DNA of 64,000 bases from positions 38,626,001 to 38,690,000 of the forward strand of contig OX597823.1 in the NCBI GenBank assembly GCA_951406725.2, read 5' to 3'. The translations under genes and the position numbers were made by a program. This stretch comes from Octopus vulgaris. Taxonomy: Eukaryota. Each line of letters opens with the position of its first letter. The stretch's first letter is position 1. The notes beneath the pieces were generated by a model. That model searched no databases. It was given only the letters and a program-made list of their open reading frames with translations, and was not told where the DNA came from. This document shows positions 1-64,000 of the stretch, piece by piece.

Positions 1-1681
1 GAAAGCGGACGCTAAATGATGATGATGATGATGTTATGGTACTGTGTGGTTGTTTTATATTAGTGATTAAATCTAACAGTGTACAAGATATTTTTTTTCT
101 ACATTGCAGTAAGCTGTCATTGGCAATGATAAATAATACACTAGAGATGTCTGTCAGTCACTACTGACCAAATTCTCTGCATCTGTATGTACATGCTTGG
201 GTAAGGTGTTTTTGTGGAGGACTGACAATGGCTCAGGAATGCATTTTGGTACCTGTTTCACTGCAGGCATTGTTATCAGAAAGTAAAGGGTTAAAGCAGA
301 CATAACAGTGTACCATATTCAACAGTCTATCAATTACACCCCTTGGATTGGTTGCCTTATATTTTGTTGTTTGACCTCAAGTACAGAGTCAGAACATCAT
401 GAAGCATTCTATCCAACATTTTAACAGCTTCTATTTGATGCTTTGTAATGCTGTAACCTTTGTAACACACCTAAACAATAAGTAAAGTTAAGAGTTTGAG
501 ACACACTATTAAAAATAAATCTAATTTATATTGCCATGATGCTTTAAATAGTTGACATCATTAATAACAACTCAAGAGCTAAAGCCTTTAAACTCTGTCA
601 AATATAGCACTGTGTGGTTGTTTTTATTTTCTAAGTCATCAGTCATTCAAATATCCTTACATAGGTTCATTAATTTTAATTATCAATTAGTTTTGTCATC
701 TTTTGCATAGGAAATCTGAAAAAATATCTTTTCTTTTATTCTGACAGCATTTTCAGACATTGGCCCAGGAATACAAAATGAAGAAAGAAGCCAATCCCAA
801 TGAACAGTTAGTCTTGGATGGAGATAATGAAGCTCCAAATGGCAATTAATCACCAAAGAAAGACATGTAATAGATTTATTATTTTGCAATATTCAAGGAT
901 GTTAAATAGTAAACCAGATTTTTATCAACATTACAGGGGCCCTACTACTAAAGATAAGAAACCGGAGGAGAGTTTGATAAAGTTTAATGATGACTGGCTA
1001 CTGAAGTTGACCACAAACTGCTACAAATTTATTGATGTAGATTATCACTAGTTTCTTTACATGGTATCCTTATAAGCAACAGTTTACTCTCATCAACAAC
1101 AATTTCACTTAATCACCTTAAGTTTTCTCACAAGTTAAGAAGCCCCCAACTACCTTCCTGCCATTTACATAAAACTGTTTTGTTTTTACTTCCTTCCATT
1201 TCTCTCTCAATAATTTAGATCAGTTCTGCAAGCAAGAATGAAACACTTTGCTTTCCTCTCAACTTATTTTCTAATTAGAAGCCTTTCTAAGCCACACTTT
1301 CATCTCAACCCTACATAAGTTCTCATTTCACTACATTTATAGAAATGAATCCATCCATTTGTATTTTTTTAACATTATTATTTCAGTTGACTTTCCATCT
1401 GATCCAACCTCACTGATATTTATGAAATAAATTATTCTAGAACTTCCTGGAACCCAAGTATATTTCTTTTTCTCTGTCAGATAATAATTTTAAACAATGG
1501 GTTAACAACTATAGTAAAACAGATAAATACTAATTCAGTTACAACTGATGAGTTCTTATTTTAATAACATTTCTTAAGATTTGTCATTTGTTTAAGTGAA
1601 ACATCACTTTTATTGGGGTTTCTTTGTTGATGGAAAATAACTCACAAAAGATTCACATAACACACCAGCTTTGATTCAGTA

Positions 1682-1687
1682 TTTATT
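1682..1687 (-). promoter_or_regulatory. Candidate polyadenylation signal AATAAA in the UBA6 3' UTR
   Basis: First AATAAA about 60 nt after the stop; others exist further on (e.g. ~1610), so the used site is unknown. Confidence 0.3.
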
Positions 1688-1748
1688 CGACGTCTACAGA
1701 ATTTGCCAACAATTATAACTTTGAAATCTTTAAAATTTAGATTAATTA

Positions 1749-1869
1749 TCATAATCCAAAGTAGTAGCGTAGAGGTGGTCCAGGAATGTCTTCATCTTCC
1801 TCTGATTCCAGAGACACAATTAGGTCGACATACGTTTGCTGTGCTAATGGTTTGATTAGTTTTATCATG
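1749..1869 (-). CDS. UBA6: UBA6 terminal coding exon
   Basis: tttcag acceptor; [39 protein letters not shown] then TGA. Confidence 0.92.
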
Positions 1870-4800
1870 CTGAAATTAAAGAGATGAGAAAACCTTTAGT
1901 TAAACTTGGTATTAAAAATAGTTTTGATAAAAGTACAGCTCTCCCTTTTCAAGTACAAGTTAAAATAATCTGAAAGCAAATTAAAATAGAAGTAAATTAA
2001 GTAATGTTGACCAAAGTATTTCTGATGTCTTTATCTAATGAGTAATAAATTTGTTTCATTTTGACTAACAAACATTTGTTGAAAAAGGATCAAAACATCT
2101 TTGAGTTAATGGGAATCATTTGAAGTCAGGACTGTGACAATCAGCTGGATCCCATCTTTAGAAAAAAAATCCCAACCCACTTTAATTTTGAAAGAACCAC
2201 TTCTTACTGGGTCCATAAATAGTCTATTCCAGCCATCCAAATTTGCCTTGTAGTTTTTGGTACAGAAGCCTCACTTAATTCCTTGGTTAAAACTTCATGA
2301 TTGTGACCTGGTATCACTACTCCAAGAATGACTAAATAAACACAATGATGAAGTAAATTCACATTTAACACCAATCAATGTAAGTTCAGACAATTCAAAA
2401 CAAAGAGTCTACTATAGTGTTATCAAAATATATTTAATTTAATTTGATCTGAGATTATTTTAATTTGCTTTCATTTCACTTATACTTGAAAAAATGTTTA
2501 ACACAAAACCATTGGAAATAGGGGACACACAGAGACACATATGAATAAGAGAGTGAATGATGGAAAGTGTATGGAAGAAAAGGGGAGAGTGACTGAGAGA
2601 GATAAAGAATGTGTGTGTGTGCATAAAAGTTGATGGAAACAGTTTGACATTACCTTTGGTTTAATCTTTTCTTATGGCCAGGCAGGATAGGAACATAAAT
2701 CATTTTAGCCCCATGTACAACCATGGAGGCATTGTAGCCTGTCTTTTCCTGGAAAAAGAGGTAAAGTCATGATTCCAAACAAAGATCATGGTTTCAAACA
2801 AAGAATCATGGGTTTCAATTCCCAGACCAGATGGTGCATTGTGTTTTTGAGGAAAACACTTAATTTCACATTGCCCCAGTCCACTCAGCTGTAAATGGGT
2901 TACTCTGCACAGACTGGTATTCCATTTAGAGGGAATGTGACCTGCTCACCAAGCTAGTTGGTGATATCATTAAAATGCTACAACATGAGGAAGTGCATTG
3001 TGACCGGTGGTATATAACATCTGATAGTCTGGTTGATATGGATAGTTATACATCATTTATGTTTAACCCTTTAGTGTTCGCATTATTCTACCAAAATTAA
3101 TCCTTTTTTATCCACATTGTCTTGAACTAATCATGCATTATCTTGTAGCTATGAGATTCTAATGAGGTAGCTGTTAATTTTTAAAATGATATTGTAGGGT
3201 TGGTGTGAGAGACCAGATCTGGCCAGTTAGAACATAAAACAGGCAGAATACTTTTGGCCGGATATGGCCAGTTTAAATGCTAAAGGGTTAAAATTGATTA
3301 AGTAAAGATAGATCAATATTGATCATAATAAGGTTTCATTGATACTGCCTTTACAAAGATAGACTGTCACAATAAAGCTGCAACTTAAATGAATCAGTTT
3401 CCTCTGGATTGGCTACTAGTCTATCAACAATTTATTACCCATGATGACTTTCAGCCATGAGCTGAGTAACCCTTCTCATTTTTCAAATAACCTCTCACTT
3501 TTATATTGCTTGCCTTATATTTACTCAGCCTTGTAGTGTTTATCAGTTCTAAAAGAACAGAGGACCAAGGTGTATTAGATTTGAACCACAGAACTTTGAA
3601 ATTTGTTAACTGCCCTTGCTAAATGTTGATAGAATATCATAACCGCTGCTATCATGGAATAACTCATTCAGATGTTTCTGATTTTGGATCAACAAAGCTG
3701 GTTTTATTATTTCATCTACTTCTGGAAGAATGAAAGGCAGCATTAACTTTGACAAGGATTTCAACCTTTAAAATAAAAAACTGGAACCAATACTGTTGTG
3801 GATTTTGTGCAACACTACCAATTCTGCCAACCCAACATCCTGCTGACAATCAAATAATATTTCGATAATGGTATAAAATCTTACTTTAAAATGATTTAGA
3901 AACATTTCCAAGGTGAAATCTTTGGTGCCTTCAATTTCCCATCGATCCCAAACAGTCAGTGATAATTCATCGCTGAAAAAGATTTTAACAACTTTAAAAG
4001 GTGCTTAATTACATTTTTAATTAATAAATTTGTCATATCTAATTTTGAAACTGAGAAGACTTATCAGCCAAAAAGGAACTTCAAGTTCCTTTGAACACAG
4101 AATTTGGTGTCTGAGATATTAGATCTGTCTTTTCTCCAACAGATCTGCTTATCAAGATATGTTATACTCCTAATTGTTATGCATACAAGCAATTGTGTAC
4201 AAGGACTGATGGCCACAAACCATCATTGTTACCTCTTAGATTAAAAAAAATAGTTTCATATAAGAAGAATAAGCTTCTTAAGATTAAATTACATCTGTAG
4301 AATCAGATAATAGTGAAATAAGTGTAAAAAGCTATCAGTGATACAATGCTTATTTACTTGGATATCTCACAAAAGTGGCATTTCAGAGACCTCCTGTGTG
4401 AGCTACTCTAAGATAATCACATTGAATGGTCCAGCATTAATCCACTGTCATATGGGTATCCCAATGTTCTTGGTATTTTTCTTTCATATTTCTTCAATTT
4501 GGATGAAATTGTTCACCCTGTTCATCATTATGGCACCAAAGTTGTCTGGGAAATGATTCAAGTGGCTGTGAAGGTAATGCACTTTGATGCTCACATTATA
4601 GACAAGTTGACAGAAAGAAGAGAGCATCTTCTCCATTAGTTCAGAGTAGTTATCTGCTTTATGGCTCTCGTGGAAATTTTTTACATTAAGAGTAAATGAA
4701 GACCGTGCATCTGCCTAAGAATTGTTAACCGAATTTTGGATATGTGGGGCTTTCAGGAGTTCCTTGGTTTGTGCCTTTGCTTGGTTATCTTTTTTATCTT

Positions 4801-7800
4801 TGACTTGTTTTAGCTATTTGACTGCAACCTATTTGTCCAACTCCTGTATGTGTGTATGCATGTACATGTGTATAGATATGTCTCTCTCTCTCTATATATA
4901 TATATACCTGTGTATATATGTGTGACTATATCAGTATGTGACACAACGGTAGGTGTTCTTGTATTCAATAGAAATTTATGGCATTTTGACCCAAAACTGA
5001 TCAACATAACATTTAATTTTTTTTATCTTGATCTATTTAATTTTCCTTTCCCCATTTTTTATATAAACATACATGTATATGTATGTGTATATATGAGTAT
5101 ATGTGCATGGATATATGTGTATGTATATGTGTGTATGTATGTTCACAGTTCAACAGCCTTATCTATACAGTGGATAACAAACTCTAAAATATCAGTTTGA
5201 AAACTGCTTTGTAAACACTTAATAAATTAATAAATATCTTATTATTAAAGTGTTTTATTTCAGCCTTCTTTGGCCTTGTTAATGATATCTACTTGCAGCT
5301 GCATGATAAGATGAAACTTTTTACATCCAATATATAGAAAACAGTGAATAATACATGCTCTGATATTGCAAGTAGCTGTAAGGTTGGACAAAAAACCCAG
5401 CATATGCAGTTGAAGCATCATTATATTAAAATAGCCATTTATGTGTCATACTTAACATATATACACTGTTGACAGGAAAGATACTGTAGCTTCATCTGAG
5501 ATGAAATCATCTTATAGATGTGCTGTGTTAAAGACAATATATATCAGAGGAAGACGAAAATCATCCCAACAACAGCAAATGAGAATGGTAGATGCATTTC
5601 AGCCTTCTTGTGCCTTGTCAATGTCATGTACTCACAGCCACATGCTGCTCTAATTGTATACACCAAATTTTTATTCAGTCAGGAAGCTATTTGCAACATC
5701 ATTATTTCTTATCTATTCTAGGTGACAAATTTTGTCTTGACATGTGGCTGTGTAAACACATCACTGACAAAATCCATAATGGCTGAAACGCATTTGGCAT
5801 TCTCACAAACTACTGCTGCTGGGATGATTTTTGTATCTATTCCATATATATTATTCTTTTACACAGCATATCTAGAAGAGATTTTATCACAGACAAAAAC
5901 TGCATCTTGTCAATTGTGTATGTACATTAAATATACTTAGATGGTTAATTTAATGCTGCTTTCATAGCAATGACTGAGTTTGTGTGTATCTTTGTCATCC
6001 TTGTCTTGAAATCACATGATGGTTGTAAACAAGAAGCACCGTCATACAAATGATGTCAACCTGTTTGGTCATGGAGAAATATTACTTTGCTTGGAAACAA
6101 GTGAGGATTGGAAACAGAAAGAGCATCCTACCATAGAAAATTTGCCTCAATGCATTCTGTTTGACCTATGCAAGCATGGAAACATGGTTGCTAAAATGAT
6201 GATGTATGTTTGTGAGTGAAGGAAATGAATGTTTGTAAAGTTTTGGCAAATTACTGTTTGTGAAAAAATTTTTCATATCTAAAAATATTTAAGTAGTTTT
6301 ATATTTAACTAAACTTATTTAATAATGGAAGGAACTTTTAATAGTAAATATATTTTCTAGATAGGATGTGTAGAAGTCTGTGTGAAAGAATGATGTATGT
6401 AAATGATTTGAGTTCAATTCTCCAACAAACGGTATTACATCTTTGACTGGCAACTACTCACTTGATCTTCAGAGTTTCTGCTGCTCCTGGTTCTGACAAA
6501 AGCATCATTGGAAGAGCAAGGTTGAGGAAACAGTTGCGATATTTCTCCAGAGGATGCTTATTAATTACTTTAAGAAGTTCCACTGCTGCCTGGAATAAGA
6601 CAGAAGTACCATTGCAAGACGTTAAAATTGGTCTGTTATGTTACAGCTGAGGAGACAATTAATAAATGTGTGTGTAAGAATTCTTCAATGGAAGACTTCA
6701 CAAAAAATTGTTGAAGTGAAATGTAATGGGGGTTAGAAATATCTTAAAATTTAAAATCGCAAAAAATTTACAAATCTGAGTTGATTTTAGATGAGAGTGA
6801 GAAGAAACTGTATGTGTGAGAGAGAAAGAGAGGGGGGGGGTGAAATGTCTGAAAATAAATTGAAAAATATAAATTCTCTGAAGTTAATGAATTCCAGTTG
6901 AGATGAGAATATGGTTAAAGGTCTCAAAGAGTTTGAAATATGGGTTTTGATTCACTATTGTACCATTATATTTCATTTTCTCTTTCCAAGACCATGTATC
7001 TGTATAAAATTCCACAGGATGAAAGGAGATGGTACAAGGAAAGGTTCTTGGCAAACACAATCAACAAACATGATTTTTGTTTCTAGTTAGAACCATTTCT
7101 TTTAAGACTTTTCCCATGCCACACAAAGAACACATAAACAGGAACTTGTAATATGTGTGTGTTTACATACATGCATGCATGCATGCATACATACATACTT
7201 ACTGAAGAAATTTAAATTTGTTAGGGAATGGTGAAGAAAATTTAAGAAACAAGAGGAATGGGAATTCAATTTTTTTTTCTTTTCTTTTCCCCAAAATGAA
7301 AGTTATTCTTGTTAGTTAGTTAGGAAGGAAGTCACTATAAAGAAATACATAAATATATCTTTGACTAAACATTAGACCTGTTTTATATGAGGGAAGCCAT
7401 TATAAAGTGTAGGTATTATTTGTGTGTATGTGTATTGGATAGCAAAAAAGACAGAGTTGATCATAAGTTTTAAAATGAGATTCCAACAGAAATATAGAAG
7501 TACTATATGGCAGTAGCTAGCTTAACAGTCCACTGTCTCTAATTTCCTTGTCCTATAAAATAATGATATATTTGAAGCTCCCAGAAACTGTTGCCTCTAC
7601 ATCACTAAGGCTGAATATAGTACTGATCTTGGAACTATCCAAGCAGGGAGCACTGTTAGAACTCTCTGTTCCCTGAGACAACCACAGCAAGGAAGCAAAT
7701 AAGAGTAAGAGGAGGAAATATGCTGAACTGATGGAGTTATACCAAAGCAAAGGGTAGCTAACAAGTTGTGATATATTCAAGGTGGGATGTAGACGGCTTA

Positions 7801-10800
7801 CAGGTCAGGTCCTCTGGACATGTTACAATGTGCTTGGCATCACAGAGTCCAGTAGGTAGAAGGCCATCAGGTTGACTGTAGAGGCAGGAAAGATTGCCTC
7901 AAAATGGCTGTGGATCAGAGGTGCAAACCCTTGAAGGGGTGGTGCTAACTGGGTTTGATCAACCCCAACTGGGTTGTTTGGGTGAGGGTATCTGATGTTG
8001 AAAGACCCAAAATCATGAATGACCCCCCCCTTCCCCAGAAAACATCACTGGCAATGTGTCCAAGTACATCACAGGATGATGTATGGAAAAAAGAAAGTGA
8101 AGAGATAATTCATTATTAGGTAAATGATTGAAATGAAAGAAATTAGTGATTTAATTGATTTCAAGAAAGTTTGTGTACAGACCAGTCCTGATACAGTTGC
8201 TGTAGTTGTAGCAATGGCAGGAACTATACGACCTGCGATACGTTTCACCTTCAAACGGTCAGCATTCTCTATGTTGTACATGGTTGCTCGTAGATTCTGA
8301 AACAGAGAAGATCATAAAATGAAGTTCAAACCACAGTGGAAGATTGAAAGAAATATAGTGTTAACAATGAAAATTATTAAGTAAAGCAGTAGAAGGAGAC
8401 GATATTGATGATGTGTTGGAAAATACCAACAGAAATAATTCAACTAGTAGAATATATTTTACGTTGTGAAGAAATACAGAAGTCAAACATTTCAGGAAGA
8501 ATCTTTTTATTAGAGACATGGACCTGTTTTAATGTTTTGCCTTTCCACTCTTACACATAACAGACGATTAGCACATTCAAATGGTCAACAAACGTCACTC
8601 TAAACCAGAGGTAGGGAAGCCCCCACCTGTGGGTGCAATTGCACCTGTGGGCTTGTATATTTGTATGTACAAAATATAGTAACTTTTTCAGTTATAAAAT
8701 TTATGCAATATTCATATGCCTATTTGCAACATAGGCTGCCTTTCCACTACAACTTAAAATGGTTAGACTTGAACAGAAAATCATCCAGTAATTGCCATTT
8801 GTATGGAAATTTTGTTTTCACTACAAAACACATATTGCTAGGTCTGTACCATCCCTTTAAGACCCAGCTGAAAAATAAAGAATACCTCATAAGTAATATA
8901 AACATCCTAAATTCAGTAGTTGCATTAACGAAAATGTTACATGTTAAATTAATGTGTTAAACATTATCTTTATTAATGTATATCGAATTATACATATATA
9001 TATACAAGATTTACACAGAGTTAGAACTTGTGAACCACCTGTGAACCTTTTCAATTGGAAATTTTTGGAGCTGTTAGAATGATGGAAAGAATGTCTTGCA
9101 GTATTTGGTCCAACTCTCTTTGCTCTGAGTTCAAATTCTGCCATGATCAACATCACCTTTTATCCTTTCAGGGTTGATAGAGATGTACTGACCCACCAAA
9201 CTAACAACTGCAATGACATCAATTCCAAGTTGTATTGACTGAATTTGGCAGCCTTTTCCATGGACAAACGGTGTCATGGACAAACGGTGTCATGGACAGG
9301 AAAGACTTCCATGCAATGACAACATCTGTCAAATGTAATATTTATTCACATTGCTTGGAATTAATCCTGTATTATCTCATAGCTTTGAGGTTTCAATGAT
9401 ATGATTGTATATTTTTAGAATGACATTGTAGGGTAGGAGTAAGAGGCCAGCCAGATCTAGCCAGTTTGAACAAAAAACAGGTAGAATATTTGAGCTAGAT
9501 ACGGCCAGCTTCAATACTAAACGATTAAAGGGAACAGGATGGTAAATGTGTGTACTTTGGTTGTTATCGTTAATGAGTCACTTGGTTCCATAGAGGCTCC
9601 TTTGTTGAACTTATTGCTTGTATTTATTCTATTGATCCCAGAAGGATGAAATGTAAAACTGACCAGCTAGAATTTGAACTTCACCTGTCAAGTACCAACA
9701 TTAACTACTCCAGCGGCTTTAATGTTCCACTCTCTCTATTATTTCATCAGTTTCTAGGAAGAGGAAATGATAAAAAACTATTGCTTTGGATGGAGTGAAG
9801 GTCAGTTTGTCTGTAAATGATAATAATGACAGTATCCATCTCCTCCTGTGTTATCCCTGGAAAGAGATTAGTCCAGTAACACAAGGTAACAAAACAGGAA
9901 GAGAAGCCTCAAAAATGTGTTGATCTTCCAGTATTAAGACACACACTCCAACCTCTGTGGTATCTCTTCAGTTTGACTCTACTACTATTACTACTACTGT
10001 GACTTTTGTCATATCCAGTGAGGCCCACCCCTATACTCTTGTTCTTCCACATCCCATCACACATATTATAGCCACCAATCTCATTTTTTTTCCTCTCCAG
10101 AATATCAATATTCCAAAATTATTTCCCATAGTTTTTTTTTTTTTTTCCCTGCAGTTCTCAATTTTTAGCTGTGCAAGAATAACATAAACCATGTCAATTT
10201 CACTCATTCAGGACTCTGTGAGAACCATGGCTACATAACTCTGTCTTTTAACCAAGGCATTAAAAACACATAACTATTTACAGATTGGCAGAGAAAGCCA
10301 TCAAGTACAATTTTGAGAGAGAAATTATCAACTGATTGTTTTCTCAGAAAACATCAACCAACTTTAATTGTTGGAATTAAATAATGTGTTGATATCAATA
10401 ACATAAGTATTGTGTGGGATACAGGCTGGTATAAAGTATATCACATTGTCAAGTGAACCCTTTTGGACAGTAACATAACTTGATATACTCACTGCAGCTG
10501 TGGTGATGAAATCAATGTGGCTGTTGGTATCATTATCTTTTTCAAACTCTATCACAGTTAAAGTTTTGTTGGCTGCAAACATAAGACAAAGTTAAAATAT
10601 GAGGGAGAAAGAGAGAGAGAGAGATTTGGTTATTGGGTTAGTGTGATTCCTTTCAATATCACTCGTGGGACAGTACTTATCTCCCTGTAATACATTAACA
10701 TCATCGAACAAATTTTACACACACACACACAAGAGCAGTGAAATAAAGAACCTAACAAGTAAGATTTGGTAATAGGAAGTGCTACCATCTTAAGAAAATC

Positions 10801-13800
10801 TTGTCCAAACAACCCATGCCAGCATAGAAAAACTAGAAGTAATTCAAAATATGTTTTATATAATTTACAAATATAATTATAGTTAATTTGCATTCATATA
10901 TAAGGTTCAGGGTTAGCTGTGTGCTTCCCATCCACATGGTTTCAGGTTCAGTCCCATTGCACATCATAGACAAATGTCTTGTAGTAAAGACTCTGGCTGA
11001 TCAATGCCTAAAAACATAGATTTGGTAGATATCCATCATGTGTGTGTGTGTATGTGTCTTTACACCTGTGCTCTTTAAAATCCAATTGCTATGAGTAGTG
11101 TAGTTGCCACTTGTGTCAACAAACCATCTACTTGCTTTGCAACTTTTGAATATATGAAATAAAAGATCCATTACTCAAAAGACATGTAATAGTTAGCAAC
11201 AAAATAAATATCCAGATATAAAACAATGCTAACCCATGCTAGCACAGAAAAATGGATGTAAAAGGAACAAGCATACAATATTAATAAAATATTAAAGCTG
11301 ATCTCAGGAAGCTGAGCCTTAAGAAGGAGATGACAAAGGACCAAGATGATTGGTGATTTGCTGTGCCTGAGAAGACCCATCCATCACAGCAGAAATGATA
11401 TCTTAAAACCAAGTTGGGTATGCTTGTACATGTGGAGCCTGGTCCCTCCTCTCCATGTCTGCTTTGTCAAGCATTTAATCTAAAATATACTCTCCTTCAT
11501 TTCCTACAATGCTCTTACATCTATCTGGTAGACTTGCAAGGCCCCCTCTTCCAAAATTCACTTGTCCATGATGAAAAATACTCCTCCAGTACTGTTCTGA
11601 CCTCGTATACAAAATTCATATTTTCTCTGTCAAATGATTTTGAAGACTGTGGAATAAATGATAAACAGATGGGGCAATGTCCGACGAATATGGTGGGTGG
11701 GGCATCATTTCCCATTCAAACTGCTGCAGCTTTTGGAATGTCATCCTTGTTATATGTGGCTGGGCATTATCCTGATGGAAGAACACCTTTGTCTTGAAAC
11801 CAAAGCAGATCATTTTTCTTGTAGTGCTGACTTAAGCCACTCAAGCTGCTTGCAGTAGATCTCCTTTGTTATTGTTTGGTTTGGGTTTAAAAGTTCAAAG
11901 TGGTCTAAACCTTTCATATCTCACCAAACAGATAACAACCCCTTACATGGGTGAAGACCTTCTTTAGCCTGGGGTGCTGGTGTTTCTCCTTTCCCTACCC
12001 ACATTCTTCGGTGCTTGACAGTTTTACAGAGAACCCATTTCTCATCACCAGTCACTATTCAGTCCAAAAAAGGGTTCATTTGTGAGACGTGATAGCAAAG
12101 AAAAGCACACATTCACTCTCTGCATGCAATTAGACTCAGAAAGTTTGTGAGAAACACGTTGACCCAATTTGGTGACTGTTTTGATGGCATGCAGGTGTCA
12201 CTGAATGGTTGAATGACAAAATCCAAGCTTCTCTGCTAGTTCCTCAACAGTTACGATGGGATTTGGAGGCCATCCTCATCGAGTTCTACAGATCTTCCAG
12301 GACGAGGTTCATCTTCTAGGCTGTAGTTTCCAGCTTGGAATTTCAGGAACCATTCTTGACAGTGGCTTATGCATATTGTCCGATCCCCGTATACTGCACT
12401 AATATTCCTCCCACTTTCTGTTGCATAGTTGCTTTTATTGAACTCATAAAGCAAAATATGCCGAATATGCTTCTTTGTCACTTCCATTATAGCTTTGAAA
12501 AAATAACTATTAAAATCGAACTGCACTTTTCAATCAAACAAGGTAAAATTACTACCTGCTTTTATAGCAAGTTGATGCAGGTAGTTTACCCCATTCCCCT
12601 CCGACTTTTAGTTCATGCAATTGTAAAAAACCACATTATTTATGGGATGACCCAATATTTATTTCCAGTTCTTTAAACTATTCCAATGATTGGAACATCA
12701 CTATGAAGACAATTCTTTGTCCTTGTAATGTTAACATTTGACCCAATGGAACACAATCTTTGAGGTTGACTGAAGTGTTGGGAACTGCTTTGGTACCATT
12801 TCAGCATTCTGTTAAGGCATGTAGCTAAATGGTTTGGGTGTCTGGCTCATAACCTTACAATTGTGAATTCGAAAACTGGCAGTGTGTTGTGTTCTAGAGC
12901 AAGTAACTTTATTTCTTCAGCTGGCAAAAATGAGTTGTACCATCAATTCAAAGGGCCAACCTTGTCACCTCCTATGTCACACTGAATTTCCTTGAGAACT
13001 ATGTTAAGGGTACGCATATCTGTGGAGTGTTCAGCCACTTTCGTGTTAGTACCAGTCAAAAAAATTTCCCCGCTCTATTGTAATGTTGAAGGGACAACAC
13101 CGAAAACCCAGTTTTTAAGGAAGAAATACAATGCAAGAAATTCCATATGAGATGAAAATTTGAACTCAGCATTGTAAGCTATGAATTATAATCTCACTCA
13201 CCAATACACACTAAAAAACCTTTTTTAGTTACAAATGGAGGTTTTACTTGATATTTTTAGGGTCATTTACTCAGTTTTACTCACAGGTTATTTGAGTCAT
13301 GTACTCAGTTGCTAAATGTTGTTCATCAGTAGTGTGCAGCTCATTGGCATCCACTTTCTTTACTGCTTCATCAGTTTCAATTTGCTTTGAAAGGAAGAAA
13401 TAATTAGTAATTAATTACTGTAGAGAGACGAGAAGGAGAGAACATGAGAGAGAAAAAAGTGAGACTGAAGAGGGAAAGGAAAATGAGAGAGAAACAGTAA
13501 TAAGGAGGAAGGAAGGTGGAAATATATTAAATAAATAAAGAAATAATATTTTTAAAAAAATAAGTTTGATGTTATTGTCTGGTCAGTCACTTGGTAAGTG
13601 ATTTATGAATAAACATGACTGAAACTACAACAGTGTAACTAATGTAGGAAATTATGATAAAGAAAATTTACCATCCTTGGTGGGTGTGTAGTGCTCACTG
13701 AGCATACCCAGATATATGACACTGAAACTTGAATGCAAATGTTTTAGTCAGAGATGAAACAAAGCTGATGTAGGTATACAAGAAATGTAGAGTTTGTGAT

Positions 13801-16067
13801 AGATCAAAGCCAACTGGGGCTTTTTCTAGAGAATAACATAAAGCATGTCAATCTCAGTAGATCCCAAGTCAGTGAAGGCAATGGCTACATAATCCTGTAT
13901 TCTAAACAGAAGAATTAAAAATAAAACAGCTATTTATGGATTGGCAGAGAAAGCCATCAAGAAATGTTTCTCTCAGAATACAGGTAAAAATTAATATTTG
14001 TAAGTCTATTCAACCTATAGCAACATGTTGAAAAATGAAAAATCAAAAGGTGTTTAATAGGTGGAAGGAGGAAACAATAATGAGGATTCAACCTAATGGA
14101 AGAACAGAACAACAATAAGCTTACTTTATGGGACACTTTAAATTCTGGAACTTCAATATTTTCAAGATGTCTCAGTAACGATTCTGTTGATAGGTCCTGA
14201 AAAACAAATAGTGATTTTTAAGAAAAAAACTTTGCATTGATTGTACATGAACTTATTTTATTGATGGCAAAAATCAGCTTCCACAAGATTTGAACTTAAA
14301 ACCAGTGGGTACAAAATAACAGAAATTAAATAAAGGATAAATAATGGGTCACTATCTGCCCCAAAAGTATTGTTTAGGCAGTGAGCTGGTAGAATCATTA
14401 GCATGCTGGGCAAAATGCTCAGTGGCATTTCGTGTCTTCATGTTCTGAGTTCAAATTCTACTGAGGTCGACTTTGCCTTTCATCCTTTTGGGGTTGATAA
14501 ACTAAGTACTAGTGAAACACTGCAATCAATGTAATCGATTAGTCCCCTCCCCACAAGCTTCAGGCCTTGTACCTATAGTAGAAAGGATTATTATTATTAT
14601 TATTATAGACGTTGCACAGTATACAGTATAGACGTTGATTGAAGATATAGTGTTTCCTGGGAGTTTGTACTATCTGTCAAGTCACAACAAGGACCTTAGA
14701 CAGACAGTACTTTATGCAATATGCGTGCAGTTCCAAGTAATGCCGACTTTTGCAATACATCTAGATTGTAGGGTATTTCTAAAGTTTTCAGATGTCTTGT
14801 CAGATAGGGTGGTATTGAACCCAATGCTCTGATGACAGTAGGGATAACCTTTATGTTTGACTGTTGTAGCTGGCGCATCTTAGTGATCGCAATTCTCAGG
14901 TCTCCATATTTATCTACCTTTTCTCTTTCATGACAATATGTTGATATCATGGTAGTGCCACATCAATTATTAGGCACTCGTTTGTCCCTCCTAAAGGTTA
15001 CTATATCTGGCATTTGATGCTCTAACACCCTGTCTGCCTGGTAATTAAAGTCTCAGACAATTTTGGCCTTTCCCTTTTCGTCCATTACATTTTCTGGTGT
15101 ATGTTGGTACCAAGCACTCATAACTTCATATCCATACTTATGGCATAGTACCCAGTGAAGGTTTTGGGCTACCTTGTCGTGTCTAAGTTTGTACTCTTTC
15201 TGTGACATTCACAAGCACTAACAATGTGAGTCACACTTTCGACGCTCTTCCCACACATTCTGCAGAGGTCCGTTGCACTTGTGTGATATATATTCCTTTT
15301 CAATGCCTGGTTCTGGGCAGTGATAATTAGGTTTCCAGTATTCCTTTTTTAGGTTACCCTTGTTGAGCCACATCCATGATGCTTCTTGGTCTTTTAATTT
15401 GTTGGTTTCACGGTGGAACTGACCATGTAATTCCACACAGAGTAGGATTTCTTCTCTCTCATTGGCTGTTCTTGATCAAAATTCATGAGCACTCTCAAGT
15501 CCATTTTTGTTAACTCCTTCTGCACTAGCAGCATACTTGTTTGCTGTTTACCAAATATTCTGCCATGTTTCTTCTTTTTCTGTTGATGCACTCCCATATG
15601 TTAATTAGCCCACATCCACCTTTAACTTACAGGTGGAGAGCAGCATGCATTGACATTGTCTTTTGGGTAGTGCAATCGAGCTGGTCAATCTTCATTTGTG
15701 TCCATTCTGGTTTATTATTATTATTATGATGATGATTATTATTAAGGTGGTGAGTTGGCAGAATCGTTAGCATGCCAGACGAGCTGCTTAGTGGCATTTC
15801 AACTGTCCTTACTTTTTGAGTTCAAAATTCTGCTGAGGTCGACTTTGCCTTTCATCCTTTCAGGGTTGATAAAATATGTACCAGTTGAGTATTAGGGTTG
15901 ATGTAATCGACTAGTCCTCTTCCTACAAATTTCAGGCCTTGTGCCTTTAGTAGAAAAGATTATTATTTTGATTTGTCTCGGGTTTGGTGTTATTTCTGCT
16001 ATGGATTATGTGGATAGCAGGTTACTACCTGTAACCTTAGTATCCACAAGTTTTCAGCAATCTTTCA

Positions 16068-16123
<56 letters not shown>

Positions 16124-19100
16124 GTGAGAAAGCATATATATATATATATATATATATATGTATACTTTTTCACATGATGATGATAATGATAATAATAATA
16201 ATAATAATTGAAAGACACTTTTGTAAATTATCCTCTTAATTTACAGCATTTATTCCCTCATAGAACCATCTTCATTCTAATCTTATTCTGTCTGAATAAA
16301 CCCCAGTAAAACATGTTCCCCTTAGCCTTCCTCTATCATTATAAACTATTGTGTTACATAGGTAGATAGAAATGGTATTTTTAATTCTCAAATAGTTTTC
16401 ATTTGTAATAATGATCCAACAATCCATTTTGAGAATTAATTACTTAAAGACACCATTCACATGAAAAATAGTAAAGTTAGAGTTAACATAATGCAGAAGG
16501 TATTAGTAAGCTAATTAGAAATAATTTATTAGAGGGAAAGATCAGTAAGTTTGATATGAGACAAGAACTAATAGTATCTTCACCCAGATATGTTCCTACA
16601 CTATTAGACCTCCTCAGTGGAGATGTCACCTTACATGTTGAAATTATGATAAGAAAATTTGCTTTAATGTTCATTTTCAATGCTAAGGATTAGATGAATA
16701 TACAATTGTAACATTGTTTTAAAGTTGAATGTCATTGCTGTCACTTAACCCTTACCTATTTATTAAGTAAAGGATCTTTTAATCCATGTCTTTGAAGGCA
16801 CAAAATGAGAGGATGATTTATTGACAGGAGAAATGACAACAATGTCACAACCTGCAGTTGAGGGATTTTCAGTGAAGCACAAATGTAAACATACACACAC
16901 ACACACACAATGGACTTCTTTCAATTTTTGCCAACCAAATCCACTCACAAGGCTTTGGTTGACCTGAGGCTATCACTGAAGACTCTTGTACTGTACAACG
17001 GGACTGAACCTGAAACTACTTGGTTGGGAAGTGAACTCCTAAACCACATAGCTCCCTCCCCATTTCAATGCATAATAGTATACACTGGATGATGTAGAAT
17101 ATTACAATATTTCAGATTAGTTTCTAACAAGACATACAACCAAACTATAAGTGTTTAACCCTTTAGCATTTTGATTGTTTTGTCAAATGTAATATTTATT
17201 GCTTCACATTGTTTTGAATTCATTATGCATTATCTCATAGCTTCAAGATTCCAATGATGTGATTGTTTATTGGTAGAATAACATTGAAGGATAGGTGCGA
17301 GAGGCTGGGTCTGGCAAGTTTGAACATAAGATGGGTAGAATATTTCGGCCGGATATGACCAGTTTAAATGCTAAACACTTAATCTCCTTAATCTTTGTGA
17401 TATTAAAATCTCTAGAAGAAGGAACAGTAAGAGACAAACCTCATCTTTCCATGGAATTCCATGAACGTCTGCATACAACCTGCTGGTGCTTTGGACGAAC
17501 ATTATGTGTCTAGTGAAAGAAATACAAAGTTAAAAGTGAGGAGAGATTGAAAAATAAATAACTGTTTATTTATACACAAAGAGAATAACTGAAGAAAATG
17601 ACTTAGAGATACCTTCCTCGGGGTAACATAAGTAAGGCGGGCACTAGCAAAGTTGATGGAATAAACCAAGAAATTTTACTTTAAGATTTATTTATACACA
17701 CAAACACACATATATATATAAACCCCATCCACCCATATCTCTTGGTTACTTTTTTGCCTGAAGATGTTTACAAGGGACATTTGGAAGATAACTTCAGCTC
17801 TCTGCAACAATTATTGATATTCTTCAAAGCTTGCTCAGTTGAGGATCACAAAGAGAGTAATTGCTCTTACATCTGGGATGGGTCTACTGCTACTACACAC
17901 ACTGACATCCTAGACTACATCCAGAAACTGGCCACCCAAATGACTGGTCTAAATCAATCACAAACATCCTCTATCCAGCCTCTGACCCACAACTGCATTG
18001 TTTCCTGCTCTCTACCTTTTCTACCACTATTATAATAGCCTTCGCTCCTCTGAATTGGCTGGGTGCATGTCACCACCACTCAGACATTCCTGATTCCCTC
18101 TTTTCTCTTCTTCTCATCTTACTAGTTTGGGAACAACCAGAAAGGTAATTGGTGTTACAGCTGACTAAATTATTAAACAAATATAATAATGATGATGATT
18201 CATAAACCATAATTTAATGAGAAGCATTCAAACATCATCATTATCATCATTTAACATCCATGTTTCATTCCTGAATGCTGTTTTATTTCACCCAGAGAAA
18301 CCAAAAGACAAGCTTTCTGTAGTCTGTAATCTACAAAATATCTTGTAAATAGATGTATGTTTCTAAATAGATGCCCAATGTAATGTTAAAGATCAATGAT
18401 GAATTAATAGGTTACAAAATTTACACTGCAATAAATCAAATTTTATACTGTCAAATGCCTCGTGGGCATTGTTTATGCTCTGAGTTCTGATGGTTGATAA
18501 ACTAAAATACCAGTCAACTAAAGGTGTTGATATTATCAAATATAGTTAAAAGAAAAGGGAGAAATAACTCGTAACATAGAAAAGGTGATCAATGAAAAAT
18601 GTGAGCAGAGAGGAATGGTGTAAAGAATGAAGAATGAATGCTTACACAAGATTACTGCTATCAAATATCAAAGGTTGTGGAGGTCGTTTAGGAGATTGCC
18701 AAAACAGTCCTGGAAAGAAAGAAAGAAAAAATATGGTAAAATGTTCATAACATATGAGTTAATGATGATAAGTGTATCACACTTTTGGTTAGGTTCAACA
18801 ACCACCTCAAAATTTTAAAGGCCTGAAAACAGTTGTCATCTGAATCTACTTTATTTATCTCTACTGTAGCCATAACCCTATTTCTCTCCTGCTTCTTCCT
18901 GTTGCAGTCAGTTTTCTCACTTAGATGTAAAACTCAGCGGTGTCTCATTAATTTCTCTTCTTTCAACTTTTCCCTGAAGTAGGACACTGTCCGAAATGTT
19001 AGATTTTCCACATCCCACAGCTAATTCACTATACCCTTTTAGTAAATTTTTACAAAATAATATGTCTTGCCAATGCATACCGACACGAGTCTCTTTGGAG

Positions 19101-20434
19101 TCTGATTACACATCACTACTGTAGCCAAAATCATACAAGATATCAATAATATATATATATATATATATATGAAAATAAAATGGACATCTAACCAAATAAA
19201 ACTTGTTTTGATGTCTACGCTATCTTCTATACAACCAACTATTACAGTGTGGATATAATTAAGACTAAAGAATCATGTATCAGTGGTGTTAAACCTATTC
19301 AATTACATGTTGATCAACATATCTCTCTGTCTGCCTGTCTATCTGCCTGCCTGTCTGTCTGTTTGTCTCTCTCTCTCTTTCTATCTATCTATCTATCTAT
19401 CTACACACACACACATGCATGCACACACAGACACAAATCATTGTCATCATCATTTAATGTTCATTTTCCATGCTGACATGGGTTGAACGGTTTGACAGGA
19501 ACTGGTAAGGCCAAGGGCCAAGCTCCATTGTCTGTGCTGGCATGACTTCTACAGCTGGATTCCCTTCCTAACACCAACCACTATACAGAGTGTACTGGGT
19601 GATTTTTATGTGGCACCAGTACCAGTGCTTTTTATGTGGTACCAGCACTATTAAGACACAAACCATGCTATAAAAAACCTGGCTAACCATGTGTCTTAAT
19701 GGCAAGAAAATATTAGTAGCTCTTATTTTAATACAACATATATTAAATGATATATATGAAATAGTGTTGGCTCCAGTAGAGATGAGTAAAGTAGATATAG
19801 CAGGTATGCTGATATAGTCTTACCCATGAATGCATGGAAAACGTTAAACGATGATGATGATGATGATGATGTATGTTGGGTTTGGTAAGTGCCAATGCAT
19901 GAAACTCTCGGATCTTGAGTCACTCTGTTACTTCTGCTAAATATTAATAAATAAATAAATATATCTTAACACACTACACATGGGTATAAAAGAAAGATGT
20001 GAATTCTACTTGGCAGTATATTTTTATGAGTGTGGATGGATATTGGTCATGCAATATCGCTGATCACATGCATATTTTGAGATATTCATAAATTTATGCA
20101 ATGGAATAGTGTCATTGAAGAGAGCAGTAGGTATAATATTTTTTACTTTAAGCTTGAAACACGATCTTGTACGCAGTTAAGCGAACCTTGTTGATTCACT
20201 ATTTTTCTTTTGCTCACTACAATATGGTGTGTTATTCTTGGAGATTTTAAGGTGGTAACAGGGGCTTTAGCATCTATTTCTTGCAGTGTGTGGTGAGGCA
20301 TAATGCCAATCCCTTGTTATAATTATGTATATAATTATAAAATATTTTGTAAAATTTACCTATGGGGTTTTTAGTTTCCGCACTGACCACCTGGTAAAAT
20401 TATTATTGATTTTACCCTTTTATTATAATATATG

Positions 20435-20482
<48 letters not shown>

Positions 20483-22763
20483 TATAAATATATAAAGGGA
20501 AAGTTTACGAAAATAAACAAAAGACGAAGGCAGGTGGTGTACAAACAAACAGATGTATTAATATAGCGCGCTCAGGAATAGAAAAAGTCTTTTACGTTTT
20601 GAGCCTACGCTCTTCTACAGAAAGGTACACAGAAAAAACAAGGAGAGAAAAAAACGAGAGAAAAAAAATGTGTGTAGTAGCTAACGATCTCTATATATAT
20701 ATATTCTTTTACTCTTTTACTTGTTTCAGTCATTTGACTGTGACCATGCTGGAGCACCACCTTTAGCTGAGAAAATCGCCCCAGGACTTATTCTTTTTAA
20801 GCCTAGTACTTATTCCATCAGTCTCTTTTGCCAAACCATTAAGTTACAGGGACGTAAACACACCAGCATCAGTTGTCAAGCGATGTTGGGGTGACAAACA
20901 CAGACACACACGCATATATATAAACACACTATATATTCATTCTTCACTCATTTATTACTGTTCTTATTCTAACTCATGTCCATTGTCTGGAAATCTTTCA
21001 TCACACATCTGTAACCTCTTCAGTGACACTTCCTGTCTTCGTGTGTACTCTTGCTCTGTTGCTTACCAACCACATGGTTTCGGGTTCAGTCCCACTACAT
21101 GGCACCTTGAGCAAGTGTCTTCTATTATAGCCTTGGGCCAACCAAAGCCTTGTGAGTGGATTTGGTAGACAGAAACTGAAAGAAGCCCATCGTATGTATG
21201 TATGTATATATGTGCTATTAAGTTAGACATGGCCTGGACCAATCTTTGGTCGAAACATATCTAAGTTTTATATGTATCTAAGTTTATATATATATATATA
21301 TCTATCTATCTATCTATGATTGATTGATTGATTGATTCTAGTTTCAGCTTATGAGCTGTGGCCATGCTGGGGCACCGCCATTTGGTGTTGCTACTTGGTT
21401 TCACTTCATGGGGGCTTTCTAGCAACTGCTATTTGGTGCATGAGAGAGTTCAATGCAGCTGCCCTCATCTGCCCCTCCTGCCGTGAAGTTGGTTCATCTG
21501 GGACACCTGACAGGAAGAGATCCAGCTTCATTTTAAAGACATCTGTATCCACCCCATGCAGGTCTCTCGGGTTCTTCGGGAGGATATTGAAGAGCTGTGG
21601 GCCTCGGAAGCCCAGGCTATCACAGAATCTTGTCCTACATCTTGATGGCAGGTTTGGAGTCCTAGGCACCACGCAGTGGCGCCCAGTTCTGGCATTTGCG
21701 TAACTCTCGATGCCAAAGTTCAGGACACTTCCCTCCAGGATCTTCCAGATGTATATTATGGCATATCTTTCCCGCCTACGCTCCAGGGAATATAATTTTA
21801 ATCTCTTGAGTCTTTCCCAGTAGCTTACATTCTGCATAGAGGCTATCTTCTTCGTGTAGCTTCGTTGGATCGCCTCAAGTTCTGTGATCAACTTGACACT
21901 GGATGGTGACCATAGCTGAGAGCAATAGTCAAAGTGGCTTAGGACAAGTGTCTTCCAGAGGACCATCATGGTTTCTTGTTCTCTTGTTCTAAAGGTTCTA
22001 AGAATCCATCCAGCCAACCGTCTACATTTCATTGTCAGTTTAGCAACATGTACATGAAAGGTCGCGTCATCACTCATGTGAATACCCAGGTCACGCACTG
22101 ATTGTGCCTCTGGGATTGCAATCCCTCCGGGTCCAGTGTATTCATTGGGTATTGCATTCAGTTTTGCATGCTGATAGTATAAAGCTTGAAACTTTCCAGC
22201 ATTGAACTGCATGCTATTCTTTTCAGCCCACTTGTATATTTCGTCCAGCTTACATTGCAGGTGTTTAGTGTCCTCAGGGTTCTGTATTGCCTGTGAAACT
22301 TTTGTATCATCTGCATAACTTGTGATCGTGGCTCTCTGCGTGGCTGAGGGCATGTCTGAGAGGGCCATTATGAACAGTAGTGGTCCCAGAACAGTGCCCT
22401 GCGGAACACCGCTCACTATTTGTGTGTTAATGGAGGTGGCCCCATTGGCTACTACCACCTGACTTCTATCCTTCAGAAAGTCATGAAGCCATTCTCCCAG
22501 TTTTCCAACTATGTTGAGATCACGCAGTTTGTGACATATCATTCCATGATCGACTTTATCAAAGGCCTTTGCAAAGTCGAGATATATCACTTCCACATTT
22601 GAGTGGTTGAGCAGCCGTTTCAGCACCCAGTCATAGTGTTGTAGGAGCTGAGTTAAACAGCTTCTCCCTGGTCGGAAACCATGTTGGGTGTCGGGCAGCA
22701 AGTCATTCTCTTCAAGGAAGGTGATCAGCTTCCTTCTGACTATTCGTTCCATGACCTTGCTGA

Positions 22764-22799
<36 letters not shown>

Positions 22800-23300
22800 T
22801 AGATACATATAAAACTTAGATATGTTTCGACCAAAGATTGGTCCAGGCCATGTCTAACTTAATAGCACTTATATACATACATACATACGACGGGCTTCTT
22901 TCAGTTTCTGTCTACCAAATCCACTCACAAGGCTTTGGTTGGCCCAAGGCTATAATAGAAGACACTTGCCCAAGGTGCCATGTAGTGGGACTGAACCCGA
23001 AACCATGTGGTTGGTAAGCAACAGAGCAAGAGTACACACGAAGACAGGAAGTGTCACTGAAGGGGTTACAGATGTGTGATGAAAGATTTCCAGACAATGG
23101 ACATGAGTTAGAATAAGAACAGTAATAAATGAGTGAAGAATGAATATATAGTGTGTTTATTTAGCAAAAAAACAAAACAAAAGACCATCCTGAAACACAA
23201 CAATATATATATATGTGTGTGTGTTGTGTGTGTGTAAATACATACATATATATACATACATACATACATATGTACATATACATACATATACATACATACA

Positions 23301-23354
<54 letters not shown>

Positions 23355-23430
23355 CATATATATATACATACATATATATATACATACATATATATATACA
23401 TACATATATATATGTATGTATATATGTATG

Positions 23431-23465
<35 letters not shown>

Positions 23466-24027
23466 AGGGAGAGAGAGAGAAAGAGCTAGAAGGGCACTCA
23501 GGTTGATCAACTGGTTATTTTTGTTCCACAGAATTGTTCAAACAACTTAAAACATACTCAAACTGTGGACATATCTGTTATATGGAGTCACAAAGTACAG
23601 AAATCAGAAACCTTATGTTAAAAGGTACTAACTAAAGATATGATGTCAAACTACAAAAATTTTTAAACTGATGAGATTAACCATCATAAGGAGTACAAGT
23701 ATGTGATGTCATGAGAAGTACAAGTTTGAAAAGTTTGAAATAGTAATGAACCTGTCATGAAAAGTTCCTTACCTCCATTTGCTAGTTTGGTGTCCAAAGG
23801 AAAGGCATGAAGTAATTGTTTGGCCTGAAACAAGATATAATAATTATTAAAACAAATAAACTGGTGACTTACGAAATTGTATTGAAGATGAATACCTTAA
23901 TAAAAGATATTTCTCTTTTTATGTATACACAAACACACAACTATTATATTCTAAACTTATTTTCACAGCACTGTAGTACCTTAATGATAATAATTACGAG
24001 CTCAAGGATTTGATTCCTAAACCAATA

Positions 24028-24058
<31 letters not shown>

Positions 24059-25337
24059 GACTACTAGCTCCAAAAGTTTTTTTATACTCTCTTTGTTTCT
24101 GGTCCACTAAAGGAGCTTTTTTGTGAGTACCACTGGATTAGGTAAATTCTAAATATTGTGCATTAAATTTATACACACACACATATATATATATGGTTGT
24201 CTGAGTCAGTCTTTTCTTTCTTTAATTATAGTTTTGTCTCTTTTCCCCTCTCTCCATTGCTCTTGTTTCTTTGTCTCTCTTTATATCTCTCTACCCTTTG
24301 CTTTCTCTCTGCAACTCTGCATACAATACAATAAAATATTCCTCTGATGATACATTCTAGTTAAGCACCCAATGCACTTGGAACATCCAAAGCAGAATAC
24401 CAAACAACCACAATGATGAAACATACATAGGAACAAATTATATAAGTTCGTGTTTATTGTAATTTCTCCTATATATACATACATCCATATATATAACAAA
24501 AATTTAAAAAATGAAAGAAAAAGGAAATAAAGAAAGCTTCTAATAGTGCACAAAGTTTTACAAAAACCTTTATATTTCATCTTCAGAAGGAAACAGTCCA
24601 GGAAATGCATATTTACATCAATTTTGTTATTTTATTTTAAAATGCTCATTGTTCGGATTAGCAGCAGCAGAAACTCTCCAACTGTTGCTAGTGGTCATTG
24701 TGAAGTTGGAGAGTTGCTGCTCTTACTAACCCAAACAACAAGCAGTTTAAAATAAAATAATAAAATTCAGGTAACTAGATATGTCCTGGACTGCTTCCTT
24801 TACATCTGAAATATAAAGGTTTTTGGTAAAACTTTTTGTATTGTTAGAAGCCTTTCTTTATTTCTCTTTTCTTTTATTTCCTACTTCTGGATTTCAATGT
24901 TTCCAGTCAACCATAATGCTTTTATATATATATATATAACAGGCAATCTTTGCCTCTACATCACTCTTATTACACCAACTTTGTACTGCTCTCTCAAAAT
25001 GGTATTTAGACATTTAGATCTAACAACTTGTGAAGATTCCTTTTATCTGAGACTCAGCTTACCTTATGGTTGAAATATTTTTCAAACTTGCACCTAGCAA
25101 TAGAGATACACTGCTGCCAATTCTGTGGTGCATTGCGTAACACTCGAGACACTATATATGCACCTTCAACTTGGTCGTGTTTCATCAGTTTCTAGAAAAT
25201 ATAACATTACAATATGATAGCTCTTTCTGCAATGAAAAGTCACAACCTTACAATAAACTCTTTCTTTCTGTTTCTCTTTCTCTCTCTCTCTCTACACACA
25301 CAATGTTGTCAAAATGATTAAAATAAAACAGTTCAAG

Positions 25338-25373
<36 letters not shown>

Positions 25374-28300
25374 ACCACCAAGATGCATTGTGTTTCAGTA
25401 AACTGGTTTATTTAGTAGTAAAAGCAACAGTCATGAGTATCATCAACTGGAATCAAATGAAGACTGGCCTGAATTTTTTCAAGATTAAATATAATCAGGA
25501 CATGAAAGCCACATGAATTTAGTGATACTTAAGAATTCAAATCTTCCACATTTGACCACAGTAAGGCACAGTAAAGTGCAGCAACAAACATCGCCATAGA
25601 TGTATTAAGAGCCATCAAGATATTTATATATTTATATAAACCACAAACAGCTAATGTGTTCACTATACTAGAACCATGAACATCAAATATGTTTAGCACA
25701 CTAAAACCATAAACAACAATGTGTTTATTGTATTATAACAATGAACATCTCATATGTTTACTATACTGTAATCATGGGCAATCATGGGCAAATGTATTTT
25801 CTATGCTAGAATCATGAAAATATAATATGCTTGGTGGATAAGAAGCCTGAACATCTAATGTGCTTACTGTATTAGAACCATGAAGATCTAATGTGTTTCC
25901 TCTACTAGAACTATGAAGACCTAATGTGTTTTCTATATTACAACCATTCACATCTAATGTGTTTATTGTACTAGAACCATGAATATTTAATGTTTTTGCT
26001 AGAACCATGAACACCTAATATGCTAAAAATCATCATCTTTGTCATTTAATGTCTCTTTTGAATCTGAATTTAGTTTTAAAACAAGCATTACTCTCTGTTA
26101 AAGAGTAACAAAACATTTAGCAAAATATGAAGCAGTTACAAAACTCAGAAGAAATCTACAAAAATACTAAAAGAAAAACCATAGAAGTAATGATATTTTA
26201 AAGTAATTTGTTTCGTTTTCAAATGCAGTCAATAGTTTTATAAAAAAACTCATTCCAGTACACAAAACACAAGTAAGAAATAAGGAATAAGTTTATTTGG
26301 TTTAGCACTTCTGAATTTAAATAATATTGTTTTGAAAGTGGTTTGTGTAATCTTCCTTCACAGTTGAATCAGCTTTATGATTTGTGATAATGGATTAACT
26401 TTTGACAGAGAAAGTTTTAAAAAATCCAATAAAGAATTTAAAAAAATGATATTTGAAGCTTACCTCGGCTACTGATTGAGCACTTTCATTCTTAGACCAA
26501 AATTTGTTGACCAGATTTGCTTTTTGACTAAAGGAACTTTCAAACTGAAAGCAAAAACAAAAGAAAAAGACAAAAATTGAAATTACTTAGTACATACAAA
26601 ATAGTACCTACAAAGTACATTAGTATATACAAAAATATCAAAAATATATAAAGATGAATGTATATAAATATTAGTTATAGTAAGGTTTTATTTTAAAGCA
26701 AATTTTAAAATAACAGTAGCATATTTTCTCATAAAGGACTTGATATTAAGAGTAGAGTCAAATTAATTTTAAAATTCATTTTGTAATAAATCTGACCCAA
26801 CAAAATAGAATATATTTAAAAATTCATTTTGCTTGCTGGTTTATTCGAATAATCCAAGAGATAAAACTCAAAATCCCAGTCAAAATGAATTTTTGCAATG
26901 AAAATGAAAACATTAACATCCAATTTCAATCAGTAGAACTAATCCAGTTTCAAGAATGAGGTGTGTGATGAGATCTGAAGCAGCAACAAGAGAAACTCTA
27001 GAAAGTGTGATTTATGTAACTTGGGAAAAGGATTGAAGATAGGGATAAGATGTTACAGGAAAGTAGTTTGTTAGATTTAGTTTTTAACCCTAAAGCCATA
27101 TCTGGCCCAAAATATTCCACCGGTTTTATGTTCAAACTGACTAGATCCAGCCTATCATACCTACCCTACAATGTCATTCTAAAAATAAGCACACACATCA
27201 TTGAAATCTTGAAGCTATGAGATGATGCATGATTAATTTAAAACAATATGATAAAATGATCATTACACTCGATAGTATAATCTGAATGCTAATGGGTTAA
27301 TGAAAAGTTAAAATAACACATTTAGACACATTAAATCTAACATAGACTAACATAATACTTTCTTTGGACAGTGACTGTAATATAGACTAATGTGACCAAT
27401 TCATTAGAAATTTTAAGTTACAGCAGTCTCGGTTATATAAAAAAAAAATATCATACAATGAAAATGGATGAAACTTGTGAAAGAGAGAGAGCGCTAGAAA
27501 GACATAGGATGAAGTGGTGAAGACTGATCACAAGTGACACAAAGCAGAGAAAAAGGAACAGCGACAAATTGTGAGACATAGTGCTAGGGAAGAAGGACCT
27601 ACTTTTGGAAGCATGGCAAAATGGATGTTAAAAGGCGGTGGTCATGGAGGTTGGGATGTATAATTTGTCTAAATTTGGGTTGTCTCACTCATTACATTTG
27701 TTAATTTTCCATCTATTTCCTCTCACCTCTCTGTTACCCCCTCATCTATTACTCACCCTCCCACCTATTCACTGCACCATGCCAACTGTGTAACAATTAA
27801 TAACATTACTGTTGCTGACTTCTACCACCACCATTAACCACCGCATCTCTCTTTCTGATCACAATGCTAGAGTACAAAGGATAGTGTAAGACCTGTCTGG
27901 TGAACATGCTGTTATCATACTTCTTAATAGTTAATTATTGATCTCTCTCCTTCACATCACTTATTGATTCCACCACTCTCCTGGTTGCCCATCTTTATTG
28001 CCATCTCTCCTTTGCTTTATCACTCATTGTTGACATACATCACATACACTCTCTCTTACTTTCATAATTCTCTCTTTCATCACTTTGTCACCTTCCTATC
28101 ATTCTCACTTCCTCAATTATGCTACTCACACTATTTTTCTATTCAATCTCCTTACCAACAACCATGTAGCTACCCATCACTGTTTCTCTTCCATTACTCC
28201 CTCCTCTATCACCCTCTCATCTTTGTTTCTCATACTATCTCGTCTTTCGTGTTATTCTTCTCTCTCTTTGACATCACTCTTTAAAGCAACCTCTCTAGTA

Positions 28301-30510
28301 CTGGTTCCATGATAAAACTGACCCAGGAGTCTGTGAATTGGTTGGTGAAGGAACAGAGAAAATGTAGAGTAGAGAAGTCACTTAAGTTTTACCAAGGATA
28401 TGACAATTTCTTTTGTGCTGGTGTAATAATAAAATCCAATCAATACTCTCTGATTGGAAAACAAGTGTTTACCATTAGGAATGGGATCAATGACCCACCT
28501 AACCCTTGCCACCAAGGAAAACAAATATAATAAGCATGGAGCTAATTAAAAACATGGTTGTCCTTGCATATAGGCTTGTCTCCTGTAGTGCTGATGCCAT
28601 ATTAGAAGCACCCATACCAGTGCTGTGTAAATGCATCTGTGCTGGTGCTGTGTAAATGCATCCATGCTGATGCTGTGTAAAATCACTTAGTACACTCTGT
28701 AAAGTGGTTGGCATTAAGAAGGACATCCAGCTGTGGAAACCATGCCAAAACAGACATGGAACCTGGGCAGCTCTTCGGTTGGCCAGCTCCATGTTAAACT
28801 GTCCAACCTATGCCAGCATGGAAAGCAGACGTTAAATGATGATGATTTTTAAAAATGTTGCCATACAAGTCTAATGCAAACACTTATATTGATGATAGTT
28901 TAAAAGGTGAAAATTTGAAAATTGAATATGGTGATAAAGAAAGACAATGTTTCAGGCCTGGGTGCCTGATTAAGAAGATGTGAAACAACCAGGTTTTCCT
29001 GAATTGAAACCCAACTAGTCCAGTCATTGGTGAAAATATTCCAGTTTAGTTTCAAACTGAAGTGAAACTTACTTTGTCTCTGGCCCATTGTATACAATGT
29101 TCTATATTTGCAGGGAATGACTTCAAGGTACAATAAGGTATTTCTTCATCCAGGGGATCATTCTAGAGAAAAACAAAAGGAAAAACAAACAATGAAAATG
29201 ATAAATGAAAAGGGTAAGTTGGCAGTAAACCAAGATGTCAACAATTATTTCAAACACACGTCTAACTCCATAGCTGAGCACTTTGGTTTAGGAAATGTGT
29301 ATGTAACAGTAAAAATATTTGTGGTAGTTATTAATACTACTGTGTGAATTACAACATCAACCTGCGTTAGTTAGCATAGGAAACTGGATGTCAATCTTCA
29401 ACAATGTGTGTGGAGTGTGGGGGGGGACATTAACTCTACTCTATTAATTTAAACCTCATTGTACTGATCAAATTTTTGTACTTGACAAGCTGTAACATAT
29501 TAATCATATGCAAATCAGTTCTTGCAGTCTCTTTCTATTGACCTGTAAAATTAAAATGCACATACGAAATGCTGAGGATTCTAGAAAGGAGCCCACTATC
29601 AAGAACAAGTTAACTTGGTTCCTGTGTCTCATGGTAAACTCAGTTTCCAAGCAGTAAGGCTTAAAGTCATGAGTTCTTATTATTCTAACATAATGTGTCA
29701 TAAACCACACAATATATCATATCTACTTCAGCCAATTCATAATATTTGCCTTAGATGAATCTAGATAGAAATAAATGTCAATCCTTTCACTTTACAGCTT
29801 TAAAATTAACCTCAACAATGACATTCAGCAGTGAAAAACATTTTCTCCTTGCAGATGTTTGATTCTTTCAATAATTCACCTTATGATAATGGCAGAAAAC
29901 CTTTTCCTCCAATTATGAAAATAACAAAAATACTTCAATGAATTCTCTCCTAATTATATGAGGCAGAGCTGATGACCTACATAACAGTTTTTATAACATA
30001 ATATAGTTGCTATATTTTACCGCTTAGTGTTCTTGTTTAGGAGCAAGAGCCACAGAAATGAGACCTCAATAAGTTAAATATATAACATAGTTTTTATTGA
30101 TTTATATAGTATAATTGGGGAGTATAGATGCAGTCAACAATTTGGAAGTGTTTGGCAGTGGTTAAGAAGCATACTTCCCAACCATGTGATTTCGGGTTCA
30201 GTACCACTATATGGTATTCTGGACAAGTGTCATCTATTTTAGTCATGAGCTGACCAAAAAGCTTGTGAATGGATTTGGTGGATGGAAACTGAAAGAATAC
30301 TGTGTGTACTTAGATATATATATTTATATATATACATCTATATTGCTTTTGGTAGCCTAAGGACTAACATGAGGAGTCACCAGATGAAGTGAATGAATAA
30401 CATGGGTGGATGGTAGTAATAGTAATGTGAGTGTGTTGTTGACTATTTGGTTGTACCTTTTTGCCTGTCTTCTCACTGAACTATCATGTCATCTTCGACA
30501 GTAGAGTCTG

Positions 30511-30550
<40 letters not shown>

Positions 30551-31199
30551 TGCACACACACACACATATATATATATATATACACACACACGTGTGTGTG
30601 TGCACATGTATTTGCTTATCTTTGCACTTCTCAATAATTTCAAGCTATAAGCAGTGATATTCTCCTTCTCAACAAATCATTCACTGACTTTGCACCTTCT
30701 AAGACAGGTGAAATAAGAGATCTTCTATGTGAAGCAAGGGTTTGTGACAGCAATGTCATCTGGTTGCAAAAACAATGCCTCACTTATGTATTTGTCTAAC
30801 CCGTGCTAGCATGAAAAACAAACATAAACAAACACCAGTGGGAAATGAAATACCCAGGGATTGTGCAACAAGCTCAGTGGGTTACACCAAGTGGTTGATC
30901 ACTGAACCAGTGGTTCAAACCATTTTGTATTGGTTCTGTTAAAAAAGAATCAAGAAAATGGGTTATTTACTTATGATATATGTTGACATATCAGAATAAA
31001 ACAGCACATAAACCCATTATAGTTTTGATATGCTAGGGCACTGTCTTGAAGGGTTTTAGTCAAACAAATTAGACCCCAGAACTGTCTGATACTTATTCTA
31101 TTGGTCTCTTTGGCCAAACCACCAAGTTATAGGGACATAAACAAAGCAACACCGATTGTAAAGTGGTGTCATTGTGGGGAGAACATAGATACAAAGACA

Positions 31200-31251
<52 letters not shown>

Positions 31252-31305
31252 CATATATATATTTATATATATATACATGTATATATATATATATATATGT
31301 ATATG

Positions 31306-31359
<54 letters not shown>

Positions 31360-34300
31360 CACACACACTCAATGAATGTCCACACAATTTCTATCTGCTA
31401 AATTCACTTACAAGGCATTGGTCAGCCTAGGCGTGTAGTAGAAGACACTTGCCTAAAATGTTGTGCAGTGGAACTGAACCTGAAATCACATGGATGCAAA
31501 GCAAACTTCTTAACTGCACAGCCACGTTGTTTATAGTTTATTGCTTATTTATATTTGTTGCCGTGGGAACAAAAATATAAAAATAGCTGAATAGATGAAA
31601 GATATCTGACTGGAAAATTAGAGGCTTGTATTATCCCTAACATAAGCAGTATCTTAGATAAGGTACTAAACTCTCTTGTGTCACTTATCTCTAACACTAA
31701 TATAATGAGAAATTAATTGGAAATGATATTTATTTTGGTCAATGGAACTAAGGTGAAATCTTGTTAGATTTTATTAACTTTCAACTTTTCAGGCATTTTG
31801 AAGTTTATAAACAGATCAAGTTAGATGAATGAGAGAGAAATATGGACAGACAGCCTTACCTGGTTACTGTAGGACTCAGTGAGGTGGGGAACAATAACTT
31901 GTACATGTCCTTTAGTCCCCATTGTACCAGATTCAAGAAGAGCACGCTGGTTGGTGACGCAACGACTAGAAGGGGAAAGGAGTCAAAATGAGAAAAACAT
32001 AATTGAACACATCCACATATACATGCTCATGCACACAAACGTGCACACACTCACACACACACATACCCAAGTTGATCATATTGACCCCATATTTTTATGA
32101 CTGGTACTTATTTTATCGAATCTATTTGTTGCACTGCTAAGTTACAGAATATAAGCAAAGAAACTGCTTTTTCATGCTGACACCAATACATATATCATTA
32201 CCAGAAAAGCATAAAGTTTGCATCTAGTTCATAATTGTGCTCAACAAGTGTTTCAAGATAAACACCATCAAATGTAAAATTACATAATTATGATACATAC
32301 CTAATTTAGATAAAATCAAGTCAAATTTATTCAAAAATAATGTTTAACCAAATCATCAAGAAGGCTATGCTTTGTTGAGCACAATTCAAGTATGAATAAT
32401 ATGCGAAATTTATGTTTTTCTGCTAAGTACATAGCTTTTAAAAATCATTTAAGTCAATTATAAACATCCATGCAAGTTGATCCCACTTAGATTTAACAAT
32501 TTGCTATTTACTGAGATTTTAGTTACTATGGATTTATTTTTTGATGTCTATACATCAATTATCTCACTCCCTCTTTATATCATATAAAGAGGGTAATGTT
32601 CACCACTCACTACATTCTCCTTTCTCTGCCTCTCTATTTTTCACTTGCCTTTGGCACTCTCGCAAGTTTGCTGCCTATTCATCCAATCCAATATTCTGTA
32701 CCACTTCAATTATATACACCTCCCTGTGCCTTGAGGGTATGCTCCAACACATCCTCACCACCATTCTCTCTCTTTTCCAACTGAAGTAGCCATGCTTCTC
32801 CTTCACTGCAAGATACCTGTTTCTGTTCCATCTACCATATTCTAACCTCTTATCACCTGGCACAAAGCCACCTCCCACAATACTACTCCTCCTCTTTGAG
32901 TGAGCATTGTCATGGAAGTTACTTGATGACCTCACAGCTGCTGGTTCCACGTAATAAGCACCTAGTACACTCTGTTAAGTGGCTGGTGTTAATAAGAAAC
33001 CAAAAATATGCCAAAGCAGAGAGTAGAGCTTGGTGCAGTCCTCTGGCTTGCCAGCTCCTGTCAAATGGTCCAATCCATGCCAGCATGGAAAAAGGATGTC
33101 TGATGATGAAGATGATTTATACATATATGGAGTCTGGAGCAGTCTTCCAGCTTGCCAGCCCTAGTCAAACCATCAAACCCATGCCAGCATGGACAACGAC
33201 CATTAAATGATGATGATGATGATGATGATATGTATGCATGTATATATATATATGATATAGTAGAACCTTGCAGTATGAGTGCATCATTGTACGAGGAATT
33301 TGCTGTACAAGTTGAGGCTCGTGCAAATTTTTGTCTTGAAGTATGAGTGGAAATCCGCAGTACAAGAAAGTTTCATACAAGCTACCGCTAGTTGGTGCTC
33401 ACACATGCTCTCCCAACAAGCAAAGTCTTTGCTCGCTCAGTTCATGTGTATCTCATGGAAGCATCTTTGTTGTGTTTTTCCCACTGTTTTTGTTTAGTTT
33501 TGTGCGCTTTTTGCTATTATTTTATGATAATTAGTTGTGTTAGCCAAATCCTAAGAATATAAGTGCAAAGGACAGTGCTGAGAAGAAGAAAAAGCTTATT
33601 ATGATAGAATTGAAGAAGGAAATCGTTGATAAACATGAGAGAGGAGTGTATATAGTGGACATAGCATGTTAATACGACTGAAGCAAGTTGATGATCTGCA
33701 CCATCCTAAAGAAAAAGGATGAGATCAAGGCCATTACGACAGCAAAGGGTGTCTCCAGGCTCTCTAAGCAACACACATCTGTCTACAAAAGGATGGAAAA
33801 ATTGCTTGTGGATCAATGAGAAGCAACTTGCAGGGGATATGATTATGGAGACCATCATCTGCTAGAAAGTATGAGCACTATATGGGAATCTTCTGAAGCA
33901 GAACCCTAGAATGACAACAAAGGAGACATCAGCAGATGCATCTAAGGCCAGTTGTGGCTGGTTTGATAATTTCAGGAAGAGGACTGGTGTTCACAGTGTC
34001 ATCAGATATGGAGCAGCAACGAGTTCTGACATGAAAACAGCTGAGGATTTCATGTGTGAATTCTGTCAGCTCATCGCAGCTGAGGAGTACATTGTACAAC
34101 AGGTATTCAACTGTGATGAAACTGGCCATTTTTGGCAAAAAAATGCCCAGAAGAACCTACATGACTGCAGAAGAGAAGAAAATGCCAGGCCACAAGCCTA
34201 TCAAAGATAGGCTAACATTTGCCCTTTGTGCCAATGTGAGTGGAGACTTGAAAATTAAGCCACTCTGTGTCTACCATTCTGAAAACTTATGAGTGTTCAA

Positions 34301-37300
34301 GTTGCGCAAAATCCTGAAAGAGAAGCTGCAGGTCATGTGGGGGGCAAACATGGAAGCCTGGGTCACCAGGCAATTCTTCTCCAAGTGAGTCAACCTTGTC
34401 TTCAGACCAACAGTGAGAAAGTATCTTCTGGAGAACACTCTTCAACCTCAACTATGTTCCTGCTCACCCTCCTAACCTTGAAGATGATGTCTTGGATGAA
34501 TTTAAATTTATAAAAGTTATGTACCTTTCATGCAACACCACCACTATCTTGCAGCCCATGGACCAACAGGTAATTTCTAATTTTAAGAAATCGTACACCA
34601 AACACCTGTTTCTTCAGTGCTTTAAAGTCAACGAAAATACAAATCTAACCCTTCAGGAGTTTTGAAAGGAGTACTACAACATTGTAAAATCATTGATATG
34701 ACCTGGCAGTATAGCAGAGGACAGTGTAATGGAGAATGCTATCTCTATGAGTGACATAAAGGTTGTGTTGGTAAAGTGGCGGCATGTTTCTAAATTTGTA
34801 GAAAAATATCATCCTGAAAAAGTAGCTACAAGTTATAGAGCTACTTTATTTAATGACACTGCTCTGGCACATTTATGTAACATTTTAAGAGGCAGGAAAA
34901 AAGCAGACTTCTCTTGATATGTTTGTAATGAAAACACCTGCAAGTGTAAAAAGTGAAGAAAGTGTGTCTAAAAAGCCTAAATTAAGCGAAGTGAGAGAGA
35001 AACATCAGAAATTGTTCTTGAAGTCTTAATGGAAGGAGATCCACCTTCCAAACAGTAATCCTCCTCCTCCTTGCTCTATTGTCTTCCTTACACACAGATC
35101 GTCCCATCTTTAAGGTAATTCAGTTAATAAAATCAGTTTACATATTTCTTATGCATTCTCTTTTTATAATTGTCATTTATATAATTTATATAATTTTTTA
35201 TAATTATCATTTTACTTGTAGCTACACCATTTGTTTATTTTGGAGTGGTTTTGGTGGGCTGGAATGGATTAATTATATTTTAGTTAATTTCAATGGAGAA
35301 AACTGATTTGTAAAATGAGTAAATCGTAAAGCGAGCTCAGTCATAGAATGAATTAAAGTCGTACTGCAAGGTATCACTGTATACTGAGAAATGCATAAAT
35401 ATAGGCAACTACATCAGTACAAGTCTATAAACAACATGAACATGATTGAAAATAGATATATGGAGTTTATTTTTATGAATTAGAACAAGTTGTCTGCCTC
35501 TCTTACCTGTCCATATAGCGCCGTGCTTCAACATTGTCTAATGCATTAACTAGAACATGTTGGTTTTCGAAGAAAGTATCAGTATAGATTGTGTGTTCTG
35601 TTTGGGGACACACTAAACAAAAATAGGAAAAATGAAAATGTAAGAAAAAAGGTTTTTGTATTTTATTTATCAGAAAAAATATTTCAATGTAATAAAGGTA
35701 AAATATAAAAGATAAAGATGAAAGGTAAGAATAAGGTATACCTTTAATGATAGCTTATAATGACGGTATAGGGCAAATAATTTCAGGGAGATAATTATGT
35801 TGATTGTATTGAACTTGATACACAACATTGAGAACATCAGATGATAAAATTAATTAGGGAAAACTAAAGTGTACACACACACACAGTTTTGGAAGTATTA
35901 CCAAGGGTTTATTTGAGAAATTTCCTTAGAGTTTTTCTAAACCTTTGATAAGAGTTTTCATTTCTTATACTAAATCTAAATTACAGCCTCCACGTGTATT
36001 TATTCAGTTTAAAAGCTTATCTGTGATATCATGCTTTAATACTTGGTATTTGTAGGCACTGAGTTTTAATAACAGTCATAAAGATTGGTGCTGACTTCAT
36101 TGTTTTGTAACAATGTTAAGACTTGAAAGGTATGGCAGTTTGTCAGGTACATTTTACAGCAGGCCAGGCCAATTTGAATTACATTGCAGGTCACTTTAAT
36201 CACAGAAAGGTTTTGAGAGCCACTTGTATAATAACAGAATTGAAAGCATTTTGCTTTCTCATGCTATTATTACAATAATGAATGAACGATTGTTAATTCA
36301 ATATGAAATATTATCATTGCAAAAACAATATTCTTTTATTTGTTTAAGTCATTTGACTCTGACCATCCTGGAGCACTGCCTTTAGTCGAACAACTCGACC
36401 CTAGGACTTATTCTTTGTTAGCCTAGTACTTATTCTATCGGTCTCTTTTGCTGAACCACTAAATTATGGGTACGTAAACACACCAACATTAGTTGTCAAG
36501 CAATGATTTGGGAGTGGGGAACAAACACAGACACACAAACATTTACACATATATATACGATGGGCTTCTTTCAGTTTCAGTCTACCAAATCCACTCACAA
36601 GGCTTTGGTCAGCCTGAGGCTATAATAGAAAACACTTGCCCAAGGTACTATGCAGTGGGACTGAACTTGGAACCATGTGGCTGGTAAGCAAGCCACACAG
36701 CCACTCCTGTGCCTAGTAGTATCATTCTTTTTTTACTTTTCATTACAATCCTTAATTTTTGATAAATTAAAAAAAATATTTGTTTAAATAAACCTGTTTC
36801 AAGAAAGTATCAAGCGAGCCACAAGATAGTTGCCTGTGAGCTGCAGGCCTTAGGTTGACCAGCCCTGCTTTAGAGTGAAAGTCACCATATATATATATAT
36901 ATATATAAGGTGTATTCCATTAGGAATGTAGTAGAGTACAAAATAGAGCTCATTCACCCTTAGAATTACCAAATAACATGTAGTATTATGGTAAACTTCC
37001 GAATTTAGGTTTAGGCATTCATCACGTGTGAAAATAAAACTGAAAAAATAGAATCAACAACGAGTATGGTTAGATAGCTATTTAATAAACACTACACAGG
37101 TTTTGATACAACATAGATCCACATATACACAAGATATAAAGTAAGCAACTTACACAAGATTTAAAGTAAGTATCATCTGAGAAGATACATCTGGATCCCA
37201 TTATACAGGTAAACCATTGCTTACTTAAAATCTTGAGTATATGTGGATCTATGTTGTATCGAAACATGTGTAGTGTTTATTAAAAAGCTGTCTAACTTTA

Positions 37301-40300
37301 CTCCTTCTTGTTGACTCTATTTTTTTCACTTTTTCAATTTTATACATATATATAAATAGATATATAGATATATATCATTCAACCCATGCCAACATAGAAA
37401 GAGGACATTAATTGATGATGATGATGATATATATACAAACTATAGAAACTCTGTGTGTGTGTGTCACCATCATCATCATCCATCTTGTCTCTTGTACTGG
37501 AAATGACAATATCTGACAAGTCAGAAGGCTGTGCTAAGCTCCAATGCCTGTTTGTCATTAGTTTTTATAGTTGGATGCCCCTTCCTAAGGCAAAATACTT
37601 TGAAAGTGTACAGAATGCATATTTTCATAGCACCAGCACTAGTAAGATTGCCATGCAGTCTGCAAAACTAAAAAACCCTTAAAACACACATACACACATG
37701 TAATCATTGAAATCAAATCAAAGAATTATATATTCTTTACCTTTATTTTGATGTGCATCAATTTTAAGAGCTGAAATTACAAAAAATTGGAATCAATGAA
37801 GCATTTTCAGATGATTTATTTTAAGAAAAATATTGTCAATGGCTGTACCTGTCAGTCACATCCATACACACACAGGAATAACACATACAACAACAATGCT
37901 GTCATTAGCTGTGAACATCCAATGGGTCTGCCTGTGGTTCACTATATTTCCATTAGTGAAAATGATCAAAGACTGTTTGTGCAACATGGGCAGAATAAAA
38001 TATCACAAAATAATTTTGTTTGACATACTGGTTTAGTGTTTTTTTTTACCAATGTGCATATCATTCACTGACATACACGGCAATATATATGTGTATACAT
38101 ATACAAAAAGCTTCTTTACAGTTTCCATTTACCTAATTACACTCATAAAGCATTATTGAACCCAAAACTATGGTTGAAGTTTTGCTGCACTGTGTGAATG
38201 AACTTGAAACTGTGTAGTTACAAAATGAGCTTCTTAACCACACAGCCATGCTTGTACTTGAAGCAAGAATATTTCAAAGATATCTCTGCCTAAAGAGATA
38301 AACAGCTCATATTTTATTGAAATAGCTTCCATGTTACTAGGCTTTACATAAATAGCATTTGTTAAAAATTTGTAAGATTCAAGAAATAAGTTGACAAGTA
38401 TTGTCAGAACCAAAACTAAGAATGAATCCATGGCTTCACATCCCATGTGAAATGTTAAGAACTCACCGGGGTTTATCTCTAAGACAGAATTGGCTGCTGT
38501 TGTACTCTTAGGATGCTACAGGAGAAAATGGTAAAAGAAATATTTAGAATTAGCAGTTTTAGTTGAAAATTGTAAAACAGCAAAAGAAATTGTCAAGATA
38601 TACTACTGAAAACCAGTGACTTACTCTAATATGCTGAGGTCGGAACAGAAACTGTCGATTTAAGTTTGATTTTTCAATCAAATCATTATCTGTGATAGTA
38701 ATCTGCAACATGAAAAATTAAGATTAAGATCAGAGATTAATTCTTCAACTGTTCTTGCTTTTGTTTTAAGTATGCTTTTATCTTAGTGACATTTATTAAG
38801 ATAAGTTTAGCTTTCTCAGGCTTCATTCCTTATAAAATGAAACATCTTGTGTATGCTACCAACTACAAAAGTGGCTGTGAGACTAAAATTTACATCACTT
38901 CTGTGACTTGATTAGAAGAGTTAATTAACACTGAGGAATTTAGAATTAAATTTTCAGTCTTAGTTTAATTCAAAGTTGGAAACAATTTTCCTTTTCATCT
39001 CTTTGAAATGGCTAACAATGCATCAATGATACACCGTATCCACCTGAGACTACTCCTAGGTATGTGATAGAAACCTCAAAAATTTCATGCTAACTTATGT
39101 TCTAAACACCTGCTTAATAATGATAGTTATTTTACTAAATCTTCATTATTTTCAAGATTTATTAAAACAAAGACATGACTGAAACATGGTAATGAAAGAT
39201 CAGGTGGACTTTGGGATTTGTTCTATACATAGAATTGAGAGGTTTTAGTTGCATGTATGATAGGCTCAATACAGTTCCATTTACCAAATTTTACAAAAAA
39301 AAGCAATAGGTCAAGCCAGAATAGAAGACACTTGCCCCAGGTTGGCACCTGGTGGGATCAAACCCAGATCTATATAGTTGTGAAGTAAGCTTACTAACCA
39401 CATAACCACCAACTATCACACATAAACTGATGTGTCTGTCCTATTGCTACTAAAGGATACTGATTTTTAGTGGTGAGCAGGTCATTGTTTTAAACCACCC
39501 AGTCAACACAACATGACAACAAGCAAATAATTTACATGGTGTCAGAATAAATAATAATGTGTGTGTGTGTTTAATGCATGTTTATATGTCACTGTTCTTC
39601 AAAGTGGAGGAATATATAGTCATTGTACAAACCAAACCATCTCCTTGAGTCGCTAAACCAAGCAAAGCAAAGTTTTTCAACATTTCACACCCAATGGCTC
39701 CACATCCAACCTAAAAAAAATTAAATGGCCAGACATCAGTAAATAACATAACTAGCACTGAATCACTAGATAATGATCATATTGAACAGATGATGATGAT
39801 GATGATGATGATAATGAGGTGTGGGGGAATGATTAGTACAATTGACTCTGGTGGGATTTCAACTCAAAATGTAAAAATTTAAAACAAATACTACAAGGCA
39901 CTTGGATGCTGTAATAATTCTGCCAATCCACTGCCCTGAACCATAGCCATAATAACAGCAAAAATAATAGCAATAGTTTATCATTTAGGCACAAGGTCAG
40001 CACTTTTAAGGGGAGGGGATCAGTCACTACCATCAGCACTAGAGTTTGACTGGTACTTTATTTCATTGACAGGATTTGAAATCAGAAAGTAAGGAGCCAG
40101 AACAATAGCTGCAAAGCATTTCTTCAAACACTCTAACAACATCTACAACAGCAATAATAATAATAATAACAATAATAATAATAATAATCCTCTCGACTAC
40201 AGGGACAAAGTCTGAAACTTTTGGGGAGGGAGATAGTTAATTACATCAACCCCAGTACTTTTTTCAGTGATCCCCGAAAGGATGAAAGGCAAAACTGACC

Positions 40301-40352
40301 TCAGCAGAAATTAGTAATAGCAACAGCAATAGCAATAACGATGACGATGATG

Positions 40353-40386
<34 letters not shown>

Positions 40387-43300
40387 GGGTCGACTACAAA
40401 AAGGCGTTTGAGGATCGACTACAAAAAGGCGTTTAAGGATCAACTACAAAAAGGCGTTTAAGGATCGACTACAAAAAGGTGTTTGATAGCATCCCCCACA
40501 CATGGATCCTCGAAACACTAGCCATTAACAAAGTAGCACCAACAATTATAAAATTCATAGGACACTCTATGAATAAATGGCAAACAGTCCTACACCTCCA
40601 AACAAAAGAGGGACTCATGAAAACCAAAGCCATCCCCATAAGAAGAGGAATATTCCAGGGAGACACGCTCTCTCCACTCCTTTTCTGTTTGGCACTGTCA
40701 CCTCTATCTGATATGCTAAATAGAACTGGATGCGGATATAAATGTTATGGCAAAACGATCAGCCACCTTTTATATATGGATGACCTAAAACTATAAGCTG
40801 CAAATGACAAACAGCTGGAAACACTATTAAAGACAGTTCATGGATTTATCAAAGAAATAGATATGAAATTTGGATTAGAGAAATGCGCCAAAGTAACCCT
40901 GAAAAGAGGAAAACTAGTTAAGAGTAGCAACATCACACTAGATAAAACCAATGAAATAAAAGAATTAGACCAAAGCCAAACTTACAAATACTTAGGAATC
41001 CATGAACTAGATAAGACACAACACACACAAATGAAAGAGAAAATAAAAAAAGAATATTATAGATGAGTTAGATCAATGCTAAAAACAAGATAATAGGTAT
41101 TAACACTTTAGCTGTCCCAGTTATAAGTTACAGCTACAATATCCTTAACTGGACACTAAATGAACTGACCAAAATAGATAGGAAAACAAGAAAAATAATG
41201 ACAGGATCTAGGATGCATCACCCAAAATCTGACATATAAAGACTATATATACAACGTATAGAAGGTGGTAGAGGCCTTATACAGCTGGAAAACTACTATA
41301 AAATAACTACCACAGGACTGCAAAAATATCTACTTCAGAAGGAAGGAAAACTGATACAAATAGCGGCAAAACACGAGCAAAACAAAAAACTGTTCTCAGT
41401 ATTTAAGGAAGCTGACAAATACAAACAAGAAATCATACCACCTAATAAATATGAAGAAGAAGAAGAAACAACAAAAGCTATAAAACAAATGAAATCCAAA
41501 CTAAAACTAGAACAGTAAAGAACCATGATAAAACGATGGCAAGAAAAGCCCCTTCATGGTAAATACTGGACTAAACTAAATGCAAAAGAAATAGACAAAG
41601 AAAAATCCCAGCAATGGTTGAGAAGCTCAGGACTCAAAGCAGAGACAGAAGGGTTTTTAATTGCAGCACAAGACCAAAGCCTCCCCACCAGAAATTACCA
41701 AAAACATGTAATGAAAAGAAATATAACAAGTAACTGCAGAATATGTGGAGATGGACAAGAAACAATAAATCATATTATCTCTGGCTGCCCAGTCCTGGCT
41801 AAGAAGGAATATATTCACAGACATGACAGAGTTGGAACCTACATACACTGGAAGCTATGCCAACATTATGGAATAACAACAGAAAGAAGATGGTATAGGC
41901 ACACACCAGAAAAGGTCACAGAAAACGAGAAAGCAACCATACTCTGGGATATGCCGATACACACAGATAGAGAAATTAAGGCCAACAGACCAGATATAGT
42001 TGTCAGAGATCATGAAGAAAAAAGATGCTTTCTAATTGATGTATCAATACCGGCAGATGACAAAGTGTCTCTAAAAGAAATGGAGAAACTTTCAAAATAC
42101 AAAGACCTGGAAATAGAGGTAACCAGAATGTGGAATCTAAAAACAGAAACAATTCCTACCATAATAGGTGCATTAGGCATGATAAAAAAATATTCAGACA
42201 AATACATAACAAAAACACCAGGACTTACAAACACATATAACATACAGAAAATTGCACTACTAGGCACTGCACACATCCTACGCAGAACACTTTCCATACA
42301 ATAACCATCAGAGCATCACAACAAATCACAGCACATACCCAAGGCACACAGAGCTGCGCTCGGTTAAAGTGAAAGCACGCTATAAAAATAAAACTACTGA
42401 ATAATAATAATGATGATGATGATAATACTCTGATGCCATACCAGGCAGTAGCTCTCATGGCTTCTGGTCTTAACTGATTGTAAGTGTTCACATGTACATG
42501 TTTTGTCTTGGTGTAAAAGATGGGTCACAGCAAATATTCTGCTCAATACCACAGATTTGTTTGTCAGTTGCTTGATCTTCACCAGCTGAGCATGTCCCTT
42601 AGTGGCTGACAATATGTGCATCTCTAATTACAAGCAATAGTGGGGGAGTATCATAGCCATGTGTTGAGAGGAATTCTTTGGGGTTTGAATAATTCACCCC
42701 TGGAAACAGTATTGTTTCTTTCATCATCCTTAAATAAACATATCATGCACATATGGTTGTGATGTATGTGCCTGGTGTACCCTTATCAGACAGGTAGTCA
42801 TGATGGATATATTGGGTTTCATGTATTGGTACCCCACGGTCACTTAGATAGCATGTGCTACTCTTTCACTCAACAATAATAATAATAAAAATAATTACAG
42901 TCATGAAGAAGTTTATAATATGTGTTAAAGTCATTTACATTAAATTACTCACCATAAACAAATGGATGTTCCTAAGTTTATATAAGGTGTTTTCTCCAAT
43001 GCACAGTCTTAACAAATCATAACGGTCATTCCTTGAAGAGAACAAGCATCAACACATTTTTATAAAGAGAAAGAAACATTAATGGGTAATGTTTTACAAC
43101 AGACTTAAACTTTTAACACAAAGGAATCCCTTTCTTCTACTGTTAGGGAAGATTCAAAATGAAAAGTATTGATTTCTTGATCAAATTAACGACTTGGAGT
43201 AGTAATGGGCTGTGCAAATAGAGGAGTTCATACATTGATGCAGCTCAATCTGTTTAATATAGGACTTGAGTCTCTCTCAATAAACTTCCTGATCATTTTT

Positions 43301-45749
43301 CAAACAAAGATCACAACATGTTATATGTTCCATATCTTAAATGATCACGAAGAAGAATCATTGATCACAACCAGAAATACTACTTCAAGGTTTCATGTGA
43401 TTAACTACCTCTTGACCATTTGTTTATAAACAGAGTTGACTAAGAATAAGACCAAACAATCAAACTTCATCGGACACTATGTTAAAATTTGAGACAGCTA
43501 ATAAGTGCCATTCCTATCTGGGAGATTGTTCTAGAATTTAATGAAAGCAGATTAAAGATTTTACTTTATGTCAACAAAATGACATAAAAGATAATATATG
43601 GCCCGTTTTTTGTTACCTTGATAGTCAGAAGAAGAGGAACTGGTGATCAGTAATACCTGTGAAGCACCAAGAAGTATCGGAGAGTAATCTCTGCTACTTC
43701 TCAGTGCTATGCACATATATACATACACACAAGTATATATCTGTGTTTGATTTTATGTATAGTTGTTACAAAAACAGTCAAATATTAATTGAAGGATCCT
43801 CCAATACAATTAAGTAGAAATCCTCACGCTTATTTTTACAAGTAAAAGGTTGACAGTGTCTTCAAAGTCTCTGATAAGTTGCCTACATAAGACTGTAAAG
43901 TATTTTGGTTCACCAAATAATATACATATTGTTGGTTCATCTTGTGGGTAAGTCACAGTAGTTGTAAGGTAAGTGAGATTTAATATTGATTTTTGTGACA
44001 TATCAACTCTGAAAGATGAAAGACAAAGTTGACCTCAGTGGGATTTGAAGCACAAGACATACTTTTCGATATTTTAAGGACACAGATCAGTTACCATTTA
44101 GCTGCTGCATATATGTTGTTGTTGCTTAGCCCCAGGTCAGCCCTCCTGCATTTCCCTAGAGTCGTTGCATTTAGCTCCATATCATTCAATGTAGCTTACA
44201 TTTTAAAATGGTTGGGTGTCCTTTGAAGGAGATTTAGTTGCTATTCCTAGCAGGATAAGTAACTATACAGAAGGCTTTCTGTGTCTTTTGAAGGAGATTT
44301 GTTTGTTATTCCTAGCAGTTTGAACCCTTATACAAGTGGTGTCTTCCTGCTGGTTTGCTGTGTGGCAGTGAAATGTCTGTGTTGTTATATTGACACAGAA
44401 CAGAACTTTAATAAAATTGAAGAATTATATAAAAATAACAGAAATGGTTGTGGTTAACAGTAAAAACTGAAAAGAATTTGAATGAAAATATTAACTGACA
44501 GCCAATTGTTTCACTTACTTTGGATAGAAGCTGTTATCAGGGGCATCATTTAACATCACATCTGTCACATCTAAATAAAACTGTCAAAGAACAAACACCA
44601 ACATAAAAATAAATAATAATAATAATAATAATAATAATAAGACACAGAAACACTAATACAACCCAGTAGGACAACAGAAAAATAACTGTAAAAGACTGGA
44701 ATATCTAGTTTCCTGTGAGTATTTTGAATTTCCCTCAAAATAAGTTAAGGAACTTACATATCTACAATAAACAATCAGCTTTGAAACTTTTAATATTTAC
44801 ACCTTCTGTGAATACCTTTCATCCCCCCCCCCCCCCACTGAGTATTCGAAAATGTAAACAACCTCTTTATTTCAAGAACACTACAGTTTTCTCTGTTCTG
44901 ACAGACAAAAGATCATCTCCAGCAAATTTTTAAAACTTCATATCTACAATTTTCTGTGAAAAAATTTTAACTTCCTTTTCTTTCCATTCCTTTTTACCTA
45001 AATATTAAAAAATGGAAACAGCCTTTTTATTGAAAAAAAAAAAAAACACCACAGTTTTCTCTGAATAAACATTTATAAATATCTCCAATTTTGTGTGAAC
45101 ATTTTATCTTCCCTTCTTCCCTGACTAACAGAATATGTAAACATGCCTTTTATTGTAACAACACAATTAAATGCACGATAAAAAATTAAGGAAGTAAGCA
45201 CCTGCCAATATATACATACTACACAACTAAAGATCTCTAAACCACAGCAAAACTTTTTTTAAAAAAAGAAAAATTCCAAAAGAAAAAGAAATTCAGAAAT
45301 TCAAACATCCAACAAGGTGAACATATCTTCTTCCAACTATTTCCAACTATTTCTACAATTTCCTGTGAATATTTTAAAACTCCCTCAAAATAAAATAAGT
45401 TAGGAAACTTACATACCTAGGGCTTTCAAACACACAAACGATCAGCTTAAAAAAAAGAAAACCTTTAATATCTACAACTTATGTGTGAATACTTATCCTT
45501 TCTTCTCTCCCTGAGTATTCGAAAATGTAAACATCATCCTCATTTTTATTCTAAGAACATTACCATTTCTCTCTGTGTGGTCATACAAAAGACCATATTT
45601 AGTAAATATTAAAACTTTACTATCTACAATTTGTTTTCTTTTCTTTTTTACTCTCCCTGAGTATTCGAAAATGTAAACACACCTTTTATTGCAACAACAC
45701 AACTGAATTCAGAAATTCAAAAATTCAACAATGTGAATAGCAGTATATA

Positions 45750-45786
<37 letters not shown>

Positions 45787-48700
45787 ATGCATGTATGTAT
45801 GTATGTATATATATATATACTAGCAGCATAGCCCGGCGTTGCACGGGTATGTAAGAGCCCCTAGTAGGCAACGACTAATCCCAATCTAGTCCTTTCCCTC
45901 TAGGGAACGAAGGCGCATGTGTAGGTTGCAATGACTTCTCTTCACTCCCAAATAACTATCAAACAGCTATCGATAATTCAACCCAACCAATTCCTACCAG
46001 GAAGAAATTACATTCAAGACTTTACCCCCAACTTCTGCTAATAGCTGCTGCAGCCGCAAGTTATTTGAATCTTTTTTTTGTTTAAACTTTCTTTATAACT
46101 ACCACCCCAAACGTTTTACCTTAAATTTTTGACGCACCCTAAGGGTCCTCGGACACTACTTGCAAACTCTTGGTTTATCATAAACCGCTTTTGTCGTGTG
46201 CACCAAAAAACCTTTTCCATTTGTTTGTTCAGTTTGGTCACTTTTGACTTTTACGTTGTTGTCACTCACATTGCTGCCCACTTTTTTGCCGTTTTTGTAC
46301 ATTTTTATAGATTTTGGGATACTTACCCCACGTGTTCCGAGAGTTAAAAAGGTCAAGTTGCGTCCCCTAGACAGTCTGTGGTTTGTGTTTAATACACAAA
46401 TTGGTTTGCTATGTGTGCCACATATGATTTAATTAACCGATTTTTTCCAGTAATAAAGAATCCTATTGGAATAAAAAGGGCCATATAGCTCCTTGGAGCA
46501 GACATGATGCTCACTGTGAATTAAAAAAAAAATTCCTGCCAATTTGTGAAAGATATTGTCGAAAATATGTCATCTTGAATTTGAACCCGATTTCCCAAAA
46601 TGGCATGATCTTTATCGCTTTTTTCTGATGGTAGGGTATTGCATGGAAAACTAATGTCAGAATTAAGTTTCTTAGGGTAACATTAAGCTTCACCATGAGT
46701 TTGGTGAAAATCGATTGCAAATTGCAAAAACTACAACAGAAAATGTGTTGCATATAAAAAGCTTAGATTCTCGACCCCATGTCGAATCTATCGATTTTTT
46801 TCAGAACTGGGGGAACTTTACAAAATTTTCGCTGCATTAGTTTTGAATTATGACATTGGGCTATGTGTGTGTCAAGTTTCATCAGAATTGGTTGAAAGCC
46901 GTGGTCAGGGTGAGGGTACAACCTGACAGACACACAGACAGACAAACTGCCGTTTATATAGAGAGAGATATATATGTGTGTGTGTGTGTGTGTATGTGAG
47001 TATGTATATATATATATTATTGTTGTTTTTTCTAACAGTAATTATAAGAAGAACAGGTTGAATTGCTTCTTTTCAAGGCAGGGCTCTAAGTAGCACTGGT
47101 AGTAGTAAACACATTTGACCTCTGCTGACCCAAAGGGTCCGAAGATTCTTTTGTCTCTATGGCTGACCTCCCCACAATCTGCTGAATTTATTTATAGACC
47201 TGTAGATTATGATCTATCCTCCAACAATGGTAGTGGTGGTGATAATGATAAAAATAAAAATAATAATAATATTCTGCAGCAGCTAATACTAAATACTACT
47301 AATACTGCAATAATACTACAACTACTACTATTATGATAGCACAGGAATCTGAGGCCCAACTACCACCCTTATCACTACCCCCACTCCCGCTGCCGTTGCT
47401 GTTGCTGCTACTACTGCACATAAAAACAATAATATCATTTAATTAAACAATGTAAGTATTCAGTCACATATAGAATTTTTAAAATTAAATTGACAATGTT
47501 CATTTCTATACTTATTCCATTTGCCAACATTACAAACAGGGTAGGTATATAGACAGAGAGGTGAATTTCATCAGTAAAAAACTGTAGTAGAAAATCTTTA
47601 CTCATGGGTAGATTTCCTATCACTGAATTTACTTTGTTATTTAGACTTACCAATGGGGAGGGGGTTTTCTATTAAGTTCAGTGGAGACAATCAAGAAATT
47701 TTCTACCTATAGATAGAAGAAGGGGTAGTTTAAATGGCTGAGCCATAAATCCAACCCTTTCATGAGGAATTTAACTTAAATCTGCCCATGAGTAAAGATC
47801 TTCTACTACCATGTTTCTATTGATGAGATTCAACTCTGTCTATATACCTACCCTCTTTGTAATGCTGGCAAATGGAATAAGTATAAAAATGAACATTGTC
47901 AATTTAATTTTAAAAATTCCATATGTAGCTGAAGAGTGCTCTACATTTTAAAACTGATGTAATACTTACATTGTTTAATTAAATGAAGTAGCATGAAACG
48001 ATTGTACTACACTACCTTTGGATATCCTTGTTGCTTATTTTGATTATGGAATTTGTATCCTTGTGGTAGTGCCGGTGGCACACGAGAAAACCATCCGAAC
48101 GTGGCCGTAACCAGTGCCGCACCGACTGGCCTCCATGCTGTGGGCACATAGCAATCACCATCCGATCGTGGCCGATCGCCAGCCTCATCAGGCTCCTGTG
48201 TCGGTGGCACATAAAAAACACCATCCGAGCGTGGTCGTCTGCTAGCCTTGTCTGGCACCTGTATCGGTGGCACATAAAAACACCATCCGAGCGTGGCCGT
48301 TCGCCAGCCTCGTCTGGCACCTGTGTCGGTGACACATAAAAACACCATCCGAGCGTGGCCGTTCGCCAGCCTCGTCTGGCACCTGTGTCGGTGGCACATA
48401 AAATCACCCACTACACTCTCGGAGTGGTTGGCATTAGGAAGGGCATCCAGCTGTAGAAACACTGCCAGATCTGACTGGCCTGGTGCAGCCTTCGGGCTCC
48501 CCAGACCCCAGTTGAACCGTCCAACCCATGCTAGCATGGAAAGCGGACGTTAAATGATGATGATATATATACACACACACACACACACACCTAAATACTT
48601 AAATATATGTGTGTATGTATGTCTGTCTGTCTGTCACTACTTACCCATTGGCTCAGTGGGGTAAATTTGCCTGTGATTGCTTTAAGAACTTCTTGAGCCA

Positions 48701-49522
48701 TAAATCCTCCAAGAACTGCACAGAGAGGAGGGAGACAACCTTTACATGTGAATGCCAGCTTCTGGATAAGGCTTTCGTCAAGTTCCTCCTGAAATAATAA
48801 TGATAGCTTTTACAAATGATTTATTAACTGAAAAACCACTTGTAAGACAGAATTAGTCAAAAGCTGGCATTGGTAAACAATGAGTAAAAGCCAAAACAAA
48901 ATTCAAGTAAGAATTAAGTATAATCACAGACCTTTATGGACATAGAAGAATGTATTTCTTTGGCTTTTGATAGCAACAACTCAGCATCATCAGAACATCT
49001 AGAAAGACAAAAGACAAAATAAGATACATTTTTTTTTTTACATTTACAAAATTGACTGAAGTCATTATTGCTTATTGACCATTGTTATCAATTCCATTCC
49101 TGCACATCCCAAAATATACTCCTGCATTAAATTCACTTTTAATGTAAATAATACACACACACACATATATATATATATAAACATGGCTGTATAGTAAGAA
49201 GCTTGCTTCTCAACTGCATGGTTCCAGTTTCAGTCCCCTTGCGTGGCACCTTGAGCAAGTGTCAGCCTCAGGCTGACAAAAGCCTTGTTAGTGGATTTGG
49301 TAGACAGAAACTGAAAGAAGCCCGTTGCATATATGTATATATATGTATATATTTATGTATGTTTTGTGTCTGTGTTTGACTCCTGCCGCCATTGTCTGGT
49401 GTGTTTACATCCCTGTAACTTAGCAGTTTGGTAAAAGAATAAAAGAATAAAAGAATATATATATATGTATATATGTATATACACATATATATATGTGTGT
49501 GTATGCATATATATATATGCAT

Positions 49523-49555
<33 letters not shown>

Positions 49556-49560
49556 CACAC

Positions 49561-49623
<63 letters not shown>

Positions 49624-50785
49624 CTAAACCTCGCTAAGATAAGTATTTATTTATATTTAAGATCTTCAAATTGTAAATTTTAATATTGTATAAGTCTTTG
49701 GTGTAATAATATTTTCCTTATGTAAATATCGTTGTTTATATAATGATCTAATTATCGTAATTTTCTATATTATTAGATATTAAATTTAAGTTTATTCGTA
49801 AGATACTACTTAGTGATAGATTTGTTGTTTGATAGCAAGTATACGAGGTGTATAAAGTTAGGCTTTTGTATATACATGTTTTAATAGTATTAATTGTAGT
49901 TTTAAATTTCTTATAATTAAATTAGATAAACTTTGATAAACTTAGATATGTTTCGACTAAAGATTGGTCCAGGCCATGTCTAATTTAATAGCATAACTTA
50001 GTTATTGTTTTTTTAAATTGATATTCGCTAGTTATTCCCATTGATAATTATATTTATAGTATTTATAGTATTTATTTGATACTATATTACTACGAATTGA
50101 TTATTTCTATAAGTATTTTACATAAGATTTCCGAAAGTTCGTTTAAGTTTGTTTATTTGTATTTTGAAATTAGCTATTTCATCTTTAAATATGAAAAATT
50201 AATTTATTAGGTTTTTATTATATGTGCATATATATTTATTTATAGAGATTATTTTAGATCTTAATTATAATATTTATATACATTTATATATTTTCATTGA
50301 TAATTTATATATAATAGTCATTTTTAAATATTTATGTAATTAGATATAGATTAATACCGATATTAGATTATTGGTGGGTTTCCTACCTTATAAATTAAAA
50401 TTAATATTTAACATTATAGTCGATTTTGATATAATCATAATTGTTAAGTTTTATGTTTCTAGTTTGATAATAGAGTTTATTATAAGTAAAATTATTATAT
50501 TATTTATATCTTAAAAATATTGTTTAAATATTTCTGATTATTTTTTAGATATTTCAATTAACCTGAAGATTGACTGTAACCATAACTCGAATTATTAATT
50601 GAATTTAAATTATTGTTATTCGAATTGTACAGCCATGAAACGATCGTAGTGTTTTACTCTTTATCTTTTATTAAACTTTTAATACTTTTGATATATATTT
50701 AAAATAATATAAATTAAATTAATTTTATGTATTGGCTTATGTTTTTCTTTGTTTGATTTGCCTAATAGTAGTTTTATCCCTAATG

Positions 50786-50837
<52 letters not shown>

Positions 50838-53119
50838 ATATATATAAAACTGAAATTTTAAGATTTATGGAGGGACAGTATGAATGAAAAAGTTAAAAGA
50901 GGTTGTACTATTGTTTTTAAATTGAGTTTCATTTTATGTTTGAAAATAAAGTAACTCATGATTGTAATTGTGATCATTGATTTCCAAAATTTTTTCATTT
51001 TTTACTTTCAATGCTTCTCCCATCATTTTTAAGTGTGTAGTGCAAAGAAAAATTTCCAAACATTTTTTTTACTACAAAGACATTTTCCATTGTTTTTAAG
51101 TGCATGGTGCAAAACAAGATCAGTCCAGAAGGCTAAGCAGGGTGTCAAAATTGAAAAAGTGTTTTCATAACAAGCTCCCCTTGGTGTGGTGTAAAATAAA
51201 TATATATAAAATATATATAAAACTGAGAATGTGTGTGTTTGTGTGTGTGTAAACCCGCAGAACCTCTGAAGTTCACAACTGATTTTTTCCAAACTGGGAA
51301 CATACATTATTTATGTTCCAGAGATGGTTTTAGACTCTTAAAGCTTTTCACATAATGTGTAATGGGACCTCTGGGGACAGAAGACCCCCTTTCTTGGGGT
51401 ATGTACGACTGCCTGCATGGTCCACACATTACTTCTGTTCAAACTGGAAAAAAACAGCTACTGAAGTGATATATGTAAGTTGTATTAAATGGCTGAACCG
51501 ATGGAGACTTCAAACTGCATTGTTTAAGTGGTAGCAATAATAAACTGTTCTTGCACTACCATAGGAACCAAGTTGTTGGAATAAAAACCGTTTGGAATGA
51601 CTATGTTTATTATGAAAAATATGTGAAAATATGTTAAATCCTGAGCAACTATTCAACTATTTTCTTTTAGTTTCAGTATCAAAGTCTTCCTTCTAAGCAT
51701 AAATGAAGCCCATACAAATGTTCTTCAGTTATTGATTACAAACCAAACTAGAAAAGCACTTGGAGAGCACAGACCTCCACCATGCAGCTCATTTTAAGAT
51801 AGATGCGCGAGTAAAATTACTAATAGAGAAACGATAATAAACTTTGGAAACAGCAGCGCCACCATAGATTACATGGAAATGATGAATGTGTTTTCAAGTA
51901 AGATAATCAAGGAACGTAACATTGTAATACTTCATGTAAAGTAAATATAACAAATGAAAAATCCTTCAAGAATCCATAAAATTTCCCGGATCATTACCAA
52001 AATTTCATCATCTATTCTTTGTGTCATCAACTTTTCCTGCAAGTTTCATCAAATACCGTTTGCAACTTTTTGAGTTATTTTTCCCACAGACGGACAGACA
52101 GACAAACCAACGCCGATGAAAACATAACCTCCTTCCTTGGCGGAGGTAAATATAGCATGTGCATTAACCTACTAGTTTACAGTGTCTAAGACCCAACTAC
52201 GTTAGTCAGAGACTTTGTCCTTAATGTGATCTTGTTGTGTCCAGACGCTGCATGCAGAATTGTTTTTGTTTGGGAGCTGAGTTGTCCTTACAATGGTTGC
52301 ATGCTGTTTACATGAAGGAATGCACGGTTGAGCCCTGACTATTGATTCCAAACCAAAATATTGCATGTTCTTAAAGCACTTCCTTGCTAATCATCCCCAC
52401 TTACAACATCATTTCTTTCATGTAGATTTCTCTCATATGGTGTTGTTGAGTGTACCCACAAGTTTAGTTTATCACATAGATGTAGTTCCTATGTTTGGCT
52501 GATTGTTCAGTGTGGTAATGGCAGCACCAACAGCCACAAAGGAGAGTATATCCACTGAAAGCTTTTTGGTGCATTCAAAAATCACATATACCCACCCACT
52601 TTTCCACGACAAGGTTAGGGCCTGGAATCTTCCAAACAGACACATGACATGTCACTTAGTCAAATTAGCCCTTCTCCACATATGTTTTGTCATCAATGTT
52701 GCACTTCCCTGTATCACATATTTCAACTTAACTGTACCATATATATAAACTATGCCATTTACATCCCAAGCAATGCCGAGTACGTCTGCTAATATATATA
52801 TATTATATATAGATATATATATATATATATATATATATAAGTTATGAGAGGTAATGGTGTCATTGAGACCCAAAGGTATCAGGTAATGCTGAATAAGTGT
52901 CTATAGATAGACAATATCCCTACATATCTCACATCTATTTTCATTCCTCTACCTCACTCTCTATTTCGTATCTTATCTAAATTAAGTATTACTTAACCAT
53001 CCTCTCACACTGTCTTTGATGAAGGGATATAATAAATATCCTGGAAACAGCTGTAAGACCTATCTATAAATGTTCTAAAATCTACACAGCCTTGGTTTTT
53101 TATCTAATTACGAAAAACA

Positions 53120-53158
<39 letters not shown>

Positions 53159-56100
53159 CACACACATATTTATATATGAAATTTTCCGTTATGTATATAT
53201 TGCATACATTAAGAAAACAACCCTCTGTGGTGGTATCAGAGAGTAAATTTAGAAAGTGTATTAAAAACTGTGTCATTTGGCGGGACTGTAGATTTGTAAA
53301 AAATAGAATATAAATATATGTTATATTAATGGGTTTAGAATATCTAGGGTATATTTTAAGGATTTGTAATGTTTTGTCAGGTGTTAATGTTTGCATGTAT
53401 TCTGCTTGAGGCTGTGTTTCTCTAAGTCTGCAGTATTGCTTTGACAACCCCTGCTGTACAGGGTGGGGGTTAGATGAAGCACTTCTAATTGTGTCATGGC
53501 AACAACAACATCAATCACAAAGCTATAAAATTCCCTACTTACCTGGTGTTGGGAAGTCTTCCGTTCATCTGGTAAAATGATTGCAGAGCAAGAAATGCAC
53601 AATGAATGGTAAAAGGGGCCTTGGAGGGAAAAGAAGAAAATGAAATAATACCGCCATTAAGTATTGCATTATATATGGGGCACATTTGATATATATATAT
53701 ATAGACACATATTTATATGTGTGTGCATGTGTATGTAGGTATGTATGTGTATATGTGAATATACATATACGTGTATATATACTCCCCTACAAACACTGAT
53801 ATATACATGCATGCACATGCATTTAGAGATACATACATGTGCGTGAGTATAAATATATATTTAATATACACAGGATTTAAATTTGAGCTACAATTAGTTT
53901 CACATCCCTGAAAATACAATGATTGGTCAAACTTTTAGAGCATGACATGTATTTTCAGGCAATCATTGAGACTTTTGCCTGAAAATACATGGTATGCAAT
54001 ACAAACTTGTCCAACCATTGTATTTTCAGAGGCATGAAACTATTAGCAGCTCAAATTTAAAACCTGTGTGTGTGTGTGTGTAAGTGTACAGAGAGAGAGA
54101 AAGAGAGATTGTCTTCAATCTTCAATTCTGTCTAGCTCTTACTCTGAAGTGTGTGTGTGAGTACATGAGAATGTGTAACTATTAAATTAGATGGGTGCAT
54201 GTGCATGTGCAATAATATATCAAAGATTGGTATTGTATTAGAAAAGAGAAAATCCCTCCAATGCCATTATTATTAATGGTTCTACTTATATCGTATTATA
54301 AAATGTGTTTAAATATCTGTCTATAATAACAACTGCCAATATAATAATGCTGGTTGATTTCTCCAGTTAGGCTTTACATCATATAAAGAGATGTGGAGAG
54401 AGAGTACAAAAGAGAGACAGAAAGAATTATCATGAGTGGTGCAGGATGAGTGCTTGGTGAGAGGTAATGAGTAAAAGAATGTCACAGTGAGAGAGAGAGA
54501 GAGAGAGAGATAAGCTCCAAGAAATTTGATAAGAAGTTAAATTATAATTATTGTATGTAAGCCTTATTTTCTGACAAAACTATACTTCCAAAGTCACCAG
54601 TCATACGACAGCTTACTTTCTCGTTATCAATAATAATCAGAGTGCAAGGTAAAAAGAAAATATTTTTTTAATCAAACTGTTTGGTAATTCAGTTTTGCAT
54701 CAACTGGAAACTAAAAGAAAGAAGTTACTGCAAATAAAATACTTACATTTAATCGACTTAGATCAGGAGTTAACAAATTAGGCTTGGTCAGCTGGGTTTC
54801 AAGACTTTCCTGAAATATTAAAAAAAAAAATACAGAATAGTAGGGTTGCTGATAAAATTAATACCAGTAGTGTATTGGGACCAATTCAACCAACTGTGCA
54901 TTTGCTTTTGAAACCAAATAAATTACTGGTATTTATTTCATGGATCAGAGAGATAAAAAATAAAGGCCATGATGACAGTGTTTAAATTCAGATCTAGGAA
55001 GTACTGGACTCTGTAGAATAATGAATTTAATGATGCTCTTATTATTATCATTTGCCCAATCATAATTGAGTTAATATTCATTTCTTTCACCAAACCATCT
55101 GTAACCACTTCAGTAAGTAGAGGATAAATAATAGATTGAAATAAACTAAGTTTATTGCAGGTGGTTAATTTATTGCTCCTGGAAGAACAAGTGATGATGT
55201 AATGATTTAAATGTGGAAACCTTAACTACTACATGAAGTACCATGGAGTCAGAAGTCAAGTAGATGTGTTTTTGTTTAGTGTGTGTCTGGGGAGTGGGTG
55301 AGATGAATATAAAATATTGAACCAGCTCTGTCAGGGTTTTATCCATCAAGCACCCATGTTCCTATTATACTAGTTACTTTCTACACTTTCATTGCAGGAA
55401 TAATACTGATGGCAGATTAAATAAAATTCATCTCTATTAATGAGACTTGTAAAGACTTGAGAGAGAGGACACACACACACAAACAAACTAAATGCAGTCC
55501 TGATCTCAAAGGCATTCCAGCCTTGACTATTCTGTATTTTCACATATACAAGACTACATTAACCAAAGTATCTTTTCTGGAGATGGTCGGGTGAGATATA
55601 TGAAATTAGAAGATGAGAGGTGTAAAGTTGTAATCTAAAGAAAGACTAAGAAAGTAAAAGATGAACTGAGAAAATTACAAATTATTTACAGATTGAATGA
55701 AAAAAACTACAAAGTGATTTGAGAAATGAAATGTGTATGGTCTACTGAAGTGAGATATAAATATTAACAGACTTGTTATCAAATAAATTTGAGATGTGGG
55801 TATATGGAAGATTTTTGATTGAGAATAACATGAACAGACAATGGAAACTACAACGAAATACTAATTTCATTATACACCTTTAAGGGGAGAAAATGAAAAT
55901 ATTTCAGACAAGTTGAAACATAAAATAGATTATGAAGTTTGTTCATAAAAGTCAAAATCAATAAGATCATTATACTATTAAGAATTAGACAGATTTAAAA
56001 TATAGTGAATATATTAAAGGAGGGCACAAGACAGGTTGACATGGAAATCTATGGTACTGAATACAGATAACCTGATGGGGATATTGTTTGAAGGAAATTT

Positions 56101-59100
56101 GGCTGCTATTTGTAATAGACCAAGCAATTATGTAAAGGTTCCTATATTGGTTCATAAGACAAAATGTTAGAATCTTACTTAGTGTCTGCTAAGTATGTTT
56201 TTTCCTCCCTTGTTTATTATGATTTTATATGTGTATATCATAGGAGAAAAATTTATTACATAATCAGCATGTATTGGATGCTTATTTTGTGCTGGTGGTA
56301 TGAGGAAAAGCACCTGGTACATGCTGTGAAGAGGCTGGTATTAGGAAGGATATCCAGTCATAGTAACCATGTCAAAAGTAGATACTAGATCATAAGGCAG
56401 ACCTTGGATACATCAGATCCTGCCAAACCGTCCAACCCATGCCAGCATGGAACATATATGTTAAATGATGATAATGATGACAACTCAACAATTTATTGAT
56501 GTATTTTTTTTCCCAAATTAACCTACAGAGAGGAGGTTTCCAATCTTGCTGCTCTTTGATATATGTTACACAAGTATTTATACTAGGATAACTGTTGACG
56601 ATACTATTATACAATCAAAGATTAATTCATAAAAAGATCTCTGTATCTAGGTGTGCGGATATGTGTTTATGTTTGCTTAAATAATCATGTTATTAATGAA
56701 GATTATAATTACTATTAATATATTATCATTGTTATTTAATTGATATGCCTTAATTTAATTACACATCATATGTTATAAATCAAACTATTATTACAGATTT
56801 TATTATCATTTTTGTCCCTCTAACTTGACTCCAACAATTGTGTTTGCACTCATTATGGCTGTATCCATTGTGATGGTAAATTGAATGAAAATAACGAACA
56901 GCTTTATATTTTAAAATACTTTAACTCATTCTAATTCATATAGAGACAATTATAGCAAAGTCTTTGTCGGGCCTTAAAGGTAGGGGGAGGGAGGAGGTAA
57001 TTTTTATTTTTGTAATTGAATTAGCAGGTATGCAAACAATGATATAAAAATTAACAAACTATTAAAATACGTCTAGTTAATAGAATTCCAAAAACAAATA
57101 GTTTTTTTTTTTTTGCTGTCATAGAACACTTAGAATGGTATTTATCAACACTGAGTAAATTACTCTTCACTACATCACATGATTATAATCACAAACTTGC
57201 CCCCAGTTGTTCTTTTCTAAGCAGATCTAACTCTCCTCATCCCTCCTCCAAATTGGAGAAACATGCTTTTGATTCTCATGCTTTCATTTTTCAGACAAGA
57301 AATTAACATTTTCTTTTCTTTTGGAGTTACCAAAAATATAAAAACCCAACTATAATGTTCTTTCTGAAAGATAATTGCAGAAAAGAGCTGCCAGTTTTCT
57401 TGATTCTGTTTGATTCAACAAACTTTTGTAGTCTTGGAGTCATGAAAACCATAAGGTTGAAAATTAATGTAAAATTAAAGAACTGTTTCTTAATAAACCT
57501 CAGGCTTTTTCAAATGGCTGTGTGCCTAAGAAGTTCATATTGTAACCATGTGACTTCACACAGCACTGAATAAATGTCTTCGATATAAACCAAATCAGTA
57601 AATGGTTTTTAAGTGAGACTAGTCAAAAGAGACCCTACAGAAGCCTGTCAGATATTTACGATTCCACAAATATGTAGTGGTTTCCGTGAACAATTATTTG
57701 TTTTGTGAATAACTGAATGCCAAACCATGAATAAGCGGCACATATGTAATGTGTGTGTAAAGTTTGGTGAAAATCAATTGAAAACTGTACAAATGCATAT
57801 GTATTACACACACAGACACACATAGACATCTTTTGCTTTATATGTGTGTGTGTATTTACATGTGAGTATGTGTGTGTCCCCACTTGTGAGCATTTATGTG
57901 TGCATGCATATGCACATCTATGTGTGCATGCATATGCACATCTACGTTAATGTGCTATTGCTTTGCTTATCAATGTGCAAGTGAAACAGTGAAATGATGT
58001 TTACATTCCTTGTTAACATTACAACCAGTCACTCTATATTTTCAAAGGCCAGTGAAATAATAATAAAAAAATCTCATATTTGGAGCAAAACTAAGTTAGG
58101 TTTTACAGAAGGCAGGACATCTGACCATAAACTGTTGCTGCTTCAAATACACCATCATACAATGTCTGTTAGTAAAAATCAGCTGTTACATGAACAAAAT
58201 CATTTTCTGTTTAATGGAATTTGAAGTGTTCAAGAAAAGAAAAGAAAGAGAAGGGAAATATTTTGGCATTGGTTTCCCAAAATATTCCACATTTTAAGAG
58301 ATCATGGATTAGTCAACTATAAAACACTCTTAATATAGCTAACTGCTATATTCTTTTATTTTTTAGAAAGAAGACACACAAACATACAAAACGGGCTTCT
58401 TTCAGTTTCTGTCTACCAAATCAACTCACAAGGTTTTGGTCAGCCCAAGGCTATAGTAGAAGATACTTAGCCAAGGCACCATGCAGTGGGACAGATCTCG
58501 AAACTAGGTGGTTGGGAAGCAAAGATTTTAATACATCACTTATTTTTAGTTTACACTTAGCTACCATGTTTGATGAGAGAGAGAGAGAGAGATGGAGGGT
58601 GGGGGAGAGGAAGAGAGAGTCTAATGTGCATTGCTGTGAATGTGAACATGAAGTCAGGTCAAGAGAGAAAATAATTATTACATGGTGTCCTTTCTCTGGA
58701 ATCTTCAACTGCACACAAATTCCTCCATGGTCATATTCATTGAATTCCTCTCCGCTTGTGTCACAAATCGTGAATGTGAAAGGATTTAACACTAAACATG
58801 GAAAACAGAAAGAAAAGAAATGAATGTAATACATCTTTCTTCTAAGAAGCAACATACAATCAGACACATAAATCAATAAACATCATTATTAACAGCAGAA
58901 ATAATAGTTATATATTAGCAAGAGAGACAGTGTTAATACTGAGAGGTAATATCTATCTCCACTTAAACAAGGATGTTCTGTTACAACAAACCATACTGCA
59001 GTAGATACTATTTGAGAAATTCTGATATTGGTTTTTTTGGTGCAAAATGCACTTTTGTTTATAGTGCTAGCTGGGAGATAAAAAAAAAGGAAATAATAGT

Positions 59101-62100
59101 ATTTGTAAGAGTATAGGATATTATTTGAGGGCAATCTGCCAGCTGTTTCTGGCTTGCTGTTTAACCGCACAGAGACTCTCTATAGGCTGCCCATGGTTGT
59201 ACGAGTTTTAATCATATGTCTGTTTAGTTAAGAATGATAAGATTGGAGGAGAAGAAGAAGGAGAAGAAGAAGAAGAAGAATGTGGCTTTCATTAAAGACA
59301 CTGAATACCTATGTACTATACATCTAGAGCAAAGGTAACAACAACAGTATTTTCAACAACATTATAATAATAACTGCAGTAACAATATCACATACCTAAC
59401 AACAACAATAGTATTAATAAAAACAAGGAAATTATAATTACAACTGTAAAATAGCAGTGAGTTTAAAGTTTAGCCATCATTCACAAATATGACTGATAGC
59501 TAGCACCATAGATTCACTAATTGTTTTAAGTACCAGTGTAATCATGAACAGATATAGACATCCTCTTGGGGTCTTTCACTTCTGACCCAGTGGAACATCA
59601 AGGATGTGATAGTTGGAGGGAGAGGAGGATGGCTGTACCAATCATAGTCATCTGGCATGCATTTACAGCTGACTAGACTGGAGCAATGTGAAGTGAAATG
59701 CCTTGCTCAAGGATACAATGTACAATTCGGTTCATGAATTGAACACACAGCCTTATGTTTATGAGTCCAATACATTAACCCTAACCCCCAGGCCATCGAC
59801 CTTCACAGTAGTCTGGCACAAACCTAAGTTCATAAAATATATAACCACAACACTTCTAACCACCAAAAACAACATAAAGGGAATAAAAGTATATAAAAAT
59901 GGAACCTACCAGAAACTGTGCAAACTTTTCCATTGAGGGCTGTCATACCTTTAATTTCTTTGAAAGTGACCTTGTCTGCTGTCTGAAGATAATGTCGAGT
60001 ATTTTCTAAACAACCCACAACACCTGGGTTCGCCTGGCAATAAGAAATTACAAGCTCTTTGAGAAAATATTTCCAGATATAAAATACAAAATTTTAAAAA
60101 TGTTAGGATGTGAGTTGTAGAAAATTTGAAACTCAGTTGGTAACAGAACACTGCAATGATGAAGATAATTTCATGTTAGTAGTCTAAAACTTAATACCTT
60201 GGTTATATTACCAATAAATACTTCCTTTGGTTCTTCTCCATTAGCATCAAAAATGTCAAATTCGTCTCCAAAATCACAGAAGCATCCAGCAAAGACACCA
60301 AATACATCCCCTGATATAAACTGAAAATAAATTTATAAGCATTTATAAGAATAATAACAAACATTATAAGTGAGTAACAGATAATTTGGTACATAACATC
60401 ATCATCATCAGCGAACCAGATGGCTGCACTAAGCTCCAATCTGATCTGCCAGAGTTTCTACAGCTGGATGCCCTTCCTAACGCCAACCACTCCGAGAGTG
60501 TAGTGGGTGCTTTTACGTGCCATTGGCACAAGGGCCAGTCTGGCAGTACTGGCAACAGCCATACTCAAATGGTGTTTTTTATGTGCCACCTGCACAGGAG
60601 CCAGTCCAGCAGCACTGGCAATGACCTCGCTTGAATATTTTTTCACATGCCACCAGTACAAGTGCCAGTAAGGCGACGCTGGTAATAATCATGCTCAAAT
60701 GGTGCTTTTTATGCGCCACCGGCACGGATGCCAGTCAGCTGTTCTGGCAATGATCCTGCTCGGATGATGCTCTTAGCGCTCCACTAGCACGGATGCCAGT
60801 CATCAAATTTGATTTCAATTTTGATTTCACTTGCCTCAACAGGTCTTTGCAAGCAGAGTTTAGTGTCCAATGAAGGAAAGGTACGCATAAGTGGGCTGGT
60901 TACACCCCTGGCATAGGCCATGGGTTATGGTCTCACTTGGCTTGCCGGGTCTTCTCATGCACAGCATATTTCCAAAAGTCTTGGTCACTAGTCATTGCCT
61001 TGGTGAGGCCTAATGTTCGAAGGTCATGCTTCACCACCTCATCCCAGGTCTTCCTGGGTCTACCTCTTCCTCAGGATCCCTCAACTGCTAGGGTGTGGCA
61101 CTTTTTCAAATATATTTATAGTGTTTTGGTGTAGTATATTGCCTGCAGTTATGTTAATTTGAAATGTTGATCTGAGCTTATTATTATGACATATTGTATA
61201 TTAATAGGTATATATACTTAAACATTAGTCGAATATATTGACCTAAGGCACTCTGACCTAATGCAGACCAGCCTGGTGTATTTGATTAGCAAATATTGGT
61301 CTGAAATGCATGTGTTGAATGAATGTGATATCATTAACTTTAACTATATCATACAATGTTGGCAGTGATATGCTTTCATTCAATAAATTTTTTCAGTATA
61401 AAATAACAGAAGGGTAATAGTGTCCAGAATCAGAGAGTAAACTGCAATAATTTATGAGAAAGGAAACAAAAAGTCACAGGAATTTTGGCAAAATGAACAG
61501 TTTAAATTTGGTAAAGTTGAAGGACCAATATGTGTTTTTCTAAGAAAAAAAATGGTGAGTACCTCTCTCCACAGCCCTTGATTTTGTAATGTAAGACCAT
61601 TTGTAACTACTTCACTAATAAGATTAATATTTTTTTAAGAGATAAGAATGACACAATTTGAATTTACTTTTGAGAATGCATAAAAGCTGCAAAATTCCTC
61701 TGATTATGAAAAAGTCTAATAAACATTTTCACTAAACAGACACAGCACATAACTAAAAATATGTAGCATGGTTCTATAATTTTAAAGAATTATGAAAAAG
61801 AAGATTGTTTTAAATATTATTCTCCTAATTACTATAATTACAACTTACCTTAATTGGAGGATTCTGTTGATGACAGAAATTATTCACCTTACGTTGGAGA
61901 TTTAATGATGTTTCAGTTAATATAACACACTAGAAATTTAAGAAAAAATCATTTTAAGTTAAATTCACAGTTTAGTGTGTGAATATAAATACATACATAC
62001 ACACATGCATATATACAGCACAAGGAATATTGCTGAGACATTTCCATTAAAGCTTCTACCAAGTGCGAACATAACAGGCTGAATATTGTTGCTTGGCATA

Positions 62101-63194
62101 GACAAGAAAAAGCATGTATTATTATAGAGGTTAGCTACCCAGCTGATGTGAACATCTCTTTGAAAATTAAAAAGAAAGAGGATAACTATGGATAACTGCT
62201 TTGATACCCCAAGCTTCTATATCCAGATTATGAATTCACATTTATACCAATAATAATTAATGTACTTGTAAACAAAAACCACTGAAATTCAAGTGATATT
62301 ACTTGTTTCCATTCTTCAGTGAAAACGTGTCTGGCCTTAGATAAATACTATCTGGTTTGGAACAGAAGAGGGTTGGTGACAAGAAGAGCATCTGGACATA
62401 GAAAATCTGCCTAAGAATATTCCTCCTGTCCCATATAAGCATAGAAAAGTGGATATTAACTGATGATAGCTACATCATCATGGTAAACATTGTTTTTACA
62501 TCTCTTTTTTCGATGCCACAATAAGGGTTTGGATGAAACTTTAAGGAAATATTCTATGCCAGATGTTCTTCCTGATGCTAACCCTTGTTAATTTTTTGAG
62601 CAATATATTTCACTGGTCTTCACAGGCTGAACAGCTGAGCTAAGGGACATACTGAGACAAAGACATATGTCATTTCTGCCTCAGCAGTGTCAGTGTGAAG
62701 ACATAAGGGGACAGACAAACACACAATAGGCATCCATACAGTTTCCATTAATAAAATTTTGAAACTTCATCAACAAGGTATTGGTTGAACCAATGCTATA
62801 TTAGAAAACACTAGCACAAGGGTTGCACAGTGGGAATGAACCCAAAACCACATTGTTGCAAAGCAAACTTCTTATCCACCACAGAACCATCAATGCCTAT
62901 ACATACATACAAACATACATACAAACACAAACATACATACATATATAAACAATTGCAGCGTGGAAGGTGTTTATAAGACATTTAAGAAACACACAAAAAC
63001 TGTTAGATTCACTTCAACATTTAAATTTGTCAAAATATTTGCGTCGCTTTGAGACCATGACCTGTTCACTGACAAAATTCTGTGACGCAGCATGAAATTT
63101 CTTAAATGGCTTATAAAAACCTTCTACGCTGCAATTGTTTTCGTTCCAGCATACGATCTCAGATCAGGTCACTTGCTATGCAAGTACATCTCTG

Positions 63195-63242
<48 letters not shown>

Positions 63243-63743
63243 GTACATGCATGGATCAGATTTTGGCACTCTGTCAATTATGATGACGAGGGTTCCAGTT
63301 AACTCATCAACAGAACAGTATGCTCCTAAAATTAATGAGCAAGTGGCTAAGCATTCCACACACGTGTACCCTTAAAGTAGTTCTCAGGGAGATTCAACAT
63401 AACATAGAATGTGACAAGGCTGGCGTTTTGAATTACCAGCTGAGTTGACTGGAGCAATGTGAAATAAAGTGTCTAGCTGAAGGATATAGCAAGCCACTGG
63501 GAATTGAATTGACAACCATCAGGCTATGTTCTTGAAATTCTTCATTTGTAGAGCCTATTCTTTATGATAAATATTCAAAGAATACAAACACACACACAGA
63601 ACCTACAACATCATAATCATCTCCATTGTACCTGATAATCTTTTAAATATGTGAGATCAGTGGAATCCTGAAGAGGAATTGAGGTGGTGTTTACGGTGAC
63701 GTACGGGTTTAATTCAGCAATTCTCTTACAACAGGCCTCAGCT
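1749..63743 (-). CDS. UBA6: Ubiquitin-like modifier-activating enzyme 6 (E1), 31 coding exons in window, 5' part outside window
   Basis: Manually spliced exons total 2773 nt with consistent phases. Motifs: VGCGAIGCE (ATP binding), [26 protein letters not shown], catalytic PYCTLKSFP (UBA6-type KSFP rather than UBA1 KNFP), [18 protein letters not shown]-terminal PGPPLRYYF as in vertebrate UBA6 (PGPPVRYYF). Confidence 0.93.
2654..2748 (-). CDS. UBA6: UBA6 exon (UFD domain)
   Basis: [31 protein letters not shown]; ccag/gtaatg. Confidence 0.92.
3063..3291. mobile_element. piggyBac-like MITE (TTAA target, CCCTTTAG termini)
   Basis: TTAA-CCCTTTAG...CTAAAGGG-TTAA; related copies at 17155-17382, 27084-27300 (inverted) and ~9320-9530. 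Confidence 0.75.
3885..3972 (-). CDS. UBA6: UBA6 exon (UFD domain)
   Basis: [29 protein letters not shown]; tcag/gtaag. Confidence 0.92.
4240..4690 (-). mobile_element. Decayed DNA-transposon transposase fragment (possibly Sola-like)
   Basis: Minus strand reads [42 protein letters not shown], resembling a widespread metazoan transposase motif; superfamily is recalled, not searched. Confidence 0.55.
5412..5963. mobile_element. Old fold-back element with hammerhead remnants in both arms (Penelope pLTR-like)
   Basis: Arms ~5412-5645 and ~5740-5963 are reverse complements; CTGACAA..ATCC ATAAT GGCT GAAACGCAT at 5761-5800 and its minus-strand mirror at 5586-5625. Confidence 0.65.
6462..6589 (-). 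CDS. UBA6: UBA6 exon
   Basis: [42 protein letters not shown]; ccag/gtgag. Confidence 0.93.
7572..8080 (+). mobile_element. HERO-like non-LTR retrotransposon 3' fragment (RLE endonuclease), degraded
   Basis: [12 protein letters not shown](P)..[35 protein letters not shown] followed by the 3' UTR. Confidence 0.75.
8183..8296 (-). CDS. UBA6: UBA6 exon
   Basis: [38 protein letters not shown]; tcag/gtctgt. Confidence 0.93.
10186..10350 (-). ncRNA. Conserved structured intronic element, copy A (candidate H/ACA-like RNA)
   Basis: Shares an identical 23-mer and 12-mer with 13840-13985; AGAAAA box, stem-loop and terminal ACA+3 nt. Confidence 0.4.
10493..10572 (-). CDS. UBA6: UBA6 exon
   Basis: [26 protein letters not shown]; gcag/gtgag. 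Confidence 0.93.
11475..12657 (-). mobile_element. Mariner transposon, pseudogenised, one TIR retained
   Basis: Fragments [49 protein letters not shown]; TIR TATTGGGTCATCCCATAAATAATG at the right end. Confidence 0.92.
13285..13384 (-). CDS. UBA6: UBA6 exon
   Basis: [33 protein letters not shown]; aaag/gtgag; phase fits neighbours. Confidence 0.85.
13840..13985 (-). ncRNA. Conserved structured intronic element, copy B (candidate H/ACA-like RNA)
   Basis: Homologous to 10186-10350; AGAGAA box, same stem-loop, terminal ACA+3 nt. Confidence 0.4.
14125..14196 (-). CDS. UBA6: UBA6 exon
   Basis: [24 protein letters not shown]; tcag/gtaag. Confidence 0.9.
14377..14590 (+). mobile_element. tRNA-derived SINE with (TTA)n tail
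   Basis: Box A-like GAGCTGGTAGAAT and box B GAGTTCAAATTC; sister copies at 15745-15960 and ~9068-9180. Confidence 0.75.
14607..15711 (-). mobile_element. R4/Dong-like non-LTR retrotransposon, decayed 3' fragment, in (TAA)n
   Basis: [48 protein letters not shown]; TAA arrays on both sides. Confidence 0.85.
16069..16160. repeat. (TAT)n and (TA)n microsatellites
   Basis: Direct reading; many other TA/CA/TAC/GAT arrays (e.g. 23203-23480, 31200-31370, 49455-49623). Confidence 0.95.
17440..17509 (-). CDS. UBA6: UBA6 exon
   Basis: [23 protein letters not shown]; ctag/gtttgt; phase fits. Confidence 0.87.
17760..18110 (+). mobile_element. Ancient CR1/L2/Jockey-group LINE C-terminal remnant
   Basis: CSYIWDGS...LDYIQK.A..M.G....IQPLTH...LFYHYYN...SSEL. 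Confidence 0.55.
18646..18709 (-). CDS. UBA6: UBA6 exon
   Basis: [20 protein letters not shown]; ccag/gtaag. Confidence 0.92.
18971..19003 (+). ncRNA. Degenerate minimal hammerhead ribozyme motif
   Basis: CTGAAGT-A-GGAC-ACT-GTCC-GAAATGTTA; segment ends at (TA)n near 19150. Confidence 0.55.
20587..20623 (-). ncRNA. Degenerate minimal hammerhead motif in a ~200-bp segment between (TA)n arrays
   Basis: Minus strand TTT-CTGTAGA-A-GAGC-GTAG-GCTC-AAAACGTA-AAAG. Confidence 0.5.
20705..20915 (-). mobile_element. SINE (TTGTTTCAGTCATTTGACTG family)
   Basis: Matches copies at 36335-36540 and 31030-31200, and an inverted copy at ~49360-49452. Confidence 0.7.
20920..23203. repeat. Near-perfect ~370-bp inverted repeat (20920-21290 / 22790-23160) with a 43-bp one-sided extension, enclosing a LINE
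   Basis: Arms differ at only about 4 positions; each contains a hammerhead motif, a SINE piece and a GACCAA-TCT-TTGGTC-GAAAC motif. Confidence 0.92.
21318..22765 (-). mobile_element. 5'-truncated CR1/L2-group LINE with open RT frame (ORF 21406-22752, 448 aa)
   Basis: [45 protein letters not shown]; (AATC)n 3' tail; inserted in (TA)n. Confidence 0.93.
23773..23824 (-). CDS. UBA6: UBA6 exon
   Basis: [17 protein letters not shown]; tcag/gtaag. Confidence 0.92.
24339..24433 (+). ncRNA. Degenerate hammerhead motif
   Basis: TTCCT-CTGATGA...CATT/AATG...GAAACATACATA-GGAA (CpG-decayed ACGTACGT palindrome inferred). Confidence 0.5.
24505..24922. mobile_element. Fold-back element between (TA)n arrays, right arm extended ~40 bp
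   Basis: Arms ~24505-24685 and ~24703-24885 are reverse complements around a ~20-nt loop. Confidence 0.8.
25063..25191 (-). CDS. UBA6: UBA6 exon
   Basis: [43 protein letters not shown]; ctag/gtaag. Confidence 0.92.
25650..26025. repeat. Degenerate 33-bp minisatellite, about 11 units
   Basis: Consensus ~CATCTAATGTGTTTTCTATACTAGAACCATGAA. Confidence 0.85.
26464..26544 (-). CDS. UBA6: UBA6 exon
   Basis: [27 protein letters not shown]; tcag/gtaag. Confidence 0.92.
29073..29162 (-). CDS. UBA6: UBA6 exon carrying the catalytic cysteine
   Basis: [30 protein letters not shown]; ctag/gtaag. Confidence 0.95.
31860..31965 (-). CDS. UBA6: UBA6 exon
   Basis: [35 protein letters not shown]; ctag/gtaag. 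Confidence 0.95.
32188..32428. mobile_element. MITE-like element with imperfect long TIRs
   Basis: CAGAAAAGCATAAA..AATTGTGCTCAACAA versus TTGTTGAGCACAATT..TTTATGTTTTTCTG. Confidence 0.6.
33258..35379 (+). mobile_element. Tigger/pogo DNA transposon, pseudogenised, both TIRs present
   Basis: [43 protein letters not shown]; TIRs (C/T)AGTAGAACCTTGCAGTA / TACTGCAAGGTATCACTG; TA flanks. Confidence 0.92.
35507..35612 (-). CDS. UBA6: UBA6 exon
   Basis: [34 protein letters not shown]; ttag/gtaag. Confidence 0.95.
36160..36867. mobile_element. hAT/Charlie-like MITE with two nested SINEs
   Basis: CAGGCCAGGCCAA / TTGACCAGCCCTG termini; imperfect 8-bp flanks TTTTACAG / CTTTAGAG. Confidence 0.5.
36560..36715 (-). 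mobile_element. High-copy tRNA-derived SINE (GGGTTCAGTCCC / AAACTGAAAGAAGCCC family)
   Basis: Copies near 10910, 16911, 21058, 22870, 30155, 31375, 38110, 39270, 49185, 58392, 62730. Confidence 0.8.
37030..37342. mobile_element. Fold-back element with degenerate hammerhead (37174-37275, +)
   Basis: Arms 37030-37148 / 37217-37342; CAT-CTGAGAA-GATAC...GTATC-GAAAC-ATGT-GTA-GTG. Confidence 0.75.
37741..37770 (-). CDS. UBA6: UBA6 30-nt micro-exon
   Basis: LKIDAHQNK (vertebrate IKIDAHLNK); tcag/gtaaag; phase 1-1. Confidence 0.88.
38467..38515 (-). CDS. UBA6: UBA6 exon
   Basis: [16 protein letters not shown]; gtag/gtgag. Confidence 0.9.
38625..38702 (-). CDS. UBA6: UBA6 exon
   Basis: [26 protein letters not shown]; gcag/gtaag. 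Confidence 0.95.
39633..39710 (-). CDS. UBA6: UBA6 exon (GxGxxG nucleotide-binding loop)
   Basis: [26 protein letters not shown]; ttag/gtttgt (donor chosen by phase). Confidence 0.92.
40386..42400 (+). mobile_element. R4/Dong-like non-LTR retrotransposon, 5'-truncated, inserted in (TAA)n
   Basis: [30 protein letters not shown]; ORF 41525-42304 with CRIC..H..C knuckle, RHD and PD..D..K..KY restriction-like endonuclease; a few stops. Confidence 0.93.
42425..42880 (-). mobile_element. Probable SINE-like interspersed repeat
   Basis: ~450-bp segment bounded by AAT/GAT tails; family recalled from octopus repeats, only one copy here. Confidence 0.45.
42953..43031 (-). CDS. UBA6: UBA6 exon
   Basis: [26 protein letters not shown]; caag/gtgag. 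Confidence 0.92.
44519..44580 (-). CDS. UBA6: UBA6 exon
   Basis: [20 protein letters not shown]; acag/gtaag. Confidence 0.87.
44700..45740. repeat. Degenerate complex tandem repeat (~130-bp subunits, ~650-bp higher-order duplication)
   Basis: Recurrent ATATCTACAATTTTCTGTGAA and CTGAGTATTCGAAAATGTAAACA; 44701-44960 parallels 45350-45630. Confidence 0.7.
45820..46968 (-). mobile_element. Non-autonomous Helitron
   Basis: Minus strand: A|TC 5' end, 3' hairpin CCCG-TGCAACGC-CGGG then CTAG|T, no target duplication. Confidence 0.85.
47436..47986. repeat. Fold-back with ~180-bp arms (47436-47615 / 47778-47986)
   Basis: TCATTTAATTAAACAATGTAAGTATT / AATACTTACATTGTTTAATTAAATGA outer ends; complementarity along the arms. 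Confidence 0.85.
48055..48565 (+). mobile_element. RTE-LINE 3' UTR or derived SINE with ~58-bp internal tandem repeats and (GAT)n tail
   Basis: 5-6 units of GTGGCACATAAAA(A)CACCATCCGAGCGTGGCC...; same end seen at 1-33, 28640-28845, 33000-33230, 60398. Confidence 0.8.
48645..48788 (-). CDS. UBA6: UBA6 exon
   Basis: [48 protein letters not shown]; tcag/gtaag. Confidence 0.95.
48932..48998 (-). CDS. UBA6: UBA6 exon
   Basis: [22 protein letters not shown]; ctag/gtctgt; phase fits. Confidence 0.85.
49625..50790 (-). mobile_element. Extremely AT-rich decayed Penelope-like element(s) between (TA)n arrays
   Basis: Minus-strand traces KLSMKI* and [12 protein letters not shown] resemble the GIY-YIG C-terminus; shares a ~65-bp motif with 21213/22813; hammerhead at 50560. 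Confidence 0.5.
50560..50653 (+). ncRNA. Type-I minimal hammerhead ribozyme with intact core
   Basis: CUGAAGA, long helix II (UGACUGUA/UACAGCCA, UCGAAU/AUUCGA), GAAAC-GAUC-GUA with palindromic helix III; helix I only 2-3 bp. Confidence 0.7.
51210..52175 (+). mobile_element. Old non-autonomous Helitron containing a nested HINE/DINE-1-like element (51746-52149)
   Basis: TATATAAAACTGAGAATGTGTGTG start and CTAG|T at 52172; nested element has ACCTCC(A/G)CCA / TGGCGGAGGT sub-terminal repeats, terminal hairpin and (CAGA)n. Confidence 0.55.
53012..53059 (+). ncRNA. Type-I minimal hammerhead, U3 variant, in a ~280-bp segment between (TA)n arrays
   Basis: GUCU-UUGAUGA-A-GGGAUAU-AAUAA-AUAUCCU-G-GAAAC-AGCU-GUA-AGAC. 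Confidence 0.7.
53543..53619 (-). CDS. UBA6: UBA6 exon
   Basis: [25 protein letters not shown]; caag/gtaag. Confidence 0.9.
53868..54068. mobile_element. Palindromic MITE (~200-bp hairpin)
   Basis: CAGGATTTAAATTTGAGCT / AGCTCAAATTTAAAACCTG; inner CATGTATTTTCAGGCAA / TTGCCTGAAAATACATG. Confidence 0.8.
54747..54809 (-). CDS. UBA6: UBA6 exon
   Basis: [21 protein letters not shown]; tcag/gtaag. Confidence 0.9.
58682..58791 (-). CDS. UBA6: UBA6 exon (FCCH domain)
   Basis: [36 protein letters not shown]; ttag/gtaat. Confidence 0.92.
59910..60033 (-). CDS. UBA6: UBA6 exon (FCCH domain)
   Basis: [41 protein letters not shown]; ccag/gtagg. Confidence 0.93.
60198..60320 (-). CDS. UBA6: UBA6 exon
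   Basis: [41 protein letters not shown]; tcag/gtatt. Confidence 0.94.
60398..61108 (-). mobile_element. RTE-clade LINE 3' end
   Basis: [29 protein letters not shown]...W, repeat-containing 3' UTR and (GAT)n tail. Confidence 0.85.
61849..61929 (-). CDS. UBA6: UBA6 exon
   Basis: [27 protein letters not shown]; ctag/gtaag. Confidence 0.93.
62947..63197. mobile_element. Penelope-pLTR-like fold-back with tail, carrying a G3:C8 hammerhead variant (63023-63078, -)
   Basis: Arms 62947-62989 / 63098-63140, 57-bp extension to (TA)n; minus strand UUUGUCA-GUGAACA-G-GUC..GAC-GCAAAUAUUU-UGACAAA. Confidence 0.7.
63632..63743 (-). CDS. UBA6: UBA6 exon (most 5' exon in window)
   Basis: [37 protein letters not shown]; tcag/gtacaa. 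Confidence 0.93.
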
Positions 63744-64000
63744 CTGAAAATATAAATATCAATAATCACATTAGAAATTATGAAGAAAGAAAAGGAAAAA
63801 ATGCTGTTTTAATATCAGTTGTAAAAGGGTTAAACCTAGGGGAGACAATCTGTTACCGTCAGAGTTATTTTCCTTGAAATAGTCCATTTTTAAGAAAATA
63901 TCAAGATAATTTTGTTTCTCTTCTCTTACAGTAATAATGTACTTTTTATTTGTCCCTTTAGCTATAAACACAAAACATTGTGTCTATATATCAACAATGA

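Follow-up and report, generated by a model that had tools for sequence, protein, structure and literature searches.

A Penelope-like element of Octopus vulgaris with a putative hammerhead of natural G3:C8 core in its pseudo-LTR, and a decayed copy in a UBA6-like gene

The window analyzed here is the whole stretch of 64,000 nucleotides of Octopus vulgaris DNA (contig OX597823.1, positions 38,626,001 to 38,690,000), in which a small repeat lies inside a gene resembling UBA6. The upstream exon of this host gene (63632..63745, minus strand), which serves as context only, resembles UBA6 chains (E 1e-7) and, at E 0.72, another E1, and the downstream exons match E1_FCCH and UBA_E1_SCCH. As the flanking UBA6-like exons are on the minus strand, the element is intronic and its hammerhead motif reads in the sense of the gene, as the original prediction had it; the orientation itself carries no signal and is taken as incidental. 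Other repeats are also interspersed in the window: a LINE reverse transcriptase (RT) fragment (452-aa frame, 21406-22764, minus strand) stands between 397-bp inverted repeats that are 98% complementary (20917-23163), and a 33-bp unit is repeated in tandem in about 8 copies at 25646-26016. Fragments at 40437-42304, 14696-15475, 11616-12529 and 33875-34917, which by eye we take to represent a non-LTR element with C-terminal restriction-like endonuclease, a mariner transposase and a Tigger-like transposase, lie in introns of UBA6.

The element under study is an asymmetric fold-back of 251 nt with a minimum free energy of -83.6 kcal/mol (z -6.4), which was equalled by 0 of 200 shuffles. Its arm 1 (62947..63093, minus strand) is a pseudo-LTR (pLTR) that runs from near the usual 5′ end of the repeat unit to the inner 3′ end at about unit position 150. 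Arm 2 (63098..63198, plus strand) is inverted and 5′-truncated, comprises unit positions 108-208 and holds the start of an open reading frame (ORF) of a Penelope-like element (PLE), with the ATG at 63106. The stretch that separates the two 3′ ends, the PLE 'tail' (63141..63198, plus strand), is present on one arm only and abuts a (TA)n/(GA)n microsatellite target (63197..63242), in agreement with the predicted asymmetric fold-back with a 57-bp tail ending at (TA)n. A TA/CATA run flanks the other end, so that no target duplication is readable at this copy; duplications of about 8-12 bp accompany other copies of the family (e.g. L004, L021 and L029). Inverted, 5′-truncated copies with a tail at one end are described as the insertion footprint of EN+ PLEs in the accessible part of 10.1101/2021.04.23.441226, and the tail as the stretch between two internal RT start sites in that of PMC11167929; the fold-back of the window copy with its 57-nt tail is this usual footprint.

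On the minus strand of arm 1, sequence and family comparison place a minimal type I hammerhead motif with a G3:C8 core at 63026..63076, in a decayed state. Helix I has 7 bp, the 5′ strand UUUGUCA (63076-63070) being paired with UGACAAA (63032-63026). The core segment (63062..63069) reads G3 U4 G5 A6 A7 C8 A9, that is GUGAACA at 63069-63063 with G3 at 63069 and C8 at 63064, followed by an extra G between A9 and G10.1 before helix II. Helix II and loop II occupy 63043..63061; the 5-bp helix of the family (GUCGC/GCGAC) has lost two pairs here through CpG-type changes at 63058 and 63057, which leaves GUC/GAC. The return strand (63032..63042), assigned from the sequence and the family majority, consists of G12, C13 in place of the family A13, A14, the palindrome AAUAUU (63039-63034) as a helix III of dimer type, and U17 ahead of the helix I return, so GCAA replaces GAAA. 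From standard hammerhead numbering the cut is predicted between 63033 and 63032. The hammerhead-like layout anticipated for minus-strand 63078-63023 was thus found on reading the strand, together with the anticipated change of A13, a letter kept in 96 of 100 family arms.

In comparison with the family majority, the arm of the window copy carries A13C, the two changes that break helix II, a 5-nt deletion immediately past helix I and two other substitutions, and it is considered decayed on this account; it is predicted to be a catalytically dead passenger in the UBA6 intron. The 63-nt motif alone folds no better than its shuffles (z 0.27), therefore the case rests on the family and not on the window copy. 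Self-cleavage of the UBA6 pre-mRNA by this intronic copy, to which the gene-sense position within an intron might point, has almost no probability in our judgment: the copy has A13C and a weakened helix II, it is one among more than 7,000 that are even on both strands, and the fold-back would compete with the hammerhead fold in the transcript.

The copies of the repeat were tracked by DNA search of the source genome (2.8 Gb, 227 contigs). This gave 3,167 first-look candidates, of which 40 were scored and proved to be the window's own place and 39 near-full-length matches of 83-88% identity. A 19-nt pattern of the core context with positions 3 and 8 left free, searched along with its reversed form as a control, gave 7,054 exact matches spread evenly over both strands and 0 for the control, so the motif is not a chance occurrence; a 19-mer from the 3′ part of the unit matches 10,759 times. 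Conservation of the core was assessed in 100 arms spanning the motif, taken from L001-L030 and L112-L190, in which the core letters are kept at 94-100% (G3 96, C8 94, G12 96, A13 96 and A14 99). The majority reads GUGAACA...GAAA with an intact 5-bp helix II, which is the consensus that had been proposed as a check. The helices are arranged around the core in type I order, helices I and II being the predicted fold of the whole 208-nt unit in two intact copies (pair probabilities 0.65-1.0) and helix III a 6-nt palindrome; against function, the family also has U17 and a 10-nt palindrome, and the latter could pair A13 and A14 away. The changes which define subfamilies fall in loop II at 5 of 9 positions, and the sole one that affects a pair of helix I leaves a G-U pair in its place; the core is free of them, which is not significant alone as about one would be expected. 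The G3:C8 state is kept in all sampled subfamilies, from old ones to those of 98-99% identity.

Some observations on the copies stand apart from the core. A tail-less unit forms a tandem array with a period of about 170-190 bp at L458, and a tandem with a 3.45-kb period is found at L239. One inverted insertion recurs on contig C1 (L044, L046, L138, L174, L175, L179, L180 and L185) with identical junctions and similar flanks, hence it was amplified inside another repeat or duplication. A>G differences on the hammerhead-sense strand (L052:1411-1462 and L444:1268) make up 2-32% of the depth in runs presumed, by guess, to be RNA and less than 0.2% in other runs (X15, X17; also X6 at L444:1268). 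This looks like A-to-I editing of the arms, the runs being contigs of guessed RNA status with no DNA from the same individual.

When the family is compared with the hammerhead consensus (C3 U4 G5 A6 N7 G8 A9 / G12 A13 A14 A15.1 / U16.1 H17), it departs from it at positions 3 and 8 only, and as it carries G3 and C8 for C3 and G8 it is classed as a variant and not as a consensus hammerhead. Both states make a Watson-Crick pair, G-C in 6,459 of the 7,054 matches and C-G in sister families. The Rfam hammerhead models matched neither the window copy nor two intact G3:C8 copies, and three C3:G8 controls went unmatched as well. With regard to the claim that swapped cores escape standard searches, the minimal form is missed with either core, so the swap alone does not explain why it goes unmatched.

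The parent element was reached through the few copies that extend upstream of the common 5′ end, an extension which matches 749 times in the genome. Long inverted pairs, with copies 98-99% alike, carry an ORF in which a YVDD RT motif is accompanied by a CX3CXXC motif and by a GIY-YIG domain (Pfam PF01541, E 1.8e-5, passing the cut-off). Pfam RVT_1 found no match in this ORF, whose RT was recognized by the visible YVDD motif and by a homolog with the label RT-domain; a parent search based on RVT_1 returned mostly RT matches with identical scores. The link between unit and ORF is seen directly on both sides: the G3:C8 hammerhead lies about 1.0 kb behind the ORF stop codon in L272, L273, L274, L288 and L289, and the unit continues into the N-terminal coding sequence of the ORF in L443, L444, L450 and L455-L460, unbroken in L444/L274 with the ATG 92 nt after G3. 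A pLTR-ORF-pLTR copy of about 4.26 kb (G000:C4:22956.7-22961.0 kb) has a stop and frameshifts. No copy of the G3:C8 family with the whole ORF open was found in the genome, the longest open frame being of 1,025 aa and 5′-truncated. Among proteins of 288-917 aa, 186 are related to the parent protein at E 0.001 or better, and one of these, at 55% identity, is labelled Octopus vulgaris. A young 781-aa PLE from the GIY-YIG search (L095:5353-5390, L103, L070-L087), which has a second ORF upstream, was rejected as the parent, its pLTR being unrelated and carrying a U3:A8 hammerhead.

With an ORF for RT and C-terminal GIY-YIG linked to the repeat, tandem pLTRs (on C4) beside inverted 5′-truncated copies, and a tail at one end, the motif-bearing unit is the pLTR of a protein-coding PLE. 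The repeat family that was inferred around a non-canonical hammerhead therefore exists, with G3:C8 in the great majority of its matches, but it is not stand-alone, the unit running into the PLE ORF. It is improbable, in our assessment, that the 210-bp unit is an independent non-autonomous element or a retrozyme having a master copy and a circular RNA of its own. Short copies prevail in the sample, one 5′ end is common to 48 of 116 arms, upstream-extending matches are a minority (749 vs 7,054) and some tandem arrays occur (L458 and L239), all of which would suit such an element; however, the unit stops within the N-terminal coding sequence, into which it runs on at the loci given above, short and long copies have subfamily markers in common, and internal RT priming near the normal mRNA 5′ end explains the short copies. 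Non-LTR retrozymes are non-coding tandem repeats with no ORF, whereas this unit is the 5′ end of a coding element and its copies are mostly single or inverted.

The origin of the G3:C8 core was then considered through related PLEs in the same genome. A sister family, located by protein search and not by motif, has intact 1,312-aa ORFs which are 54.7% identical over 815 aa to the parent protein. Its hammerhead stands at the homologous place, ahead of the homologous ORF start and tail, and reads C3, G8 and GAAA; the 3′ regions of the two families gave nothing better than E 0.39 in blastn. The sister-form pattern matches 4,470 times in the genome and once for its control. In this family, whose 1,312-aa ORF has a long Asn-rich insert, the older copies carry A9 and the youngest C9 (L277:7226-7265 and L292-L321). 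A third family at L296, with an endonuclease remnant upstream, has GUCA/UGAC and the start of helix II in common with the G3:C8 family, and the two cores differ at 3 and 8 only. A fourth PLE group has U3:A8, so the Watson-Crick states of the 3:8 pair in PLEs of this genome are G3:C8, C3:G8 and U3:A8. The absence of 3-8 compensation, which had been named as evidence against the motif, was accordingly not what the sister families displayed, as they hold C3:G8 at the same place. From the two outgroup families, C3:G8 is likely ancestral for this clade, and the swap is likely a tolerated natural variant of a putative ribozyme, because related PLEs keep the usual C3:G8 order.

Paired changes between the families were counted in an alignment of 14 hand-picked sequences from three or four independent lineages, in which families B, C and D had been collected by a pattern fixing most of their core. 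Of the 15 pairs examined, 6 are altered at both partners, namely three pairs of helix I, one each of helices II and III, and 3:8; slid controls gave 0-3 such pairs, and at least six doubly changed pairs were also reached by 59 of 500 shuffles; pairing cells amount to 86.7% vs 76.8% in shuffles.

The ends of the insertions were mapped in 117 arms from 79 loci, which were picked by the 3′ pattern only, all lie on contig C1 and represent most of the first 100 places in the list of matches. The two 3′ ends appear directly as groups at unit positions 144-152 (51 arms) and 202-208 (61), with 5 arms ending elsewhere. Among the 116 arms reaching position 100, the 5′ ends fall at 1-5 in 48, at 6-58 in 45, at 59-62 (the predicted cut) in 1, at 63-70 in 8 and later in 14. 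Accordingly 93 of the 116 start upstream of the predicted cut site and run across it, and only 1 has its start there, so that most insertions were copied from RNA uncut at this site; the lack of clustering at the cut counts against catalysis. The eight arms truncated just 3′ of helix I (L112, L126, L142, L148, L150, L156 and L170 are among the loci) may reflect a stall of the RT at this helix, or else microhomology in AT-rich sequence. Inverted pairs (0.2-5 kb) are common and their junctions vary. In 13 of 25 short copies the letter before the 5′ end is a non-templated G, while the 7 long copies have C or T at this position; the G may be the cap copied during reverse transcription. The fixed 5′ end was also read as a splice acceptor, from a branch-point-like and a pyrimidine stretch before it, and this was set aside as no joint supports it; a transcription start with a cap-derived G fits better. 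Apparent 3′ extensions in L031 and L096 were likewise dismissed as element sequence, each being unique in the genome.

These ends suggest how the element may move. The pLTR promoter would start a capped RNA about 20 nt before helix I, in which hammerhead, start codon and ORF would follow in this order. The RT of the element would prime internally at two sites about 57 nt apart, within the opening codons of the ORF; both strands of a TA-rich target would serve for this priming, and the copy would reach back to the RNA 5′ end, giving 210-bp pLTR-only and inverted copies, that of the window included; no separate non-autonomous family would be needed for the short copies, and read-through from tandem copies would produce the long insertions. 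Cutting by the hammerhead would be slow and would take place in a dimer joined by AAUAUU or with the aid of protein, and cleavage would act on a minority of the RNAs or at another step, such as resolution of tandem transcripts or a change in ORF translation. The slow-cutting proposal fits the low in vitro rates of PLE hammerheads and the partial activity of the engineered swap, as far as the accessible literature goes. We consider it probable, from sequence comparison, that the window holds a decayed minimal type I hammerhead of a PLE pLTR whose lineage is G3:C8 where its sisters are C3:G8, and that the intact form is likely a slow, dimer- or protein-assisted ribozyme under selection.

A clearly less favoured reading, which still deserves weight, is that the motif is a hammerhead by descent only, catalytically dead or irrelevant in this lineage, its helices kept for another role, such as the binding of protein or the control of the promoter or of translation, with G3 and C8 fixed successively by drift. 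Inserted copies derive from uncut RNA (93/116), insertion in vitro is unimpaired by hammerhead mutants according to the accessible part of PMC11167929, and A9C has swept the youngest sister family; this last change stands in copies with intact ORF, so that an active PLE can spread with an altered core, and selection on catalysis may be weak. Against this, U4, G5, A6, G12, A13, A14, A15.1 and U16.1 are unpaired or weakly paired and yet are kept across families whose flanks are beyond blastn detection, the two changes restore exactly the tertiary pair, and G3:C8 persists in every subfamily sampled, whatever its age.

Drift would also be in line with the G3-G8 copies, which stand about 15-fold above background on several subfamily backgrounds. 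They number 223, or 3.2%, where the C>G background is 0.21% (4/1,867), and the U8 and A8 copies together (163) match the background; no C3:G8 was present among the first 100 of the 223. The G3-G8 change is common to both arms of several inverted pairs (L031, L466-L494). These copies appear older (divergence 4.4% vs 2.3%, p 0.003), but any set selected by a mutation is older on average, and they belong to several backgrounds and not to one haplotype, so they may stem from a relic intermediate or from a mutational hot spot, and their age was discarded as an argument for an ancestral intermediate. Returning to a catalytic hammerhead, we offer only as a tentative and rather unlikely extension that G3:C8 is a working natural core which arose via a G3-G8 intermediate still visible as the 223 copies, and that the sibling states (G3:C8, C3:G8 with A9C, and U3:A8) would show PLEs tuning the ribozyme down, with uncut capped RNA kept for insertion and a minority cut.

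The largest survey of PLE hammerhead variants is reportedly that of Lunse et al. 2017. Metazoan PLE pLTRs are known to carry minimal type I hammerheads, with an extra nucleotide 9/10.1 and a palindromic helix III as typical features (Cervera and de la Pena 2014, PMC4209133). The octopus family is alike in its pLTR position, type I fold, extra nucleotide 9/10.1, G10.1-C11.1, palindromic minimal helix III and many dispersed truncated copies; its helix I has 7 bp vs the 4-5 bp reported for Schistosoma. The accessible part of that paper, supplement file 2 included, holds C3-G8 and a Schistosoma U3-A8 variant and not G3-C8. Natural 3-8 covariation is likewise common to the octopus family and Perreault et al. 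2011 (PMC3088659), where the section on natural core variants has U3-A8 only and the G3-C8 transversion pair is absent. For the wider literature on hammerhead core variants, Octopus and cephalopods included, the accessible texts gave G3-C8 only as an engineered form (PMC3884650, PMC11167929 and PMC8495972), and Lunse et al. 2017 or Przybilski and Hammann 2007 could already report a natural one. In a metagenome scan with a loose G3:C8 pattern, which gave at least 120 stretches, 1 of the 80 loci tested among the matches listed has 4-bp helices I and II, and these matches were treated as chance.

The closest functional comparison is the Poseidon element PAc of Anolis (Frangieh et al. 2024, PMC11167929), whose hammerhead loses cleavage with either C3G or G8C and regains part of it when both are combined; its tail is delimited by two internal sites of RT initiation, and uncut RNA is the main template in vitro. 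As far as that paper is accessible, the octopus PLE resembles PAc in the two internal RT starts and tail, the AT-rich targets, the uncut RNA template and the same double swap, which in PAc is a partly active laboratory mutant and in octopus the wild type of a whole lineage. The two differ in the start codon, which is downstream of the ribozyme in the octopus PLE and inside helix II in PAc, and in the tail (about 57 nt vs 30-40). Neptune/Nematis-type EN+ PLEs (Craig et al. 2021, 10.1101/2021.04.23.441226) are alike, in the part of the text available, in the C-terminal GIY-YIG, the preceding CX3CXXC, inverted 5′-truncated copies, one-end tail and microsatellite targets.

On comparative evidence for a kept fold, G3:C8 is a real and abundant natural hammerhead variant in a PLE pLTR. 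The natural U3:A8 form was already known, and relative to the literature found the new element appears to be G3:C8 as the natural form of a lineage; the chemistry would be unsurprising, given the partial activity already known for the engineered double swap. If G3:C8 cleaves, a core rejected as a mutant by descriptor searches would be the wild type of a retrotransposon lineage that has succeeded in making thousands of copies, and therefore genomic counts would underestimate hammerheads, and searches should accept 'any pair' at C3 and G8. Sister families that differ at defined core positions within one genome (G3:C8, C3:G8, A9C and U3:A8) may provide a natural comparison for the question of why PLEs keep a hammerhead when uncut RNA is the template of insertion.
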